Shown here one piece after another: positions 1 through 64,000 of a stretch of 64,000 nucleotides of DNA. The stretch is from assembly GCA_034432535.1 (NCBI GenBank), contig DAOUBR010000079.1, positions 20,290 to 84,289 of the forward strand, in the 5' to 3' direction. How positions within the stretch are numbered: the first letter of the stretch is position 1; every line of letters begins with the position of its first letter. A program made the position numbers and the translations under genes. The notes below the pieces were generated by a model, which did no database searches, was not told where the DNA came from, and saw nothing but the letters and a program-made list of their open reading frames with translations. The DNA is from Anaerolineales bacterium (GTDB lineage Bacteria > Chloroflexota > Anaerolineae > Anaerolineales > Villigracilaceae).

Positions 1-1
1 G

Positions 2-280
2 GGCGGGCTGCAACTGGTGGAGTTTTTCCGCTTCACTTGAGGAACCTGCCGCGCGATGGCGCCCATAGTTCATGGGCTGGAAGCGAAGTATTACGGAAAA
101 ATCAAGTTCGTCTTTTTAGACGCGGACGACCTCGCCACGAAGAAATTTCAAAGCGAGCTCGGGTTTTATTACCAGCCGGAATTTTATCTGCTGGACGGGA
201 ACGGAAACGTGCTGAAAAAATTCGTAGGGTATGTTGAGCCGCAAGATTTTGAAGCCGAGTTCGCAAAACATTTGCCGTAG
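2..280 (+). CDS. thioredoxin-fold protein (5' end outside window) with in-frame TGA at first redox-motif position (T-U-G-T-C); candidate selenoprotein
   Basis: Frame 2 reads GGLQLVEFFRFT-TGA(38..40)-GTCRAMAPIVHGLEAKYYGKIKFVFLDADD...YLLDGNGNVLKKFVG. This matches the thioredoxin pattern VDFWAxWCGPCKxIAP...GKL...D, with the TGA at the first Cys. Hairpin GCCCAT/ATGGGC lies at 61..77. The ORF track starts only at the Met after the motif (56). Confidence 0.6.
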
Positions 281-301
281 GCTCTTCTTTCGAGGCGCTA
301 T

Positions 302-335
302 AATTTTCAGGCGAGATTCGCCTGAAAATTTTTTA
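302..335 (+). terminator. rho-independent terminator after thioredoxin-like gene
   Basis: 13-bp stem AATTTTCAGGCGA / TCGCCTGAAAATT with a 3-nt loop, running into a T-tract (329..335). Confidence 0.65.
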
Positions 336-364
336 ACGAATAATGGCGGCACGGAGGACGACAG

Positions 365-1036
365 ATGAAAAACCCAAGACTGGCTCGCGCAATTTACGGC
401 GGAAGCGCGCTCAGCGCGCTGACGTTACTTTTCTTCTCGCTATCGCTTGGCGGGTGCGGATTTTCTTCCGCCACGCCCACGCCGGACGTCGCATACATTG
501 AGGCATTGGTGCAGACCAGCATCGCCTCCATGCCGACCTTCGCGCCCAGCCCCACCCCGCCGCCCGCCGAAGTCCCGCCGACGGCGACGGCGACCGCGTC
601 CCTGCCTACGCCCACGCTCACGCTGATTTTTCAGCCCTCGCCAACCGCCACCCCCAGCCTGACGGAATGCCCGCTGATTGTGACGCTGACGGATACCAAA
701 GCGGGCGATCTGCTTCACGTGCGGCGCTGCGAAGATAATCTGGAATACGATTTAGGTCCCCTCGCCAAGGGCGTTTACGCCGCCGGACCGAATTACAAAT
801 TTATCGTCTATGTCGCCAACAACGGTTACTTATACGCGGCGCGCGTCGGGGAGGATCATCTCTCCCTGCTGAAAGATTTAGTCAAGGAAAGAAATTACAC
901 GGCGGTCAATCGCGGCGTTCCCCCGCGCTTTGTCATCTCCTTCAGAGGCGAAGCGCCGTATTATAAAATCATCCTCTACGAAGGGCGTTTTGCGCAGAAA
1001 TACGAATACTCCGTGCCAGCCTGGATGGCGGAGTGA
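365..1036 (+). CDS. putative lipoprotein with Pro/Thr-rich linker, function unknown
   Basis: N-terminal signal peptide with lipobox-like LSLGGC, then a PT-rich low-complexity linker and a globular C-terminal part. SD-like GGAGGA lies upstream. Confidence 0.6.
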   Translation: MKNPRLARAIYGGSALSALTLLFFSLSLGGCGFSSATPTPDVAYIEALVQTSIASMPTFAPSPTPPPAEVPPTATATASLPTPTLTLIFQPSPTATPSLTECPLIVTLTDTKAGDLLHVRRCEDNLEYDLGPLAKGVYAAGPNYKFIVYVANNGYLYAARVGEDHLSLLKDLVKERNYTAVNRGVPPRFVISFRGEAPYYKIILYEGRFAQKYEYSVPAWMAE

Positions 1037-1056
1037 ATCTCCGCGCCGAAAGAGGA

Positions 1057-1090
1057 AACGCCCCGTCGAGAAATTTCGGCGGGGCGTTTT
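1057..1090. terminator. bidirectional hairpin terminator between convergent genes
   Basis: AAACGCCCCG ... CGGGGCGTTT stem flanked by A-run/T-run, between the 365..1036 (+) and 1104..2459 (-) genes. Confidence 0.6.
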
Positions 1091-1103
1091 GCAAAAAACG
1101 TCG

Positions 1104-2459
1104 CTAGGACTCAGCGGGCCGTTTCGAGTCCGCAATCGCTCTTTGGATGTTTACAAAAGGCAGCAAAATCAGCCCGGCGACGAAGAAGAAAATCAGCGAG
1201 AGTATCGCGTAGCGCAAATTGCCGAACCATTGATTCGCCAGCCCAAAGACCAGCGGACCAATCCACGACGTGCCGCGCTCGCTGACTTCGTAGAACGAGA
1301 AAAATTCGGCTTCTTGCCCGTCGGGAATCATCTGCGCGAACAGGCTGCGGCTGATGGCTTGCGAGCCGCCCATCACCAGCGCGATGAGCGCGCCGAGGAT
1401 GAAGAACTGCAGGGTGGCGCTTTCGCCTTTTAAGCCGCCGTAGGCGTAGATGACCACGCCCGCCCAGATGACCAGACTGACGACGACGGATTGCTTCGCG
1501 CCAATCCAGCCCGCCAGTTTGCCCCAGAAGAGCGCGCCAAAAAACGCGACGAATTGAATCATCAAGATAACGGAAATCAGCGTGGATTGTTCCAATTCCA
1601 GCCCGCCTTGAATGAGCGGCGCGGCGGCGAAGGTGGAAGCGACGGCGATGACGGTTTGAATGCCGTCATTATACAAAAAGTAAGCCGCCAAAAATTTAAG
1701 CGTTTCAGGAAAATGCTTGATTTCACGGAAGGTCTTCGACAGCTGCTTAAAGCCGACGCTGACGTACGTTTCGCCCGTCGGCAGGGCGCGCGCAGCGTGA
1801 CGCGGGCGCAGTCTCGTCCAGGTGAAGAAGGAAAAGCCCATCCACCACACGCCCGCCGAAGCGAGGTTGAGGCGAATGGCAAGACCGCCGGGGACGCCCA
1901 ACGCTTCGCTGAACGTATAAAACGCCAGATTCAGTGCCAACAAGATGCCGCCGCCCAAATACCCCATCGCCCAGCCGTAAGACGATACGCGGTCGCGTTC
2001 TTCTTCCGAAGCGACGTCGGGCAAATACGAGTTGTAAAACACGATTGCGGCGCCAAAAGCGAGGTTGGCGATAATAAAGAGAACGCCGCCAAGCCACCAA
2101 AGCCCGCCGGCGACAAAGAACAGCAAAATCGTCGCCAGCGCGCCAATCATTGCAAACAATTGCATCATTTGTTTTCGCAAATGAGAATAATCGGCGATTG
2201 CCCCTAAAATCGGCAGGAACAACACTTGCATTCCAACGGAAAAAGAAATGCAATAAGGAAAAAACGAATCCGGCGCGACGGGAACGCCGAAAAAGGAGAC
2301 GGTCGCTGAGTTCGCCGCCTGAGCCGCTTCGCGCGCCAGCGAGGCGACATAGGGGCCAAGAAAAACCGTCCCGACGGTGGTGCTGAACGCAGAGTTCGCC
2401 CAGTCGTACATCGCCCAGCCGAAAATTTCCTTCTTATCATTGACAATCGCTTCTTCCAT
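1104..2459 (-). CDS. MFS transporter, UMF1/Atg22-like family
   Basis: 451 aa with about 12 predicted TM helices. N-terminal GWAMYDWANSAF motif is typical of the UMF1 family. Confidence 0.75.
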   Translation of the reverse strand: MEEAIVNDKKEIFGWAMYDWANSAFSTTVGTVFLGPYVASLAREAAQAANSATVSFFGVPVAPDSFFPYCISFSVGMQVLFLPILGAIADYSHLRKQMMQLFAMIGALATILLFFVAGGLWWLGGVLFIIANLAFGAAIVFYNSYLPDVASEEERDRVSSYGWAMGYLGGGILLALNLAFYTFSEALGVPGGLAIRLNLASAGVWWMGFSFFTWTRLRPRHAARALPTGETYVSVGFKQLSKTFREIKHFPETLKFLAAYFLYNDGIQTVIAVASTFAAAPLIQGGLELEQSTLISVILMIQFVAFFGALFWGKLAGWIGAKQSVVVSLVIWAGVVIYAYGGLKGESATLQFFILGALIALVMGGSQAISRSLFAQMIPDGQEAEFFSFYEVSERGTSWIGPLVFGLANQWFGNLRYAILSLIFFFVAGLILLPFVNIQRAIADSKRPAES

Positions 2460-2529
2460 CGCTCATCCTCCTTACAGGCGTATAGTTTGGGGGAGTATAC
2501 TACTTTAGCGGAAAAAGACAAAATCGGAG

Positions 2530-3519
2530 TTGCTTGAATATCCAGTAAGCGCTATCATTAGCGGCGTGCCAAAAGTCTTTCCTCCCCTCTTTCCAGACGA
2601 GACGACGCTATCGTCGGAAGAGATTCAATCCCTGTTGGATTCTTACGCCGCGCAAAAGAAAACGGGGCTTCTGCGGCTGACCTACGCGCTGGATAAACGT
2701 CTATATTTTCTCTTCAAACTCGGCGTTCCGGTCAACGTCTATCTGGTGACGCCGGAGCGATGGGAAGAGTTCTCCCCCAAAAACAGCGCGAGCTGGATTC
2801 GCTCGGCTGAAAACGCTTCCGTGAAAACCTTGCCGCTTTCGCTGGAAGGACAGAGAGTCGTCAAAACGTTGATTCAATCGCAAAATATTCTTGAAACAAA
2901 AATCCTGAAAAATCAAGAGATTTCAACGAAAATCGCCGAGGTAAAATCCAGCGGCGAAGCCGCGTTGCTGCGCTTTCGCTGGCAAAACGCTTCGGGCGCC
3001 GCATTAATTCACGGCGAGGAATCGCGCTTTGTTTTCTTCTCGCCGAAAGCGGCGCTGGACGAGCAAGGCGACTGCTGGGCGTTTTACGAATGGGAAGAAC
3101 CAGAGTGCGCCCTGACGGTCTTCGCGCCGGACCTGGAAGAGGGGGCGTGGGGAGAATATTTCCTGCGCCGCGCGTTCAAAAAGATTTGCGATCTCAGCCT
3201 CGCCCGCTTTGAAACGCTCGCCGGTCAGGGGCTGGTTGAATCGCTATCGAGATTAATCAACTTGTCCGCCAGCCGCCAGCTGGTGGAAATTTACATCGCT
3301 CGCGGCGAATTGATTGAAAACGAGCTCTTCGCTTCGCCACGGCAAGCGCTTTACAACTACCGCCGCATGCAGGCGGAGATGTTCGAGCATTTTTCGTCGG
3401 TGATTGGGTCGCCGCTGTACGTCCAGACGATAAAGGAAGCCGCCGCTCATTTGCCGCCGCCAGAGATTCAAACTCTCCGCAAATTTGAGTTGCTACCCAA
3501 AGGATATTTGAATGACTGA
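2530..3519 (+). CDS. hypothetical cytoplasmic protein
   Basis: 329-aa ORF with coding-like composition and no TM segments. TTG start is uncertain. Its stop overlaps the start of the next gene (ATGACTGA). Confidence 0.5.
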   Translation: MLEYPVSAIISGVPKVFPPLFPDETTLSSEEIQSLLDSYAAQKKTGLLRLTYALDKRLYFLFKLGVPVNVYLVTPERWEEFSPKNSASWIRSAENASVKTLPLSLEGQRVVKTLIQSQNILETKILKNQEISTKIAEVKSSGEAALLRFRWQNASGAALIHGEESRFVFFSPKAALDEQGDCWAFYEWEEPECALTVFAPDLEEGAWGEYFLRRAFKKICDLSLARFETLAGQGLVESLSRLINLSASRQLVEIYIARGELIENELFASPRQALYNYRRMQAEMFEHFSSVIGSPLYVQTIKEAAAHLPPPEIQTLRKFELLPKGYLND

Positions 3520-4297
3520 CAACGGAACGCCGCGTCTTGCGTCGCGCGCATCAACCATTAGCGCAATTTATATAGCGACGGCTGTTTTGCTAACTCTCGC
3601 TTACCTTATCGTTTTTATCTACCGCCCGCTTTCGGCGGAAAGCAACGAAAGTTTCCTTAACCTCGTCACCCCGCTGTCGGCAACCGTCTTGGCGGCGATT
3701 GCCACGGCGAATTATTCAAGCTACCGCCCGCAGGACCTGCCGCGCAAGGTCTGGTTTAACCTGATGACGGGCTGCTGGCTTTGGGTAAGCGCCGAAGTCT
3801 TGTGGATCGCGCTCGACGCGGACTTGAGCGCAGCGGACGCGGCGTGGTTCGGCGGCTACGTTTTTTTCACGCAGGCGTTTTACAATCAATACGCGATTAT
3901 TTTCCCTAAAAACAAGAAACTCATTTTGCTGAGCGCCGTCGGCGCGTGGGCGGTCGCGTTGCTGACGCCTCTGCTCGGTTTTCTCGGCGAAGAATTTACC
4001 TTTGCGAATTACCTTAATTACTACTATCCCATCGCCGATTTTTTCATCGCCGCCGCCGGGCTGGCGCTGATTTTCGTCTTTCGCGGCGGCGCGTTGCTGC
4101 GCCCATGGATTGGGCTGGTTGTTTTCGGCTTTTCAGATTTGTTCTACGCCTGGGCGAATCAGGCGGGGTTTTACGAAACCAACGAGGCGCTGACGCTGGC
4201 AATTTCCGTCAGTTACCTCGTCGCTTACCTCATCTACGGGCACGGATTTTTGGAACACTGGCTGCTGCTTACCTACGGGCTGAAACGCAAAAGCTAA
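3512..4297 (+). CDS. hypothetical polytopic membrane protein (7-8 TM)
   Basis: 261 aa made of successive hydrophobic helices. ATG overlaps the stop of the upstream ORF. Confidence 0.55.
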   Translation: MTDNGTPRLASRASTISAIYIATAVLLTLAYLIVFIYRPLSAESNESFLNLVTPLSATVLAAIATANYSSYRPQDLPRKVWFNLMTGCWLWVSAEVLWIALDADLSAADAAWFGGYVFFTQAFYNQYAIIFPKNKKLILLSAVGAWAVALLTPLLGFLGEEFTFANYLNYYYPIADFFIAAAGLALIFVFRGGALLRPWIGLVVFGFSDLFYAWANQAGFYETNEALTLAISVSYLVAYLIYGHGFLEHWLLLTYGLKRKS

Positions 4298-4328
4298 CCT
4301 CCCGTTGGAGTTCCCCTTTTATTTTATT

Positions 4329-5651
4329 ATGTTTGAAACCCTTGCCGGAAGACTGAATAAAATTTTTGATTCCCTCCGCAAGCGCGGAAAACTTTCCGAA
4401 GCGGACGTGGACGCCGCCATGAAGGAAGTCCGCCTTGCGCTACTCGAAGCGGACGCGCATTTTAGCGTGGTGAAGAGCTTCATCGCGCGCGCGCGCGAAC
4501 GAGCCGTCGGCGCGGAAGTTTCCAAAGCGCTCAATCCCGGGCAGCAAGTCGTCAAAATCGTTCACGAGGAATTGATTGCCACGCTGGGCGAACCCGCCCC
4601 GCTGAATCTGATCGGGCCCAAGCCGCGCGTTATCATAATGGTCGGCTTGCAAGGCGCGGGCAAGACCACCGCGGCGGGTAAACTCGCCCGCTTGATGAAA
4701 TCCAAAGGCGAGCGCGTCCTGCTTGCGGCGTGCGACCCCTATCGCCCGGCGGCGGTTCAACAATTACAGCAGCTCGGCAAGCGGATTGACGTGGAAGTGG
4801 AAGCGGATTCTTCCCTGACTCCGCCGCAGCTCGCCAAACGCGCGTTGGAAAAAGCCGAAAAAGGCGGCTACTCGCTCCTTATCATAGACACCGCCGGACG
4901 CTCGCAATTAGACGCGCAGTTGATGGACGAACTCAAAGCCATTCACGCCAACGTCAAAGCGGCGGAGATTTTGCTGGTAGTGGACGCGATGATTGGTCAG
5001 GAAGCGCTGAACATAGCGCAAGGCTTCCGCAACGCGCTTCCGCTCACTGGTCTGCTGATGACCAAAATGGACGGCGACGCGCGCGGCGGCGCGGCAATCT
5101 CCGTGCGCGCCGTCACCGGCGTTCCTATTAAGTTCCTCGGCACGGGCGAAAAACTCGACGCGCTCGAAGCCTACGACCCGGCGCGGCTCTCTTCCCGCAT
5201 TCTCGGCATGGGCGACCTTATCGGCTTGATTGAAAAAGCCGAAGCCGCCTACGATATGGAAACCGCTGAACGCCAGGCGCAAAAGATCGTCAAGGGCGAG
5301 TTCACGCTCGAGGACTGGCTGGAACAAATGAAACAGATGAAAAAGATGGGTCCCCTTTCGCAAATTTTGGAAATGCTGCCCGGCGAGATGGGCAAAGCGG
5401 CGCGCGGCGTGGACCCCAATCTTGTGGAATCTTCCTTCAAACAGACCGAAGCCATCATCAATTCCATGACGCTGAAAGAGCGGCGCAACCCCGATATTTT
5501 GAACGCTTCGCGCCGCAGGCGAATTGCCGCGGGGTGCGGTATGGAAGTGCAAGATGTAAACCGCCTGATCAAGCAATTCCGCGAGGCGCAAAAATTGATG
5601 AAAACCCTGCAAAAAACCGGCGGCAAAGGCTTGGGGCGGCTTTTCGGTTAG
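4329..5651 (+). CDS. ffh: signal recognition particle protein Ffh
   Basis: MFETLAGRLNKIF N-terminus, GTPase motifs GLQGAGKTT and DTAGR, and a Met-rich M domain. Start placed at ATG 4329 rather than the TTG at 4305. Confidence 0.95.
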   Translation: MFETLAGRLNKIFDSLRKRGKLSEADVDAAMKEVRLALLEADAHFSVVKSFIARARERAVGAEVSKALNPGQQVVKIVHEELIATLGEPAPLNLIGPKPRVIIMVGLQGAGKTTAAGKLARLMKSKGERVLLAACDPYRPAAVQQLQQLGKRIDVEVEADSSLTPPQLAKRALEKAEKGGYSLLIIDTAGRSQLDAQLMDELKAIHANVKAAEILLVVDAMIGQEALNIAQGFRNALPLTGLLMTKMDGDARGGAAISVRAVTGVPIKFLGTGEKLDALEAYDPARLSSRILGMGDLIGLIEKAEAAYDMETAERQAQKIVKGEFTLEDWLEQMKQMKKMGPLSQILEMLPGEMGKAARGVDPNLVESSFKQTEAIINSMTLKERRNPDILNASRRRRIAAGCGMEVQDVNRLIKQFREAQKLMKTLQKTGGKGLGRLFG

Positions 5652-5689
5652 CGCGTTATTAAACACTGACGAACGAGAGGTCGCGCCTT

Positions 5690-6241
5690 ATGCGTGTTCG
5701 AAAAAATCTCAGCGGAGACCTGGAAAACATTCAACGCTTTCTGGACGTCTTGGGAAACGGTTTGATTGCCCTCAGCGGCAAGCAACTCGTGCGCCCGGAA
5801 TTCTTCCTCATGGCGCACGAGTTCATTCAAAAGAATATTCTTTCCGTGTTCTTCAAAAAAGAGGAGATTCTGGCGCGCGTGTTGACGGAAAACGGTTTCG
5901 CCGAAGAGGATGGACCCGTCGGCGCGCTCAAAGAGGGGCGGCGCAAGAGCGGCGAAGCCGCCGACGTTTTGCTGAAAGCCGCGCGGCTGTGGCAGGTGGG
6001 AGATGAAGAGTCGCGCGCCGACGTAATTTGGGCGGCCAGCGAGTTTAATACCGTCACGCGCCAGCATTTGGAACGGTTGAAAAACCTGATTTTCCCGCTT
6101 TTGGAACAGACCATCCCCGTGGACGACGAGCATAAAATTTCCGAGGAAATGAGCCAGATTGCCGCCGCCGCAGGCGCGGATTACGCGCTGTGGGGCGGAC
6201 AGATTAACAAACTCGAAGAAGAGCTCAGCGACTGGTTATAA
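5690..6241 (+). CDS. hypothetical protein, possibly hemerythrin/HHE-like four-helix protein
   Basis: 183 aa, SD GAGAGG upstream. Contains H...E-rich helical segments (HEFIQKN...KKEEIL, HLERLKNLIFPLLEQ...DDEH). Family assignment is weak. Confidence 0.45.
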   Translation: MRVRKNLSGDLENIQRFLDVLGNGLIALSGKQLVRPEFFLMAHEFIQKNILSVFFKKEEILARVLTENGFAEEDGPVGALKEGRRKSGEAADVLLKAARLWQVGDEESRADVIWAASEFNTVTRQHLERLKNLIFPLLEQTIPVDDEHKISEEMSQIAAAAGADYALWGGQINKLEEELSDWL

Positions 6242-6247
6242 AAAAAC

Positions 6248-6269
6248 GCGCCCCGCAAACGCGGGGCGC
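6248..6269. terminator. hairpin terminator
   Basis: GCGCCCCGC-aaac-GCGGGGCGC, preceded by an A-run and followed by TTCATTT. Confidence 0.6.
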
Positions 6270-6277
6270 TTCATTTC

Positions 6278-6395
6278 TTAACTTAACGTCAGTTCGGGAT
6301 AAGCGTCCCGAAGGCTAAATTTGACCCTTGAAGTCGCTCGCACAAAGCCTTCGGGACAGTTCACAAGGCTTATCCCGAATTCTGGTTAACTTAAC
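6278..6395. repeat. nested-palindrome MITE-like element (copy A) flanked by 10-bp direct repeat TTAACTTAAC
   Basis: Direct repeats at 6278..6287 and 6386..6395. Outer arms TTCGGGATAAGC (6293..6304) / GCTTATCCCGAA (6368..6379). Inner arms GTCCCGAAGGCT (6305..6316) / AGCCTTCGGGAC (6346..6357). The core recurs at 13865..13964. Confidence 0.6.
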
Positions 6396-6401
6396 CGCAG
6401 G

Positions 6402-9400
6402 CTACGGGACGGGGACATAATACTGAATGACGAGCTGCGGACGATACGCCGCAAGCGCTTCGCCGGAATAGAACTTGACGAGGTCGGCGACGAAGTTTCG
6501 ATTCGTCGGAAGCGAGAAGCGCAGGCGGAATTGAACGGTATCGCTCAATGGAAGCGCGGCTTTGGCGGAATTGATGAGCGGGGCGTTATACCACCCCCCC
6601 GAATCGGGAGTCTTGCCAACCACGCCCGCAACCGTATCCAGCGAGGGAAGCGCCTCAAAATCGCTCGTTTCCAGCCCTGGGCTGCCGCCGAATTGCGGGA
6701 CGGACATATTGACGAACAGGCTGCCGTGCGTCATGAAGGGGTTGCGACCGACCACGCCTGCGTTCTTCATCTTGAGCGTGGCGGAAGAAATGACCGCGCC
6801 AGCAGGCAGGTTAACCTGGAAGCTCAGCACGGAGCGATATTGCCGATTATCGGCGGAATCGCCCAAAAACAGGACGCTGTTGCGGTTCAAAGAACCGCCC
6901 GTCAGATTCAACGCGGAAGAAGACAAAATCCAGCCGTCTTGCAGGGGCGCGACGGGGGTCAGGGTCGTCATGCGTTGCACGGCAACTTGCAGCGAGCCGT
7001 TCACATAGTTGATGGTATAGTTTCCGCCCGCGTTCGCGCCGGAGCAGATAATATCGTAGCGCGCCACGCTGGAAACGCTGGCGCCGGGAGCGGAACAAGT
7101 CGGCGGAGTGAAGCCCGGCGTGAAGAAGCTTTCGCCCGGGACAAAGCCGGTAACTGTGTAAGTGTAAACCGGCAGGCTCGTGTTGACGTAGGCAATTTTG
7201 TTATCCGCCGTAACGGTAAGCAAAGCGGGGGAAATGGTCGCCGAGTCGGTATTTTGCGTTGGCGAGCCGTAATTCGCGCCGTTGTTGCCGTCGTTGATAT
7301 AAGGCGTCAGCGTGCGCGCGCCGGCGTTTTTCGAATCGAAAGTCTGATAGACCGAATCGCCGGCAAAGAGCAATGTGGAGCAATCGGTCGCGCCGTTGCA
7401 CAGCGGAGAGACAGCCGAAGCGTTGGAGCCGTCGTAGTTTTTATTCGCGCCGCTTGCGACGGAATCGACGGAGGCAATAAACGCCTGATTCGGCGGGCAG
7501 GAAATATCGGGGTCAATATCCGCGTTGTAAGCGGCGCAGCCCGCCGCGCTATACGGGTAAATATCGGCGGTCAGCCCGATGATCGGCGCGTCGTCGAGCC
7601 TGTAATAGACGGCGTCCGTCCCGGTGAGCGTCCCGCTGGCGGAGACCGGCTTGTCCGCGCCGACGTGCTTATCTCCAAGGACGCCTTCGGTCACGGAAAC
7701 GCTCACGTTGGAATAGGCAGGCAAGACGCCGTCAAAGGTGAGCGCGCCGGGGGTCACTGTCACCGTATTGGTTCCGTTGTATAGGCGGCTGAAAGCGGTC
7801 AAGCCGCCGGTGATGGTCAGCGTGCGTTTGGTAATTTCGCCGGTAGATACGGAAACGGTCGTAATTTGATAATTATTTCCGCCGTTGTCGTCGTCAATCG
7901 GGAGAGCGACGATTTGCATTTCCTTGCCCGTCCCGATGTTCATATTGTCAAATTTCTGCTCCCACGTCCCGGGGGCGTCGCCCGCGACCAGAGAGCCGGA
8001 GGTAATCACCGGGGTTTCGTCGGAAGAATCCGTTCCGTCAAATTCTTTGGTATCCGCGACGGAAGAAACAGTCAGCGGGCGTCGAGCGACGGTCAGGTTC
8101 GCGCTGCCTGCGCTGGGCGAATAAGTAATATCGCCGGCGAAGGAGGCGACGACTCCCTCGCCCGGGTTGGAAGCGAAATACTCGCCCGCGTTCACTCTGA
8201 GCAAAACGCCGGACAGCGTGGCGACGCCGCTTGCGTTGGTGACCGCGCTGCCGAGGCTCGCGCCGTTGTTGAAGTTGAAATCCACCGTGCGCCCGACGAC
8301 GGGCAACCCGTTGGAGAGCAAAGTAGCCGAAAGCGAGACGGTATCGCCGTAGGTCGCATTAATCGCGCCGACCGTCAAACCCGTCGGCGGCAGTTCGCCG
8401 ACCACAAAATCGGAAGAAGCGCCGAGCGTGGTAAAGCCAGCGTTCACCGCGACGCTCATCATCGGGTCGGCGACGGAATCGCGCGCGTAGTTCGCCAGCT
8501 CAGGGACGAACCATGGCGGCGTGGTGGAAGGCGTGGTCTGATATTTGCGAACCATAAAGGCGGAGGGATTCGCGCCGGCGTCTATGTGCGCGTTTTGGAA
8601 GCCAAACTCAGCCTGAAAAGCGGAAGAGACGAAGCCGCCGCCCGTCGTTAACTTCCAGTAACGATTGACGTTTTTCAGTTGATTAATGCCGGAGGTGGCG
8701 ACCGCGGCGTGCTCGGTAGGCGTGACGGGAACGGCGGCGGTTACGAAGCCGGCCGTCGTCACGTTCATATTGGAGACGATGAGCGGGCGATAACCGTTCA
8801 CGTCGCCGACGGCGAAGTTGAAAGATTGCCCGGCGCCGACGTTGAAGGATTTCTTCAACTGGGCGACGTAGATATACGAGCGTTCATTGCCGCCGATAAG
8901 CGTTCCGCCTGCATTAATGGCGATGACGATGGAAGAAGAGCTGCCCGTCATCACGCCGTTCGTCAGGTTGAGAACGTCTGTGATGGTGGTATTGCCTTTG
9001 ACAAGCAAGCCCGCGCCTGTGTTGTTGACCGTCAGATTGGGGAAGGTTGTCACGCCGTTGATGGTCTGCTGCGCGGCGCCATTGAAGACCACCGTTCCGG
9101 TTCCGGTGAAAGAGCCGTACGTCCCGCGCGTCCAGTTGCCGCCGACGGTCAGGGTTTTATCCGCAATGTTTAGCGCGCCGACGTTGCTAGTGGCGCTGAG
9201 CGTCAGGTTGCCGGGCACGTTTAAATTGTCTTGAAGGTTGACCACCGCCGTGCCGTTGATGTTGAAGTTGCCGTTGATGATCGTGCCGGCTGGGATAGTT
9301 TTGATTCCGCTGCCGGCGAAGGTCAGCGTGTAGTAAGTGGATTCCTTAACCGTCTGACCTCCAGCCAGATTGTAAGTGACCGTGTTGCCCGGCGTGGAAG

Positions 9401-12400
9401 CGTTAATGGTCACGCTCGTCGCGCCAATATCGGAAAATTGGATATTCAAGACGCCCGTCGCGCCCTGAGTCAGAGTTCCGTTGCCGGTGAGCGAGCCGCC
9501 CGCCAGAGTCAGCCCCGCGGCGTTGTTATTTGTCACGTTTACGCCGGAGGCAATATCAAGGTTGACGATGGAAATGGCTTTAGAGCCGCCAATGGCTTGG
9601 TCGGCGGTTTCGAAGTAGTAAACGCCCGCGCCGGGAGTGAAAGAGCCGCTGGCGGAGCTGTTGTTGATCAGCCCGCCGCGCAGATGAACGTCCGTGTTGC
9701 CGGAGTTGGTCCACTTGCCCGCCGTTCCGCCAATCGTCACCGCGCCGATGTAGGTCTTGGTTCCCGTCGCGCTGGCGTGAACGAGCGAACCGTTCACGGT
9801 GGTCGTTCCGTTCACGGTGATGTTATGGTCGGCTACCGTGAAGGTTCCGGAGTTAATGACCAGATTGCCGCCGATGTTCAGGTCCGCGCCGGTGGCTGCG
9901 GCGGAGGTCGTCAACGTCAGATTGCCATTGACGGCGGAGACGCCCGTCAGGGTCTTCGCGCCCGCGCCGCTCAAGCCGAGATGGTGATAAGTTCCCGCCT
10001 TGACGGTTTGCGCCGCCGCGCCGGTGTAATTCACCGTGTTCGGGTTCGCCGAAGCGTCGAACGCATTGATTGTATTCGCGCCAGAAATGTTCAAGACCGC
10101 GTTGAGGCTTTGGGTTAGCCCGCCGGCGCCGCTCAGGTTGGTCACGGTCAAGCCGTTAGCGAGATTGTTCGTCAGCGTAATTCCGTTTACCGTGACGGCG
10201 CCCATCGTCACGGCTTTCGTCCCGCCGATAGTCTGGTCGTTGGTATTGAAGGTGTAAACCGCCGTCGTGCCGCCGGTGAAAGTTCCGCCCACAGTCAAGC
10301 CGCCCTGGAAGGTGATGGGCGCGTTGGCGGTATTATCCCAGGTTCCCGTCACCGTGACCAAGCCTTTATAGACTTTGCTTCCCAAGTTGCTGGTGTGCGA
10401 TAGTTTGCCGTTGATGGTAGTCGGTCCGTCCACCTCGATATTGAAGGCGCCGACTCCAAAGGTGATTCCCGTTCCAATCGTCAAACTATCCTGCACGACA
10501 ACGTTGCCGGATAACGCTTTGGTGTAAGCCGTCGTACCGCTGAAACGATAGACTTCCAGTTTGTAATAGGTCAAGCCGAGAATGGGCTGGTTGGAATTGC
10601 CGTCGTAGCGGATCGTGCCGCTTTCGGGGTCCAAAACTCCCGCGCCGGGAGTCGTGGAGCCGGAGAAGTAAACCGAGCTGCTGCCGCCTTCGAGCATTCC
10701 GGCAGTCATCGTCCACGAGCTAAAACGATGCGTAAATCCCGCGCCGAGATTGAGCGTTCCGCTGATAATTTCCAGGGGACCGCGGTTGGCGGTGGTGGTG
10801 GCGCTGGGCGCGCCGAAATCTCCGGTCAGGGTCGCCACGCCGCCGGTTTTTTGCACGCGGAGCGCTCCAGATTGGGTGTTCAGCCCGGCGATGGCTTGCG
10901 CGCCCGCGCCGTTCAAGATCAGGTTCAAGCGCCCGACTTCCGCGTCGCCGGAGTCAATGTAATCTCCGCCGAGGTTGACGGAGGCGTAGCCGGAAGTCCC
11001 GGAAGTCACGAGCGTTCCGCCGCCGTTATCGAGGTTTCCGGTCAGGGTCAGGGTGGAGCTGGTCGCCAGAGTCAAATAGCCGGGGTCGCCGCCGACGTAA
11101 TTGGTCAGGCTGGCGGCGGAAATTTGCGCCCCTGCCGCGTTGCTGGCGCTTCCGGCGTTTATCAGGCTGCCGCCAATATTGACAATCGAATCGTAGAAAG
11201 CGACGGTTCCAATGTTGGTAAAATCTCCGTTCACCGTCAGATGATAATTGGCTGCCGCGCTGGCGCCCGTATCGAACTTGGAGTTCGCGTCTTGCACGAG
11301 GAAGTTCCCCGCGATGACTTTATCGCCGTTGAGCAGCACCTTGCGCCCGTTTTTGACGATGACGCCGCCGGAGCCGTTGAAAGGCGAGACCCATTCCGGT
11401 CCTGCGGTGTACGCCGTCGTGCCGGTCATGTTGTATTGCAAGGTCGCGTTTGGTCCGTAGGTCGGCGCCGCGGAGACCGCCGCGCTGCCTTCAATAGATA
11501 AGACGCCGTTCACCGTAACGCCCGCCGTGGTCTTAAGGTTCGCCGCCGCGCCGCCCAAAGTCAGGTTGTGATAAGTTCCTGGCTGAACGGTCTGCGCGCC
11601 GGAGAGGTTATAGATCACGGCGTTGCCCGCCGCGCTGGCGTCGAGAGTCGGGGCCAGGCTCGCCGCTTGCAGCGTCAGCGTGGCAGTCGCGCCCTGCGTT
11701 AAAGTTCCCCCTCCGTTCAAGCTGGAGGTCACGGTCAGGCTGCCGTTGTTCGTGTAAGTTCCCGTGATATTTGCGTTGGCGACCGAAAGCGTTCCGTCAA
11801 AGTTTTTGCCCGCGCCAGCAAAGGTCAGGGCTCCCGTTCCGGAGGTAAACGTCCCGTTATTGGTCAGGTTGCCGTTAAAAGTGACAGCGACAATTTTGGC
11901 GCCGTCCGTGCCGTCGTTGTCAAATTCGCCGCCGGCAGCGACGGTGAAATCGCCGTTATAAGTTTTCGTCCCCGTCGCGTTGTTGTGCTGTAATTTTCCA
12001 TCGGTAATTGTGGTTGCCCCGTCCACCTGAATATTCGACTGTCCAATTTGCAAGACCGGTCCGCCCCCATAGGTGGAATTAATCGTCAAATCGCCCTTTA
12101 CCCACAGCGTCTTGCCGCTGACGTTATACGCAGAATAGGCGGAGCCTTGATAGGAGAGGTTGCCGTTGACGGTAAAGTTATCCGAAGGCAATATCTTATT
12201 TCCGCTCCCCGCCAGGACAAGGTTATGGTAAACGAGGATAGTTAATTTAAGCGTCTGGTCGTCCGCTTTCTCGTAAAACACCGTATTGGAGTTTGTCGTT
12301 GCGTCAAAAGTCGTCAGCGTCCAATCTGCATTGCCAAAGCCGGCATGGAACTCGCTTGCCGTTCCTTGCGTTAAGGAGCCGCTTCCTTTAAGGGAAGCCG

Positions 12401-13472
12401 CAATATTTAAAATCCCGTTGTTTGTGTAGGAACCGTCAATCGTCACATTGGGAATAGAAACGACGCCGCTAAAAGTTTTACTGGCGCCGGTAAAAGTATG
12501 AACGCCGCTATTCGCGCGATTAGGCGTGGTTAAGATGTTTCCGTCCGTATCCATCGTTCCATTGTTCGTGAAATTGCCGGCAAAGGTGAACGCTTCCGCG
12601 ACTCCCTCTTGCCACATGCCGCCGCTTTCAATCGTTACGTCCCCGTTAAACGTCTTCGTTCCGGCAGTGTTGGAAAAGTTAATCGCCCCGTTCACGGTCG
12701 TCGCGCCGTTTACGGTTAAGTTCACGCCGGGGACGTTCAAATTTCCGTTGACCGTTAAGTTCGTAACCGTCGTAGCGCCGTTAAGAGTCTTCCATCCCGT
12801 TCCGTTAATTTGCAGGTTGTAATACGTCAAAGCCGCGACGGTCTGGTCTCCCGAAGCGCCGTAAATCGCCGTGCTGGTTCCGGCGTTGAAAGCGCCGTTG
12901 TTCGTTAAAGAGCCGTTGAGCGTGAGCGTGGTCGCGCCCGCGTTGAAGGTCGTCCCCATTTCAATGGAGAAAGCGCCGTTCACGACGATTGCGCCGCCCG
13001 CCGTTTTCGTCCCGCTGCCGGCGGTGGAAAGATTGTAATACGTCAAAGCCGCGACGGTCTGGTCTCCCGAAGCGCCGTAAATCGCCGTGCTGGTTCCGAA
13101 GTTGAAAGTCCCGCTGTTGGCGAAAGAGCCGTTCAAGGTCAGGGTGGAAGCGCCCGCGTTGAAGGTCCCGTTGTTCGTCAATCCGCCCGTCACGACAAGG
13201 GCGTAGTCAGCCGTGTTTAACGTCGCGCCAGATTGAATCGTCAAGCTGTTCACCGTCGTATTATCCGTAAGCGTCACCGTATCGCCGGCGACAATGGTCA
13301 CGTCGTCGGTCGCGGCGGGAACGCTTCCGCCCGACCACACGGCGGTATCGCTCCAAAAGCCGCCGCCCGTTCCATTGCTGGAAACGCTCGCCGCGTACGC
13401 CGGCGCCGTCAGCGTAGCCGCCAGCAGGATAGCGATAAGAGCCGATAAGATTCTAAAAAATTGAGATTTCAT
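6402..13472 (-). CDS. giant secreted repeat protein (about 2356 aa): beta-helix-like repeats, Ig-like and YDG/MBG-like modules, DNRLRE-like C-terminal domain; putative adhesin or surface protein
   Basis: Signal peptide MKSQFFRILSALIAILLAATLTAPAYA at ATG 13472. About 1500 aa of G/T/N-rich periodic modules (..TFN.G..T..Y.G.G.QTV...TYYNL.L.G.G.KT..). Later come Ig-like segments and YDG/MBG-like repeats (LYNGTN, NYTINYVNGSLQV). The last about 190 aa (6405..6980) carry SADNRQYRSVLSF. Confidence 0.85.
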   Translation of the reverse strand: MKSQFFRILSALIAILLAATLTAPAYAASVSSNGTGGGFWSDTAVWSGGSVPAATDDVTIVAGDTVTLTDNTTVNSLTIQSGATLNTADYALVVTGGLTNNGTFNAGASTLTLNGSFANSGTFNFGTSTAIYGASGDQTVAALTYYNLSTAGSGTKTAGGAIVVNGAFSIEMGTTFNAGATTLTLNGSLTNNGAFNAGTSTAIYGASGDQTVAALTYYNLQINGTGWKTLNGATTVTNLTVNGNLNVPGVNLTVNGATTVNGAINFSNTAGTKTFNGDVTIESGGMWQEGVAEAFTFAGNFTNNGTMDTDGNILTTPNRANSGVHTFTGASKTFSGVVSIPNVTIDGSYTNNGILNIAASLKGSGSLTQGTASEFHAGFGNADWTLTTFDATTNSNTVFYEKADDQTLKLTILVYHNLVLAGSGNKILPSDNFTVNGNLSYQGSAYSAYNVSGKTLWVKGDLTINSTYGGGPVLQIGQSNIQVDGATTITDGKLQHNNATGTKTYNGDFTVAAGGEFDNDGTDGAKIVAVTFNGNLTNNGTFTSGTGALTFAGAGKNFDGTLSVANANITGTYTNNGSLTVTSSLNGGGTLTQGATATLTLQAASLAPTLDASAAGNAVIYNLSGAQTVQPGTYHNLTLGGAAANLKTTAGVTVNGVLSIEGSAAVSAAPTYGPNATLQYNMTGTTAYTAGPEWVSPFNGSGGVIVKNGRKVLLNGDKVIAGNFLVQDANSKFDTGASAAANYHLTVNGDFTNIGTVAFYDSIVNIGGSLINAGSASNAAGAQISAASLTNYVGGDPGYLTLATSSTLTLTGNLDNGGGTLVTSGTSGYASVNLGGDYIDSGDAEVGRLNLILNGAGAQAIAGLNTQSGALRVQKTGGVATLTGDFGAPSATTTANRGPLEIISGTLNLGAGFTHRFSSWTMTAGMLEGGSSSVYFSGSTTPGAGVLDPESGTIRYDGNSNQPILGLTYYKLEVYRFSGTTAYTKALSGNVVVQDSLTIGTGITFGVGAFNIEVDGPTTINGKLSHTSNLGSKVYKGLVTVTGTWDNTANAPITFQGGLTVGGTFTGGTTAVYTFNTNDQTIGGTKAVTMGAVTVNGITLTNNLANGLTVTNLSGAGGLTQSLNAVLNISGANTINAFDASANPNTVNYTGAAAQTVKAGTYHHLGLSGAGAKTLTGVSAVNGNLTLTTSAAATGADLNIGGNLVINSGTFTVADHNITVNGTTTVNGSLVHASATGTKTYIGAVTIGGTAGKWTNSGNTDVHLRGGLINNSSASGSFTPGAGVYYFETADQAIGGSKAISIVNLDIASGVNVTNNNAAGLTLAGGSLTGNGTLTQGATGVLNIQFSDIGATSVTINASTPGNTVTYNLAGGQTVKESTYYTLTFAGSGIKTIPAGTIINGNFNINGTAVVNLQDNLNVPGNLTLSATSNVGALNIADKTLTVGGNWTRGTYGSFTGTGTVVFNGAAQQTINGVTTFPNLTVNNTGAGLLVKGNTTITDVLNLTNGVMTGSSSSIVIAINAGGTLIGGNERSYIYVAQLKKSFNVGAGQSFNFAVGDVNGYRPLIVSNMNVTTAGFVTAAVPVTPTEHAAVATSGINQLKNVNRYWKLTTGGGFVSSAFQAEFGFQNAHIDAGANPSAFMVRKYQTTPSTTPPWFVPELANYARDSVADPMMSVAVNAGFTTLGASSDFVVGELPPTGLTVGAINATYGDTVSLSATLLSNGLPVVGRTVDFNFNNGASLGSAVTNASGVATLSGVLLRVNAGEYFASNPGEGVVASFAGDITYSPSAGSANLTVARRPLTVSSVADTKEFDGTDSSDETPVITSGSLVAGDAPGTWEQKFDNMNIGTGKEMQIVALPIDDDNGGNNYQITTVSVSTGEITKRTLTITGGLTAFSRLYNGTNTVTVTPGALTFDGVLPAYSNVSVSVTEGVLGDKHVGADKPVSASGTLTGTDAVYYRLDDAPIIGLTADIYPYSAAGCAAYNADIDPDISCPPNQAFIASVDSVASGANKNYDGSNASAVSPLCNGATDCSTLLFAGDSVYQTFDSKNAGARTLTPYINDGNNGANYGSPTQNTDSATISPALLTVTADNKIAYVNTSLPVYTYTVTGFVPGESFFTPGFTPPTCSAPGASVSSVARYDIICSGANAGGNYTINYVNGSLQVAVQRMTTLTPVAPLQDGWILSSSALNLTGGSLNRNSVLFLGDSADNRQYRSVLSFQVNLPAGAVISSATLKMKNAGVVGRNPFMTHGSLFVNMSVPQFGGSPGLETSDFEALPSLDTVAGVVGKTPDSGGWYNAPLINSAKAALPLSDTVQFRLRFSLPTNRNFVADLVKFYSGEALAAYRPQLVIQYYVPVP
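12817..13098 (-). repeat. recent intragenic tandem duplication (216-bp period) inside giant gene
   Basis: 65-bp stretch TTGTAATACGTCAAAGCCGCGACGGTCTGGTCTCCCGAAGCGCCGTAAATCGCCGTGCTGGTTCCG is identical at 12817..12882 and 13033..13098. It encodes STAIYGASGDQTVAALTYYNL twice. Confidence 0.85.
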
Positions 13473-13586
13473 GAAGTCCTCGCTTTCGTACAATGACTCA
13501 CGTAAGATTAAAAATAACAATTTCATGACAGTTTTTATTCCGCTTATATTATACATTCTAGTCCCTCGATAAAATCCACAGTTTTG

Positions 13587-13869
13587 TTAATTTAACGCGA
13601 GTTCGGAATAAGGGCATGGCTTTCTCAAAATCCGGTTTCAGGCTAGAAAGCAAACAAGATGGACGGGGTTTTTAGGATGAGCCGCGCGGAAAACAGGGGG
13701 AAGACGTCCTGTTGATCCTGTTAAACAAAGCGGCGCAAGCGATCATGAGAAAGCCATGGGAATAATGGTTAAATTCAGAAATGCGCCGCAAAGTTCGCGG
13801 GGATTTTTCCATGGGCTTCTCTGTGTTCTTCGCGTCTCGGTGGTTATCCCGAATTGAGGTTATTTTAAC
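13587..13869. repeat. MITE-like element (copy B1) with related termini but a different, larger core
   Basis: Left end TTAATTTAACgcgagTTCGGAATAAG (13587..) resembles the copy A left end. Right end GTTATCCCGAAttgagGTTATTTTAAC (13843..13869). Internal inverted repeat CATGGCTTTCTC (13614..) / GAGAAAGCCATG (13747..). Confidence 0.4.
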
Positions 13870-13964
13870 GTCAGTCCCGAAGGCTAAATTTGACCCTTGA
13901 AGCCGCTCGCACAAAGCCTTCGAGACGGTTCAAAAGGCTTATCCCGAATTCAGATTAATTTAAG
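13860..13964. repeat. MITE-like element (copy B2), copy A homologue lacking the left outer arm
   Basis: TTAACGTCAG-TCCCGAAGGCTAAATTTGACCCTTGAAG(C)CGCTCGCACAAAGCCTTCG(A)GAC...GGCTTATCCCGAATTC matches 6283..6382 with a few substitutions and a 13-nt deletion. It ends in TTAATTTAAG, which overlaps the amidase stop codon. Confidence 0.6.
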
Positions 13965-15286
13965 CCCGCAGCTTGCTCCAGGGAATGCGCGACGCGCAAG
14001 ACGGTCGCTTCGCTCCACGCGCGAGAGACGATTTGCAAGCCAATGGGCAGCCCCGCGCGGGTGAATCCGCAGGGCAGGCTCATGGCGGGCAGCCCGGTCA
14101 GGTTAAACGGAGCGGTGAAGCGCGTCAGGAGTCGCGCGCGCTCCAGGGCGTCCTCCCCTTCCAGCGGCGGAGCGGGAATCGGCGTGGCGGGCAGAATCAG
14201 CGCTTCAAAATCGCGGAAGAACAGCGCGAGTTTGCGCTTGATTTCAGACTGGGTTCTGCGCGCCAAAGCGTATTCGACAGCGGTGAACGCCGCGCCCATT
14301 TGCAACCGCTGGCGCACATCCGCGCCGAACCAGTCGGGGTGTTCTTTCAATCGTTCGCGGTGAACCGCCGCCGCGTCCGCCTGAACCATCAGCCCGTTGG
14401 CTGCCGCCGCCTCGCGCAAAAAGTCCGCGTTATAGTCGGTCACGCGCGCGCCCAAAGTTCGCAGGGTCGCCGCGGCGCGCTGAACGCATTCCAGCGTTTC
14501 GGGGTCCGAGACTTCTTCGATGAAGTTTCCCATCGCAAAAGCGATTCTCGCGCCGGCGACGGGCTGTTTGAAATTGCGCCAATCTTCATCCGCCAGTTCG
14601 GGCGCGGAGGCAGGGTCGCGCTCGTCGTAACCGCTTAAGACTTGCAGCAGCAACGCGGCGTCGGCGACAGTTCGGGTAAGGGTTCCGACATGGTCTAGAT
14701 TCCACGAAAGCGGAAAAACGCCCTTCATGCTGATTCTGCCGAAGGTTGGCTTGAATCCCACTACGCCGCACAGCGAAGCAGGGATGCGGATGGAGCCGCC
14801 CGTGTCGGTGCCGATCGCGGCGGAGACCATGCCGGCGGCGACGGCAGCCGCGCTCCCGCCGGAGGAGCCGCCCGAAATGCGCGTCTTGTTCCAAGGGTTG
14901 CGGCACGCGCCGTAATGCGGATTGTTGTTCGTCACGCCGAGCGCAATTTCGTGCGTGTTGGTCTTGCCGGGAAGTTGCGCGCCCGCCGCTTTCAATTTGG
15001 CGACGGCGGCGGAATCTTCGGCGGCGATATTTTGCGCGAAGAATTTCTTCGAGCCGGCCGTGGTAGGAAATCCCGCGACGTCGAACAGGTCCTTGACGGC
15101 GATGGGCAGCCCGTAAAGCGGAGCTTCCGGCGGCGCGGAAATTTTCTGCGGAGGCAGCAGCGCGATGAAGGCGTTTATCTTCGGGTTGAGTTCCTCAATG
15201 CGGCGACGGCATTCGGCGTCCAATTCCGCCGGGCTGATTTTTTTCGCGCGAACAATCTCTCTTTGTTCGAGCAGCGAAGCCTGCAT
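13955..15286 (-). CDS. amidase-signature family protein (GatA-like)
   Basis: 443 aa with amidase signature GGSSGGSAAAVAAG and Ser-cisSer-Lys context. Confidence 0.85.
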   Translation of the reverse strand: MQASLLEQREIVRAKKISPAELDAECRRRIEELNPKINAFIALLPPQKISAPPEAPLYGLPIAVKDLFDVAGFPTTAGSKKFFAQNIAAEDSAAVAKLKAAGAQLPGKTNTHEIALGVTNNNPHYGACRNPWNKTRISGGSSGGSAAAVAAGMVSAAIGTDTGGSIRIPASLCGVVGFKPTFGRISMKGVFPLSWNLDHVGTLTRTVADAALLLQVLSGYDERDPASAPELADEDWRNFKQPVAGARIAFAMGNFIEEVSDPETLECVQRAAATLRTLGARVTDYNADFLREAAAANGLMVQADAAAVHRERLKEHPDWFGADVRQRLQMGAAFTAVEYALARRTQSEIKRKLALFFRDFEALILPATPIPAPPLEGEDALERARLLTRFTAPFNLTGLPAMSLPCGFTRAGLPIGLQIVSRAWSEATVLRVAHSLEQAAGLN

Positions 15287-15287
15287 C

Positions 15288-16868
15288 TTATCCTCCTCGA
15301 TTCAAGCGGGCGGAGGCTTTGCGGCTGTTTTCATAAGCCGCCAGAAATTCGCGGAACATCTCGTCGTAAATTTTGCGATGGGCGGGGTTGGGTTGATATA
15401 CGTTGGCGGCTTTGACGCGCAAGCCGATTTCGTCGTAGCGCAAATATCCCATGCCGACGGCGGCAAGCAGCGCCGCGCCGCGCAAGTTCGCCTCGATGGG
15501 GTCGGTCATCTGACGGACGGGGCGATTCAGCACATCAGCGCAAATCTGGCACCAGACGTTCGACTTCGCTCCCCCGCCGACCATGTTAATGGAGTCCGCT
15601 GGGCGGCGGATGAATTTTTCCACGTAGGTGAGCAGCCAGCGGGCGTTATACGCCACGCCTTCAAACACAGAGCGGACGATTTCCGCGCGGGAGCTGTTCA
15701 GTGATAGGTTGTAAAAGCCGCCGCGCAGCAAGTGATTTTCCACCGGCGAGCGCTCGCCGTATAACCAGGGAAGAAAGAGCAGCCTGCCGCTGCCTGCCGG
15801 CGCGCGTTGCGCCATTTTATCCATCCGTTGATAAACGTCCGTCGGCTTGAAGCCGGACGAAAGCTCGTCCTGCGCGAAGAAGAGCTCGTCGCGTAAATAT
15901 TGCAGGCAGCCTCCGGCGAGCTCCTGCTCGTTGGTCAGCAAATATCTTCCGGGGATCGCCGAAGGCAGCGAGGCGATGTTGTGAACGAGGTCGGTTTTTT
16001 TGAAAGGGACGTGGCAGACCAGCCAGCTGGACGTGCCGATGTATAAATGCGGCTCGTAATCGCGCGCCGCGCCGGAGCCGACGGCGGCGGAATGCACGTC
16101 AGGCGAACCCATAAAGACTTTGACGTCGTCACGCAGCCCCCACTCGTGGGCGACTTGCGGGTGAAGAGTCCCCAGCAAGGCGTTGGCGGGCTTCAAATCC
16201 GGCAACTTTTCGCGCTCGATCCCCGCGAGACGCAGCAGCCCGTCGTGATATTTCACGGCTTGAATATCGCGGTTGTCGGTGACCCAATGCAAGGTGATGG
16301 AATTGAAGGAGGCGGCGAATTGACCAGTCAGGCGCAAGCCGATGTAATCCACCGGTTCAAGGAATTTGTAAGCGCGGGCGTAAAGTTCGGGGCGGGTTTC
16401 TTTAAGGTAAAGGATGTGCGCCAGCGGGTCTTTGCCCGCCCTGCCGGGCGCACCGCCGGTCAGGCGAATCCAGTTCAGCGCCTTATGCAGGGCGTAGCCT
16501 TCCACCATAGGAAAGCCCGCCGAAATTTTTTGAATGAAAGGCGCGCCGCGCGAATCCATCCAGATCACGGCGTTGGCGAGCGGCTCGCCGTCTCGCCCTA
16601 CCGCCGCCGTCCCCGACCATTGGGCGGTGACTCCGATAGCGGCAATATTTTCCAGCGGGACGAGACCTTTCGCCAGCAAGCGTTTGAGCGCCGCTTCAAT
16701 AGCGTTCCACCAGTCGGCGGGGTCTTGTTCCGCGCCGCCGCCGGGCAGCAAAATCACCGAAGTTTCTTGAAATTCCTGCGCCACGCGCTCGCCCTGCGCG
16801 GAAAACAAGGCGACCTTCGGTCCCGAAGTTCCCAAATCTAGAGCAAGGATGTACGCTTCGTTTGACAT
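15288..16868 (-). CDS. FGGY-family carbohydrate kinase (xylulokinase-like)
   Basis: N-terminal ILALDLGTSGPK motif and FGGY C-terminal domain, 526 aa. Confidence 0.85.
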   Translation of the reverse strand: MSNEAYILALDLGTSGPKVALFSAQGERVAQEFQETSVILLPGGGAEQDPADWWNAIEAALKRLLAKGLVPLENIAAIGVTAQWSGTAAVGRDGEPLANAVIWMDSRGAPFIQKISAGFPMVEGYALHKALNWIRLTGGAPGRAGKDPLAHILYLKETRPELYARAYKFLEPVDYIGLRLTGQFAASFNSITLHWVTDNRDIQAVKYHDGLLRLAGIEREKLPDLKPANALLGTLHPQVAHEWGLRDDVKVFMGSPDVHSAAVGSGAARDYEPHLYIGTSSWLVCHVPFKKTDLVHNIASLPSAIPGRYLLTNEQELAGGCLQYLRDELFFAQDELSSGFKPTDVYQRMDKMAQRAPAGSGRLLFLPWLYGERSPVENHLLRGGFYNLSLNSSRAEIVRSVFEGVAYNARWLLTYVEKFIRRPADSINMVGGGAKSNVWCQICADVLNRPVRQMTDPIEANLRGAALLAAVGMGYLRYDEIGLRVKAANVYQPNPAHRKIYDEMFREFLAAYENSRKASARLNRGG

Positions 16869-16917
16869 AGTTGTTGTGCAGCCAACGGCTGCAGCGACGT
16901 CCTCCGTCGGTCAGATT

Positions 16918-18225
16918 TTACGGCTGCTTTGGCAGTTTACTCACCAGGACTTTATCCACGCGCCGACCGTCCATATCCACCACCTCGAAGCGATAGCCTT
17001 CATGCTCGAAATAATCGCCCGCCTGCGGCACGCGCCCCAGCAGCGTCATCATAAATCCGCTGAGCGTTTCGTATTCGTCCTCGTGCGGCAGGTTGTTGAA
17101 ATGGAATAACTCCTTGAACTCGTCCGCTTCCAACATGCCGTCGAGCAGCCACGAGCCATCCTGGCGCTGCGTGGCTTGCGGCTCTTCAAAGCCGATGGCG
17201 CCGACGATTTCTTCGAGGACGTCGTTGACGGTCAAAATGCCTTGCACGCCGCCGAATTCGTCCACCACCAGAAAGAGCTCGACGTTTTTTTCTTTAAACA
17301 GTTCCAGCGCGCGCGAGGCGAACATGGTTTCTGGGATGAAGTGCGCCGGCTTGAGCAGGTTTTTTAAATCGAGAGGTTGGCTCGAAAGGCAAGCCGCCAG
17401 TAAATCGCGCGATTCCGCCACGCCGAGAATATTTTCGAGCGAATCGTCGCGGACGGGGAAGCGCGAATAGGAGCAGCTTTCAATCTTCGCGCGGATTTCT
17501 TCGGGGCTGTCGTTCACGTCCAGCCAGACGACTTCGGTGCGCGGGGTCATCAATGAATAGACGCGCGAATCGCCCAGGCTGAAGACTCCCTCCACCATGT
17601 CTTGCTCGGCTTCTTCGAAGACGCCCGCTTGCGTGCCTTGGTCAATCAGCAGTTGAATTTCTTCTTCCGTCACCAGCGGCGCGGCGCTTTCTTTCACGCC
17701 GAATAATTTCAAAACCGCTTCCGTCGAGGCGCTGAGAAACTTGACGAAAGGCGAAAAGATTTTTGAGAAGAAGAGCATGGGCGCAGCCACCGCGGCGGAG
17801 ACGCCTTCCGGGTCGCGCAGCGCCAGCCGTTTGGGAACCAGCTCGCCCAGCACCAACGAAAGGTAGGTCACCGGCAGCACGCCGACGAGCAGCCCGATGA
17901 TTTCGGAATACGCTGAGAGCGCGGGGTAGCGCGAAAGTTCAGCGTGAAGCAGCGCGCCCAGAGTCGCGCCGGTTAAAGCGCCGACGAGCAGGTCTATGGA
18001 GGTAATTCCAATTTGAATGACGGATAAGAACTGATTGGGGTTTTCAATGAGTTTTAAAACCACGCCCGCGCGCGGGTCGCCTTTGTTTTGCTGGTTTTGC
18101 AAGCGCGTCTTACGGGCGGAAAGCAGGGCGGCTTCCGCCATTGCCAGCGCGCCGTTCAACAGCAGCAACAAGGCAATGGCAATAAGTCCGCCCGTCAAGT
18201 CGGTTTCTATGGGGCGTTCCGGCAT
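16918..18225 (-). CDS. CNNM/TlyC-family hemolysin-like protein (DUF21-CBS pair-CorC_HlyC)
   Basis: Four N-terminal TM helices, CBS pair, and a C-terminal CorC/HlyC transporter-associated domain, 435 aa. Confidence 0.85.
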   Translation of the reverse strand: MPERPIETDLTGGLIAIALLLLLNGALAMAEAALLSARKTRLQNQQNKGDPRAGVVLKLIENPNQFLSVIQIGITSIDLLVGALTGATLGALLHAELSRYPALSAYSEIIGLLVGVLPVTYLSLVLGELVPKRLALRDPEGVSAAVAAPMLFFSKIFSPFVKFLSASTEAVLKLFGVKESAAPLVTEEEIQLLIDQGTQAGVFEEAEQDMVEGVFSLGDSRVYSLMTPRTEVVWLDVNDSPEEIRAKIESCSYSRFPVRDDSLENILGVAESRDLLAACLSSQPLDLKNLLKPAHFIPETMFASRALELFKEKNVELFLVVDEFGGVQGILTVNDVLEEIVGAIGFEEPQATQRQDGSWLLDGMLEADEFKELFHFNNLPHEDEYETLSGFMMTLLGRVPQAGDYFEHEGYRFEVVDMDGRRVDKVLVSKLPKQP

Positions 18226-18230
18226 GGAAT

Positions 18231-18395
18231 TTATTTTACCAGAGTATCAGAGTTCTTCCTTTCAACTTTTTTTTCGAGGTTGCGCAAGCGTCGCTCAACG
18301 TTGAAGTAATAACGCCGCAGCCAGAAGGGGACGATCAACAACGCCAGAGCCAGCAAGCAGGTGACTGAAAGCTCAAGAGAACTGACGTAAAACAT
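18231..18395 (-). CDS. small (54 aa) single-TM protein, hypothetical
   Basis: MFYVSSLELSVTCLLALALLIVPFWLRRYYF... The ATG overlaps the selD stop (TAATG). Confidence 0.35.
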   Translation of the reverse strand: MFYVSSLELSVTCLLALALLIVPFWLRRYYFNVERRLRNLEKKVERKNSDTLVK

Positions 18396-19456
18396 TAAGC
18401 CCTGACCTCGATTCCTGCGCCGGCGCGGACTTCGCCCACCACCCAAACGGCTTGATCGAGCTCGCCGGCGCGGGCTTGAAAGGCTTCCAGTTTTTCTTGC
18501 GGAACTCCCAGGAGCAAGCCGCCGCTGGTTTGCGGGTCGAAGAGCAACATGCGGGCGGGTTCGCCGAGCGCTTCGTCAAAGCGCGCCCAGTCGCCGAAGT
18601 TTGCCATGTTGTCGAACGCGCCGCCGGGGAAGAAGCCCTTTTCGGCATAATGCCGCGCGCCTTCCAGAAACGGCAGTTTGGAAAATTCAATTCGCAGCGC
18701 AACGCCGGAAGCTTTCGCCATTTCCAGGGCATGTCCGAGCAAGCCAAAGCCGGTAATATCCGTTCCGCCGCGCAAGCCCATTTCAGCGGCGAGTTGCCCG
18801 GCGGCTTTGTTCAAGTGCAGCATCCACAGAATCGCTTCTTGAATGTCGCCTTCGCGCGCCTGCTGCTGTTTGAGCGCGGTGGTGGTCACGCCGCAGCCAA
18901 GCGGCTTGGTGAGGACCAGCGCGTCGCCGACTCGCAAGCCGTTTTTGCCGATGATTTTTTGCGGATGAACCATGCCCAAAACCATCAGCCCATACTTCGG
19001 CTCTTTGTCTTTGACGGTATGTCCGCCGGCGATGACTACGCCGGCTTCGCGCGCCTTTTCCGCGCCGCCGCGCAAAATTTCGCTGGAAATTTCGGACGGC
19101 AAATGATCAGGCAGCGCGGCGATGTTTAAGGCGAGGAAAGGCGTCCCACCCATCGCGTAGACGTCCGAAAGGCTGTTCGCCGCCGCTATCGCGCCGTATT
19201 CGTAGGGCGTATCCACCACCGGGGTGAAGAAATCGGTCGTGGCGACCAGCGCCTGCTCGTCGCTAAAACGCCAGATCGCCGCGTCGTCGAGAGATTCAAG
19301 CCCGACGAGCAGGCTGGGATAATCGGCGGGGTTAAAAATATTTTGCAAAGGGCGCAGCACCTGCGCCAACGCTTCCGCGCCTAGTTTGGAAGCTCAGCCG
19401 GCGCAAGCGGACAAGGTCGTGAGGCGCACTTCGCGCCCGGATTGTGGAATTGCCAT
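18395..19456 (-). CDS. selD: selenide, water dikinase (selenophosphate synthetase) with in-frame UGA (Sec) in the N-terminal catalytic loop
   Basis: From ATG 19456 the frame reads MAIPQSGREVRLTTLSACAG-TGA(19396..19394)-ASKLGAEALAQVLRPL..., aligning to E. coli SelD [24 protein letters not shown] with TGA at Cys17. The rest is an AIR-synthase-like SelD body. The ORF track truncates the gene to the TTG at 19369. Two hairpins follow the TGA. Confidence 0.8.
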
Positions 19457-19481
19457 TTTTGCTCTTGGTGAATGAATCTGG

Positions 19482-20501
19482 TTACGGAATCGGGGTCGGC
19501 GCGGCGGCTGGCAATGGGAGAATGAATTGATTGCCGCTGGGGATGAAGATGGTCTGCACGCCGGGGGCGAGCTTTAAGATGTATTGATATTGCAGCAGTT
19601 CGGGCGTGAGCGATTCCGCCAACAGGCGGTTGGCTTCGGCTTCGGCTTTCGCCTGAATCAGGCGCGCTTCCGCCGCGCCTTGCGCGGCAATCACCACCGC
19701 GTCCGCCTGCCCTTGCGCCACCTGCCGCGCTTGCTCGGCTTCCTGTTTCTTTTGCTCAACGACAAATTTCGCCTGCTGCGCTTGCTGTTCGGCAATTTGC
19801 TTCTGCTCGACGGCGAGCGCGTACTCGTCGCTGAAACGGATGTTGCGCAGCACAAAGTCGCGCAGCACAAGGTCGTTTGCGGCGAAGACGCGCTCCAGTT
19901 CCTGCGTAATCAGGGCTTCCATCTCGGCGCGCTTGGAGCTGACGATTTCCTCCACGCCGTATTGCGAAGCCACGTCGCGGATCACTCCGCGCGCTTGCGG
20001 GCGCACCAGCCCGTATTCGTAACCGAAGCGCCACGTGCGGTATAAATCCACCGCGTTGGCAGGGTTGATGGCGTAAATGACGGAAGCGTCCACGTACACT
20101 TGCTGCCCGTCCTTCGTCCGCACCTGAATAGAATCGTCGCCCGATTTCGCGCCTTCGCCTTCCGCCGAAGACATGGTGTAAGTTTGATTCAAAATGGAAT
20201 AGCGTTCGACGCGCTCGGCGAAGGGGATAATCCAATGCAAGCCGGCGCCCAGCGGATCGGGGCGAATGCCGCCGTCGCCAACGACGGTGACGACAATCGC
20301 CAGTTCGTCCGGCTCGATGAAGACCAATCCGGCGCCGACCGTGGTGAGCAGCAGCGCGGCGACCAGCAAAATCAGCGCCGCCGTGCCGAGTCCCTTTGTG
20401 GGCTGTTTGCGCGCCGCGCGAGTTGCCACGGCGACCAGCGCGCCGATAAAGCCCAGCCACGCCAGCAAAGCGATTCCTTGAATAATTCCAGAAATATTCA
20501 T
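19482..20501 (-). CDS. SPFH/band-7 (prohibitin/HflC-like) membrane protein
   Basis: N-terminal TM segment, SPFH domain, and a C-terminal coiled coil rich in A/E/Q. Confidence 0.85.
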   Translation of the reverse strand: MNISGIIQGIALLAWLGFIGALVAVATRAARKQPTKGLGTAALILLVAALLLTTVGAGLVFIEPDELAIVVTVVGDGGIRPDPLGAGLHWIIPFAERVERYSILNQTYTMSSAEGEGAKSGDDSIQVRTKDGQQVYVDASVIYAINPANAVDLYRTWRFGYEYGLVRPQARGVIRDVASQYGVEEIVSSKRAEMEALITQELERVFAANDLVLRDFVLRNIRFSDEYALAVEQKQIAEQQAQQAKFVVEQKKQEAEQARQVAQGQADAVVIAAQGAAEARLIQAKAEAEANRLLAESLTPELLQYQYILKLAPGVQTIFIPSGNQFILPLPAAAPTPIP

Positions 20502-20560
20502 TAATAGATCTCCTTCAGCAAAGTAATTTTTCTTTTCGATAAATACGCCGCGGCGAATTA

Positions 20561-20566
20561 TAACTC
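20561..20566 (-). promoter_or_regulatory. candidate -10 box (TATAAT) for the SPFH-selD gene string
   Basis: Perfect TATAAT on the minus strand about 60 nt upstream of ATG 20501. SD GAAGGAG lies nearer the start. Confidence 0.3.
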
Positions 20567-20575
20567 AACCGCTCG

Positions 20576-22021
20576 TCATTGACATTCACGCAGGACGCTT
20601 TCAAAACGGGCGAGCGCGTCGTCAATCACTTCGTCTGTGTCCGCCATAGAAGTATACATGCGCGAGCCGGCAAGAGTGATAATTTCGTTCGCCATGTAAG
20701 CCGCGCCCATTTCTTCCATCATGTGTTTGCGCGGTTTGAGTTCGCGCAACAGGCGAATGGGATTCTTCAAATCCAGCAGCATCGTCCCTGCCGTTTCGAG
20801 GTGAACGATGCTGCCTTGATTGTAGGCGACGAAAGGCAGCGCGTATTTTTCGATGATGGCTTGCAGTCCTTGGGTCAGCCTGTCGCCCGCCTTGCCGGCA
20901 AGGATCGCCGCGTTGGTTCGCTCCATTTCGAGCAAGGCGTAATAGCCCGCGGCGCAAGAAAGCGGGTTGGCGGAAAGCGTGCCGCCGACGTAAGCGCGCC
21001 CGCCGATTCCGCCGATACCGGCGGCGAATTTCATCATCACCTCCCGCCGCCCGCCGACTCCGCCCGCCATCGGGTATCCGCCTGTGACGCATTTGCCGAA
21101 GACGGTTAAATCCGGCTTGACGTTAAAGTAACCCTGCGCGCCGCCCAACCCGATTCGGAAGCCGGTGACCACTTCGTCAAAAATGAGCAGCGCGCCGAAT
21201 TGGTCGCACAGCTCGCGGACTCTTTGATTGAACTCGAAGGGAACGGGGCGCGTGCCGCTTTCGGGTCCGAGCGGTTCGACAATCACCGCCGCCGTGCCGC
21301 CGCGCAGTTGATTGAAGAGCAGCCGCGCCTTCAGCGCGCCGAGCGCGTTGGGGTAAACTTCGTCGGTGGCGGCGCTCGCCCCGCGCGGGATTCCCGTCGC
21401 TTCGAGCCTGCCCGTGCCGGGAATATGCAGCCCGTACACCATCGGGTCGCTCCATCCGTGATACGCCCCGCCGATTTTGATAACGCGCTTTTTTTTGGCG
21501 AAGACCCGCGCCGCGCGAATGGCGGCCATCACGGCTTCGGTGCCGGAGCCTAACATGCGGAACATTTCAATCGAAGGCATGAAGCGCTGAATCAATTGCG
21601 CGAGTTTGAGCTCGTATTCATGAAACAAACCGGTGACGGGTCCGCAGGTTTGCAGCAATTCAAAGACTTTTTCGCGCACAGGGGCGTAGTTGCCGCCCAA
21701 CACGGTAGGTCCGCCCGCTTGCAAAAAGTCAATGTAGCGGTTGCCGTCGGCGTCCCACAAGTACGCGCCTTCGGCTTTTTCGATGGCGATGGGAAAGGGA
21801 TAATTGAAGGCGAGGTTATGCTGCACGCCGCCGGGAATGAATTTTTTGGCTTCGTCGGTCAGCGCTTTGGAGCGTTGGCAGCGCGTCTCGAAGTATTTGA
21901 GATACTCGCGCATCTTCTCCCGCCGCACAGGGCGCGGCGGCTGACGAGTCAGGTCGTTTAAACGAGCGTAAATTTTTTGAACGTCGGGGTATTCTGAAAT
22001 CGCGTATTGAGCCGAGGTCAT
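20576..22021 (-). CDS. class-III PLP aminotransferase (glutamate-1-semialdehyde aminomutase-like)
   Basis: 481 aa with an aminotransferase class-III fold pattern (GSGTEA, FDEVVTGFR). Confidence 0.8.
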   Translation of the reverse strand: MTSAQYAISEYPDVQKIYARLNDLTRQPPRPVRREKMREYLKYFETRCQRSKALTDEAKKFIPGGVQHNLAFNYPFPIAIEKAEGAYLWDADGNRYIDFLQAGGPTVLGGNYAPVREKVFELLQTCGPVTGLFHEYELKLAQLIQRFMPSIEMFRMLGSGTEAVMAAIRAARVFAKKKRVIKIGGAYHGWSDPMVYGLHIPGTGRLEATGIPRGASAATDEVYPNALGALKARLLFNQLRGGTAAVIVEPLGPESGTRPVPFEFNQRVRELCDQFGALLIFDEVVTGFRIGLGGAQGYFNVKPDLTVFGKCVTGGYPMAGGVGGRREVMMKFAAGIGGIGGRAYVGGTLSANPLSCAAGYYALLEMERTNAAILAGKAGDRLTQGLQAIIEKYALPFVAYNQGSIVHLETAGTMLLDLKNPIRLLRELKPRKHMMEEMGAAYMANEIITLAGSRMYTSMADTDEVIDDALARFESVLRECQ

Positions 22022-22027
22022 TTCGTT

Positions 22028-22708
22028 TTATTCTCCATCCGCGACGAGCGCCGCGAATTTCTTTTCGTCGGCCCGCAATTTGGCGAAAGCGATTTCGCGC
22101 ACGGGCAGCGGAATCTTTGTCGTTTTCTTTTCAGTCAGCAGAGCAAGCAAATAAGTCAGGGCGCATTTTTCCAACAGCGCCATGTTGTAAATCGCCCGTT
22201 CCATCGTCCCGCCAAAGACGAGAACGCCGTGATTTTGCAGAACGTAGGCGTTGGCGCCGCTCTTTATCTTCGCTTTGACCGCGTTTTTGAGCATGCCCGT
22301 CCCCGAAGGCGCGTAGGGGATGATCTCCACGCTCCGCCCCAGATAGCGAACCTGCTCGTCGAACAGCGGGGGGATGGGCGCATTCATCAAGGCAAGCGCG
22401 CTGGCGTAAGGTTGATGAGTGTGAATGACGTAATGAACGTCCGCGCGAAGGCGGTAGGTCGCCGCGTGCATGGCGCTTTCGATGGAGGGTTTGAGCGCGC
22501 CCCCAATTTGCCGCCCCTCCATATCAAGGACGCAGACGTCTTCCGCATGCATTTTGGCGTAATCGTAATTCGAGGGGGTGACGGCGAAGCTTTCCGCGCC
22601 TTTCGTCCGCGCCGAGACGTTGCCCTCGGTTGCCTTCAGATAGCCGCGTTCCAGCAGGACGCGGCAAATTTGCACCGTTTGTCGTTGGGAAGGAAGAGTT
22701 TCCGTCAT
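22028..22708 (-). CDS. class II aldolase/adducin-family protein
   Basis: His-rich metal site (VIHTH) and a fuculose-phosphate-aldolase-like layout. Start placed at ATG 22708 with SD GGAG. Confidence 0.75.
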   Translation of the reverse strand: MTETLPSQRQTVQICRVLLERGYLKATEGNVSARTKGAESFAVTPSNYDYAKMHAEDVCVLDMEGRQIGGALKPSIESAMHAATYRLRADVHYVIHTHQPYASALALMNAPIPPLFDEQVRYLGRSVEIIPYAPSGTGMLKNAVKAKIKSGANAYVLQNHGVLVFGGTMERAIYNMALLEKCALTYLLALLTEKKTTKIPLPVREIAFAKLRADEKKFAALVADGE

Positions 22709-22790
22709 GTTTTTCTCCGCCCCGATTATAGCGGAATCTGCTATACTATTTTCAACCCAAAGCAATTTTTTTCATCAGGAGGCGCGCGAT

Positions 22791-23633
22791 ATGCTTTTCA
22801 AAGAATGGAACGTGCTGGTAGTGGACGACGAGCCGGACGTGCTGGCAGTGACGAAACTGGCGCTGCGCGATATGAAGATTTACGACCTGCCGCTTAAAAT
22901 TTACGGAGCGGCAAGCAAAGCCGAGGCGGTGGAGCTGCTGAACACAAAACTGGCGGCGAAAGGCAGACCCGGCGACCTCGTCGCCGTGGCGTTGATTGAC
23001 GTGGTAATGGAAACCGACCACGCCGGGCTGGATTTGTGCAAGCAGATTCGCGGGGAGATGAAGAATTGGGCTTCGCAACTGTACATCCGCACCGGTCAGC
23101 CGGGGGTCGCGCCAGAGCGCAAGGTGATTGACGAGTACGACATTTCCGGCTACATCTCAAAAGTGGACGCCACCGAGCAGAAGCTTTACACCATCATCAA
23201 AAGCGGCGCGCGTCAGTGGTACACCATTTATTACGGCAAGCTGCTTTCGGACGTCGCTCACGCGGCGATGATCGCTTCGGAGAGCAAGGAGCAAATGCTC
23301 GCGGCGCTGCGCCTTTCGGGGGCGGGGTTTGAAAGCCCCGATTTGGCGGCGGGAATCATCTTCGATAATAGTGACGTGCTGAGCTACGCCGCGCCCGCCA
23401 AAATCTTCGCCATTCGCGACGAGCTGAACGCCGCCCAGCCGATTATAACCACGCCCGAAGGTCACAAGCTATACGCGCTGGGGACGAAGGTGATGATTCA
23501 CATCGTCGAGACGCCTTCGACGGCGGATTACGTCTATGTGCTGCAAGGCAAGATGAGCCTGCCCGAATCGCTGCTGGAACTGACCTTCCGTCACTGTCTC
23601 GCCATCGCCACGCTGTGGAAGCGAGCGTCCTGA
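22791..23633 (+). CDS. response regulator: receiver domain plus about 150-aa uncharacterised C-terminal domain
   Basis: Receiver residues VVDDEPD, ALIDVVM and YISK. I did not recognise a DNA-binding or enzymatic output. SD AGGAGG lies upstream of ATG 22791. Confidence 0.75.
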   Translation: MLFKEWNVLVVDDEPDVLAVTKLALRDMKIYDLPLKIYGAASKAEAVELLNTKLAAKGRPGDLVAVALIDVVMETDHAGLDLCKQIRGEMKNWASQLYIRTGQPGVAPERKVIDEYDISGYISKVDATEQKLYTIIKSGARQWYTIYYGKLLSDVAHAAMIASESKEQMLAALRLSGAGFESPDLAAGIIFDNSDVLSYAAPAKIFAIRDELNAAQPIITTPEGHKLYALGTKVMIHIVETPSTADYVYVLQGKMSLPESLLELTFRHCLAIATLWKRAS

Positions 23634-23653
23634 GCGCCGCGCATGTAACTTTT

Positions 23654-24868
23654 ATGTCTCGAACCGCCGAGCTGCTGCGGCAGTTTTCGTTCTTGTCGCC
23701 CTTCTCTAACGGGCAGCTGGAATACATCGCCGGCGTCGCGCCGCGCGTTCGCTTTAAAGCGGGCGAATCCGTCTTTAAAATCGGCGACCCTTCGGGGGCG
23801 ATGTATTTGATTCTCTCCGGAACGATGAAGATCTTCCGCTACGACGAGCGGGGCGAGGAAATCACCCTCAGCCGCCTGGAGACGGGCGGGGTGTTTGGCG
23901 AACTGGCGCTGTTGAGCGCCGAGCCGCGTATGGCGAGCGTTTCCGCGCTGACCGATAGCGAATGCCTGGTGATTGACCGCAGCTTGTTGTTGGAGACCGT
24001 CGCTTCGGCTTCGCCGGAAGCGATTTTGAATCTCTTCGCCGTGTTGAGCAATCAGATTCGCTCGGTGAACGAGCGCGAGTTTCAGGAGTTGTTGAGTCAG
24101 CGCACGCTGGCGGACCAGATGGAGATTGAACGGCAGCGCGCGCTGACGCAGATGGTGGCGGGCGTGGCGCACGAACTCAACACGCCGCTGGGAGTCATCA
24201 ACACGGCGGTCAGCGTGCTGGAACGGGAAATGAAAAGCCCGACCTTTGAAAAGTTCATGCAAGAGGAAGAAGCCCGCCAGATAGCGGAGGATTTCCGCGA
24301 GGCGCTGGAACTCATTAAAGGCAACGCGCGCCGCGCGCATCTGCTGGTGCAGGATTTTAAGAAGGTCTCGGTAAGCCAGTTGACCGACGAAAAGGAGCGC
24401 ATGTCGCTTTCGGAGGCGACGCGCGAGATTGTCCATCTGGCGCAGGCGCATTTCAAGAAGTCGGGGCTACGAATTGAAATCCGCGATTTGCTGCCCCCCG
24501 CCGAGCAAACCTGGGTGGGTTATCGCGGCTACCTTTCGCAAATTCTCTTGAACCTATTGACGAACGTTCAGCGCTACGCTTACCCCGAAGAGCGCGGCGG
24601 TCTGGCGGAAATTTACCTGCGCCCGGCGGGCGCGGATAAATTCAGCCTAAGCGTAAAGGATTACGGCAGGGGCATGAACACGGAAACGCGCGAGCGTATC
24701 TTCGAGCCGTTCTTCACCACCGGACGCGCTTCCGGCGGCACCGGGCTGGGCATGGCTATCGTCCACAATCTGGCGACGGTGGCGCTGAAAGGTTCGATTC
24801 ACATTGAATCGGAAGAAGGTAAGGGAACCGAGGTCGCTATTACCTTCCCGCGCGTGGTTGAGGGGTAG
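23654..24868 (+). CDS. soluble histidine kinase with N-terminal cyclic-nucleotide-binding domain
   Basis: cNMP-binding fold (FKAGESVFKIGD...GGVFGELALL...RMASV), H-box VAHELNTPL and an HATPase domain (GTGLGMAI). No TM segments. An alternative GTG start at 23615 overlaps the response regulator stop. Confidence 0.8.
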   Translation: MSRTAELLRQFSFLSPFSNGQLEYIAGVAPRVRFKAGESVFKIGDPSGAMYLILSGTMKIFRYDERGEEITLSRLETGGVFGELALLSAEPRMASVSALTDSECLVIDRSLLLETVASASPEAILNLFAVLSNQIRSVNEREFQELLSQRTLADQMEIERQRALTQMVAGVAHELNTPLGVINTAVSVLEREMKSPTFEKFMQEEEARQIAEDFREALELIKGNARRAHLLVQDFKKVSVSQLTDEKERMSLSEATREIVHLAQAHFKKSGLRIEIRDLLPPAEQTWVGYRGYLSQILLNLLTNVQRYAYPEERGGLAEIYLRPAGADKFSLSVKDYGRGMNTETRERIFEPFFTTGRASGGTGLGMAIVHNLATVALKGSIHIESEEGKGTEVAITFPRVVEG

Positions 24869-24903
24869 CGGCAACAGCGAACGAGGGAAGATGGACGGAA
24901 GGA

Positions 24904-26394
24904 TTACATCCTTTCCAGCGTCTCAATCGCCTTTTGGATTCTTCGCAAGCAGGTTTCCCGCCCGATAATTTCCATGCTCTCAAACAGCGGCGGGCTGACC
25001 GTTTGCCCGGTGACGGCGACGCGCAAAATGCCGAAGACCTGATTGGGCTTCAGCCCGCTCTCTTCGACGTAGGCGCGCATAGGCGGCTCAGCGGCGGCGT
25101 GAGTCCACTCCGGCAGCGCCGCGAGGATTTCATACGAGCGGCGCGCCATCTCGGCGGCGCGCTTCGCGTCCAGCCCTTTGACAATCAACGCTTCGGGAGC
25201 GGGAGAAACCTCCTCCTTAAAGAAGAACCCGCCAAACTCCACGCAATCGTCCAGAGTGGTCAGGCGCTCGCGGATAAGCGGAATCATCGCCCGCAGAATC
25301 TCATCGCGGACGGGCAAACCCGCCCGCAGAAAATACGGTTTCAACCGCGCCGCCAGATCGTCGGCAGCCAGCAAACGAATGTGAGTCGCGTTAAAGTGGT
25401 CGAGCTTTTGGAAATTGATAGCCGCCGGCGAGGGCGTAAGCGAATCAATAGAAAAGCGCTCAATCATCTGCCGCAGGGTCATCACGTCGTCTTCCGGCAC
25501 GCCCCAACCCATCAACGCCATCCAATTTAACGCGCCTTCGGGCGTAAAGCCCAGATCTTCCAAATCCTTAACAAAAATCGAATGACCGTCGTTCAGCGCC
25601 TGCGCGGCTTCGCGTTTGCTCATCTTGCCCTTGCCGCTCGGCTTGAGGAAAATAGAAAGATGAATCCAGACCGGCTCGTCCCATCCAAACGCGCGAACGA
25701 TATTAACGTGCAGCGGAAACGTGCCGAGCCACTCCGAACCGCGTAAAACGTGCGTAATTTGCATTTCGTGGTCGTCCACCATCGCCGCGAGATGATAGGT
25801 CGGCAAACCGTCCGACTTTAACAACACCTGGTCGTTGAGCTGCTTGTTTTCGGTGACAATATCTCCGCGCAAATGGTCGCGCGCCACCGTGACTCCCTCT
25901 TGCGGCGTTTTAAAACGCACAATGTAAGGCTCGCCGTTGGCGATTCGGCGCGCCGCCTCGTCCGGGTCGAGCGCGCGGCAGGTTCCGTCGTAACGCGGAT
26001 TCTCCTTGCGCTTCATCTGCTCTTGCCGAACTTTTTCCAACCGTTCAGGCGAACAAAAGCACGGATAAGCATGACCTTTCTCAATCAAAACTTTCGCGTA
26101 ATGCTGATAAATATCGCGCCGCTCGGTCTGGCGATACGGTCCGAACTTTCCGCCGACGTCGGGACCTTCGTCGTATTCCAGCCCCAGCCAGCGCAAGCCG
26201 TCCATAATTTCCTGCTCCGCGCCGGGGACGGTTCGCTTGAGGTCGGTGTCTTCAATGCGGAGAATAAATTGCCCGCCGGTTTGTTTGGCGAGCAAATAAT
26301 CGTACAAAGCGGTGCGCGCCGTGCCAAGGTGCATGTGTCCCGTCGGGGAGGGAGCGACGCGCGTGCGAGCGGGAAGCGCAGGAAGCGAGGACAA
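24904..26394 (-). CDS. gltX: glutamate--tRNA ligase
   Basis: Class-I motifs PSPTGHMHLGTAR (HIGH-type) and KMSKR; 496 aa. Confidence 0.95.
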   Translation of the reverse strand: MSSLPALPARTRVAPSPTGHMHLGTARTALYDYLLAKQTGGQFILRIEDTDLKRTVPGAEQEIMDGLRWLGLEYDEGPDVGGKFGPYRQTERRDIYQHYAKVLIEKGHAYPCFCSPERLEKVRQEQMKRKENPRYDGTCRALDPDEAARRIANGEPYIVRFKTPQEGVTVARDHLRGDIVTENKQLNDQVLLKSDGLPTYHLAAMVDDHEMQITHVLRGSEWLGTFPLHVNIVRAFGWDEPVWIHLSIFLKPSGKGKMSKREAAQALNDGHSIFVKDLEDLGFTPEGALNWMALMGWGVPEDDVMTLRQMIERFSIDSLTPSPAAINFQKLDHFNATHIRLLAADDLAARLKPYFLRAGLPVRDEILRAMIPLIRERLTTLDDCVEFGGFFFKEEVSPAPEALIVKGLDAKRAAEMARRSYEILAALPEWTHAAAEPPMRAYVEESGLKPNQVFGILRVAVTGQTVSPPLFESMEIIGRETCLRRIQKAIETLERM

Positions 26395-26439
26395 GTGAAA
26401 CTCCTTTATAGATGAAATACGGCGGGCAAGCGGCGCGGG

Positions 26440-27567
26440 TTAAAACTCCATGCTCTTGTGCCGCATCGCCACAGATTCTACCAAACCGATTCCGAGCATC
26501 AGCGCGGTGAGACCGCTGCCGCCGTAACTGACAAAAGGAAGCGGCAAGCCCGAAACGGGCAGCATGTTCAAGTTCATGCCGATGTTGACCAGCGCCTGGA
26601 AAAAAATCATCACCGCCATTCCAAAAGCAATCATCGCGCCGGCGAGGTCGCGCGCTTTTTGCGCCGCGCGAATGCACCTCCACACGATGAACGCAACGGT
26701 CAAGATGAGAAATATTCCTCCAATCATACCAAATTCTTCCGCGCTGGCGGCGAAGATGAAATCGGTATGACGGACTTTAAGAAAGCGTAGCTGAGTCTGC
26801 GTGCCGTGACCGTAGCCCTTGCCGAACAATCCGCCGGAGCCGGCGGCAATTAGCGCTTGCTGCACGTTATAACGGTTTCCGTAGGTGTCGTTCGGGTCCG
26901 GCACGACAAAATTGACGATGCGCTGCTGCTGGTAAGCCTGCATGCCCGGAATGCGAACGCCAATGACCGAAGCGACAATCACGCTGACCATCAAGACCGC
27001 CGCCGCCATTCCCGCCACAATCACATGCTTGACCTGAATCCCGTTCACCCACAGCATAGCGGCAAGGATGACGGAAAGCAGCATGACGTTGCTCAAATTG
27101 GGTTGCAGCAAAATCATCACGATAATGCCGGAAGCCCAAAGAACCGCCCCCACCGCCCAGCGTAAATCGCGGGGCTGGTCTTGCGCGGCTTCAAAATAAC
27201 GAGCAAGCACGATAATGGCGGCAATCTTGGCGAATTCCGTCGGCTGCAAAAAAAGCACGCCCACCTGAAACCAGCGCTGCGCGCCAAAAGCCACCTGCCC
27301 CAAGCCCGTGAGCGTGAGCAAGAAGACCATAACGACAAAATATATTGGGCGGTATAAAGCCAGCCAGTAGCGGTAATCAACGGAAGCGACGATAAAAATC
27401 AGGACGACGCCGAGAATGGCGAAATACACCTGACGCATCACTAAAGGCTGCAAGACCTCGTTGCCCGCAATCGCGGAGCGAATCATCGCCGCGCCAAAAG
27501 AGGAAGCGAGGACGACCGCTCCCAGAAGGAGGAAATCAAAGTTGCGCCATGAGAGTTCGCGGTTCAT
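26440..27567 (-). CDS. rodA: SEDS-family peptidoglycan glycosyltransferase (FtsW/RodA/SpoVE)
   Basis: About 10 TM helices and a conserved SEDS C-terminal region. Lies downstream of minCDE. Confidence 0.8.
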   Translation of the reverse strand: MNRELSWRNFDFLLLGAVVLASSFGAAMIRSAIAGNEVLQPLVMRQVYFAILGVVLIFIVASVDYRYWLALYRPIYFVVMVFLLTLTGLGQVAFGAQRWFQVGVLFLQPTEFAKIAAIIVLARYFEAAQDQPRDLRWAVGAVLWASGIIVMILLQPNLSNVMLLSVILAAMLWVNGIQVKHVIVAGMAAAVLMVSVIVASVIGVRIPGMQAYQQQRIVNFVVPDPNDTYGNRYNVQQALIAAGSGGLFGKGYGHGTQTQLRFLKVRHTDFIFAASAEEFGMIGGIFLILTVAFIVWRCIRAAQKARDLAGAMIAFGMAVMIFFQALVNIGMNLNMLPVSGLPLPFVSYGGSGLTALMLGIGLVESVAMRHKSMEF

Positions 27568-27656
27568 GCCTTAACTATAAAGTCAAACGGGAAAAAAATC
27601 CATCCGCGCAAAAGCGCGCGCGGCTTTCTCAAAGCCGAGTTTTCTCCGCCAGCGTA

Positions 27657-27713
27657 AAGAAAAAGCCGCAAGGCGGCGCGATAAAAAACGCCCGTCAAAA
27701 AAGTTGGCGGGCG
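27657..27713 (-). terminator. two tandem hairpin terminators between minE and rodA
   Basis: On the minus strand: CGCCCG...CGGGCG followed by TTTTTTA (27682..27713), then GCCGC-ctt-GCGGC followed by TTTTTCTT (27657..27677). Confidence 0.5.
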
Positions 27714-27741
27714 CGCTTGCAAACGAAAAAAAACGCGCGGG

Positions 27742-27984
27742 CTACTGCCGAACCACCGTCCGCAAGGGAATATCCGCCACCAGACGCTGCTCCCGCCCGT
27801 CGCGCTCCAATTCGATGCGCACCGCTTCGGGGTCAATATCAATGTAATTGGAAATCGCCTTCAAGAGGTCGTTTTTCAACGCTTCCAACTGCGCGGGCGA
27901 TAAATCCGTGCGGTCGTGAATCAACACCAATTGCAGGCGCTCCTTCGCGCTGGCGGCGCTGCGTTTGCGAGAAAAGAAGCCCAT
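27742..27984 (-). CDS. minE: cell division topological specificity factor MinE
   Basis: 80 aa with N-terminal MGFFSRKRSAASAKERLQL, typical of MinE; adjacent to minD. Confidence 0.9.
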   Translation of the reverse strand: MGFFSRKRSAASAKERLQLVLIHDRTDLSPAQLEALKNDLLKAISNYIDIDPEAVRIELERDGREQRLVADIPLRTVVRQ

Positions 27985-27987
27985 ATC

Positions 27988-28785
27988 TCATTTCCTCCCG
28001 GTCAGCCTTTGAATGGCGCTCCACAAGCCGCCCTGCTGATCGAGTTCCATAAAGGGAACGTCGCGCCCTTGAAGGCGTTGGGCGATGTTGCGAAACGCTT
28101 GCCCGGCGCGGCTCTTCGGGTCGGCGGCGACGGGCGCGCCGCGATTTGAACCGATGATGACGCTCTCGTCTTCGGGGACGACGCCGATGAGTTTAATGCC
28201 GAGCAAATCCAAAACGTCTTCCGCTGAAAGCATGTCGTTATTCCGCACCAGAACCGAATTCAAACGGTTGAGAATGAGGGCGGGCGAGCCTTTTTCCTCC
28301 GCCTCAAGAATGCCCACCACGCGGTCGGCGTCGCGCACGGCGCTGACTTCCGGGTTGGTGACGACCAGCACGCGGTCGGCGGGGGCGATCGCGTTGCGAA
28401 ATCCGCGCTCAATGCCGGCGGGAGAATCAATAATCACGTAATCCGTCTCCTCGCGCAGTTCGTCGCACAGGCGAATCATATCCGAAGGGGAAACGGCGCT
28501 CTTATCGCGGGTTTGCGCCGCGGGGATGAGATGCATTTCGGGGTAACGTTTGTCGCGTATCATCGCCTGCCTGAGTTTGCAGCGCCCCTCGATGACGTCC
28601 ACCAAATCGTACACGATGCGATTTTCCAGCCCCATCACCACGTCGAGGTTGCGCAACCCAATATCGCCGTCAATGCAGACGACTTTTTTCCCGTCCATCG
28701 CCAGCGCGTTGGCGATGTTGGCGACGGCGGTGGTTTTGCCCACGCCGCCTTTTCCCGAAGTTATGGTAATCACTTGTGCGGTCAT
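27988..28785 (-). CDS. minD: septum site-determining ATPase MinD
   Basis: Deviant Walker A SGKGGVGKTT and a C-terminal amphipathic tail; 265 aa. Confidence 0.95.
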   Translation of the reverse strand: MTAQVITITSGKGGVGKTTAVANIANALAMDGKKVVCIDGDIGLRNLDVVMGLENRIVYDLVDVIEGRCKLRQAMIRDKRYPEMHLIPAAQTRDKSAVSPSDMIRLCDELREETDYVIIDSPAGIERGFRNAIAPADRVLVVTNPEVSAVRDADRVVGILEAEEKGSPALILNRLNSVLVRNNDMLSAEDVLDLLGIKLIGVVPEDESVIIGSNRGAPVAADPKSRAGQAFRNIAQRLQGRDVPFMELDQQGGLWSAIQRLTGRK

Positions 28786-28810
28786 ATGAATTCCTGAGAC
28801 ATAAAAATTT

Positions 28811-29482
28811 TTATACGCGCCAGAGTTCGGCTTGCAAAAATCCTTCGTCGTTAATGCTGGCGACTTCGGGTTGCGGATTTTTGCGCGGTTTTAGCATGGC
28901 GGAAACCTGGTCGGCGATTCGCAATTGCGTGGCGGAAAGGTCGAGCGCGCAAATGACCGCTTGACGGTCGCCGTTTGCGCCCGCGTGAATCATGCCGCGC
29001 ACTCTGCCCCAAACGATGACGCTGCCGCCCGCCACAATCTCCGCCCCGGCGTTCACGTCGCCCACGACTACGACGCTGCCGGGATACTCCACCCGCTGAC
29101 CGGAGCGCAGCGTCTTGCGGATGAACAGCGAAAATTCATCGGAAGGAACGTCCATGCGGCGTTCTTCGGGTCTCGGCTTGGAAATGCGCGTGGCAAGACC
29201 CAACAGCTGGGCGGTTTTTTCGGTGACGGGCGATTCGCTCGCCACAGCCCACAGCGTCACCCCGCGCTCGGAAAGCTGGTCGCGGAATTCCACCAGGTCG
29301 TTCACCTTCAACGCCTGCTCGCCGACGTCCAGCGCCAGCCGCGCGCCTGCAAAGAAAGACGGGCGCGCGTCAATTTGAGCGAGCAGGGCGAGGCTCTGCT
29401 CTGCCCACGAAGCGGCGGCGAAGGTCGCCAGCAATCCGTCGCGGATACCCTTAATTTGCACGAGAGAGGATGCGGCTTCCAT
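28811..29482 (-). CDS. minC: septum site-determining protein MinC
   Basis: Its C-terminal beta-helical domain carries GSVVVVGDVNAGAEIVAGGSVIVWG. Upstream of minD. Confidence 0.85.
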   Translation of the reverse strand: MEAASSLVQIKGIRDGLLATFAAASWAEQSLALLAQIDARPSFFAGARLALDVGEQALKVNDLVEFRDQLSERGVTLWAVASESPVTEKTAQLLGLATRISKPRPEERRMDVPSDEFSLFIRKTLRSGQRVEYPGSVVVVGDVNAGAEIVAGGSVIVWGRVRGMIHAGANGDRQAVICALDLSATQLRIADQVSAMLKPRKNPQPEVASINDEGFLQAELWRV

Positions 29483-29707
29483 AAGATAAAGAAATTATAC
29501 CTGAGGCGCTCCCCAAAATGGATAATCGCAAAAACCGCCATCATTTTGCAATTCAACGGCTTTTGCGCGCAAGCGGCGGAGGGGCGCCGCCCGCCGACTA
29601 AAACGCTCGCCCCCACCCAAACGCCCCTTCCCACTCGAACGCCCGCCCCCACCCAAACGCCCAACCCGTTCATCGAGGAAGTTTTTCCGCAGGCAAAAGA
29701 GGCGAAA

Positions 29708-30100
29708 ATGAGCGTGACTTGCGCATTCTTTATACCCGATATTTCCGCCGCCTGCGCTCATTCCGGCGCAAACGGCATGGCGATTACTTACGCTCCATTC
29801 TGCGACAGCGGCGGCGTGGAATGGCAAATCAGTTGGGAAAACGCCACAGAAAAGCGATTTGACCTTTCCGCTTACAAGACGTTTAGCTTTTGGATCAAAG
29901 GCTCAAACAGCGGAAAATTTCTAAGCCTGTACATGCTATTGGATAAGCCAATTCTGGTTGGAGAGCCAAGAATTTCAACCCAATGGCGGCAGGTTAAAAT
30001 TCCTATCGGGCTGCCCGCCGTCGAACAGCTGATTTTCAGGTTTCCGATTATTGCCGCAAAGACGAATTTTTGCCTGGACGACTTCGTTTTTGAGCCTTAA
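29708..30100 (+). CDS. CBM-like small protein; possibly a 5'-decayed lipoprotein gene (frame open from about 29522)
   Basis: C-terminal FDLSAYKTFSFWIKG-type carbohydrate-binding-module pattern. The upstream in-frame segment encodes ..FNGFCAQ.. plus a tandem PT linker (APTQTPLPTRTPAPTQTPNP) but has no convincing ATG or signal peptide. Confidence 0.4.
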   Translation: MSVTCAFFIPDISAACAHSGANGMAITYAPFCDSGGVEWQISWENATEKRFDLSAYKTFSFWIKGSNSGKFLSLYMLLDKPILVGEPRISTQWRQVKIPIGLPAVEQLIFRFPIIAAKTNFCLDDFVFEP

Positions 30101-30138
30101 CTACGCGCGCAAAACGCTTCTTGCGGTACAATACGGAC

Positions 30139-30408
30139 ATGGATAGCGACGACCCGATTGAATTTCGTATCGGCGTCTTTTTCTACCTTATCGCCGCGTT
30201 TGCGTTTGTCATCTTTGTCGCTTCCGACTTTGCGGACAAACCGGACTTCGACTATTTCTTCTTCGCGCTGCTGCTCTTTGGAGCGGGCTGGTTCTTTCGG
30301 CGCAACAAGAAGCCGCCGCCCCGCGTGGAGCGCTTTGTGCGTTTTAAGGGCTGGCTCTCCAACATGAAGAGCAAAATGTCGTCAGGACCGAAAAAACAAA
30401 AAAAATAA
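30139..30408 (+). CDS. small two-TM membrane protein with basic tail, hypothetical
   Basis: Two hydrophobic helices followed by KKPPPR...KKQKK. Immediately precedes the CoA-transferase gene. Confidence 0.4.
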   Translation: MDSDDPIEFRIGVFFYLIAAFAFVIFVASDFADKPDFDYFFFALLLFGAGWFFRRNKKPPPRVERFVRFKGWLSNMKSKMSSGPKKQKK

Positions 30409-30409
30409 C

Positions 30410-31312
30410 ATGTCCAAACTCATCTCTCTCAAAGAAGCCGTTTCTCAGTTCGTGAACGACGGCGAAATCGTGTACGCCGCGGGATTCACGCATCTCATCC
30501 CTTTCGCCGCCGGGCATGAGATTATCCGTCAAGGCAAAAAGAATCTGACGCTGGCGCGCGCCACGCCGGATTTAATTTACGACCAGATGGCCGCCGCGGG
30601 CTGCGCCAAAAAGGTCATCTTCTCTTACATGGGCAACCCCGGAGTCGGCTCGCTGCGAATCGTCCGCGCCGCCATCGAAAAAGGCGAGCTGGAATGGGAA
30701 GAATACTCCCACTTCGGCATGATTACCCGCCTGCAAGCAGGCGCGGCGGGACTCCCCTTCCTGCCGATGAATCAAACCGGAGCGACGGACCTCGAGCGGG
30801 CGAATTCGAACATCAAGCGCATCCCCGACCCTTACGGCGGAAAAGATGTGATTGTCGTCCCCGCGCTAAATCCCGACGTGGCAATTGTTCACGTCCAGCG
30901 GGCGGATAAAAACGGCAACGCGCACTTGTGGGGCATTATCGGCGAACAAAAAGAAGCCGCCTTCGCCGCGCGCAAAGTCATCCTCACCGCCGAAGAGATT
31001 GTAGACGAGCAGGTCATCCGCTCCGACCCCAATCGCACGATGATTCCCGCGAACATCGTCAGCGCGGTGTGCCATGTCCCCTATGCCTGTCATCCCAGTT
31101 ACGCGCAGGGCTATTACGACCGCGACAACGAGTTCTACCTCGCGTGGGATAAAATCAGCTCGTCCGAAGAAAGCGTCAAGGCGTATCTGGACGAATGGGT
31201 GTACGGCGTGAAAGACCGCGAAGAATATTACGCCAAACTGGACGCGGACGTCCGCGAGCGTTTGAAGGTTCAGCCGCGACACAGCGAGAAGATTAATTAC
31301 GGGCAGTATTAG
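30410..31312 (+). CDS. CoA-transferase subunit A family protein (glutaconate/3-oxoacid type)
   Basis: The MSKLISLKEAVSQFVNDGEIVYAAGF... N-terminus and a length of 300 aa fit family I CoA-transferase A subunits. Confidence 0.75.
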   Translation: MSKLISLKEAVSQFVNDGEIVYAAGFTHLIPFAAGHEIIRQGKKNLTLARATPDLIYDQMAAAGCAKKVIFSYMGNPGVGSLRIVRAAIEKGELEWEEYSHFGMITRLQAGAAGLPFLPMNQTGATDLERANSNIKRIPDPYGGKDVIVVPALNPDVAIVHVQRADKNGNAHLWGIIGEQKEAAFAARKVILTAEEIVDEQVIRSDPNRTMIPANIVSAVCHVPYACHPSYAQGYYDRDNEFYLAWDKISSSEESVKAYLDEWVYGVKDREEYYAKLDADVRERLKVQPRHSEKINYGQY

Positions 31313-31320
31313 GCAAGCGA

Positions 31321-31356
31321 AAAACGGATAAAGCGAAACTTCATCCGTTTTTTTAT
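31321..31356 (+). terminator. rho-independent terminator
   Basis: AAAACGGAT...ATCCGTTTT stem followed by a T-run. Confidence 0.6.
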
Positions 31357-31402
31357 CTTTCCCGCCGGCGCCGAGCCGGCTCCAAACGGCTTCGCAAGAG
31401 TA

Positions 31403-31425
31403 GCCCGGACATTGAATGTCCGGGC
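31403..31425. other. isolated perfect 10-bp hairpin in a 200-nt non-coding spacer
   Basis: GCCCGGACAT-tga-ATGTCCGGGC with no flanking T-run. Confidence 0.5.
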
Positions 31426-31505
31426 GGGATTGGCGGGGGCGGACGTCTGCGCCGCAACGCATCGTTCCCGAATGGAGATTCATTTTGCTACACGCATATC
31501 GCGGC

Positions 31506-31534
31506 TTGACGCAATACCCCTCCTGTGATATTCT
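31506..31534 (+). promoter_or_regulatory. candidate sigma70-type promoter of the tetR-ABC operon
   Basis: TTGACG, 17-nt spacer, then TATTCT. Confidence 0.4.
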
Positions 31535-31550
31535 TCCCAAATCGTAAACC

Positions 31551-31562
31551 GACTGGTCAGTC
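31551..31562 (+). promoter_or_regulatory. candidate TetR operator half-palindrome
   Basis: GACTG-gt-CAGTC lies between the putative -10 and ATG 31567. Confidence 0.3.
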
Positions 31563-31566
31563 TAAT

Positions 31567-32163
31567 ATGTCAGACAACTTCACTCCCGACACCCGCGAGC
31601 GGATTCTCGAAGCCGCAGTGAAAGTCTTCGCCACCAAAGGCTACCACGACGCTAAAGTGGACGACATCGTAGCCGAATCGAACACCTCCAAAGGCTCGTT
31701 CTACTTCTATTTCCCTAGCAAGCAGGATATTTTCCTCGCGCTGACCGACGCCTTCGCCGATTTGCTCGAAGCCCGGTTAACGCAGGCGATGGCGAAGGAA
31801 AAACACGGGCTGCAGCAAATGAACGCCGCGCTCAAAGCCAGCCTGGGGCTTTTTAGCCAATATCGCGGGTTGGCAAAGATTGCCCTCGTGCAAGCGGTGG
31901 GACTCGGCGCCGCGTTTGAGGAGCGCCGCCGCGCAATGAACGACCGCTTCGCAAAAATCATTCAATCGCGGTTGGAACGCGCGATTCAAGACGGAAGCAT
32001 TCCGCCCTTGCAAACCGAAATCGCCGCCCGCGCGTGGGTCGGAGCTTTGAACGAAATCGTCGTTCACTGGATTTACGTCGGAACTCCCCCGCTGGAAGAA
32101 TCGCTGCCCGAATTGCAAAAATTTCTCGCGCGCTCCATCGGCGCCGCGCAGGATAAAACCTAA
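31567..32163 (+). CDS. TetR/AcrR-family transcriptional regulator
   Basis: N-terminal HTH region RERILEAAVKVFATKGYHDAKVDDIVAESNTSKGSFYFYF. Confidence 0.9.
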   Translation: MSDNFTPDTRERILEAAVKVFATKGYHDAKVDDIVAESNTSKGSFYFYFPSKQDIFLALTDAFADLLEARLTQAMAKEKHGLQQMNAALKASLGLFSQYRGLAKIALVQAVGLGAAFEERRRAMNDRFAKIIQSRLERAIQDGSIPPLQTEIAARAWVGALNEIVVHWIYVGTPPLEESLPELQKFLARSIGAAQDKT

Positions 32164-32183
32164 CTCAAGGAGACTCTATTTCA

Positions 32184-33173
32184 ATGCGTTCGTTCTACAA
32201 AATGTTTGCCTTCGCCCTCGTTTTGGGCTTGTTGCTCGCCGCGTGCGGCGCTCCCGCTGCCGCCCCCGCTCGGACCGAAGCCCCCGTTCAGACCGAAGCC
32301 CCGGCCGTCACGCTCAAAATCGCCGTGCTACCCATCATTGACGCGCTGCCGATGTACGTCGCTCAGCAGGAAGGTTTGTTTGAAAAGAACGGCGTCAAAG
32401 TCGAGCTGATACCGGTGGCTTCCGCGCCGGAACGCGAGCAATTGCTCGCCGCCGGGCAAGCCGACGGCACAATTAACGAAACCCTCGCGGTGATGCTCGC
32501 CAACCGCGAAAAAATTCAAATGCAGGCGGTGCGCTACGCGTTGGTCCCCGCCGAAGGACACGGTCACTTCTTCATCATCGCCTCCGCGAAAAGCGGCATT
32601 ACCGACCCGCAGGGGTTGAAAGGCGTGGAAATCGGCGTTTCGCAAGGCACGGTGATTGAATACGTCACCGAACGGCTGCTGCAAGCGCAAGGCTTTTCCA
32701 AAGACGAAATCAAGACCATCGCCGTTCCGAAGATTCCCGACCGCATGGCGCTGCTGGCTTCGGGCGAATTGAACGCCGGCACGCTGCCCGACCCGCTCGG
32801 CGCGCTCGCCGTTCAGCAAGGCGCGAAGATTATCCTCGACGACGCGAACTATCCCCAATACGGTTTCAGCGTCATCTCCTTCCGCAAAGCCGTGATTGAC
32901 GAGAATCCCGCCGCCGTCAAGGGCTTCCTCGCCGCAATCGAAGAGGCGGTCAAAACGCTGAACGCCGACCCCAAGAAATACGCCAATCTGCTCGCGGAAC
33001 AAAAGCTCGTTCCGCCGCCGCTGATGGAAAGCTACGTCGCGCCGGTTTACCCCGCCGCCGGAATTCCCAGCGAAGCGGAATGGAACGACGCGCTGGCATG
33101 GGCGAAAGAGAAAGGCATGTTAAGCGCCGACGTCTCCTACGCCGATTCCGTGAATAGCTCGCTGCTTCCATAA
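32184..33173 (+). CDS. ABC transporter substrate-binding lipoprotein (NMT1/THI5, NitT/TauT family)
   Basis: Signal peptide with lipobox LLAAC and an SsuA/THI5-like fold pattern. Confidence 0.8.
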   Translation: MRSFYKMFAFALVLGLLLAACGAPAAAPARTEAPVQTEAPAVTLKIAVLPIIDALPMYVAQQEGLFEKNGVKVELIPVASAPEREQLLAAGQADGTINETLAVMLANREKIQMQAVRYALVPAEGHGHFFIIASAKSGITDPQGLKGVEIGVSQGTVIEYVTERLLQAQGFSKDEIKTIAVPKIPDRMALLASGELNAGTLPDPLGALAVQQGAKIILDDANYPQYGFSVISFRKAVIDENPAAVKGFLAAIEEAVKTLNADPKKYANLLAEQKLVPPPLMESYVAPVYPAAGIPSEAEWNDALAWAKEKGMLSADVSYADSVNSSLLP

Positions 33174-33198
33174 ACGACGCGGGTATCCGTTATAATCA

Positions 33199-33236
33199 AA
33201 TGACAGTCGCCTTAGACGGCGGCTGTCATTTTTGCT
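33199..33236 (+). terminator. intra-operon attenuating hairpin after the binding-protein gene
   Basis: ATGACAGTCGCC...GGCGGCTGTCAT followed by TTTTTG. Confidence 0.45.
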
Positions 33237-33992
33237 ATGATAGACGTTCAATCCCTTACCTTTTCTTATCCGCGCGGAAAGCCGATTTTGCAAGATTTTA
33301 ACTGGCAAGTCGCGCGCGGCGAGACCTGGGCGATTCTCGGCGCTTCGGGCTGCGGCAAGACCACGCTGCTTTATCTGCTTGCCGGGCTGCGCTCGCCGAC
33401 GCGGGGAAAAATTGAAATAGACGGCAAGCCGCTGCTGCGCCCGCGCCCGCAAACCGGGCTGATTTTGCAAGATTACGGGCTGCTCCCCTGGGCGACCGTG
33501 CGCGAAAACGCGGAGCTGGGCTTGCGCGTCCGCGAGTTTTACGGAGAGGACGGCAAACACGCGCCCAAAAATTTCCGTCTCGAAAACAACGCCGATTATT
33601 GGCTGCAACGACTCGGGCTAGCGGAACACGCCGAGAAGTTTCCCGCCCAACTTTCGGGCGGACAGCGCCAGCGCGCCGCCATCGCCCGCACTCTCGTTCT
33701 CAAGCCCAACCTGCTGTTGATGGACGAGCCGTTTTCCTCGCTGGACGCCGTCACCCGCGAGGATTTGCAATCGCTGATTTTGGAATTGCGCGCCGAGCAA
33801 AATTTAACGCTAGTCATCGTCACGCACGCCATTGAAGAAGCCGCCGCGCTGGGACGGAAAATCTTGCTGCTCAACGCTTCGCCGCGCATATACGAAAACC
33901 CCAAAGCGGGAACGCCCGCGTATCGCGGTTCGCCCGAATATCAGGCGCTGTGCGGTCAATTAAAAAACGAGATGAAACATGAAACGGCGTGA
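33237..33992 (+). CDS. ABC transporter ATP-binding protein (NitT/TauT family)
   Basis: Walker A GASGCGKTT, signature LSGGQRQR, Walker B LLLMDEP. Confidence 0.95.
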   Translation: MIDVQSLTFSYPRGKPILQDFNWQVARGETWAILGASGCGKTTLLYLLAGLRSPTRGKIEIDGKPLLRPRPQTGLILQDYGLLPWATVRENAELGLRVREFYGEDGKHAPKNFRLENNADYWLQRLGLAEHAEKFPAQLSGGQRQRAAIARTLVLKPNLLLMDEPFSSLDAVTREDLQSLILELRAEQNLTLVIVTHAIEEAAALGRKILLLNASPRIYENPKAGTPAYRGSPEYQALCGQLKNEMKHETA

Positions 33993-34719
33993 ACTCCTCT
34001 TTTCGTTCATCGCGCTGCTTGCGCTTTGGCAAATTGCCGCCCTTCTGCTGCGCCGCGAAATTTTACCGCCGCCGCTTAAAGTCTTCGCCGTTTTGGGCGC
34101 GGAATTGCAAAAGGGGCTGGCGATTCATTTTCTTTACAGCCTATGGCGCGTCGCCGCCGGCATGGCGCTTTCTGTGTTGGTCGCCGCGCCCGTCGGTCTC
34201 GTCATCGGCGGCTCAAAACGGCTGAGCGGAATCTTTTCCCCCTTTATTTACCTGCTCTACCCGATTCCCAAAGTGGTCTTTGTGCCTATCGTTTTGCTGC
34301 TGTTGGGCGTCGGCGATTTGGCGAAAATTACGCTCATTTTCTTAATTTTATTTTTTCAGATTGTCGTGCTGGTGCGCGACCAGGCGGCGAGTCTGCCAGC
34401 GCAGCTGCTCCTCAGTTTACGCAGCCTCGGCGCGGGGCGGCGGGCGCTGTTGCGCTTTGTCTATCTGCCCGCCAGCCTGCCCGCCATTCTCACCGCGCTG
34501 CGCCAATCCATTGGAACGGCGGTGGCGGTGCTTTACATTACGGAACTCTTCGCCACCAAATACGGCTTGGGTTATTATATTTATTACAACGGCAGCGCTC
34601 TGTTCGACTACCCCGCCATGTACGCGGGCATTATCGCCATGAGCGTTTTAGGAATCGGCATGTATTACGCGGTGGATTGGCTTGAACAAAAATTGTGCAA
34701 ATGGAAATTTGCGAGTTAG
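33979..34719 (+). CDS. ABC transporter permease (NitT/TauT family)
   Basis: Six TM helices with an EAA-like loop. Overlaps the ATPase gene end. Confidence 0.9.
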   Translation: MKRRELLFSFIALLALWQIAALLLRREILPPPLKVFAVLGAELQKGLAIHFLYSLWRVAAGMALSVLVAAPVGLVIGGSKRLSGIFSPFIYLLYPIPKVVFVPIVLLLLGVGDLAKITLIFLILFFQIVVLVRDQAASLPAQLLLSLRSLGAGRRALLRFVYLPASLPAILTALRQSIGTAVAVLYITELFATKYGLGYYIYYNGSALFDYPAMYAGIIAMSVLGIGMYYAVDWLEQKLCKWKFAS

Positions 34720-34736
34720 GGCGAGCCTTCCGCCGC

Positions 34737-35627
34737 TTACCAGACGACTATTCCAAGCCAGAACAGCAAACTAAACGCCAGCGCGGTTTGACCGGTCAGC
34801 GCCAACGCGGCGTTAAGCGGACGCCCTTTTTGGGTGAGCGTCGCGCGCGCGGCGCGATACGCGAGAGGAAGAGAAAGCCACGCCGCCAGCCCGCCCCACG
34901 GAACGACGTTTAACCCCGCGGCGAGGGGAACGACCAGATACGCCGCCGCCATGCAAAACAGATATTCAATTTTCGTGCCGCGCTCGCCCAGCCGCACGGC
35001 AAGCGTGCGCTTGTTTCCCTTGCGATCGTTTTCAATATCGCGCAAGTTGTTTACGACAAGAATAGCAGTGACGATCAGCCCCGGCGGGACGGTCATCCAC
35101 CACGCGGCGGCAGAGACGAACCCCGCCTGAACGTAATACGTCCCCGCGACGGCAGCCAGCCCGAAGAAGAGGAAGACGAAGGCGTCCCCCAAGCCGTGAT
35201 AGCCCAGCGGAAAGGGCCCGCCCGTGTAAGCGATTGCGGCGGCGATAGCCGCAATCCCGATGACGGCGACGACCCAGCCGCGCAGCCAAATCAAATATAA
35301 GCCGAGCAGCGCCGCCAAGCCAAAGACAACCGCCATACCGAATTTGACCTGCGCGGGAGTTAACAAGCCCGCCTGAGTGACGCGCGTGGGTCCGAGTCGT
35401 TCGTGCGTATCGGTTCCGCGCTCGAAATCAAACACGTCGTTGGCGAGATTGCTGCCAATTTGCAGCAGCAAAGCCGCCAGCAAACAGACCAGCGCCGCAT
35501 CCAGCCGAAAAACGCCGTCGCGCCAAGCCAATGCCGCGCCCATCGCCACGCCCGAAGCGGCGGCAGGCAGCGTGCGCGGACGAATCCCCAACCACCAGGC
35601 TTCCCAATTAATTCTCGTTTGAGTCAA
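34737..35627 (-). CDS. menA: 1,4-dihydroxy-2-naphthoate polyprenyltransferase (UbiA superfamily)
   Basis: UbiA motifs NDVFDFERGTD and NNLRDIENDRKGNKRTLAV; 296 aa. The TTG start overlaps the upstream stop (TTGA). Confidence 0.8.
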   Translation of the reverse strand: MTQTRINWEAWWLGIRPRTLPAAASGVAMGAALAWRDGVFRLDAALVCLLAALLLQIGSNLANDVFDFERGTDTHERLGPTRVTQAGLLTPAQVKFGMAVVFGLAALLGLYLIWLRGWVVAVIGIAAIAAAIAYTGGPFPLGYHGLGDAFVFLFFGLAAVAGTYYVQAGFVSAAAWWMTVPPGLIVTAILVVNNLRDIENDRKGNKRTLAVRLGERGTKIEYLFCMAAAYLVVPLAAGLNVVPWGGLAAWLSLPLAYRAARATLTQKGRPLNAALALTGQTALAFSLLFWLGIVVW

Positions 35628-36262
35628 GCGTCTTTTCTCCCTTTAATAATTTTTTGTTTCAACATGCTTCCTACAATCGCGCAGGCTTCGGCGGGCAGAT
35701 AATGAGCGGCGGAAGCGTCGAAGAGCGCCTTGCAAGACGAGGGGAAATCTTCGTCGCCAAGCCAGTAAACAAGCAGCAGCGGCATACGCGGCAGCGCGTC
35801 GAAACGGTAAGCCGCGTCGCCGAGCTCGCAACGGATTCCGCCCGCGTTTTCGCACGCGCGGCGGAAGGCTTCCAAATCGAGCGCGAAGGCGCCGGCGATT
35901 TCGTCGCCGGAATACCCCTGAAAGGCGGAGTGATAAACGCGCCCGTTGGGCAATTCGGCGAAAGAGACCCACCTGCCCGTCAGCGGCGCGCCGTCGGCGG
36001 TGAAAAAATAATACAGAAGCAGAGTTTGCAAGAACGAAGGTAGAGGCGCGCCTTGCGCGTCGCGCGCAACCCATTGCGGGAGAGAAATCGCGCGCGGGAT
36101 TCCCCAAAACGAAAAACGAATCGCGTTGTCGGAATACTCCGCGCCGCCAAGAGAAGCGACCAGACGCGGCTCGCGCTTTTGCAGCGCGGCGCGGAGCTCG
36201 TTCGCTCTGGCGGATAAATCCATCTCGCGCTTTTGCAGCGCGGCGCGAAAGTCGGGTTTCAT
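35624..36262 (-). CDS. DUF3786-like protein
   Basis: 212 aa. The pattern ..LLLYYFFTADGAPLTGRWVSFAELPNGRVYHSAFQGY.. and the acs-adjacent position match my recollection of DUF3786. No SD is present; TATAAT lies 7 nt upstream of the ATG. Confidence 0.55.
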   Translation of the reverse strand: MKPDFRAALQKREMDLSARANELRAALQKREPRLVASLGGAEYSDNAIRFSFWGIPRAISLPQWVARDAQGAPLPSFLQTLLLYYFFTADGAPLTGRWVSFAELPNGRVYHSAFQGYSGDEIAGAFALDLEAFRRACENAGGIRCELGDAAYRFDALPRMPLLLVYWLGDEDFPSSCKALFDASAAHYLPAEACAIVGSMLKQKIIKGRKDA

Positions 36263-36269
36263 GCCGCGA

Positions 36270-36275
36270 ATTATA
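36270..36275 (-). promoter_or_regulatory. -10 box (TATAAT) placed for a leaderless DUF3786-menA transcript
   Basis: The minus strand reads TATAAT-tcgcggc-ATG (ATG at 36262). Confidence 0.4.
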
Positions 36276-36335
36276 GCGTCTTTCAGAACCTGTTATGGTA
36301 CTTTTATCTAAATTTATAGTGACAATGTTCATCAT

Positions 36336-36370
36336 TTGCAAAATATTCAAAGCGCTACAATATTTTGTAA
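36336..36370 (+). promoter_or_regulatory. AT-rich 12-bp inverted repeat overlapping a TACAAT -10 box upstream of the acs operon; candidate operator
   Basis: TTGCAAAATATT (36336..36347) and AATATTTTGTAA (36359..36370) are complementary at 11 of 12 positions. The spacer contains AGCGCT. TACAAT lies at 36356..36361. Confidence 0.45.
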
Positions 36371-36437
36371 GCAATTGGGCAAGTTTTCACGAAGCGTCTT
36401 TTGTGGCGTAATCCAATTTTCCAAAGGAGAGGAACGC

Positions 36438-36824
36438 ATGGAGACCAAAACGTTTGAAACGCCCGCATTATACGGCGACCATCACGTTATGGAAGCGAGG
36501 CGCATTTTGCTGGAACTAGAGGGGGTGAGCGACGTGTACGCGAGCAGCGCATTTCACGTCATTGAAATCACCTTCGACCCGGAAAAAGTCAAAGCGGAGG
36601 AAATCACCGCGCGACTGGAAGCCGCCGGCTATTTAGGCGAAATTCCCGTCGCGGCGGAAAGCGGCATGGCGGTGGAAAAGAAAGAAGGCGACGGCGTCTT
36701 CCGTCATACTGCCGTGTACGAAACGGTCAAGGGGACGATTTCTTTTGCGCAGCGCGTGAGCTATTCGGGACGTCCGCTTTGGCCCTGTCCCGGCATGGAG
36801 CCGATTAAGGTCGTCAAAGAGTGA
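36438..36824 (+). CDS. uncharacterised 128-aa protein, HMA/ferredoxin-like N-terminal fold without CxxC; first gene of the acs operon
   Basis: Strong SD AAGGAGAGG. The N-terminus (..ALYGDHHVMEARRILLELEGVSDVYASSAFHVIEITFDPEKVKAEEITARLEAAGY) has a beta-alpha-beta-beta-alpha-beta pattern with GDHH where HMA domains carry CxxC. The C-terminus has WPCPG. Confidence 0.6.
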   Translation: METKTFETPALYGDHHVMEARRILLELEGVSDVYASSAFHVIEITFDPEKVKAEEITARLEAAGYLGEIPVAAESGMAVEKKEGDGVFRHTAVYETVKGTISFAQRVSYSGRPLWPCPGMEPIKVVKE

Positions 36825-36850
36825 ATTCAGGTTTAGAGATAGAGAGGCGC

Positions 36851-38860
36851 ATGATGGCAAAAAAACGAGAAATTAAAGATTACTCCACCGACCCGGCAGC
36901 GCAACAAATGCTTATCCGGGCGGAGGAATTGGGCGTCGGCACGGCGTTCACCAGAGCCGACAACATGGTCCCATGCAACATTGGCGGCGCAGGCATGTGC
37001 TGTAAACAATGCGGTATGGGACCGTGTCGTTTAACCAAGAACGGCGACGTAGGCGTGTGCGGCGCGACCATTGACACCATTCAGGCGCGCAACCTCACCC
37101 GCGCCATCGCGGCAGGCGGCGCGGCGCATTCGGACCACGGGCGCGACATGGCGTTTCTGCTTAAAGCCGCCGCCAAAGGCGAAGCGGAAGGCTACGCCAT
37201 TCGAGACGTGGCGAAGCTGCGCATGGTCGCTTCCTATTACGATATTAAGATAGAAGGGCGCTCGCCGGAAGAGATCGCCATTGAGCTCGCAGATTTATAC
37301 ATCGCGCAGTTTGGGCAGCAAAGCGGAGAAATCGTCCCGATTAAGCGCGCGCCGAAAAAGCGGCAGAAACTCTGGCGCGAGCAAAAGGTCGTCCCACGCG
37401 GCGTGGACCGCGAAGTGGTGGAAGCGCTGCACCGCACGCACATCGGCGACGACCAGGAGCCGGAGCATATTCTTCATCACGCCATTCGCACGGCGCTGGC
37501 GGACGGCTGGGGCGGCTCGATGATTGCCACCGATATTTCGGATATTCTGTTCGGCACGCCCGCGCCCATTTTGGGGCAAGCCAACCTCGGCGTGATTAAG
37601 CGCGAGATGGTGAACGTGGTCGTTCACGGGCACGAGCCTTCGATGAGCGAAATGCTGGTGGCCGCCTCGCAGGACCCGGAAATTATCGAATACGCGCGCG
37701 CGGCGGGGGCGCAGGGCATTCAGCTTTCGGGAATTTGCTGCACAGCAAACGAGATTCTCATGCGGCAGGGCATCCCTGCGGCGGGCAACTTCCTGCATCA
37801 GGAACTTTCAATCATGACCGGCGCGGTGGAAGCCATGGTGGTGGACGTGCAGTGCATTATGCAAGCGTTGGTCGGGCTGGCGCAGAACTTCCACACCAAA
37901 ATTATCACCACTTCGCCGAAGGTGAAAATCAAGGGGGCGACGCACATCGAATTCGACGAACATAAGGCGTTCACGGTCGCCAAGCAAATCCTCAAGACGG
38001 CGATTGACAATTTCAAGAATCGCGCGCCGGAAAAGGTGCTGATTCCGCAGATTAAAGAAGACGTGATTCCGGGTTTCTCGCACGAGTACATCAACTACAT
38101 GCTCGGCGGCTCCTACCGCGCTTCCTTCCGCCCGCTGAACGACGCGATTATGAGCGGGCGCATTCGCGGCGTGGCGGCGATTGTCGGCTGCAACAACCCG
38201 CGCTCCTCGCAAGATTACCTGCACAACAAAGTGGTGAAAGAGCTGTTAAAGCAGGACGTGTTGGTGGTGCAAACGGGATGCGGCGCGATTGCGGCGGGCA
38301 AGCTGGGGCTGCTGCTCGGCGAAGCGGGCTTGAGCGAAGTCGGCAGCGGCTTGCGCGAAGTGTGTGAAACTATCGGCATTCCGCCCGTGCTGCACATGGG
38401 TTCGTGCGTGGACAACACGCGCATCCTCACCGTCTTAACGCAAATGGCGGAGACGGGCGGCTTGGGCGAGGACATTGACCAGATTCCCGCCGTCGGTCTC
38501 GCCCCCGAATGGATGAGCGAAAAAGCGCTCGCCATTGCGACGTACTGCGTCGCCTCCGGCGCCTACGTCATCTTCGGCGGCGCTTCGCCCGTAGGCGGCA
38601 TGCCCGACCGGGTGAACGATAGCGACATTGTGCTGCGTTACATCAGCGAGGGCTGGGAAAAACTCTACGGCGGCAAACTGGAATTCATCCCCGACCCGGA
38701 CGAGATGATTAAAGCCACGCTTGCGCACATTGACAAGAAGCGCGCGGCGCTCGGTCTCCCCGCATGGGAGCCGAATAAGTTTGGGCGCAGCGGCGACGCC
38801 AAAATGAACGAACTCGAAGCCTTGCCGCTGGAAGCGAAGCGCGAAGCGATTTATGGATAG
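36851..38860 (+). CDS. cooS: anaerobic Ni-Fe-S carbon-monoxide dehydrogenase catalytic subunit
   Basis: N-terminal cluster motifs CNIGGAGMCCKQCGMGPCR and VCGAT. Length and C-cluster region are typical of CooS/AcsA. Confidence 0.95.
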   Translation: MMAKKREIKDYSTDPAAQQMLIRAEELGVGTAFTRADNMVPCNIGGAGMCCKQCGMGPCRLTKNGDVGVCGATIDTIQARNLTRAIAAGGAAHSDHGRDMAFLLKAAAKGEAEGYAIRDVAKLRMVASYYDIKIEGRSPEEIAIELADLYIAQFGQQSGEIVPIKRAPKKRQKLWREQKVVPRGVDREVVEALHRTHIGDDQEPEHILHHAIRTALADGWGGSMIATDISDILFGTPAPILGQANLGVIKREMVNVVVHGHEPSMSEMLVAASQDPEIIEYARAAGAQGIQLSGICCTANEILMRQGIPAAGNFLHQELSIMTGAVEAMVVDVQCIMQALVGLAQNFHTKIITTSPKVKIKGATHIEFDEHKAFTVAKQILKTAIDNFKNRAPEKVLIPQIKEDVIPGFSHEYINYMLGGSYRASFRPLNDAIMSGRIRGVAAIVGCNNPRSSQDYLHNKVVKELLKQDVLVVQTGCGAIAAGKLGLLLGEAGLSEVGSGLREVCETIGIPPVLHMGSCVDNTRILTVLTQMAETGGLGEDIDQIPAVGLAPEWMSEKALAIATYCVASGAYVIFGGASPVGGMPDRVNDSDIVLRYISEGWEKLYGGKLEFIPDPDEMIKATLAHIDKKRAALGLPAWEPNKFGRSGDAKMNELEALPLEAKREAIYG

Positions 38861-38906
38861 CCGAACAGACTGGCAATGAGCGACGCTAGACCAGGAGAGT
38901 ACATCC

Positions 38907-41174
38907 ATGTCACGATATATAGCTACCCGCGCCATTCGGGGCGCAAACGCGCTCGTCACCGAAGCGGAGTTGATGTTGAACAAAGCGCTCGCGGAAAAAG
39001 GACCCGAAACGCCGGTGACTTTCCCCAACACCGCCTACTACCTGCCGACCATTTTAGGCATGACCGGCAAAGCGGTGGAAAAACTCGGCGACTTGAAGCC
39101 GGCGATGGAATACGCGCGCAATTTACTGCATCCCCTTCCCGCTCAAAAACGTTGGACGCCCTATCTCGGCGAGACGCTCGATTCCGGCATAGCGACGCTG
39201 CTCGCCGCCGAAACCATCGAAGCGATTCGCTTCGTTTATGGCTTGCAGCCCGAAGCCGCGCCGGGCTTTACGCTGGCGGGCGGAACCAACTACGGCGAGC
39301 AAAACGGACACGGTCACTTAAACGGGCCGATTGACGATATTCAACTCCGCTCGTGGGGCATTCAATTGGTGGATGGACGCATGCCCGGCTTCGCGGCGAT
39401 TGTCGGCTGCGCGAAATCGAACGAAGTGGCGGTGAAAATCGTCCGCGAATTGCAACGGCGCAACATCCTCACCTTCCTTTCGGGCAACGTAAACGGCAGA
39501 AGCGTCATTCACCAGCTGCAAGAAGAAGGCGTGGAGCTCGGCTACGATACCTACACCGTCCCCTTCGGCACGGATACCATCTCCGCCATTTACGCGCTGG
39601 GCTTCGCCACCCGTTCCGCGCTGACCTTCGGCGGCTTGAAGCCCGGTCAAGCGCGCGAGATTCTGCTTTACAACAAAGAGCGTGTTTTCGCCTTTGTGCT
39701 GGCTTTGGGCGAGGTGGACGATTTGAAATACGCCGCGGCGGCGGGGGCGATTAACTTCGGCTTCCCAGTCATCGCCGATACGGTCATCCCCGAAATTCTG
39801 CCCACGGGCGTCACCACCTACGAACATGTCGTCTCTATGCCGTTCAATCAAATCGAAGGCAAGGACGATTTAGAACGCGCCGAAAGGCTGGTGCAAAAGT
39901 GCATTGAAGTGCGCGGCGTCAAGGTCAAAGTCTCCAACGTGGACGTGCCTGTGCCGTACGGCTCGGCGTTTGAAGGCGAAGTGGTGCGCAAGGCGGATTT
40001 GCGCGTCGAGTTCGGCGGCAAGCACGCCCGCTGCTTCGAGTATTTGCAAATGGCGAAGTTGGATGAAATCACCGACGGCAAGATTCAAGTGATTGGTCCC
40101 GATTTCTCGCAGGTCCCGCCCCAAGGCGCGATGGACATGGGAATCGTCATCAAGGTCGCCGGGCGGCAAATGCAGCAGGATTTCGAGCCGGTGCTGGAAC
40201 GTCAGGTGCATTACTTTATCAACGGCGCGAGCGGCATTCAACACGTCGGGCAGCGCGATATTGCGTGGATTCGCGTCTCAAACAACGCGGCGGACAAGGG
40301 CTTCAACCTCGAGCACTTCGGCAAGATTCTGCACGCGCGCTTCCACGAAGACTTCGGCGCGATTGTGGACAAAGTGGAGGTGACGATCGTCACCGACCCG
40401 GCGCTGCACGCCGAATGGCTGGAAAAAGCCCGCGCGGCTTACGACTTCCGCAACAAGCGTCTCGCCGACCTGACCGACGACAAAGTGGAAGAGTTCTACT
40501 CCTGCACGCTGTGTCAATCGTTCGCGCCCAATCACGTTTGCGTGGTTTCGCCCGAACGGCTGGGCTTGTGCGGCGCGTATAACTGGCTGGACTGCAAAGC
40601 CTCGTATAGCATCAACCCGACGGGTCCCAATCAGCCCATCAAACTCGGCAAATTGATTGACCCGAAAAAAGGCTACTGGACCGGCACGAACGAATACGCC
40701 GCCATCGGCTCGCACGGCGTGGTGAACGAAGTGACGATGTATTCCATCATGGAAAACCCGATGACGGCTTGCGGCTGCTTTGAGTGCATCGTCATGCTCA
40801 TCCCCGAAGCCAACGGCGTGATGGTGGTCAGCCGCGAAGATACCAGCATGACTCCCGCGGGCATGACCTTCTCGACTCTGGCGGGCATCGCGGGCGGCGG
40901 GCTGCAAACGCCGGGCGTGATGGGCGTGGGCAAGTTTTATTTGCTCAGCCCCAAGTTCATCTCCGCCGACGGCGGCTTCAAGCGCATCGTGTGGATGTCC
41001 TCCGTGCTGAAAGAGACGATGGCGGACGAGCTCAAAGCCGTCTGCGAGCGCGAAGGCGACCCCGACTTCATGTCCCGTGTGGCGGATGGAAATGTCGCCA
41101 CCACTGTGGAGGAATTGCTCGCGTGGATGGAAGCGCACAATCACCCCGCGATGGCGATGGAGCCGATGTTTTAG
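38907..41174 (+). CDS. acsB: CO-methylating acetyl-CoA synthase (ACS alpha subunit)
   Basis: FPNTAYYLPTILG N-terminal motif and an A-cluster region with CTLCQSF..C...C.. and MTACGCFEC; 755 aa. Confidence 0.95.
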   Translation: MSRYIATRAIRGANALVTEAELMLNKALAEKGPETPVTFPNTAYYLPTILGMTGKAVEKLGDLKPAMEYARNLLHPLPAQKRWTPYLGETLDSGIATLLAAETIEAIRFVYGLQPEAAPGFTLAGGTNYGEQNGHGHLNGPIDDIQLRSWGIQLVDGRMPGFAAIVGCAKSNEVAVKIVRELQRRNILTFLSGNVNGRSVIHQLQEEGVELGYDTYTVPFGTDTISAIYALGFATRSALTFGGLKPGQAREILLYNKERVFAFVLALGEVDDLKYAAAAGAINFGFPVIADTVIPEILPTGVTTYEHVVSMPFNQIEGKDDLERAERLVQKCIEVRGVKVKVSNVDVPVPYGSAFEGEVVRKADLRVEFGGKHARCFEYLQMAKLDEITDGKIQVIGPDFSQVPPQGAMDMGIVIKVAGRQMQQDFEPVLERQVHYFINGASGIQHVGQRDIAWIRVSNNAADKGFNLEHFGKILHARFHEDFGAIVDKVEVTIVTDPALHAEWLEKARAAYDFRNKRLADLTDDKVEEFYSCTLCQSFAPNHVCVVSPERLGLCGAYNWLDCKASYSINPTGPNQPIKLGKLIDPKKGYWTGTNEYAAIGSHGVVNEVTMYSIMENPMTACGCFECIVMLIPEANGVMVVSREDTSMTPAGMTFSTLAGIAGGGLQTPGVMGVGKFYLLSPKFISADGGFKRIVWMSSVLKETMADELKAVCEREGDPDFMSRVADGNVATTVEELLAWMEAHNHPAMAMEPMF

Positions 41175-41229
41175 ATTGCGGACGCCATTTTCGAGAGAGA
41201 TTCTAACCATCCATAGCCGAATATTCGCG

Positions 41230-41255
41230 CTATCAGACTCGCAACTATCAGACTC
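41230..41255 (+). repeat. two copies of CTATCAGACTC 15 bp apart, just upstream of the acsD RBS
   Basis: Copies at 41230..41240 and 41245..41255. SD AAGGAG follows at 41258. Confidence 0.6.
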
Positions 41256-41269
41256 TCAAGGAGCGCATT

Positions 41270-42214
41270 ATGCCGATTGAAATTCCAAAAGATAAATGGG
41301 CGGGAAGCGTAAAGAAAGTCGTCATTGGCGCAACGGGCGCGGAAGGAGGCACGCGCGCCAAAACCGTCGTCGTCGGCGGGCAGACCTGCATGCCCTACCT
41401 GCGCTTTGAAGCGCCGACGCCGAACAAACCGGCGGTCGCCATTGAAATCAAATCGCGCAAGCCGGAAGATTGGTCGCCGCTGCTGGCGGAAGTTTGGGGA
41501 GACGCGATGAACAACCCCGCCGACTGGGCGAAGAAAGCCGAAGAAGCCGGGGCGGATTTAATCGTCCTCGCGCTGACGCTGGAAGATTCGCCCGAAGACG
41601 CGGTTAAAGCCGTGAAAGCCGCGCTGGGCGCGAGCGGTCTCCCGCTTATCGTTTGGGGACCCGGACAGGCGGAAAAAGATAACGAGCTGCTCGTCCCCGT
41701 CGCCGAAGCGACCAAAGGCGAAAAAATCGTCTTGGGAATTTGCGAAGACAAGAACTACCGCACCATCGTGGCGACCGCCATGGCGAACGGGCATCTGGTT
41801 CAAGCGCGGACGCCGATGGACGTCAACCTCGCCAAGCAGTTGAACATCCTGATTACTGACATGGGCTTGCCAGCCGACCGCATCATTATGGACCCGACCA
41901 CCGGCGCGCTGGGCTACGGAATCGAATACGGCTATTCGGTGATGGAACGCCTGCGGCTGGCGGCTTTGCAAGGCGACGCAATGACTCAGATTCCCATGCT
42001 CGTCACGCCGGGGTTTGAAGCGTGGAAGACGAAAGAATCCAAAGTCGGCAAGGGCGTGCCGGAAGCCTGGGGAGATTGGAAAGCCCGCGCGATTCACTGG
42101 GAGGCGCTGACGGCGATGGCGCTGGTCGAAGCCGGCGCGGATATTCTCGTCCTGCGGCATCCCGAATCGGCGAAGCAAATCAAAGGCGCAATCGAAGAAT
42201 TGACGGCTGCGTAA
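41270..42214 (+). CDS. acsD: corrinoid iron-sulfur protein small subunit (CdhD/AcsD)
   Basis: 314 aa; collinear with Moorella AcsD (KVVIGATGAEGGTR..VVVGG, DPTTGALGYGIEYGYSVMERLRLAALQGD). Confidence 0.9.
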   Translation: MPIEIPKDKWAGSVKKVVIGATGAEGGTRAKTVVVGGQTCMPYLRFEAPTPNKPAVAIEIKSRKPEDWSPLLAEVWGDAMNNPADWAKKAEEAGADLIVLALTLEDSPEDAVKAVKAALGASGLPLIVWGPGQAEKDNELLVPVAEATKGEKIVLGICEDKNYRTIVATAMANGHLVQARTPMDVNLAKQLNILITDMGLPADRIIMDPTTGALGYGIEYGYSVMERLRLAALQGDAMTQIPMLVTPGFEAWKTKESKVGKGVPEAWGDWKARAIHWEALTAMALVEAGADILVLRHPESAKQIKGAIEELTAA

Positions 42215-42223
42215 GGAGGAACT

Positions 42224-43540
42224 ATGGCGCTCACAGGCATTCAAATTTACAAAATGCTTCCGCAGACCAACTGTAAGGAATGCGGCTTCCCCACCTGTCT
42301 GGCGTTTGCGATGAAGCTCGCCGCCAAGCAAGTGGAACTTTCCTCCTGCCCTTACGTCAGCGAAGAATCAAAGAAGCAGCTGGCGGAATCCGCCGCGCCG
42401 CCGATTCGGTTGGCGACGCTCAAAGCCGGGACGGAAGTGAAAGTCGGCAACGAAGTGGTGATGTACCGTCACGAAAAAACCTTCTACAACAAGCCGGGCT
42501 TGTTCGTGCGCGTCCAAGCCTCCGACCCCGAACTGGCGGGGAAAGTCGCAGCGATAGACGCTTACAAAGTCAATTACGTCGGCATGGATTTTACGATTGA
42601 CGGCTTCGCGGTGGAAGGCGAAGGCGACCTTGCGGCGGCGGTTAAGACCGTGCGCGGCGCAAGCAAGCGCCCGTTGATTTTGATTTCCTCCGACCCCGCC
42701 GCGCTCGATTCCGCGCTGGCAAATATAGCCGGCGAAACGGCCTTGATTTACGCGGCGGATTCTTCCAACGCCGACGCGCTGGCGGAAATCGCCAAGAAAC
42801 ACAAAGCCGCGCTCGCCGTCAAAGGCGATTCGATTGACGCGCTCGCCGAATTGACCCAAAAGATTCAGGCGAAGGGCGTGGAAGACATGGCGTTGGATTT
42901 GGGCGGGAAAAACCTCGGCGAATGGCTGCAACGCTCCACTCAGGTTCGCCGCCTCGCCGTCAAAGCCAATCAGCGCTCGGTAGGCTACCCGACGATTTTC
43001 TTCGCCGGGCAAAACGGCGCGGAAAAAGAACCCATCTACGCCGCGCAAGCCATCGCCAAATACGCGGGCTTCGTCGTGCTGGACGCCTTTACGCCCGAAC
43101 TCGCTTACGCCCTGCTCGTGCTGCGCGAAAACATTTACACCGACCCGCAAAAGCCGATTCAAGTGCAGCCGGGAATCTACGAAATCAACTCGCCCAAGCC
43201 CGAAAGCCCCGTGCTGGTGACCACCAATTTCAGCATCACCTACTTTGCGGTGGCGAACGAAGTGGAAGGCAGCGGCTTGCCCGCGTGGCTGGTCGTCTGC
43301 GACGCGGAAGGCATGTCGGTGCTGACCGCGTGGGCGGCTGGCAAGTTTGACGCGGAACGCATCGCCAAGGCGATCAAGAATTTCAACGTCGCCGAAAAGG
43401 TCAGCAAGAAGCGCGTCGTGCTGCCCGGTCACGTTTCCGTCCTCTCCGGCGAGCTGGAAGGCGAACTGCCCGATTGGGAGATTCGCGTCGGGCCCCGCGA
43501 GGCGGTGGATTTGCCCGCGTTTATGAAACAGGCTCTTTAG
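42224..43540 (+). CDS. acsC: corrinoid iron-sulfur protein large subunit (CdhE/AcsC)
   Basis: N-terminal [4Fe-4S] motif NCKECGFPTCLAFAMKLA...SCPYVS; 438 aa. Confidence 0.9.
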   Translation: MALTGIQIYKMLPQTNCKECGFPTCLAFAMKLAAKQVELSSCPYVSEESKKQLAESAAPPIRLATLKAGTEVKVGNEVVMYRHEKTFYNKPGLFVRVQASDPELAGKVAAIDAYKVNYVGMDFTIDGFAVEGEGDLAAAVKTVRGASKRPLILISSDPAALDSALANIAGETALIYAADSSNADALAEIAKKHKAALAVKGDSIDALAELTQKIQAKGVEDMALDLGGKNLGEWLQRSTQVRRLAVKANQRSVGYPTIFFAGQNGAEKEPIYAAQAIAKYAGFVVLDAFTPELAYALLVLRENIYTDPQKPIQVQPGIYEINSPKPESPVLVTTNFSITYFAVANEVEGSGLPAWLVVCDAEGMSVLTAWAAGKFDAERIAKAIKNFNVAEKVSKKRVVLPGHVSVLSGELEGELPDWEIRVGPREAVDLPAFMKQAL

Positions 43541-43550
43541 AGAATTAGCG

Positions 43551-43587
43551 ATTGGTAATTGGTAAGCGCGGCTTACCAATTACCAAT
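43551..43587 (+). other. perfect 17-bp inverted repeat (strong stem-loop or palindromic site) between acsC and acsV
   Basis: ATTGGTAATTGGTAAGC-gcg-GCTTACCAATTACCAAT with no T-run. Followed by TCCTCCCCC and ATG 43597. Confidence 0.85.
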
Positions 43588-43596
43588 TCCTCCCCC

Positions 43597-45528
43597 ATGC
43601 AGCACACTGTCACCTTCGCGCTTGAAGAAAAACAAACCGCCGTTCAGGTTCCAACCGGAACGCTGATTACCGACGCCGCGCAACTGGCGGGCGTGGAAAT
43701 CGGTCAGCCCTGCGGCGGTCAGGGACGCTGCGGGCGCTGCGCGGTATTGATTGAAGAAGGGAAGGCGCGCCGCCGAAGCACGCTGCGGCTTTCGCCCGAA
43801 GCGGTGGAACAAGGATACGCGCTCGCTTGTCAGACCGTCGTCGAAGGCGACGTCTTTGTCCGCGTTCCGCCGCAAGAAAAAATCGAGCGCAACCTGACGA
43901 CCGACCGCGTCGTCGGCGAAGTGGAAATCCCGGCGGATTACGATTACGACCAGAGCCAAACCATCCGCCGCGTTTATCTGGAGCTCCCCCCGCCGAGCAT
44001 GGAAGACCAGACCGACGACTGGGCGCGGCTGCAAACCGCGCTGCGAACTCAAGCCGGAATCGCGGAAGTCGTCTGCTCGCTGCCCTTCCTGCGAGAGATG
44101 GGAAAAACGCTGCGCGACGGCGAGTGGAACGTTACCGCTATCCTCGAAAGAAATCCGCAATTTCCGGAAAAACCCGCGCGGCTCATCGCGCTGCTGTCGG
44201 GGCGGGCGGACGAATACGCCCCGCTGTGGGGCTGCGCGGTGGACGTCGGCACGACGACGGTTTCGCTCTGGCTGGCGGATTTGGTCAGCGGAAAAGTTCA
44301 CGCGCAAGTCGCCGAATATAACGGACAAATCGCGCGCGGCGAAGACGTCATCTCGCGCATCATCTATTCCGGCAAGCCGGGGGGCGAACAGGAAATGCGT
44401 CAACGCGCGCTGGATACCATCAACGGACTGCTGGAAAAAGCCTGCAAGCGCGTTCAAATCTCGCCGACGGACGTGATGAAAATGACCGTCGCGGGCAACA
44501 GCGCCATGATTCATCTGCTGTTAGGAATCCCCGCCGCCAGCATCCGCCTTTCGCCGTTCATTCCGGCGGTGAATCATCCGCCCTTGCTAACGGCGCAAGA
44601 CGTGGGCGTGAACATACACTGCTGCGGCGTGGTGGATTGCCTGCCCGGCGTAGCAAGTTACGTCGGCGCGGATATTACCGCGGGCGTGCTTTCTTCCGGC
44701 ATGGAAAAATCCGAAAACGTCCTGCTGTTCATCGACATCGGCACCAACGGCGAAATTGCGCTGGGCAACCGCGACTGGCTGGTGACTTGCGCCTGCTCGG
44801 CTGGCCCCGCGTTTGAAGGCGCCGGCGTAGCCAACGGAATGCGCGCCACCAAAGGCGCGATTGAAGAAGTGTGGATTAATAGCGAAACGCTCGAACCGAC
44901 CTACCGCGTCATCGGCGGCAGCAAGCCAAAGGGCATTTGCGGTTCGGGGTTGATTTCGCTGCTTTCCGAAGCGTTTCTGACGGGCGTGATAGACAAGGCA
45001 GGCAACATTAACCTGACGGCGAACACGCCGCGCGTCCGCGAGGGCGAACACGGCGGCGAATACGTCGTCGCCTGGGGCGCGGAAACCGAAACGGGCGAAG
45101 ACGTCGTCGTCACCCGCGTGGACGTGGACAACCTGCTGCGAGCGAAAGCCGCCATCTACGCCGGATTCAGCGTGCTGGCGGAAGCCGTCGGCGTCTCGCT
45201 GGAAAGCGTCGAGCGCGTGCTGGTGGGCGGCTCTTTCGGCAAATATATCAACGTGGAAAAAGCCGTGCAAATCGGGTTACTGCCCGACCTGGATTGGTCG
45301 CGCTTTGACTTTTTGGGCAACACGTCGGTCAAGGGCGCGTATTACGCCCTTTTAGATTGGCGCAAACGTGAGCGCGTCGCCGAGATTGCGAAACGCATGA
45401 CCTACATCGAACTTTCGGCGGACAACAGTTTCTACGAGGCGTTCACGTCCGCGCTGTTTTTGCCGCACACGGATATGAGCAAGTTTCCGAGCGTAGCGGA
45501 AGCGTTGAAAAAGCAACTGGAGGCATAA
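43597..45528 (+). CDS. acsV: corrinoid activation/regeneration protein (RACo; 2Fe-2S ferredoxin plus ASKHA ATPase)
   Basis: N-terminal plant-type ferredoxin motif CGGQGRCGRCAV and a C-terminal DUF4445/ASKHA domain (DIGTNGEI, GGSFG). Confidence 0.85.
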   Translation: MQHTVTFALEEKQTAVQVPTGTLITDAAQLAGVEIGQPCGGQGRCGRCAVLIEEGKARRRSTLRLSPEAVEQGYALACQTVVEGDVFVRVPPQEKIERNLTTDRVVGEVEIPADYDYDQSQTIRRVYLELPPPSMEDQTDDWARLQTALRTQAGIAEVVCSLPFLREMGKTLRDGEWNVTAILERNPQFPEKPARLIALLSGRADEYAPLWGCAVDVGTTTVSLWLADLVSGKVHAQVAEYNGQIARGEDVISRIIYSGKPGGEQEMRQRALDTINGLLEKACKRVQISPTDVMKMTVAGNSAMIHLLLGIPAASIRLSPFIPAVNHPPLLTAQDVGVNIHCCGVVDCLPGVASYVGADITAGVLSSGMEKSENVLLFIDIGTNGEIALGNRDWLVTCACSAGPAFEGAGVANGMRATKGAIEEVWINSETLEPTYRVIGGSKPKGICGSGLISLLSEAFLTGVIDKAGNINLTANTPRVREGEHGGEYVVAWGAETETGEDVVVTRVDVDNLLRAKAAIYAGFSVLAEAVGVSLESVERVLVGGSFGKYINVEKAVQIGLLPDLDWSRFDFLGNTSVKGAYYALLDWRKRERVAEIAKRMTYIELSADNSFYEAFTSALFLPHTDMSKFPSVAEALKKQLEA

Positions 45529-45529
45529 A

Positions 45530-46453
45530 ATGTACATCATAGGAGAAAACATCCATATTATCTCCGAGAAAGTCAAGGAAGCGCTAGCCAACCGCGACAG
45601 CGAATTTTTCATGGATCTGGCGCTGCGGCAGGTCGAAGCGGGGGCGAAAGCCGTAGATTTGAATCTCGGTCCGCGCAAGAAGGATTACGCCGAAGTCTGG
45701 CCCTGGATTGTCAAAGCGGTGGAACAGGTGGTGGACGCGCCGCTTTCGATTGACACGACCAACGTGGACGGCATGGAAGCCGCTCTGCAATCCATCACCA
45801 AAGCGCAGCCGATTCTCAATTCCACTTCCGCCGAGCCGGAGCGGCTGGAAAAAATCCCCGCGCTGGCGAAAAAATACAACGCGAAGATTATCGCCCTGAC
45901 GATGGGAACCAGCGGCATCCCCGTCGAAGCGGACGCGCGGGTGAATATCGCCGTCGAGACGCTGATTCCGCACTTGATGGAAATCGGCTTCAACATGAAC
46001 GACCTGATTATTGACCCGCTCGTGCTGACCGTCTCCGGCTGCCAGCAATATTGCCCGCACTTAATCGAAGCGGTGCGTATGCTGCAATACGCCTGGGACC
46101 CCGCGCCGCAAATCTCCGTCGGGCTGAGCAACGTCTCCAACGCCGTGCCGAACGAAAACCGCCCGCTCATCAACCGCGTGTACCTCGCCATGCTGATGGG
46201 AGTCGGCTTGCAGATGATGATTGCCAACCCATTCGACGAAAAGCAAAACGACGTCATCCGCTGGATTGAGACGAAAGACTCCTCCACGCCGCTGGCGCGC
46301 CTGTATAACAAAATCGCGGAACGCACCGCCAACAGCGAAGAGCCGCAGCTCGAAGATTTCGACCTGAACGACCCGGAGCAAGCCGCCATCTGGAAGACGA
46401 CTCAAATTCTGCTGAACAAGGTGATTTACGCGGATTCGTATTTGAACAATTGA
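45530..46453 (+). CDS. acsE: methyltetrahydrofolate:corrinoid/iron-sulfur protein methyltransferase
   Basis: Pterin-binding TIM barrel collinear with Moorella MeTr (IIGENIH, LNSTS, GLSNVS..RPLINR). Confidence 0.9.
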   Translation: MYIIGENIHIISEKVKEALANRDSEFFMDLALRQVEAGAKAVDLNLGPRKKDYAEVWPWIVKAVEQVVDAPLSIDTTNVDGMEAALQSITKAQPILNSTSAEPERLEKIPALAKKYNAKIIALTMGTSGIPVEADARVNIAVETLIPHLMEIGFNMNDLIIDPLVLTVSGCQQYCPHLIEAVRMLQYAWDPAPQISVGLSNVSNAVPNENRPLINRVYLAMLMGVGLQMMIANPFDEKQNDVIRWIETKDSSTPLARLYNKIAERTANSEEPQLEDFDLNDPEQAAIWKTTQILLNKVIYADSYLNN

Positions 46454-46465
46454 AGTTTCGCGTTT

Positions 46466-46506
46466 CCAATTTCAAGTTCCGCGCTCCAGGCGAAATTTGA
46501 AATTGG
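46466..46506 (+). other. 10-bp stem-loop in the acsE-metVF spacer
   Basis: CCAATTTCAA ... TTGAAATTGG with a 21-nt loop and no T-run. Confidence 0.5.
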
Positions 46507-46529
46507 ACGTCGGATAAGGAGAATGCGTT

Positions 46530-48017
46530 ATGCCCATCTTCACCCCCGGTCGGCGCTGGCAGCCCGCCTACTCGCCCTTCAAAGACGAGCCGCTCAGCCA
46601 TAAGTTGATGGAGGACCTGGAATACGCCATCAAAGGACCTCTATTCGGCTGCCGCATGTGCGGCAACTGCCTGCTGCAAGAGACCGCCTTCATCTGCCCG
46701 ATGGAATGTCCCAAAGGGCTGCGCAACGGGCCCTGCGGCGGCTCGACGCCGGAACGCTGCTACGTGGATAAAACCCGCCCGTGCATCTGGTACAAAATCT
46801 ACGAGCGCGCCTTCAAATTGGGACGGCAGGAAAAACTGCTGGAAGTGCTTCCGCCGCTGGATTGGGAAAAAGTCGGCACCGAAACGTGGAAAGACGTGAT
46901 TCACTGCATTCAGGTCAACGGCGGCGGCAAAGTGCTGAAGAGCCTCGTCCTCAATCAAGGCGAAGAGCGCTGGAAGACGTGGAATCTGATTTTCCGCAAA
47001 GTGCGCCAGCCCGATTGGTGGCAAGGCGACGACCAATATCACCCGCCCGCGTATAGCGAGCCAGTCTCCCATTTGGAAAGAAAATTGAAAGCGGGCGAGT
47101 TCGTCGTCGCTTGCGAAATCGCCCCGCCCTTGAGCATGGCGACCAAGAAGCTCGTGGAAAACATCGAGCTGGTCAAGCCTTACGTCACGGCGATTAACTT
47201 CACCGACAACGCCTCCGCCACCCCGCGCATGACCAGCTGGGCGTGCAGCCGCATCGCCATTGAACACGGCGCGGAACCGGTCATGCAAAGCGCCGCCCGC
47301 GACCGCACGCGCGCGAGCCTGCAAGCCGAAATTCTCGGCGCGACGGCGCTAGGAGTCCGCAACTTGCTCGCCATCACCGGCGATAGCCCGGTCCTCGCCC
47401 CGCAGCCGCGCGGACGCATGGACATTAACGACCTCGACTCGATTCAAATGTTGTGGATTTTGCGCCGCATGAGAGACGAAGGACGCTACCTCGACGGGCG
47501 CGAAATCAAGACCCCGCCAAAGTTCTTCCTCGGCGCGGCGGCTTCGCCCTTCGCTTCCGAGCCGAAGTTCCAGGCAATCCGCGAACACAAGAAGGTAAAC
47601 GCGGGCGCGCAGTTCTTCCAGACCAATCTCGTTTACGACGTGGAGCGCATGGAAATCTGGTTGAACGAGCTCGCCAAGCGAAACATCCTCGACAAGGTGT
47701 ACATCCTCATCGGAATCACGCCGCTTAAGAGCGCCAAGATGACCAAGTATATGACCCAGGTGCCGGGCGTGTACGTCCCCAAGCCCATCATTGACCGCAT
47801 GGAAGCCGCCGCCGAAAAGGGCAACGAGCAAGAAGAAGGCGTGAAAATCGCGTTGGAGATCATCGAAAAAATCAAAGGCTACGAAAAGCAAGGCGTTCAC
47901 GGCGTTCACATCATGCCCGTCAATTGGGAAGACGTGATTCCGCGCATCGTAACCGAAGCCGGTTTGCTGCCTAAAGATTTCGTCAAGCCTGAACCGAAAG
48001 AGCCGATTGCCGCGTAA
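46530..48017 (+). CDS. metF: fused MetV-like Cys-rich domain plus methylenetetrahydrofolate reductase (MetF)
   Basis: Residues about 40-100, CRMCGNCLLQETAFICPMECPKGLRNGPCGG, form the MetV/MTHFR_C-type motif. Residues about 185-495 are a MetF TIM barrel (VACEIAPP.., NFTDN, ITGD). Confidence 0.8.
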   Translation: MPIFTPGRRWQPAYSPFKDEPLSHKLMEDLEYAIKGPLFGCRMCGNCLLQETAFICPMECPKGLRNGPCGGSTPERCYVDKTRPCIWYKIYERAFKLGRQEKLLEVLPPLDWEKVGTETWKDVIHCIQVNGGGKVLKSLVLNQGEERWKTWNLIFRKVRQPDWWQGDDQYHPPAYSEPVSHLERKLKAGEFVVACEIAPPLSMATKKLVENIELVKPYVTAINFTDNASATPRMTSWACSRIAIEHGAEPVMQSAARDRTRASLQAEILGATALGVRNLLAITGDSPVLAPQPRGRMDINDLDSIQMLWILRRMRDEGRYLDGREIKTPPKFFLGAAASPFASEPKFQAIREHKKVNAGAQFFQTNLVYDVERMEIWLNELAKRNILDKVYILIGITPLKSAKMTKYMTQVPGVYVPKPIIDRMEAAAEKGNEQEEGVKIALEIIEKIKGYEKQGVHGVHIMPVNWEDVIPRIVTEAGLLPKDFVKPEPKEPIAA

Positions 48018-48026
48018 ATTGCGCAG

Positions 48027-48062
48027 GGCGCGGCGGACTTTCGTTCCGCCGCGCCTTTTCCC
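48027..48062 (+). terminator. rho-independent terminator closing the acs-metVF operon
   Basis: Perfect 11-bp stem GGCGCGGCGGA / TCCGCCGCGCC with a 7-nt loop, followed by TTTTCCCC. Confidence 0.7.
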
Positions 48063-48073
48063 CGTGGAGGAGT

Positions 48074-48640
48074 ATGCTTCCTGAACAGCTCAAATCGTAT
48101 CGTGAAATGGTCACGCTGAAAGACGGGGCGTATATTCTGCTGCGCCCGATGGTTCCCGAAGACAAGCAGCGGCTGATGGAATATTATTCCGCCGTCAGCG
48201 ACGACGACTTGCGTTACTTCCGCGACGACGTTCGCAACCCCGAGTTGATTCAAAAATGGTGCGACCAGTTGGATTACGGGCGGGTGTTGCCGCTGCTGGC
48301 GCTTTCCAAAGACCGCGTCGTCGGCAGCGCGACGCTGCATTTCTTCAAAGGACCCAAGCGGCACATCGGCGAAGTGCGCCTGTTTTTGGCGAAGGATTTT
48401 CGCAAGCGCGGACTGGGGATAAAGATGATTCGCGCGATGATTGACCTCGCGCGCAAGCAGGGGCTTCACGTCCTGATTGCGGAAATCATCACCGATTTCA
48501 GCAAGTTCGTCAAAGCCTTCGAGCAGCTCGGTTTTAAAACGATGTGCGTGCTGGACGATTACTTCATGTTCCCCGACGGCGAGACGTGCGACATTACCTT
48601 AATGGCGCTGCAATTGCGCGCCAAAACGGAAGAGTTCTAA
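48074..48640 (+). CDS. GNAT-family N-acetyltransferase
   Basis: Acetyl-CoA binding motif RKRGLGIKMI; 188 aa; SD GGAGGAG. Confidence 0.8.
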   Translation: MLPEQLKSYREMVTLKDGAYILLRPMVPEDKQRLMEYYSAVSDDDLRYFRDDVRNPELIQKWCDQLDYGRVLPLLALSKDRVVGSATLHFFKGPKRHIGEVRLFLAKDFRKRGLGIKMIRAMIDLARKQGLHVLIAEIITDFSKFVKAFEQLGFKTMCVLDDYFMFPDGETCDITLMALQLRAKTEEF

Positions 48641-48643
48641 GGC

Positions 48644-48931
48644 ATGACGTTATATGGCTTGGTGAAGCGCGCCACCGGGCAGGATTTGTATCAGTGTAAG
48701 GGCTGCAACAACTGCGACCTGGACTCGCACGAAGAGATGGATATTCCGCTTTCGAGTCTGGTGCAGTTAATTTTGATGAACGACGAAGAAGCCCTGACCT
48801 GCCGCACGGTCTGGTCGGATTCCGTGTTGGAAGCGGCGCGCGGCTCGTGCAAACGGGGGTTTAACCTGCAAGCGGTGATTCTCGCCCTGCGAGAAGAAGC
48901 GCAGCGTAAAGCGGGGGGCGAATCAGCCTGA
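48644..48931 (+). CDS. small Cys-containing protein, possibly a degenerate HdrC-like helical ferredoxin domain
   Basis: CKGCNNCD motif, then PLSSLVQLI, a W..S stretch, and ..AVILALR. This resembles HdrC spacing, but the second Cys cluster is mostly lost. Weak call. Confidence 0.35.
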   Translation: MTLYGLVKRATGQDLYQCKGCNNCDLDSHEEMDIPLSSLVQLILMNDEEALTCRTVWSDSVLEAARGSCKRGFNLQAVILALREEAQRKAGGESA

Positions 48932-49915
48932 AGCCCCGCGGTTGACGTATTGCAAATACGCCCAATACAGCGGCGGGAAATAGGCTTTATCCGTCGCCTG
49001 CGCCGCGCGTTTCAGTTCGCCGCCGAAGCCGCGCTTGAAACGATACACGCCCCACAGCCCGTCGCGGCGCGTTTCAAACTCCGCTTCAAGTTTTTCTTCC
49101 GCCTCGTCGGGAACTCCCCACAGGTCGTATTCTTCGCAGCCGCGCGCCTTCGCCCAACGCATCGCCTCCCATTGCAGCAAATAGGTCGGCATGCGGTTGC
49201 GCTCCTCGTCGGTGGACGCGCCGTAAACGTACCACGCCCGCCGCCCGCGAGCGAACGCCATCAACGCGGCAAGCGGCTTGCCCGCGTATTCGGCGAGCAG
49301 CAGTTCGCAAACTCCCTGCGGGTGAAACAATTCGTAAGCGCGCCGATAATATTCCAGCGAATGAACGCCAAACCCATCCCGCCCGCCGGTGACGGTCATC
49401 ATCGCGTGAAAGGCGGCAAGGTCGTCCCACGCGCGGACGGTCACGCCTTTTTTTTGCGCCAGACGAATGTTATAGCGCGTCTTCTGCTTCATGCGCGCCA
49501 GCAGTTGCTCTTCGTCTTCTTTAAGAGAAACGACGACGGTGCGCGGCGGCTGGACGTTGTGAGGGGAAAGAACGAAGGGCGCAGGCAAAGCGATAGATTC
49601 CGTATCCCATGCGTCCGGCTCGACTTTGAGGAAGACGGCGCGATTCTTTTCGCAAACGGAATCCACTTCGCTCCAAAAGCGGCTTTCTTCCGCCAAACGC
49701 CGTTCGCTGAAAATTGGCTTCGGCATGTAGGCGAAGGTCAATCCCAGCGGTAATCGGCGGAAGAGAATTTGCGCGCCGAAGTTTTCGGAAATCACGCGAA
49801 CGGGCTTCCAGCCAAAGCCCCTCTTTAATTCTCCCCACTCGCCCAGTTGAAGCAAATGCGCGTCGGGATAATTGGACAGGAATTGATTCCATTCGGAAAG
49901 AGAAACCAGAGGCAT
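48923..49915 (-). CDS. FemAB-family peptidoglycan interpeptide-bridge peptidyltransferase
   Basis: 330 aa with FemAB-like N- and C-halves (HLLQLGEWGELK.., YLLQWEAMRWAKARGCEEYDLWG). Confidence 0.75.
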   Translation of the reverse strand: MPLVSLSEWNQFLSNYPDAHLLQLGEWGELKRGFGWKPVRVISENFGAQILFRRLPLGLTFAYMPKPIFSERRLAEESRFWSEVDSVCEKNRAVFLKVEPDAWDTESIALPAPFVLSPHNVQPPRTVVVSLKEDEEQLLARMKQKTRYNIRLAQKKGVTVRAWDDLAAFHAMMTVTGGRDGFGVHSLEYYRRAYELFHPQGVCELLLAEYAGKPLAALMAFARGRRAWYVYGASTDEERNRMPTYLLQWEAMRWAKARGCEEYDLWGVPDEAEEKLEAEFETRRDGLWGVYRFKRGFGGELKRAAQATDKAYFPPLYWAYLQYVNRGASG

Positions 49916-49924
49916 GATTAAATT

Positions 49925-51793
49925 TTATCCGTCGAGGTCGTCGCGGGAGGCGGCGCGCAGGGTGGCGCCGGGAATCAGATCGCCCAGAAAGCGGGCTATC
50001 TCTTCGGGCTGCGGGGAAAGGCACAGGTCGGAGAGGCGCTCGATGGCTTGATTCAGGTCGAAAGGAGCCGCGCCCGCGCCTTCCTGAACGAGACGAAAAA
50101 CGTCGGGATGCGAAGTGTCCGCCAACGGCGTGTTCTCTTCCCATAATTCTTCCGCCAGCTTTTCGCCCGCGCGAATTCCAGTGAAGACGATTTCAATATC
50201 CTTGTAAGGCTCCAGCCCGGAAAGTTTGATGAGGTCCTCGGCGAGCTCCACAATGCGAACGGGCTTGCCCATATTGAGGACGAAAACTTCGCCGCCCGCG
50301 CCCATTGAGGCGGCTTGCAGCACGAGGTACACCGCTTCGGGGATGGTCATAAAAAAGCGCGTCATGTCGGGATGGGTGACGGTGACGGGTCCGCCGTTGG
50401 CGATTTGATTTTTGAATTTGGGGATGATGCTGCCGCGGCTGCCCAGCACGTTGCCAAAGCGAACGACGGTGAACGCGCGCCCGTTCTTTTGCGCGGCTTC
50501 GAGGGTAATCATCTCGGCGAGGCGCTTGGTCGCGCCGTAGACGCTGGAAGGACGCACGGCTTTATCGGTGGAAATCAGCACGAAGCGCTCGACGTTAAAT
50601 TTAAGCGCGGCTTGAGCGAGGTTGCGGGTCCCCAAAACGTTGTTGGTGACGGCTTCGACGGGGTTGGCTTCCATCAACGGGACGTGTTTGTGCGCGGCGG
50701 CGTGAAAGACTACCTGCGGTCTGCGCTCGGCGAAGATAAAATCCAATCGGCGCGCGTCGCGCACGTCGGCGATGACGGGGATAATTTTCAGCGCGGGGTA
50801 GGCGCTTTCCAGTTCCAGTTGAATTTCAAAGACGCTGTTTTCGCCGTGGCCGAGCAAGACCAGCTCGGCGGGGTTGCGCCGCGCAATCTGGCGGCAGAGC
50901 TCGCGCCCGATGGAGCCGCCCGCGCCGGTCACCAGCGCCCGCTTGCCTTCCAGAATCTGCCCCACCCTTTCGTCGTTCACGCGCACGGGGTCGCGGCGCA
51001 GCAGGTCGGCGACGTCCACTTCGCGCAGGCGGTTGACGCTGACCTTGCCGCCGATGAGTTCGTAGAGTCCCGGCATGGTGCGCGAAGGCACGCCCTTTTC
51101 GCGGCAGACGTCGTTAATCTGGCGCACAACCCTGCCCGGCGCGGTGGGAATGGCGATAATCACTTCGTCGGCGGCGCGCTTTTCAAGGACGCTCGCCAGC
51201 TTATCCAGTTTGCCGATGACCGGCACGCCGTAAATTTCGTGACGCTGCTTGGCGAGGTCGTCGTCGAGGAAACCGACGGGGACGAGGTTGATAAGCGCGG
51301 ATTTTTGCAGCTCGCGGACAACCAGCGCGCCGGCGTCGCCCGCGCCGATAATCAGCGCTCGTTTGGCTTTGCCCTTGCGAGGCAAACCAGATTGCTCGGC
51401 GAGGATTCTCAAAGCAAAGCGCGAACCGCCGATCAGCGCCAGCGAGAGCAGCCAGTCAATGCCCAAGGCGGAGCGCGGCATGCCCGGTTGAACGAATCCC
51501 GCGCCGACGAGAATCAGCATCGCGCCGGAAGTCACCACGGAGGCGGCGGTGACGGCGACGGTAATCAGGCGCAATTCGCCGGCGCTCGCATACTCCCACA
51601 AGCGGCGGTATAAACCGAAGTAAAAATAGACCGGAATTTTAACTAGCAGCGCGACGGCGCTTAAAGCCAGCGCGGCGGGAAAGTAATACGGCAGTTGGCT
51701 GACGTCCAGCCGCAGCGCGAAGCTGCCCAGCGCCGCAATCACGGTGAGGACAAGGTCGCCAAACAGCACAAAACGGTTGCGAAAGTGAGGCAT
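49925..51793 (-). CDS. polysaccharide biosynthesis protein CapD-like (membrane-anchored NDP-sugar 4,6-dehydratase/epimerase)
   Basis: Four N-terminal TM helices and two Rossmann motifs (IIGAGDAG, VTGAGGSIG). Start placed at ATG 51793; the longer 858-aa ORF overlaps the upstream gene. Confidence 0.85.
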   Translation of the reverse strand: MPHFRNRFVLFGDLVLTVIAALGSFALRLDVSQLPYYFPAALALSAVALLVKIPVYFYFGLYRRLWEYASAGELRLITVAVTAASVVTSGAMLILVGAGFVQPGMPRSALGIDWLLSLALIGGSRFALRILAEQSGLPRKGKAKRALIIGAGDAGALVVRELQKSALINLVPVGFLDDDLAKQRHEIYGVPVIGKLDKLASVLEKRAADEVIIAIPTAPGRVVRQINDVCREKGVPSRTMPGLYELIGGKVSVNRLREVDVADLLRRDPVRVNDERVGQILEGKRALVTGAGGSIGRELCRQIARRNPAELVLLGHGENSVFEIQLELESAYPALKIIPVIADVRDARRLDFIFAERRPQVVFHAAAHKHVPLMEANPVEAVTNNVLGTRNLAQAALKFNVERFVLISTDKAVRPSSVYGATKRLAEMITLEAAQKNGRAFTVVRFGNVLGSRGSIIPKFKNQIANGGPVTVTHPDMTRFFMTIPEAVYLVLQAASMGAGGEVFVLNMGKPVRIVELAEDLIKLSGLEPYKDIEIVFTGIRAGEKLAEELWEENTPLADTSHPDVFRLVQEGAGAAPFDLNQAIERLSDLCLSPQPEEIARFLGDLIPGATLRAASRDDLDG

Positions 51794-51831
51794 GAGGAGG
51801 GCGAAAAAGGAAGAAGGAAGGAGGAAGACGA

Positions 51832-52761
51832 CTACGCCCGCTCCAACTTCATGGCTTCCACCGCTTCTTTGATTCCATCCGCCAGCGCAACCTGCGGTTT
51901 GAAGCCGAGCGTATCCATCATTTTCTTGGGAGAGCCGAAGGAGCGGTAAATATCGCCGGGGCGCGGGTCCGCGTGAATATGGCGCGGCGCGCGCGGGAAG
52001 ATTTGATAAAGCGTTTCGAGCAAATCGAGCAAGCGGGTTTCGACGCCGGTGCAAACGTTGAAGACCTGTCCCGGCGCGGCGGGGTGAGTCGCCGCCAGCA
52101 GGTTCGCGCGCGCCACGTCGCGGACGTTCACCAAATCGCGGGTCTGACCGCCGTCGCCGAACACGGTGACGGGCTTGCCCTCCAACATGCGGCGGATGAA
52201 GATTGGCACGGCGGCGGCGTACATGGAATCGGGGCGCTGGCGGGGTCCATAGACGTTGAAGTAGCGCAGCGCGACGACTTCCAGCCCAAAGGCGCGGGTG
52301 TAAAGGTCGGCGTACAATTCGTTCACGCGCTTGGAGGTCGCGTAGGGGGAAAGTTGAACCAGCGGGGAATCTTCGACGAGCGGCAGGGCTTGGGAATCGC
52401 CGTAGACTGCCGCGCTGGAAGCGAGCGTCACCCGCCGAACGTTTTCCTTCCTCGCCGCTTCCAGCACAATGGAAGTTCCCGTCACGTTCACGTCGAAGCA
52501 TTCTTGCGGATTCTCCATCGATTCGGGGACGGAGACGAAAGCCGCCTGATGAAAAATCACGTCCACGCCGCGCGCGGCTTGCCGCGTTTTAGATTCGTCG
52601 CGCACGTCGCCTTCGATAATTTGCACGTCCAAGCCTTGCAGGTTTTCGCGCCTGCCGGAAGAAAAGTTATCGAGGACGCGAACCTCGGCGCCTTGTTCCA
52701 GCAAAGCGCGCGTAATGTGCGAGCCGATAAAGCCCGCGCCGCCAGTGACCAGATACTTCAT
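51832..52761 (-). CDS. NAD-dependent epimerase/dehydratase (UDP-hexose 4-epimerase-like SDR)
   Basis: GGAGFIGSH Rossmann motif and a YATSK catalytic pair; 309 aa. Confidence 0.85.
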   Translation of the reverse strand: MKYLVTGGAGFIGSHITRALLEQGAEVRVLDNFSSGRRENLQGLDVQIIEGDVRDESKTRQAARGVDVIFHQAAFVSVPESMENPQECFDVNVTGTSIVLEAARKENVRRVTLASSAAVYGDSQALPLVEDSPLVQLSPYATSKRVNELYADLYTRAFGLEVVALRYFNVYGPRQRPDSMYAAAVPIFIRRMLEGKPVTVFGDGGQTRDLVNVRDVARANLLAATHPAAPGQVFNVCTGVETRLLDLLETLYQIFPRAPRHIHADPRPGDIYRSFGSPKKMMDTLGFKPQVALADGIKEAVEAMKLERA

Positions 52762-52765
52762 TGCG

Positions 52766-54232
52766 TTATCTTCCCGTCCGTCTTAACACCGTGCCGATGG
52801 TGCGGAGGACGATGTTAATATCCATGCCCAGCGTGCGGCGTTTGATGTAATACAAATCGTATTCGAGTTTAATCGCCGTCTCTTTCACCGAAGCGACGTA
52901 GCCGTAATTAATCTGCGCCCAGCCGGTGAGACCGGGCTTCACCAGCAGCCGCGCGCGGTAAAACGGAATTTGCTTTTGGAATTGCGCCACCAGTTCGGGG
53001 CGCTCGGCGCGGGGGCCGACCAGACTCATTTCGCCGGTCAGCACGCTGAGGAATTGCGGGGTCTCGTCAATGCGCGTCTTGCGGATGAAGCGCCCGACGC
53101 GGGTAATGCGCGGGTCGTCCTCCTCCGCCAGTTTGGCGCGCCCGTCGGCTTCCGCGTCCTGCCGCATGGAGCGAAACTTGCGAATTTTGAAAACGCGCCC
53201 GCCCTTGCCGGAACGTTCCTGCGTGTAAAAGATGGGCAGCCCGCTTTCCAAATAAATCGCGGCGGCGACGAAGGGCAATATACCCAAAAAAATCAACGTT
53301 CCCGCCAGCCCGCCGAGGATATCCATCAGTCTTTTGGCGAGTTCGTACATCACGCTGACTCGCAACTGATCCACAAAGGAGCGAATCACCCAATCCGATT
53401 CGAGGTGATGCACCGGCACGCGCTGAGTCAATTCTTCGTACATGGTGGGCATGCGGGTCACTTCCACGCCGCGTTCTTGCGCGTCTAAAATGGCTTGAAA
53501 GGTCTCGCCTTTGACGGCGCCGGTGATGGCGACGACGACGTCGGAAATGCGATGTTTTTCAATAACGTTCAGAATTTCGGCGCTGGAGCTCAGCACAGGA
53601 TGGCCGCGGTAAAATTTGCCGATTTTTTTCGCGTCGTCGTCAATGTAGCCGAGCAGCAAAAAAGGCGGGGGCTTTAATTCGTTGTAAGCGTCCGCCAGCG
53701 TCTGCCCCGCCTTGCCGGCGCCGACAATCAGCACGCGGCGCGCCAGCCCGGAAGAAGTGTAAATGCGAATGTAAATCGCGCGCCAGACGAGAGTCAACAG
53801 CGAAGCGATGAGCAAGAACGCGCCGACTCCGATGCGCGGCAGGGAAGTCGGGTCGCTATTGAAAATAAAGAGCAGGGAGTAAACGAGCAGCCCGACCAAC
53901 GGAGCGACGGCGATGGCGCGCAGAGTCTTGCGCCAATTGGAAGCCACCCGCAGCTCGTAGGAATCCACCATCAGCAGCAGCCAGACGAGCGGCAGCAGGT
54001 AAAACCAAAAAGGCGGATTGACGTTGATAAAACGCTCGGCGAGCGTTTCGGCGCGGGCTTCGGAAACCCCTCTATCAAGCAAGCGGGCGATTTCGCGCGC
54101 CAGAATCAGTTGACGCCAGAGATACAAAGAGAGTCCCATCGCGCCAGCCGAAGCCAGCAAGTCGCCGAACAACAGCAAGGCGCGGTGTTCGCTAGGGCGC
54201 AATCGAAGCGCGGGTCGTGAAATATCAGCCAT
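52766..54232 (-). CDS. polyprenyl-phosphate sugar-phosphate transferase (WbaP/EpsB-type initiating enzyme)
   Basis: N-terminal TM helices and a C-terminal bacterial sugar-transferase domain (GPRAERPE, KPGLTGWAQ). The ATG overlaps the upstream stop (ATGGCTGA). Confidence 0.85.
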   Translation of the reverse strand: MADISRPALRLRPSEHRALLLFGDLLASAGAMGLSLYLWRQLILAREIARLLDRGVSEARAETLAERFINVNPPFWFYLLPLVWLLLMVDSYELRVASNWRKTLRAIAVAPLVGLLVYSLLFIFNSDPTSLPRIGVGAFLLIASLLTLVWRAIYIRIYTSSGLARRVLIVGAGKAGQTLADAYNELKPPPFLLLGYIDDDAKKIGKFYRGHPVLSSSAEILNVIEKHRISDVVVAITGAVKGETFQAILDAQERGVEVTRMPTMYEELTQRVPVHHLESDWVIRSFVDQLRVSVMYELAKRLMDILGGLAGTLIFLGILPFVAAAIYLESGLPIFYTQERSGKGGRVFKIRKFRSMRQDAEADGRAKLAEEDDPRITRVGRFIRKTRIDETPQFLSVLTGEMSLVGPRAERPELVAQFQKQIPFYRARLLVKPGLTGWAQINYGYVASVKETAIKLEYDLYYIKRRTLGMDINIVLRTIGTVLRRTGR

Positions 54233-55226
54233 GTCGTCTCGCAGCGGAAAGAGCGCTCCATAAAAACGCCGCTCCCCAGGAAAGGTGCATGACGGAAGCG
54301 GCGAGCGGAAAGCCAAGAATCAGAAAAGGTTTGCGTTTTTGCGCGGCAAGCCGCAAGCCGGCGAGCGCGAGCGCAAAGAAATACAAAGTCAGTTGCGCCG
54401 CGAGCAGCCAGCGCGCCGCGGGCGTAAACAAGGATAACACAAGAAGCCCGAAAAGGCTTAAGACAAACAGCGGCGGAAGCGCCTGCCGCCAGCGCAGGGT
54501 GCGCGGATAACGCTTGAGCATTTGCAGCTTCCAAAAGCCGTAGCGCCAGTATTGCTTCGCTAACAGCCCCAGCGTGGCGCGCGCGAAATACGCCGAGCGG
54601 ATGGACGGGTCGAGCCAGACGGTTCCGCCCGATTGGCGCACGCGCGCGTTAAATTCGTAATCCTCGTTGGCGAGCAGGGTTTCGTCGAACATTCCAATTT
54701 TATCGAGCAGCGCGCGGCGAAAAGAGCCGAAGGGGACGGTGTCCACCGCGCCTTCTTTGGCGTTCAAACGGTAAAGCGCGTCGCCGACTCCCAGCGGATG
54801 AGCAGCGGCAAGGGCGATCGCTTCGGCAATCCAGGCGTTCGCCCCGGGGCGAATCTCCCACACGCCGCCGACGTTATCTCCCTTTCTGGCTTCGTGCGCG
54901 GCGACGCAGCGCTCGACGTATTCGGGAATGGGAATCGAATGCCCGTCCAGACGGACGATGATTTCCCCACGCGCGGCGCGCAGCGCTTGATTCAAGGCGG
55001 CGGGAATCGTCCCGGCGACGTTCTCCACGACGCGGATGGAAAGCTCGGGATGTTCCGCCTGAAACGCGGCGATGACTTCGCGCGTGCGGTCGGTGGACCT
55101 GCCGTCCGCAATCACCAGTTCGAGGCGTTCGCGCGGATAAGTTTGCGCGCAAACAGCCTCCAACAAATGACGGATGGAGGCTTCTTCGTTATAACAGGGG
55201 ACGATAATGGAGACAAAAGGCTTCAT
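54225..55226 (-). CDS. family-2 glycosyltransferase with C-terminal TM helices
   Basis: VSIIVPCYNEE N-terminus and a DxD-type region; 333 aa. Confidence 0.85.
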   Translation of the reverse strand: MKPFVSIIVPCYNEEASIRHLLEAVCAQTYPRERLELVIADGRSTDRTREVIAAFQAEHPELSIRVVENVAGTIPAALNQALRAARGEIIVRLDGHSIPIPEYVERCVAAHEARKGDNVGGVWEIRPGANAWIAEAIALAAAHPLGVGDALYRLNAKEGAVDTVPFGSFRRALLDKIGMFDETLLANEDYEFNARVRQSGGTVWLDPSIRSAYFARATLGLLAKQYWRYGFWKLQMLKRYPRTLRWRQALPPLFVLSLFGLLVLSLFTPAARWLLAAQLTLYFFALALAGLRLAAQKRKPFLILGFPLAASVMHLSWGAAFLWSALSAARRHG

Positions 55227-55244
55227 GACAGCAAGACAGCCACC

Positions 55245-56633
55245 TTAAAGGCGACTGTCGCCTTTATTATAAGGCAAAATTACCTCGAAAACAGTCCCCT
55301 GCCCTAATTCACTGCGGACGTTTATTTTTCCGCCGTGCGCGTGAACAATTTCGCGGGCGATAGCAAGCCCCAAGCCAGCCCCATGTTGTTTACCGCCTTT
55401 GCGGGCAAGGTCCGCCTGATAAAAACGCTCAAAGACGCGCGGCAGCGCGTCGGGCGCTATGCCTTCGCCCGTATCCTCGACGGAAACGGCAATGGCTTTT
55501 GGTTTCGCCTGCCCGCCGTCCGAGACCAGGGAAGCCCGCAGCGTAATCGTCCCGCCGCGGGGCGTAAACTTCAAAGCGTTATCCGTCAGATTAACGAAGA
55601 CTTGCGACAACCTGTCCCCGTCCGCGGTGATTTTCGGCAAATTTTCTTGCGCGGCGACGACAATCCGCACGCCCGCCCGCTGGGATTGCGGAGCGAATTT
55701 TTCGGCGACCGCGTTCAGCAGCGCGGGAAGATACACGGACGACATGGTAATCTCGGCTGTGCCAGCCTCCAACTTCGCCAGGTCGAGCAAGTCCGCCGCC
55801 ATACGATACATCCGCGCCGCTTCGTCGTAGATAATTTGCGCGGCATGGCGGCGCGCTTCGTCCGTTTCCGCCGTTCCGTCCAAAATTGCTTGCGCGAATC
55901 CTTGAATGGAAGTAAGCGGGGTCTTCAACTCGTGAGAGACGTTCGCCACAAAATCGCGCTGCGATTGTTGGCTGGCTTGCGCGCGCGTCACCATGGAGTT
56001 GTAAGCGCGGGTCAATTCCCGAACCTCTTGAGGACCCCGAAGGGAAATTTCCGCCGTTTGAGATTCCCGCGCGGCGGCGACAATCTTTTGCAGCGGGTCG
56101 GCAATCCAGCGGGAGACCAAAAAGGCAAGCGCCAGGGAAAGCGCTAAGGCGAGCAATCCGCTTTGAACGATGGCGGGCAGGAAATCGTCGGCGAAAATAT
56201 TGGCGATAGAAACGCGCGGGCGCGGAGCCGTTACGAGAAGAAAAGTTTTATCGGGCAATTTTTCTAACGAATACAGCCAGGCTGCGCCGTCGGAATCGCG
56301 CACGACGGGAATTTGCGAAAGCAGCCGCCTGCGCGGAAACGCCAGCGGAGGCTGCCCCTTCGCCGTGTCCCACATCAGCCTCCTATCGCTCGCAAACAGC
56401 AAGACGCGAACGTTTAAACTTTCCGCCGCTTCTCGCGCGGCGCTCTCGAGGGGTTGTTCCGCGCCGCGCTTGACGACGAGGGTTTGCGCCGCTTTTAAGT
56501 TCTGAACGGTCTGCCGATAAAGCAGCGGGCTTTGCAAGAGATAGAAAAATAAAATCAGCGCCGCGGCGCCCAACGCCGTAACGACGATGAAAGCGTAACT
56601 GAGCCAGAGGCGGACGCGAAGAGAAGAAAACAT
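55245..56633 (-). CDS. membrane sensor histidine kinase (HAMP-HisKA-HATPase)
   Basis: Two TM helices, H-box SHELKTPLTSI, G-box GAGLGLAI. Confidence 0.9.
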   Translation of the reverse strand: MFSSLRVRLWLSYAFIVVTALGAAALILFFYLLQSPLLYRQTVQNLKAAQTLVVKRGAEQPLESAAREAAESLNVRVLLFASDRRLMWDTAKGQPPLAFPRRRLLSQIPVVRDSDGAAWLYSLEKLPDKTFLLVTAPRPRVSIANIFADDFLPAIVQSGLLALALSLALAFLVSRWIADPLQKIVAAARESQTAEISLRGPQEVRELTRAYNSMVTRAQASQQSQRDFVANVSHELKTPLTSIQGFAQAILDGTAETDEARRHAAQIIYDEAARMYRMAADLLDLAKLEAGTAEITMSSVYLPALLNAVAEKFAPQSQRAGVRIVVAAQENLPKITADGDRLSQVFVNLTDNALKFTPRGGTITLRASLVSDGGQAKPKAIAVSVEDTGEGIAPDALPRVFERFYQADLARKGGKQHGAGLGLAIAREIVHAHGGKINVRSELGQGTVFEVILPYNKGDSRL

Positions 56634-56661
56634 AGGCGGGCTGCGAGAAGAAGCGCGAAAG

Positions 56662-57342
56662 CTAGGCGGTCAGTTTGTATCCGATTCCGGTGACCGTCTC
56701 AATTTTCGCGGAGCTCGCCTCAATTTTTTTGCGCAGATGAGCAATATGCACGTCCACCGTGCGCGTTTGACCGTAAAAATCAAATCCCCACGCTTGCTGC
56801 AACAGTTGTTCCCGCGTAAAAACCCGATTAGGCTGCCCGGCGAGAGTCCGCAGCAGTTCAAATTCCTGCGCCCGCAATTCAACGATTTGCGAGCCGACCC
56901 GAACTTCGCGCGTTAGAGGGTCAATCGTCAAATTGCCGCAGCGCAGGGGAGCGGAATCGGCGGGGGCGCTTCTTTGGCTGCGGCGAAGAATGGCTCTGGC
57001 GCGCGCGGTCAATTCGCGCGGGTTAAACGGCTTAGCGAGATAATCATCCGCCCCCAATTCCAGACCGAGTATCTTATCTATATCCTCATCCCGCGCGGTG
57101 AGCATGATGATAGGGGTCTGGTCGCCGCCGCCGCGCAGTTTGCGGCAGACCTCGAACCCATCCAGCCTGGGCAACATCACGTCCAGCACAATCAACGCGG
57201 GGCGATGGGCGCGCGCCGCCTCCAAAGCGGATTCTCCATCCCCCGCTTCCAGCGTGCGAAACCCTTCGCGCTCAAAATACATCCGCGCCAATTCGATAAT
57301 GGACGGCTCGTCGTCCACAAGCAGGATGAGTTCGGAAGTCAT
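56662..57342 (-). CDS. OmpR/PhoB-family response regulator
   Basis: Receiver motifs LLVDDEP and LDVMLP, plus a winged-helix C-terminus with VDVHIAHLRKKI. Confidence 0.9.
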   Translation of the reverse strand: MTSELILLVDDEPSIIELARMYFEREGFRTLEAGDGESALEAARAHRPALIVLDVMLPRLDGFEVCRKLRGGGDQTPIIMLTARDEDIDKILGLELGADDYLAKPFNPRELTARARAILRRSQRSAPADSAPLRCGNLTIDPLTREVRVGSQIVELRAQEFELLRTLAGQPNRVFTREQLLQQAWGFDFYGQTRTVDVHIAHLRKKIEASSAKIETVTGIGYKLTA

Positions 57343-57364
57343 AAAAAGCCCGGTTTCGGCGAAG

Positions 57365-57748
57365 TTAACCCAGCGTGGCGACCGCCTCGATTTCGACAAA
57401 CGCGCCCTTGGGAAGTTCGATCACCGTCACCGTGCTGCGGGCGGGCGGATTTTCCTTAAAGAATTCGGCGTACACCGCGTTCATCTTCGGAAAATCGCCC
57501 ATATCTTTCAAAAACACGGTGGTCTTGACGACCTTCGACATATCGGAGCCGGCGGCTTGCAGCACGGCGGCGATATTCTTCAACGCCTGACGGGTTTGCT
57601 CTTCCACGCCGCCTTCGATTAATTCGCCGCTGGAAGGGATAAGCCCAATCTGCCCCGCCGTATAAACCATCGTGTCCGTCGCAATGGCTTGCGAGTAGGG
57701 ACCAATCGCTTTCGGCGCGTTTTCGGTTTGAATGACTGTTCGTTTCAC
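57365..57748 (-). CDS. ridA: RidA/YjgF-family reactive-intermediate deaminase
   Basis: APKAIGPYSQA motif. GTG start at 57748 is preceded by GAGAGG. Confidence 0.85.
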   Translation of the reverse strand: MKRTVIQTENAPKAIGPYSQAIATDTMVYTAGQIGLIPSSGELIEGGVEEQTRQALKNIAAVLQAAGSDMSKVVKTTVFLKDMGDFPKMNAVYAEFFKENPPARSTVTVIELPKGAFVEIEAVATLG

Positions 57749-57832
57749 AGGCAACCTCTCTTTTTGAATGGGATTTGAAGGGAAGTATAAAGCCTTTGGA
57801 AAAATCATTCAATGTTCGCGCAGAAGGCAAAG

Positions 57833-58366
57833 TCACTCGCCGCGCGGATCCTGAGCGGGCTTGTTCACCTCGCGGAAGGCTTTCAACGCTTCGCGCAGCG
57901 CTTTGCCCGTTCCGCCGAGCGCGTTTTTAATTTCTTTGAATTTGCCTTGCGCCTCGCGCACGGTGGATTTGGCTTTTTCGGCGTCGGTCACTTTGCCGTC
58001 GGCGTCGAAGCCTTGACGCGAATTTATCAAGCCGTTCATGCTTTCGTAAATCGGCTTGGCTTTTTTCAACGCGGCGCGGAAGTTATCGAGCGCGGTCTGC
58101 ACGGCGGAAACGTCTTTGCCCGCTTCCTTCGCCTTATCAAGGCGCGCTTGCAGCTTATCTAAACGCGCGTCGCCGTCGTCGAACATCTTACCCATGCGCT
58201 CATAAAGTTTCAATTGGCGCGCCCAAATCGCCTCCAATTTTTCGTTGGAGAGTCCTTCTTTGGGCGGATTTTCGCTCTGCGCCAAGGCGCCCGCCGCGGG
58301 GAAAGCCGCGAGGAGAAGAGCGAGAATCAACCCGGCGAAAAACAATTGTTGAAACGTCTTTTTCAT
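57833..58366 (-). CDS. secreted alpha-helical protein, hypothetical
   Basis: Signal peptide MKKTFQQLFFAGLILALLLAAFPAAGALA followed by a K/A/E-rich helical region. Confidence 0.6.
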   Translation of the reverse strand: MKKTFQQLFFAGLILALLLAAFPAAGALAQSENPPKEGLSNEKLEAIWARQLKLYERMGKMFDDGDARLDKLQARLDKAKEAGKDVSAVQTALDNFRAALKKAKPIYESMNGLINSRQGFDADGKVTDAEKAKSTVREAQGKFKEIKNALGGTGKALREALKAFREVNKPAQDPRGE

Positions 58367-58451
58367 CGTAAACCTCCTTTCAGGTTACGATTTCATTCTA
58401 GGCGGTCGAAGTTAAGCGCGCGTAGCGCGGATGTAAACAAGTTGTAAAATC

Positions 58452-59330
58452 TCACTTGACGTAGACGCCGAAGTGATTCGCCACCGGTCTTTCGCGCAGG
58501 GGAATGTAATTGTCAATTGGAGAGTTGAGCAAAACAGGCGCGCCGTTCTCGTCCGCCATGACCATCGTAGAAGAGCCGCCGCCGTCGAGGCTCATGGCGT
58601 AATAGGCGCCGAGGCTTTTCATCAGTTCGGCGAGCTCTAAAAAGGTCGCGCCGTCGCTGTAAAAAGGCTGTCTGCCGTCCACGACGACGAGATAAATCCA
58701 GCGCCCGTTTTTGTTCGTTCCGACGGCGGTGCGCGGGTCGGTTTTGGTATCGTCCAGACTGGGGAGAATCTCCCCGCCCTGAATCAGCATTCGGTCGCCC
58801 GATATGGCGTGAAAGAGTTTGCTCGGCTTGCGATTAAAGATAATCTCGTTGCGACGACTGACGTACATGGTCGGCTCTTGCGCCGGGTCTTGCAAGCCGG
58901 TTGCGTACGCCTTGCCGCGCGAGGCGGCGTATCCGTTGGGCGTGACCGGGTCGCCGACGCGCGGATAATAATCCGCCGGGCTGCGCGACCACCAGGGGAA
59001 AAACCCATCGCCGTTGATTGCGACTTTCAAATCAAACTCGTCCAAAAACTGCGAGGTGGTTCGGGCTTTGAGCGCGCCGCCTTTAATTTTATCCGGCGGG
59101 GTGACAAAGAGATGCAGCCCCTTCGTCTTTTTATCAATCACGACGACGTGGGCAATCATGGCGTGGGGGAAATAGCGGACAATGCGGCGGTAGGTTATGC
59201 CCGGCGCGATTTCCTGCTTGTGCGGCACGGGCGCGGGTCGTCCGCTGACGAGCCGCGCGTACCCGTAGGCGAGCGCAGCCAGAATCAGCAGCGGCGGTAA
59301 GACGAATTTCATCGCCGTTTTTAAACGCAT
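58452..59330 (-). CDS. phosphodiester glycosidase family protein (DUF2233)
   Basis: N-terminal anchor, then INGDGF and SLDGGGSSTM motifs. An alternative ATG at 59354 sits only 7 nt from the upstream terminator. Confidence 0.7.
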   Translation of the reverse strand: MRLKTAMKFVLPPLLILAALAYGYARLVSGRPAPVPHKQEIAPGITYRRIVRYFPHAMIAHVVVIDKKTKGLHLFVTPPDKIKGGALKARTTSQFLDEFDLKVAINGDGFFPWWSRSPADYYPRVGDPVTPNGYAASRGKAYATGLQDPAQEPTMYVSRRNEIIFNRKPSKLFHAISGDRMLIQGGEILPSLDDTKTDPRTAVGTNKNGRWIYLVVVDGRQPFYSDGATFLELAELMKSLGAYYAMSLDGGGSSTMVMADENGAPVLLNSPIDNYIPLRERPVANHFGVYVK

Positions 59331-59360
59331 GGTTGAATTGTAACGGCGAAACATGAAGCC

Positions 59361-59394
59361 AAAATAAAAAGGGACGGGCGCGAAACCCGTCCCT
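59361..59394 (-). terminator. rho-independent terminator after the DUF1385 gene
   Basis: Minus strand GGGACGGG-tttcgcg-CCCGTCCC followed by TTTTTATTTT. Confidence 0.7.
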
Positions 59395-59427
59395 GCCTTG
59401 TGAGAATACGCCGCGCGGCGGCGGGGC

Positions 59428-60318
59428 TTACAGCGAAAATTCCCGCTCGGCTTTTTGCATGGATTGAAAAGACCGAATCGCCACTTCTAACATCGCGCGG
59501 TCGGGGACGCGCGTGGTCAGGCGCTGCAAAGCGAGGTTAGGCTTAATCAGCCAGCGGACGAAGGGATTCTCAAGGTGATTCGCCGTCCAGCGAATGTATT
59601 CCACCGCCACGCCCGCCAGCAGCGGAAGGAACAAGACCCGCGTCGCCAGCCGCCAGAAGAGCGGCAAAGGTCCCAGCGCGGAAAAGACCAGAATGGAAAG
59701 CAAAACCAGCGTGAGCAAAAAAGCCGTGCCGCAGCGGGCATGCTCGATGGGATATTGCGCCACCGTTTCAGGCGTCAGTTCCGCCCCGGCTTCGTAAGCG
59801 TTGATGGTCTTATGCTCCGCGCCGTGATACATAAAGAGCCGATTCACTTCGGGCATGAAGCCGATAGCCCAAACGTAGCCTATCAGCAGGGCGAGCCGCA
59901 AGACGCCTTCCAGCAGGTTGTTCCACCACGCGTTCCAGCCGAGGTAATGTTCCGCCGCGCCGCCGACAGCCGCCGGCAGAAGGAAGAACAACCCAACGCC
60001 AAATGCGAGCGAAAAAGCCAGCGTCAGGTAAAGCGGCGCGCCTTCCAGTTTTTCGTCTTCGCCCGATTGCACGTTCGCGGAAAGAGTCAGGGCGCGCATT
60101 CCCAAGCCGAGCGCGTCCCACAGCAAAATAACGCCGCGCAGGAAAGGGATGCGCGCGACGGCGGAGCTGTAAATGCCCGCCAGTTTTTCGACGTGAACGG
60201 CAATGCTGCCGTCGGGCGCGCGCATGGCGACGGCATACGCCTTTTGTCCGCGCATTAGCACGCCCTCAATGACCGCCTGCCCGCCGTAGGTGATAATTCG
60301 GTCTTCCATATTCTCCAA
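59428..60318 (-). CDS. DUF1385-domain membrane protein (YqhQ-like)
   Basis: The YGGQAVIEGVLMRG N-terminal motif and the HGAEHK motif are characteristic of DUF1385. Confidence 0.8.
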   Translation of the reverse strand: MENMEDRIITYGGQAVIEGVLMRGQKAYAVAMRAPDGSIAVHVEKLAGIYSSAVARIPFLRGVILLWDALGLGMRALTLSANVQSGEDEKLEGAPLYLTLAFSLAFGVGLFFLLPAAVGGAAEHYLGWNAWWNNLLEGVLRLALLIGYVWAIGFMPEVNRLFMYHGAEHKTINAYEAGAELTPETVAQYPIEHARCGTAFLLTLVLLSILVFSALGPLPLFWRLATRVLFLPLLAGVAVEYIRWTANHLENPFVRWLIKPNLALQRLTTRVPDRAMLEVAIRSFQSMQKAEREFSL

Positions 60319-60321
60319 AAC

Positions 60322-61689
60322 TTACTTCATATTGAAAAAGAAATGAACGAACATCTCAATGTTGCGCCGCCACGTCGGCAGGTGCATACGCTCGTTGGGA
60401 GAGTGGACGTTATCATCCGGCAAGCCGCCGCCCACCAATCCAGATTCCACGCCGCACAGATTTTGCAGCAACGCCACCACGCCAATCGAGCCGCCTTCGC
60501 GGCGGTAGAGCGGCGCTTTGCCCCAAACTGTTTCCATCGCCTGATGCAGCGCGCGGACTCCGGCGGTATTCATATCCGTAATCGCCCAAGGGCTGTTGTG
60601 TAGCGGCTTCACTTCCCATTTAATCGTCTTCGGCGCGTTCAATTCCATGTATCTTACCAGCTGCTTGTGAACTTCTTCGGGGTTCTGATCCGGCACGAGG
60701 CGGCAGGAAATCTTCGCCATCGCCTGAGCGGGCAGCACGGTCTTCGAGCCGGGGCCCGTCCAGCCGGAGAGCAAACCGTTCACTTCCAGCGTGGGGCGGG
60801 CGCCGACGCGCAACGCGGGCGTGTATTCCTTTTCGCCCCACAAGGCGGGAACTCCGGTTTGCTTCAAGTAGCTTGCGGGCGTGGTGGGCAGTTTCGCCGT
60901 CTCTTCGCGCTCGCGTTCGGTCACCGGGCGGACGGAATCGTAAAAGCCGGGCAGAGTCACCGTTCCGTTTGAGTCGTGCATACCGGCAATCAGTTCCGCC
61001 AACGCTTGCGCGGGATTATGCACCGTTCCCCCGAACAAGCCGGAATGTAAATCCTGCGCGGGACCGAAGACGCGCAATTCAAAGTAAGCCAGCCCGCGCA
61101 AGCCGAATGTGATGGTCGGCTCTTCGGGCGAAATCATGCCCGCGTCGGGGTTGAGACAAAAATCGGCTTTGAACAGCTCTTTATGCTTTTCCAAAAACGC
61201 GGGCAGGTTTTCCGAGCCGATTTCTTCCTCGCCTTCCAGCAGGAACTTCAAATTGACGGGGAACGCGCCGCTCCGCATGATGGATTCAATCGCGTTCAAG
61301 ACCGCCATCAACTGTCCCTTCATGTCGGAAGAGCCGCGCGCGTAAAGATAATCGCCCTTCAGCGCCGCTTCAAAGGGCGGAGTCTCCCACTGCTCGACGG
61401 GGTCCACCGGCTGCACGTCGTAATGACCGTAAACCAAAACGGTCGGCGCGCCGGGCTGTTTGAGAAATTCGCCGTACACGACGGGATGCCTGCCGGTTTC
61501 CATCAGGCGGACGTTTTCAATTCCGAATTTTCGCAAATGAGCGGCAGCCCATTCGGCGGCTTGACGAACTTTGTCTTTGTAGTCGTCGTCGGTTGAAATG
61601 GATTCAATGGCGAGGAATTCGGACAATTCCTTGATAAAGCGCCCGTCGTTGGCGCGGGCGTATTCAATTGCTTGCAAAGCAGCGGACAT
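60322..61689 (-). CDS. M20-family dipeptidase
   Basis: 455 aa with M20 metal-binding pattern (HYDVQP, GRGSSDMKG, EGEEEIGS). Confidence 0.85.
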   Translation of the reverse strand: MSAALQAIEYARANDGRFIKELSEFLAIESISTDDDYKDKVRQAAEWAAAHLRKFGIENVRLMETGRHPVVYGEFLKQPGAPTVLVYGHYDVQPVDPVEQWETPPFEAALKGDYLYARGSSDMKGQLMAVLNAIESIMRSGAFPVNLKFLLEGEEEIGSENLPAFLEKHKELFKADFCLNPDAGMISPEEPTITFGLRGLAYFELRVFGPAQDLHSGLFGGTVHNPAQALAELIAGMHDSNGTVTLPGFYDSVRPVTEREREETAKLPTTPASYLKQTGVPALWGEKEYTPALRVGARPTLEVNGLLSGWTGPGSKTVLPAQAMAKISCRLVPDQNPEEVHKQLVRYMELNAPKTIKWEVKPLHNSPWAITDMNTAGVRALHQAMETVWGKAPLYRREGGSIGVVALLQNLCGVESGLVGGGLPDDNVHSPNERMHLPTWRRNIEMFVHFFFNMK

Positions 61690-61695
61690 GAAAAT

Positions 61696-62181
61696 TTACT
61701 CCTTTAATTTTCCAAAAAGATACCAGAACGTCGCGCGCGAAAAATTTTGCGCGGGGACGTCGCGCCAGACAAATTCGCCTTCCCTGAAAACGCTTTGCAA
61801 AAACAGATCCGAATCGCACCGTTCCTGACCGAGCAGAGTGAGCATGGCGCGCAAACGGACGTTTTGCGGATACAGCCGCGCGGCTTCGAGCGGGTCGTCG
61901 CGGTATTCCGCCAGATAGTCGAGCCATAAGCGATAGCGAGATGGAATCTCGCGGGCAGCCTTCGCCTCCCAAGCGGAACGGCGCGCCTCGCGCAGCGTTT
62001 CGACCCGCGCGCGGAACGCTTCCGCCCGCGGCCCTTCCCGCGCGAGCGCCAGCAAGATTCCGCCTAAGGTCAGTTGGGGCAAGCGCGCGCCAAGCGGATA
62101 ATACAATTGATTGGAAAGCAGGTAAGTCTCCAATTCGGGGACTGCCGCTTTAAGATATTCAAGGTCGGCGCTGGAAGTCAT
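61696..62181 (-). CDS. hypothetical protein (161 aa)
   Basis: ATG 62181 has a purine-rich SD-like stretch (GAGGCAGGG). The longer 246-aa ORF overlaps the upstream gene. Confidence 0.5.
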   Translation of the reverse strand: MTSSADLEYLKAAVPELETYLLSNQLYYPLGARLPQLTLGGILLALAREGPRAEAFRARVETLREARRSAWEAKAAREIPSRYRLWLDYLAEYRDDPLEAARLYPQNVRLRAMLTLLGQERCDSDLFLQSVFREGEFVWRDVPAQNFSRATFWYLFGKLKE

Positions 62182-62188
62182 CCCTGCC

Positions 62189-63871
62189 TCACGGGGCGGA
62201 AGTCGGCTCTTCGAGCGAGCGGCGCGTGACCAGATACCATTGCGGCAGGGTGGCGACGCGGTCGCTGGTGTCGTAAAGGGGCGGCATTTGCACGCCCAGG
62301 GTTTGCGCGTCCACGCCAAAGGAGTAAACGGGGTAATATAAAGGCAGGGAAGGAAGTTCCTTGGCGAAGACCACCTGAAAGTTGCGATACAGGCGCGCGC
62401 GAATTTCAAAATCGGCGGAAGTGCGAGCGGTTTCAAGGAATTCGCTCGCGGCGCGATTATCCCATTGGGAGTAATTCTGCCCGCCCGTCGCTTCGGCTTG
62501 ATGCCAGAAGAGGTACGGGTCGGGGTCGGGCGTGCGCGCGGTGTTCAAATCCGCCAGCGCGGCTTGATAGTTGCGGGAGGCGAGAAAATCGTTAATTAGC
62601 GAATCGTAGGGGACGGGCTGCAAGTTCGCCTTGACGCCAATCGCCGCCCAGTTCGCTTGAAGCATTTGCGCGATTTGCGCGTGCGTTTCGTCGGCAGGAT
62701 GCAGCAACGTAAATTCCAGCGGGATTCCGTCTTTGGCGCGAACTTCGCCCCCGCCGGCGGGAAGAACGTATCCCGCGCTCTTCAACAGGCTGACCGCCGC
62801 TTCGGGGTCGTATTCGTATTGCTTGATTTCATCGTAATACGCCCACGAGTTGGGCAAAATGGGACCATGCGCGACGATTCCCTGCCCTTTCAGCGCGCGC
62901 GCGATGATCGCCGGGCGATTCGTTCCAAGTAAGAGCGCCTGCCGCACTTTCGCGTCTTGAAAAAACACCACGGTGGGATTGTTAAGATTCAAAAACGCCA
63001 ATCCCAATTGCGGCATACGGCTGGAATACACCGAGAGGTTCGGTTCGGCGAGCGCGCGGGGAAGAAAGTCGGGAGTCAGGCGGCTGATTCCCATCACCTC
63101 GCCTTGCTCGTAGGCGTCCAACGCGGAAGACGAATCGGGATAGTAGCGGAAGACGACCTCTTCAATGTAGGCGCGGGGGAGATAGTAATTCTCGTTGGCG
63201 AGCAATTTCACGCCGACAATTTGCCCGCCGCTGACGAGCAGCTCGCCGAATTTGTAGGGCCCCGAACCGACGGGCTTCAAGTTAAATTCGGCGTTCGCCA
63301 GCTGGTCGGCGGGGACGTTTTGCAGCAGATGTTTCGGCAGCACGCCAAAAGAGACGTAATCTAAAAACGGGGCGAACGGCTCCGGCAGGCGAACTTGAAA
63401 GGTTTTGTCGTCCAGCTTGCGAAGTTCCACTTCCGTCCACAAGTCTTTAATATCTTGCGGGAAGAGCGAGCCGGGGCTTTTTATCAGCTCGATGGTGAAG
63501 AAAACGTCGTCCGTCGTCACCGGCTGCCCATCATGCCAGACCGCGTAAGGGCGGATGGAGAAGTTATACACCGTGCCGTCGGCGGAAGTTCCCCAAGATT
63601 CCGCCAAATCGGGCTGGGGGAACCCGCGCGCGTCAAAGCGAATCAAGCCGCTGAACAGCAAGCGGTTCACGTCGCGGTCGGCGGGGTTGTTCCAATCCAG
63701 CATGGGATTCAACCTGCCCATCGCGCCAATCAGCGCTTCGGCGTACACGCCGCCGGGCGCCGCCACAGGCAAGATGGGCAAATTCACCGGCTGCGATTGG
63801 GTGAGCAGCAACGCCGCCACCACCGCCGCAGTGACGGCGACGACCAGAATTTGCCAGCGTAGTTTCTTCAT
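62189..63871 (-). CDS. ABC transporter substrate-binding protein, family 5 (peptide/nickel)
   Basis: Signal/anchor MKKLRWQILVVAVTAAVVAALLL followed by an SBP_bac_5-like body. The ORF is open upstream to the window edge, but ATG 63871 follows a terminator. Confidence 0.85.
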   Translation of the reverse strand: MKKLRWQILVVAVTAAVVAALLLTQSQPVNLPILPVAAPGGVYAEALIGAMGRLNPMLDWNNPADRDVNRLLFSGLIRFDARGFPQPDLAESWGTSADGTVYNFSIRPYAVWHDGQPVTTDDVFFTIELIKSPGSLFPQDIKDLWTEVELRKLDDKTFQVRLPEPFAPFLDYVSFGVLPKHLLQNVPADQLANAEFNLKPVGSGPYKFGELLVSGGQIVGVKLLANENYYLPRAYIEEVVFRYYPDSSSALDAYEQGEVMGISRLTPDFLPRALAEPNLSVYSSRMPQLGLAFLNLNNPTVVFFQDAKVRQALLLGTNRPAIIARALKGQGIVAHGPILPNSWAYYDEIKQYEYDPEAAVSLLKSAGYVLPAGGGEVRAKDGIPLEFTLLHPADETHAQIAQMLQANWAAIGVKANLQPVPYDSLINDFLASRNYQAALADLNTARTPDPDPYLFWHQAEATGGQNYSQWDNRAASEFLETARTSADFEIRARLYRNFQVVFAKELPSLPLYYPVYSFGVDAQTLGVQMPPLYDTSDRVATLPQWYLVTRRSLEEPTSAP

Positions 63872-63928
63872 AGCGAGAAAAATAAAGAAAGCCGCCGCCT
63901 CGCGTCGAGGACCTGCGGCGGCTTTCTT
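63872..63928 (-). terminator. rho-independent terminator of the gene entering from the right edge
   Basis: Perfect 14-bp stem AAGAAAGCCGCCGC / GCGGCGGCTTTCTT, followed on the minus strand by TATTTTTC. Confidence 0.7.
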
Positions 63929-63941
63929 AAACAGTTTAGCG

Positions 63942-64000
63942 CTATCGCGCGACCAAAATGACCGCGATGACCAGCCCGAAGAAAAGAACCGATAAGCCAA
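63942..64000 (-). CDS. 3' end (19 codons) of an unidentified membrane protein gene
   Basis: Minus-strand frame reads ..GLSVLFFGLVIAVILVAR-TAG, immediately before the terminator. Confidence 0.3.
   Translation of the reverse strand, partial: GLSVLFFGLVIAVILVAR

Follow-up and report, generated by a model that had tools for sequence, protein, structure and literature searches.

Introduction

Sec-containing thioredoxins are known as small soluble proteins. As a type (Trx, PF00085, UxxC), they are entered as experimentally characterised in the inventory of PMC13188914, and exchange between selenocysteine (Sec) and cysteine is the rule for selenoproteins (PMC13188914). The bacterial SECIS (bSECIS) is described by an apical loop of 3–9 nt, a stem of 4–16 bp and a distance of 16–37 nt from the UGA codon (PMC13188914, Fig. 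2 legend), together with a G at loop position 1 or 2, after which G or U usually comes, and a minimum free energy (MFE) of ≤−7.5 kcal/mol (PMC13188914).

Thioredoxin-fold selenoproteins with a UxxC motif are an established class, and the principle is not new; the gene described here is itself apparently new and is unannotated. It lies at the start of a 64-kb stretch of DNA from an Anaerolineales bacterium (contig DAOUBR010000079.1), the whole of which is hereafter called the window. With a probability of about 0.93, its in-frame TGA codon at positions 38..40 encodes selenocysteine, placed in the active site of a thioredoxin-like protein that is predicted to be exported and anchored to the membrane. 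The literature consulted on selenoproteins in Anaerolineae and Chloroflexota makes no mention of a lipoprotein form.

Results

An in-frame TGA codon interrupts a thioredoxin-like gene

In frame 2 of the + strand, the window opens with GGLQLVEFFRFT-TGA-GTCRAMAPIVHGLEAKYYGKIKFVFLDADD...KHLP-TAG, and positions 2..283, translated in frame, read GGLQLVEFFRFT-stop-GTCRAMAPIVHGLEAKYYGKIKFVFLDADDLATKKFQSELGFYYQPEFYLLDGNGNVLKKFVGYVEPQDFEAEFAKHLP-stop. A mechanical ORF listing yields just the Met-initiated piece 56..280 (74 aa), as the initial annotation had pointed out. The complete gene has 155 codons; positions 2..280 of the window represent its 3' two-thirds, and its 5' part, situated upstream of the window, was taken from Logan contig L001/L082. 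L001 and the window differ at 2 of 5280 overlapping nucleotides (99.96% identity). An exact look-up of the 74-aa fragment of the window returned no match, and the near-identical P0001/L001 was used instead. The whole-gene product of L001 reads MKTGRLSPTLIAAALLLAAC-APQNPAPPPAAASPSANQPQAAATSRGDQLQATDPATVSLASGGLQLVEFFRFT-U-GTCRAMAP...HLP and consists of 154 residues, with a thioredoxin domain of about 105 residues whose active site is F-T-U-G-T-C-R. Recovering the upstream sequence, as had been proposed at the outset, thus placed a lipoprotein signal peptide (MKTGRLSPTLIAAALLLAAC) and a Pro/Ala-rich linker of about 40 residues ahead of this domain. The features of the locus are collected in Table 1.

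Elsewhere in the window TGA serves as a genuine stop, in agreement with the first reading of this DNA: it is the normal stop at 1034..1036 and terminates 10 of the 42 long non-overlapping ORFs, so that the genetic code is not reassigned. When the window was scanned for other ORFs split by TGA, selD was the sole credible one.

The gene directly downstream (365..1036, + strand) encodes a 223-aa protein with a lipoprotein-like signal (…SLSLGGC) and no Pfam family, and is not kept beside the selenoprotein gene in other species. The window also contains a very long ORF of 2384 aa (6402..13556, − strand) and a Wood-Ljungdahl type cluster (36821..46453, + strand) comprising a Prismane/CODH family protein, an ACS/CODH beta subunit and a RACo corrinoid activator. 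From this cluster, the source organism is likely an anaerobe with the carbonyl branch.

Table 1. Features of the Sec-thioredoxin locus, of selD and of related loci. Positions are those of the window unless a locus is named.
Feature	Position	Strand	Evidence
Twelve codons before the Sec codon (GGLQLVEFFRFT), strand beta-1	2..37	+	Translation; AF2 model; conservation in 80 orthologues
UGA, very probably selenocysteine, first (nucleophilic) position of U-G-T-C	38..40	+	TGA in 80/80 orthologous loci; alignment to first Cys of CxxC
TGC, resolving Cys of UxxC	47..49	+	Invariant Cys
Rest of thioredoxin domain after Sec, including cis-Pro loop, and stop TAG (278..280)	41..280	+	Translation; Pfam; PDB; AF2; Foldseek
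Pro codon of YQPE, cis-Pro loop	176..178	+	Pro invariant; cis conformation predicted
SECIS hairpin GCCCAT-agttc-ATGGGC	61..77	+	Stem 61..66 / 72..77; loop AGUUC 67..71; starts 20 nt after UGA
Possible 4-bp helper hairpin GCCG-N5-UGGC, directly 5' of SECIS stem	48..60	+	RNAalifold consensus
selD (selenide, water dikinase)	18395..19456	−	TIGR00476, 363 bits (cut-off 125)
Sec codon TGA of selD	19394..19396	−	U aligns with Cys17 of E. coli SelD (GCGCK motif)
selD hairpin GGCGCAG-GUG-CUGCGCC	19351..19367	−	7-bp G+C stem; GUG loop; 26 nt downstream of TGA
csoR-copZ-copA loci	L083 3001..6390; L091 1438..3850; L121 1324..3059		
Second Sec clade loci	L089, L099, L109, L113, L115, L120, L121, L133, L134, L136, L138-L163		

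The TGA codon is conserved across Anaerolineales species

A protein search returned 226 relatives, nearly all of them called as 74-aa fragments that begin at the same Met and carry the NCBI name 'hypothetical protein'. Such uniform fragments point to a shared in-frame stop. When one genome per GTDB species was scanned, 208 relatives emerged, and the best 80 loci (L002-L081), almost all of them from Anaerolineales or Chloroflexota MAGs, were analysed. TGA occupied the same codon in all 80 of these species-level orthologous loci, as well as in L001 and in the window, and the gene is thus conserved in at least 80 Anaerolineales species. Three loci with typical Anaerolineales-type genes (L034, L052 and L077) came from MAGs labelled Bacteroidota, Herpetosiphon and Micrarchaeota; they are probably binning contaminants rather than occurrences outside Anaerolineae.

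The coding sequence is conserved on both flanks of the in-frame UGA. The 28 codons that precede it are strongly conserved as protein, with many invariant positions (ATSRGPxLEATDPxTVxLASGxLQLVEFFRFT), and their synonymous entropy in the orthologue alignment is near maximal. The conserved peptide and the nearly saturated synonymous sites indicate purifying selection in one and the same frame on both sides of the UGA. The codon of the second Cys is TGC in 76 of 76 Sec forms; the Cys forms use TGC (16) or TGT (6) there.

An exhaustive HMMER search with the orthologue P0004 yielded 679 relatives, of which the 150 best representatives were classified by active site. CxxC was found in 41 of them, with a Cys at the position aligned to the UGA, SxxS in 26, DxxS in 23 and SxxC in 4. 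The CxxC homologues share 40–53% identity and the same architecture with the UGA-containing form. The UGA aligns with a Cys both in these relatives and in thioredoxins of the PDB, and its proposed location exactly on the nucleophilic Cys of CxxC was borne out by a Pfam match that runs across it and by the phmmer alignment with PDB thioredoxins described below.

A covarying hairpin accompanies the UGA codon

The initial annotation had proposed the 6-bp hairpin downstream of the UGA as a SECIS element. On its own it folds at −9.2 kcal/mol, and among the Sec orthologues its consensus is GCCCAUG-GUU-CAUGGGC. Per-codon synonymous entropy, computed over 76 orthologues, amounts to approximately 0.9–2.0 bits over most of the gene and drops to 0–0.3 bits at codons +7..+14 (GCG CCC ATG GTT CAT GGG CTN GAA), which form the hairpin; the typical value outside it is about 1.8 bits. 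In the alignment of 80 sequences (A2, columns counted from the T of TGA), the helix columns 24-30 / 34-40 were 98.9% paired, with three pairs showing compensatory double changes, versus 12–54% paired in slid controls. In a combined alignment of 43 sequences including both Sec types (A5, see below), 96.5% of the cells were paired, and the covariation score was 0.224 versus ≤0.038 for slid partners. Pair 28:36 was A-U in 31 of these sequences, G-C in 12 and broken in none; its change links position 1 of an Ile/Val codon to the synonymous position 3 of a His codon.

As a negative control, 22 distinct CxxC genes were examined at the same columns. Only 40.9% of the cells were paired, at least six of the seven hairpin pairs were present in 0 of 22 genes, and the mean MFE was −3.3 kcal/mol versus −11.0 kcal/mol in the Sec forms. 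Synonymous entropy in these genes is high, though the peptide (MAPxVHxLE) is much the same. Since CxxC genes with a similar peptide lack the hairpin, its presence goes with the UGA and does not follow from the encoded protein.

The window hairpin fits all the published bSECIS constraints, with its 5-nt loop, 6-bp stem, folding energy and a spacing of 26 nt, which confirms the earlier estimate that the distance lies in the bacterial range; G stands at loop position 2 and is followed by U. Folded as a single sequence, the region does not stand out (z = 0.76 over 60 nt; z = −1.96 over the 23 nt of the hairpin), and Rfam gave no match at the gathering threshold over the whole window, nor at E up to 10 over positions 1..300. 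The case for a SECIS consequently rests on comparison, and it is there that the proposal was upheld: by selection at the nucleotide level, by covariation, by the fit to bSECIS constraints and by the absence of the hairpin from Cys homologues. Directly 5' of the stem, a possible 4-bp helper hairpin was 98.8% paired, with one-sided change only (G-U to A-U).

The product is a predicted lipoprotein with a classical thioredoxin domain

With U written as C, the 92 residues encoded in the window scored 39.9 bits against Pfam Thioredoxin PF00085 (cut-off 23.5; E 4.5e-10), and the match covered residues 4-85 of 92, spanning the UGA. A phmmer search against the PDB aligned FFRFT-C-GT-C-RAMAPIV with FWATW-C-GT-C-KMIAPVL of the S. 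aureus thioredoxin (E 3e-9). Both results substantiate the original alignment of this frame with the thioredoxin active-site segment. The AlphaFold (AF2) model of P0004 has a pLDDT of 89 overall and ≥95 over the domain, and exhibits the order beta(47-53), alpha(58-73), beta, alpha, beta, beta, alpha. Residue 56, which corresponds to U, comes just before helix alpha-1 (58-73), so that the redox motif is situated at the N-terminal end of this helix. The Pro of YQPE does not vary. Because the codons of strand beta-1 precede the UGA, the 74-aa fragment by itself could not adopt a thioredoxin fold. Foldseek searches with the model returned classical thioredoxins as the best PDB matches (TM 0.75–0.86, rmsd 1.2–2.1 Å).

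The lipobox of L001 reads ...LLLAAC|APQ. Using our own regular expression as a strict pattern ([LVI][ASTVI][GAS]C), a signal peptide with lipobox was found in at least 69 of 75 complete upstream loci, and most of the others are visibly similar. With these features at the head of the upstream ORF, the start of the gene lies 75–150 codons before the UGA. The protein is thus best described, from its predicted features, as a classical thioredoxin domain, exported and lipid-anchored, with the active site T-U-x-T-C.

Other thioredoxin-fold families were considered and rejected. For TlpA/ResA/DsbE (CcmG), the dsbE model TIGR00385 scored 33.8 bits versus a cut-off of 123.15 and matched only over the C-terminal 40 residues, and by structure the best Foldseek neighbours of the model are plain thioredoxins. 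Redoxin PF08534 scored 21.5 versus a cut-off of 26.6, and PF13098 (Thioredoxin_2, 21.2 bits) and PF13905 (Thioredoxin_8, 17.0 bits) both remained below their cut-offs. DsbA/DsbG was likewise rejected as a home for this thioredoxin-like lipoprotein. NCBIfam matches at E up to 0.01 comprised only generic thioredoxin and dsbE models, all far below cut-off; SaoT (NF040730), HUIPC-motif (NF047660) and VPGUxxT (NF041383) were absent among them.

The window encodes a Sec-containing SelD

The selD gene, 19 kb from the thioredoxin gene, had been reported to carry a UGA at a Sec position, and its TIGR00476 score and the alignment with E. coli SelD (Table 1) corroborate this; the UGA also aligns with the corresponding position of the Aquifex enzyme. 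The selD hairpin resembles that of the thioredoxin gene in its similar G+C stem. ORF callers see only 18395..19369 of selD. As SelD is itself Sec-containing, Sec decoding is expected in the source organism. ARAGORN found no tRNA genes in the 64-kb window, and hence no tRNA-Sec, and no SelA or SelB was detected by Pfam among ten neighbouring or large ORFs of the window; with selA, selB and tRNA-Sec absent from these 64 kb, it is from the Sec-containing selD that the decoding machinery is deduced.

Alternative readings of the TGA codon

Gene callers treat the TGA as a genuine stop, which would turn the locus into two genes (a signal-peptide/linker ORF and a 74-aa ORF from the ATG at 56) or into a pseudogene. 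Accordingly, public records hold separate upstream fragments (P0170, P0185 and P0281) alongside the 74-aa ones, and a GAGGA precedes the ATG by 12 nt in the window. This GAGGA is not kept in other loci, codon +1 being GGN, AGY, GCN or TCN, and the Met is conserved inside the protein (xMAP), even in CxxC homologues. Neither beta-1 nor the active site would be present in the 74-aa piece, and a signal peptide, a linker and one strand would make up the upstream piece. Moreover, the stop recurs at one identical codon in 80 species, the same frame is under purifying selection both before and after it, and a pseudogene would not keep a covarying hairpin. Orthologues with an ordinary stop and a separate upstream gene, which the initial annotation had named as contrary evidence, did not appear; a conserved in-frame peptide flanks the TGA instead. 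We therefore regard a genuine stop as extremely improbable. An error of sequencing or assembly, concealing a true TGC or TGT, had also been envisaged. TGC is indeed read in L164, a divergent relative at a contig end, but the same TGA recurs in 80 independently assembled genomes, in 28 metagenomic genes of the sister clade and in L001, which reduces this chance to a practically negligible one. Given the TGA in 80 of 80 loci, the two-sided selection and the signal peptide with lipobox, a genuine stop, a pseudogene and a sequencing error are excluded for practical purposes.

The UGA might, on the other hand, be read through as Trp, Cys or Gly by a near-cognate or suppressor tRNA or under a reassigned code. 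Two JGI calls (P0004 and P0280) were deposited with W at the UGA position (FRFT-W-GTC), and Sec machinery other than selD was not found in the window. The same N-terminus was also deposited truncated at FRFT (P0281), and the P0280/P0281 pair suggests that the W in P0004 is apparently a code-4 reading of TGA on short contigs. The termination of 10 of 42 long ORFs by TGA argues against reassignment, and Trp or Gly would abolish function at this position, which in CxxC is held by the catalytic Cys. Read-through by another amino acid would also leave unexplained a SECIS-type hairpin specific to UGA-containing genes, and selD in the same window shows the same UGA-plus-hairpin layout at a known Sec position. 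We thus consider such a read-through highly unlikely, and decoding of the UGA as selenocysteine remains the preferred reading.

Sec, Cys and redox-dead forms of the family

The CxxC, SxxS and DxxS sites always occur in the context EFFA[FY]W, and the proteins that carry them are likewise lipoproteins of Chloroflexota or Anaerolineales. In P0128, P0130, P0131 and some 50 further representatives the redox cysteines are gone, and the lipoprotein/thioredoxin architecture is kept; these redox-dead members imply a putative non-catalytic role for part of the family.

A metagenome scan queried with CxxC homologues also returned a second set of Sec forms, comprising 28 distinct genes in the context EFFA[FY]W-U-xxC, in which the classical Trp is kept. 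Their hairpin, GCCC[A/G]U-CGUGC-A[U/C]GGGC, is located at the same distance from the UGA. In a rough neighbour-joining tree without support values, the FRFT-U type of the window was monophyletic, and 46 of 51 Sec forms fell in one clade. Both Sec types occur in tandem in L123 (TGA at 1765 and 2361), and L136 contains paralogous Sec-thioredoxin lipoprotein genes in tandem (TGA at 1705 and 2154). No Cys form was found in the window clade among approximately 80 species, and no full-length Cys form of the FRFT type among the best 120 matches. The divergent relative L164 (109..123, contig end) reads TGC CCC CCC TGC (C-P-P-C) versus TGA-xxx-ACC-TGC elsewhere and largely retains the hairpin. A reversion from Sec to Cys, decay of the copy or poor sequence at the contig end could each account for it.

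Gene neighbourhood

In 15 of 20 CxxC loci, an HMA motif was found approximately 1 kb downstream on the same strand. The gene order in L083, L091 and L121 is thioredoxin-like lipoprotein, csoR (PF02583), copZ (HMA) and copA, which suggests a putative copper-responsive operon; L121 contributes a Sec form of the second type upstream of csoR-copZ-copA. Further CxxC homologues upstream of csoR/copZ/copA were seen in L084, L086-L088, L090, L092, L094, L103, L108, L110, L114 and L127. An HMA motif was nearby in 1 of 80 loci of the window clade, and none was found in the 64-kb window.

Neighbourhood clustering of 79 loci identified a single conserved neighbour, a divergent upstream ORF of about 530 aa present in 69 loci, which, judged by eye, looks like an aldehyde dehydrogenase. 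The same clustering showed no conserved redox partner of the CcdA/DsbD type beside the gene, and motif scans for CcdA/DsbD-like or cytochrome c genes near the loci were uninformative.

Discussion

In the mechanism that we propose, the UGA would be decoded by Sec-tRNA(Sec), which SelB would deliver after binding the hairpin with its G-U in the apical loop, as the conserved structure suggests. The preprotein, judging from its lipobox, would then be exported and held by its lipid anchor at the outer surface of the cytoplasmic membrane. By analogy with thioredoxin-fold UxxC proteins, the selenolate would attack substrate disulfides or oxidised thiols, and the Cys three residues later would resolve the mixed selenenylsulfide.

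At the level of the family, the protein may serve extracytoplasmic thiol protection under copper or oxidant stress. This role is proposed because CxxC relatives and at least one Sec relative are situated in csoR-copZ-copA operons; a literature search on selenoproteins with CsoR/CopZ gave nothing specific. A joint reading of the evolutionary history, which we put forward as tentative and rather doubtful, is that the Chloroflexota thioredoxin lipoproteins of CsoR copper operons switched from Cys to Sec, and that in the window clade Sec became fixed and the gene left the operon. If so, Anaerolineales would possess an order-wide, unannotated extracytoplasmic selenoenzyme that protects or repairs surface thiols when anaerobes face metal or oxidant stress, and redox homeostasis of the envelope in this order would be gated directly by the supply of selenium.

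Digesters, sediments and groundwater harbour Anaerolineales in abundance. Every public record examined mis-annotates the gene, giving either 74-aa fragments named 'hypothetical protein' or code-4 translations that carry Trp, and the selenoproteome of the order is consequently undercounted. With Sec seemingly fixed over 80 species on an exported, lipid-anchored protein, the family offers a clean system for comparing Sec with Cys outside the cytoplasm. Its sister forms (Cys, Sec and dead site), some in csoR-copZ-copA operons, constitute a copper-stress lead and a ready-made evolutionary series, and the hairpin, compact and with strong covariation, would serve well for training models of the bacterial SECIS.

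Comparison with known systems

The CxxC lipoproteins of Chloroflexota are homologues that share with the window protein the lipobox, the low-complexity linker, the ATDPxxVxLASG...EFF segment and, after the active site, xxMAPxVHxLE...YQP. They differ in their active site (W-C-xx-C versus T-U-xT-C here), in lacking the SECIS hairpin and in their copper-operon context, which the window clade does not have.

Like the bSECIS consensus (E. coli fdhF type), the hairpin is a stem-loop immediately 3' of the UGA with a small apical loop containing G and then U. Unlike it, the stem is short (6–7 bp), the loop is GUU or AGUUC/CGUGC, there is no evident long lower helix, and the possible 4-bp hairpin abuts it on the 5' side.

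With the UxxC thioredoxin-fold oxidoreductases of the TlpA/ResA/DsbE-like profiles, the protein has in common the UxxC motif and a presumed extracytoplasmic location, and some fragments of its family carry a precomputed PF13098 match; it departs from them in scoring below the PF13098, PF13905, Redoxin and dsbE cut-offs and in its plain thioredoxin structural matches. Compared with WCGPC thioredoxins, the Trp before the active site is replaced by Thr (F-T-U-x-T-C). The resemblance to the Sec-containing thioredoxin, compared here by description, includes a PF00085 score above cut-off, UxxC with Sec at the N-terminal nucleophilic position, a classical thioredoxin fold and a bacterial SECIS within the coding region just after the UGA, whereas the window protein is predicted to be exported and lipid-anchored through its lipobox and long linker. 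By the convention of naming by domain and motif, the gene would fall under Sec-containing Trx.

Follow-up and report, generated by a model that had tools for sequence, protein, structure and literature searches.

The question raised by this Anaerolineales locus is whether selD, the gene of selenophosphate synthetase, encodes a selenoprotein itself, in which an in-frame UGA has been taken for a stop codon by automatic gene calling. In the window (the whole stretch of DNA that was analysed, 64 kb), selD (selenide, water dikinase) occupies 18395..19456 on the minus strand, a frame of 353 codons including the UGA that runs from an ATG (19456..19454) to a TAA stop (18397..18395) and is interrupted only by a TGA at 19396..19394. 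The extended translation (MAIPQSGREVRLTTLSACAG*ASKLGAEALAQVLRPL...) was recognized by two SelD profiles, TIGR00476 (363 bits against a cut-off of 125, profile positions 1-309 of 311, with the TGA read as C) and NF002098 (346.3 bits against a cut-off of 299), and SelD structures in the PDB matched the extended protein at 6e-70 in phmmer. The AIRS N- and C-terminal domains (PF00586 and PF02769) are listed in the precomputed annotation of P0001, which is the window's own selD product in the public gene call, and of all listed homologues.

We conclude, with a probability of about 0.92, that 18395..19456 encodes a full-length selenophosphate synthetase in which the catalytic residue of the N-terminal loop is selenocysteine (Sec), specified by the UGA at 19396..19394. 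The case draws on the frame and its homology, the conservation of the UGA, selection on the peptide upstream of it, the pairing of Sec- and Cys-type orthologues, covariation and synonymous constraint at a downstream hairpin, and the loss of this hairpin in the Cys-type genes. The enzyme is predicted to synthesize selenophosphate from selenide in an ATP-dependent reaction.

Position and conservation of the in-frame UGA

When aligned with other SelD proteins, the TGA (19394..19396, minus strand) falls on the Cys17 position of E. coli and on the matching loop position of A. aeolicus; in the phmmer alignments its partner is the Cys of GAGCGCK in the former (3u0o) and that of SSGCAAK in the latter (2yye). 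In the resulting loop, CAG-[TGA]-ASK, the TGA stands three residues ahead of the conserved Lys, and the loop is present only if translation starts at ATG 19456. The first-pass annotation had proposed that selD is a selenoprotein whose catalytic Cys/Sec residue, near this Lys, is encoded by an in-frame UGA; its coordinates (ATG 19456, TGA 19396..19394 and TTG 19369) match the window sequence, and the proposal is borne out by related genomes. Eighty orthologous Anaerolineales loci (69-78% amino acid identity) were collected with peptide patterns lying outside the UGA site, giving 81 genes together with the window, and the TGA is found at the same codon in 80 of the 80 loci. Three further orthologues in the same gene neighbourhood (Band_7-selD-CNNM) as the UGA-type genes are of the Cys type (P0013, P0072 and P0086), with TGC or TGT at the UGA position (CAG-C-ASK). 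A genome-wide reassignment of TGA does not account for the codon, because TGA terminates 15 of the 52 ORFs of the window.

The true start is placed at the ATG at 19454..19456 (minus strand), 20 codons 5' of the UGA, at the distance seen in 79 of the 81 genes; several relatives have a stop codon directly in front of this ATG. The shared TGA together with this ATG is far beyond chance. Between the two lies an N-terminal extension (19397..19453, minus strand; AIPQSGREVRLTTLSACAG) that contains the start of the Se-binding loop and was missed by ORF calling. Over the 20 codons ahead of the UGA, mean pairwise identity among the 81 genes is 0.88, 0.96 and 0.52 at codon positions 1, 2 and 3, none of the genes has an in-frame stop in the extension, and synonymous variation there is normal; the peptide upstream of the UGA is clearly under protein-level selection.

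Gene calling truncates selD, as had been suspected from the ORF list alone. Two false starts (19358..19369, minus strand) were chosen past the UGA: the mechanical ORF list begins selD at TTG 19369..19367 (324 aa), and the public gene call P0001 begins at GTG 19360..19358 (321 aa, MLRPL...). Likewise, 117 of the best 120 homologue clusters are short (302-334 aa against about 352 aa). If the TGA were a genuine stop, the locus would produce such an N-terminally truncated SelD from TTG 19369 or GTG 19360, or it would be a decaying pseudogene. The automatic calling of ORFs and genes points to such a stop, and the lack of visible Sec machinery in the window would also agree with it. A truncated SelD, however, would be without the loop bearing the catalytic Cys/Sec and the conserved Lys, and mutant work on Cys17 and Lys20 reportedly found both residues essential in E. 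coli SelD. Neither the selection acting on the 20 codons ahead of the TGA in 81 genes nor the fixed ATG fits a genuine stop, a clean frame with the TGA kept across 80 of 80 species is not expected of a pseudogene, and the alternative TTG and GTG starts fall inside the conserved hairpin described below. We consider a genuine stop hardly credible.

A conserved hairpin downstream of the UGA

The candidate SECIS upper hairpin, H2, lies at 19351..19367 (minus strand) and consists of a 7-bp stem (GGCGCAG/CUGCGCC) and a G-U-G loop (19360..19358), with the stem base 26 nt and the start of the loop 33 nt after the UGA. The same hairpin (GGCGCAG-gtg-CTGCGCC, 19367..19351) had been pointed out in the first-pass annotation, and it can now be backed by covariation that beat 500 of 500 shuffles. 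Folded alone, H2 has a free energy of -11.3 kcal/mol (z = -3.1; 0 of 200 shuffles), and the 71-nt region that holds both hairpins of the first-pass annotation is no more stable than its shuffles (z = +0.30). Among the UGA-type genes H2 is kept in 79 of 81, each single pair being kept in 80 or 81 of them; compensatory changes occur at three of its pairs (in one case the change is a non-synonymous Arg-to-Ser substitution and pairing is restored), and the G and U of the loop are invariant in the 81 genes. Taken together with H1', a mini-hairpin that abuts it, H2 is 99% paired, with a covariation score of 0.229 against 0.125 for shuffles (0 of 500) and 28 doubly changed cells against 7.4 in shuffles. 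Codons 22-36 have a synonymous entropy of 0.95 bits, against 1.56 bits outside this stretch (p = 5e-4); the loop codons vary freely. In all three Cys-type orthologues H2 is broken, 3-4 of its 7 pairs being lost.

The published bSECIS consensus (PMC13188914) comprises a loop of 3-9 nt, a stem of 4-16 bp, a G in the first two loop positions, a spacing of 16-37 nt and a minimum free energy (MFE) of at most -7.5 kcal/mol; H2, with a 3-nt G-U-N loop, a 7-bp stem, a spacing of 33 nt and -11.3 kcal/mol, falls within each of these ranges. A scan of the whole 64-kb window with Rfam at gathering scores gave 0 matches, and at permissive scores 19300..19470 matched nothing but a snoRNA family, by chance and on the opposite strand (E = 0.82), so that Rfam speaks neither for nor against a SECIS element at H2.

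By the established bacterial mechanism, SelB carrying Sec-tRNA(Sec) would bind the apical G-U of H2 (19367..19351) when the ribosome is at the UGA, and would deliver Sec in competition with RF2, with the 5-bp H1' (19381..19368) probably lying between the UGA and H2. SelD makes the Se donor for the synthesis of Sec-tRNA(Sec), so the enzyme would depend on its own product, which is the known positive-feedback arrangement of Sec-type SelD.

The segment between the UGA and H2

Two mutually exclusive structures compete for this segment. The RNAalifold consensus contains H1' (19368..19381, minus strand), which has 5 bp and an NGAN tetraloop and is weak in the window sequence itself, where two of its pairs are G-U. 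Its pair C18-G27 joins two third-codon positions (CG in 74 genes, UA in 4 and UG in 2), and the synonymous entropy of codons 26 and 29 (0.41 and 0.38 bits) lies below the mean for the gene, which is 1.5 bits. H1' is largely retained in the Cys-type orthologues and is for this reason less diagnostic than H2.

The other structure is the first of the two hairpins that the first-pass annotation had drawn after the UGA, hairpin 1 (GCUUCC...GGAAGC, 19371..19393, minus strand). Both of those hairpins exist in the window, where they form the MFE structure (-19.7 kcal/mol for nt 1-46), and hairpin 1 is part of the MFE fold in 22 of 81 single sequences, as it might be if it acted together with H2 as the SECIS element. 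The comparative data divide the two: H2 covaries beyond the shuffles, and hairpin 1 (19393..19371) shows no covariation and cannot be told from them (285 of 500 shuffles for percentage paired, 214 of 500 for covariation). Its two informative pairs, at third codon positions, are paired in only 29 and 62 of the 81 genes, and the other four carry no information, being fixed by the amino acid sequence. RNAalifold favours H1', as do 49 of the 81 single-sequence folds, and H1' fits the comparative data better than hairpin 1, which thus stands as a sequence present in the window but without support as a conserved element; a functional role for it alongside H2 is unlikely.

A second UGA-containing gene

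At the edge of the window (2..280, plus strand) lies the 3' part of a thioredoxin-like gene (Pfam Thioredoxin, 39.9 bits), a candidate selenoprotein with an in-frame TGA at 38..40 in the motif U-G-T-C; its 5' end is beyond the window, and the full gene, with a lipoprotein-type signal, is present in a near-identical contig (L082). That this gene is a second UGA gene had been noted on first reading and agrees with the retention of its TGA in 35 of 35 close metagenomic homologues. Behind the UGA a candidate SECIS element was recognized from its fold and stem conservation at 61..77 (plus strand; GCCCAU-AGUUC-AUGGGC; -7.8 kcal/mol, z = -2.6); the stem is preserved throughout the sequences compared (27 of 27), two compensatory changes included, and G31 and U32 of the loop are invariant. 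Support for a Sec trait in this genome comes from this second gene, whose conserved UGA belongs to a U-x-x-C motif and precedes a hairpin in which the loop G-U is invariant. Sec-containing thioredoxin-like or thiol:disulfide oxidoreductase selenoproteins have been listed for Geobacter, Anaeromyxobacter and others (PMC1794560), and the 2..280 gene resembles them in its thioredoxin fold and in the UGA at the first position of the C-x-x-C motif, and differs from them in its lipoprotein-type signal peptide. When the window was searched for further genes interrupted by a TGA, and for a TGA followed by a hairpin with a GGUNC loop, only selD was returned. The in-frame ORF after the TGA of minD was rejected as a UGA-interrupted gene; it is minE, which lies in the same frame by coincidence.

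Search for the Sec machinery and the decoding of the UGA

ARAGORN found no tRNA of any kind in the 64-kb window and no tRNA-Sec in 60 related loci (a search by which the unusual 8/4 tRNA-Sec of Chloroflexi might be missed). NCBIfam and Pfam profiles, run on every window ORF of 400 aa or more and on most of the smaller ones, found no selA, selB or selU. The G1 motif of SelB and the PLP-lysine motif of SelA were absent from the 724 kb of loci scanned, and no Sec machinery was seen beyond either end of the window, as followed in two near-identical contigs (L081 and L082), or within 10 kb on either side of selD in two relatives on long contigs (L123 and L124). The absence of selA, selB and tRNA-Sec from the window, remarked on at first reading, was thus reproduced by the ARAGORN, Rfam and NCBIfam/Pfam scans. 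Chloroflexi have been reported with selenoproteins and tRNA-Sec, the unusual 8/4 tRNA-Sec being reported for the phylum, and our search of the literature on Sec machinery specifically in Anaerolineae found nothing specific. From the two UGA genes we infer that the genome has Sec-decoding machinery (the "active Sec-decoding trait" of the first-pass annotation), with selA, selB and selC present, SelB binding the hairpin and Sec inserted at the UGA.

The UGA might also be translated as something other than Sec, either as Cys by a tRNA-Cys with a UCA anticodon (selC*-type) or by near-cognate read-through. A selC*-type system has been described in some Deltaproteobacteria. In D. tiedjei selD, a UCA-anticodon tRNA-Cys can read an opal codon as Cys, and the resulting SelD is active (PMC5389517); nothing in the window identifies the decoding tRNA. 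Yet the conserved hairpin with its apical G-U fits the SelB-dependent bSECIS model, the second gene has its UGA at a U-x-x-C redox position typical of selenoproteins, and related lineages that use Cys simply encode TGC or TGT and have lost the hairpin; moreover, the reports of selC* systems to date come from other phyla, and tRNA-Sec has been reported in Chloroflexi. We regard a non-Sec translation as very improbable, and the UGA of selD is, on the comparative evidence, almost certainly read as selenocysteine.

Comparison with known SelD proteins and SECIS elements

Sec-containing SelD of Aquifex aeolicus (2yye/2zod), Haemophilus influenzae and Desulfomonile tiedjei belongs to the same family and has the same fold and the same UGA/Sec position in the Gly-rich loop, and in Sec-containing SelD of bacteria and archaea the SECIS element likewise lies in the coding region just downstream of the UGA. 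The window gene differs in coming from Anaerolineales (Chloroflexi) and in its loop, C-A-G-U-A-S-K, with a Cys three residues before Sec; as far as its sequence goes, nothing in the window SelD appears functionally distinct. Among prokaryotic selenoprotein families, SelD ranks second in breadth of distribution (PMC13188914, PMC1794560). E. coli SelD (Cys17 type, 3u0o) shares the AIRS and AIRS_C domains and aligns over the full length (6e-70), catalytic loop included, but has Cys where the window gene has UGA, and no SECIS element.

H2 resembles the hairpins of the bSECISearch model, of E. coli fdhF and of Moorella thermoacetica fdhA in being a coding-region stem-loop after a UGA, and its apical loop (G, then U, closed by G-C) has the N1-G-[G|U]-N-N2 pattern of that model. 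In the SECIS element of E. coli fdhF the stem begins about 11 nt after the UGA and carries a bulged U; in H2 the bulged U is absent and the stem base is 26 nt from the UGA, a spacing that puts H2 at the long end of the published range of 16-37 nt. In a further difference from known bacterial SECIS elements, part of the selD spacer seems to be taken up by a separate mini-hairpin.

Downstream, selD is followed by a small ORF (18231..18395, minus strand) of 54 aa with one predicted TM helix, the ATG of which overlaps the selD stop (TAATG). It follows selD in about 50 of the 80 loci, belongs to no Pfam family, and its 48 homologue clusters are all annotated as "hypothetical protein". A joint reading of these features, which we find improbable and put forward only as speculation, is that the Anaerolineales clade has a lineage-specific bipartite Sec insertion signal together with a membrane protein of 48-54 aa, translationally coupled to selD, that might be an undescribed selenium-handling partner. 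In this signal a short hairpin would be stacked directly on one of 7 bp whose G-U-N triloop is closed by G-C, and might serve as a structural spacer that offsets the unusually long distance from UGA to SECIS; such an arrangement is predicted to follow the UGA in both selD and the thioredoxin-like gene, which are unrelated.

Implications

Sec-type selD is already a well-known kind of selenoprotein, and the Sec reading of the window gene is correct but ordinary and implies no new biology. Its main value lies in annotation: the public call and 117 of the best 120 homologue clusters are without the catalytic loop, and for this reason metabolic reconstructions made automatically from Anaerolineales MAGs contain a truncated SelD and overlook the Sec trait. 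With 81 UGA-type and 3 Cys-type orthologues, the selD alignment amounts to a clean natural experiment: genes with the UGA retain the hairpin, and genes with Cys have lost it. The alignment could be used as an example in training models of bacterial SECIS elements. For the organism, the finding marks it as a selenium user. A Wood-Ljungdahl (CODH/ACS) gene cluster is located in the same window; acetogenic pathways often use a Sec-containing formate dehydrogenase, and selenium use fits the presence of this cluster for that reason.

Reading frame of selD and identity of its product

Reading and translation of the minus strand place the start of selD at ATG 19456..19454 and its stop at TAA 18397..18395, with a single in-frame TGA (19396..19394), all as in the first-pass annotation; the product is MAIPQSGREVRLTTLSACAG*ASKLGAEALAQVLRPL... 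(the asterisk denotes the TGA). The mechanical ORF listing begins the gene at TTG 19369 (324 aa), and the public gene call for the same sequence (P0001) begins at GTG 19360 (321 aa, MLRPL...). Both are false starts that lie 3' of the TGA, and selD is thus mis-truncated by ORF calling, as had been proposed. With the TGA translated as Cys, the extended protein (353 residues) scored above the cut-offs of two curated SelD equivalog models along their entire length, TIGR00476 (363 bits, cut-off 125; profile positions 1-309 of 311) and NF002098 (346 bits, cut-off 299), and aligned end to end with the SelD structures of E. coli (3u0o, 6e-70) and Aquifex aeolicus (2yye, 1e-69). In these alignments the Cys of GAGCGCK (E. 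coli) and that of SSGCAAK (Aquifex) face the TGA, with the conserved Lys three residues on. The E. coli residue is Cys17, essential as is Lys20, and the natural Aquifex enzyme carries Sec there; the alignments agree with the earlier placement of the UGA at the essential Cys17/Sec position near the conserved Lys.

Conservation of the UGA codon

A genome-collection scan with peptide patterns that avoided the TGA site recovered 80 related loci from different Anaerolineales/Chloroflexota MAGs (69-78% amino-acid identity), and TGA was present at the homologous codon in all 80. When the window's gene is included, the 20 codons upstream of the TGA are open in 81 of 81 genes, with an average pairwise identity of 0.88 at the first, 0.96 at the second and 0.52 at the third codon position, the pattern that purifying selection leaves in a protein-coding sequence. 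An ATG stands exactly 20 codons before the TGA in 79 of the 81, and the start is fixed at this ATG by a stop codon directly 5' of it in several relatives. Three full-length orthologues (P0013, P0072 and P0086; 68-69% identity) carry Cys in the same loop (CAG-C-ASK); the UGA-type genes and these Cys-type orthologues form a classical Sec/Cys pair. TGA terminates 15 of the 52 larger ORFs in the window and is therefore not reassigned genome-wide.

A conserved hairpin downstream of the UGA

The first-pass annotation had named two hairpins after the UGA, and the minimum free energy (MFE) fold of the window's own sequence contains both. Over 71 nt the fold does not exceed shuffles in stability (z = +0.30); comparative analysis tells the two hairpins apart. 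The second hairpin (H2; 19367..19351, minus strand; nt 30-46, the U of UGA being nt 1) keeps each of its pairs in at least 80 of the 81 genes, with compensatory changes at three pairs (31-45, A-U/G-C/G-U; 33-43, G-C to U-A; 36-40, G-C to A-U), among them a pairing-restoring Arg-to-Ser substitution. Its loop is G37-U38-N39, in which G and U are invariant and N is free to vary, and folded alone it reaches -11.3 kcal/mol (z = -3.1). In all three Cys-type orthologues 3-4 of the 7 pairs are broken, and the loop G-U is lost in two of them. The first hairpin (19393..19371, minus strand; nt 4-9 with 21-26) does not outperform shuffles by any measure, its two third-codon-position pairs being formed in just 29 and 62 of the 81 genes, and it lacks support as a conserved element.

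The RNAalifold consensus of 40 representatives consists of H2 and an adjoining 5-bp mini-hairpin (H1'; 19381..19368, minus strand; nt 16-20 with 25-29). Together they show 99.0% of cells paired (93.8% in shuffles), a covariation score of 0.229 (0.125) and 28 doubly changed cells (7.4); each measure exceeds 500 of 500 shuffles, and slid controls all collapse. H1' is less diagnostic than H2 because it is mostly kept in the Cys-type orthologues. Among conserved codons that are at least four-fold degenerate, those within codons 22-36 have a codon entropy of 0.95 bits and those in the rest of selD one of 1.56 bits (Mann-Whitney p = 5e-4); stem codons have about 0.4 bits, and loop codons 27 and 33 and the first post-stem codon 36 have 1.4-1.9 bits, a contrast that supports the picture of H2 plus H1'.

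In E. coli fdhF some 11 nt separate the UGA from the hairpin; in selD there are 26 nt. H2 lies within every limit of a published bacterial SECIS model (3-9 nt loop, 4-16 bp stem, 16-37 nt spacing, MFE <= -7.5 kcal/mol, and a G among the first two loop nucleotides, typically as N1-G-[G|U]-N-N2; PMC13188914), its spacing of 33 nt lying at the long end of the range. Rfam gave no relevant match to the selD RNA element. The long UGA-to-hairpin spacing is mildly unusual, and H1' may serve as a spacer, which would be mildly unusual too. We put the probability that Sec is inserted at the selD UGA, H2 acting as the SECIS, at a little above nine in ten. Reading of a selD opal codon as Cys by a special tRNA-Cys is documented (PMC5389517); for the present gene it is a rival of low probability.

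A second UGA-containing gene and the search for Sec machinery

A thioredoxin (Trx)-like lipoprotein gene at 2..280 (plus strand), cited earlier as a further sign of Sec decoding, reads ...LQLVEFFRFT*GTCRAMAPIVHGLEAKYYGKIKFVFLDADD...KHLP in frame 2. With Cys at the stop it scores 39.9 bits against Pfam Thioredoxin (cut-off 23.5), and the TGA (38..40) takes the place of the first Cys in the C-x-x-C motif (U-G-T-C). The missing 5' end, with a lipoprotein-type signal peptide, is supplied by the near-identical contig L082 (full gene 6033..6497, minus strand), in which gene callers break it up into a pair of 74-aa genes. Scanning of metagenomes recovered 37 relatives; TGA is at the site in 35 of 35 alignable close homologues, and the sequence 5' of it is conserved. 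All 27 sequences compared keep the stem of a hairpin at 61..77 (plus strand; -7.8 kcal/mol), which shows two compensatory changes and whose loop G31-U32 does not vary. As in selD, the RNAalifold prediction places a small hairpin directly against one of 7 bp with a G-U-U triloop, the putative small one resting on invariant, amino-acid-constrained positions. An active Sec trait is supported by two conserved UGA genes that are independent of each other and have similar apical motifs.

L082 and L081 (Logan contigs, SRR7903765) overlap both window ends and are near-identical to the window, with at least one amino acid (K to R) differing in the Trx-like gene; a closely related strain is thus present in that sample.

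No tRNA and no Rfam family, tRNA-Sec included, was found in the window, nor SelA, SelB or SelU among the window ORFs scanned, in agreement with the first reading as to selA, selB and tRNA-Sec. Sec machinery was likewise absent from the extensions past both window ends, the +/-3 kb selD flanks of the 80 relatives and +/-10 kb around selD in two relatives, and 724 kb of retrieved loci scanned for motifs gave none either. In this clade selD is therefore not clustered with selA, selB or selC. Selenoproteins (PMC1794560) and an 8/4-type tRNA-Sec (PMC5389517) have been reported from Chloroflexi.

Gene neighborhood of selD and other features of the window

The order SPFH/Band_7 - selD - (small ORF) - CNNM/CorC-type transporter is conserved (window 16918..20501, minus strand; Cys-type contigs L083 and L084; relatives' long contigs L123 and L124) and is common to Sec-type and at least two Cys-type orthologues: L083 and L084 show Band_7-selD or Band_7-selD-CNNM, and the third Cys-type contig (L085) is too short to show neighbors. 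The small ORF (18231..18395, minus strand; 54 aa, MFYVSSLELSVTCLLALALLIVPFWLRRYYFNVERRLRNLEKKVERKNSDTLVK) has its ATG overlapping the selD stop (TAATG), one hydrophobic helix that bears a conserved L-T-C motif, and a C-terminal tail of basic character. About 50 of the 80 related loci have a homologous ORF of 44-52 aa directly 3' of selD. The small ORF is without a Pfam match, and each of its 48 homologue clusters (Chloroflexi/Anaerolineales) is labelled 'hypothetical protein'. A conserved gene for a 48-54 aa membrane protein whose start overlaps the selD stop is mildly unusual; a tie to selenium is pure speculation.

The Wood-Ljungdahl carbonyl-branch cluster at 36821..48017 (plus strand) comprises an anaerobic CODH catalytic subunit, acetyl-CoA synthase alpha/beta, a CdhD-like delta subunit, a gamma subunit, the corrinoid activator AcsV, a pterin-binding methyltransferase and a methylene-THF reductase-like protein, and suggests an acetogenic or CO-utilising member of Anaerolineales; the window showed no gene for formate dehydrogenase. 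A giant ORF (6402..13556, minus strand; 2384 aa), with weak Pfam matches to G8 near the N-terminus and MBG_2 near residue 2150, is probably a large surface or adhesin-like protein. At 27744..28785 (minus strand) minD ends in TGA and an 81-codon minE-like ORF (…MGFFSRKRSAASAKERLQLVLIHDRTDL…) continues in the same frame; this was rejected as a UGA-interrupted gene, the two being adjacent genes that share a frame by chance.

Relation to known Sec-type SelD

Sec-type SelD is described as the second most widespread prokaryotic selenoprotein family and as one of two thought to maintain the Sec trait (PMC13188914, PMC1794560). The window's gene shares every membership feature examined and therefore belongs to it. 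In the protein collection, 117 of the 120 best homologue clusters are 302-334 aa long, lengths which indicate that they are cut off at the UGA, and the practical worth of the finding lies in annotation.
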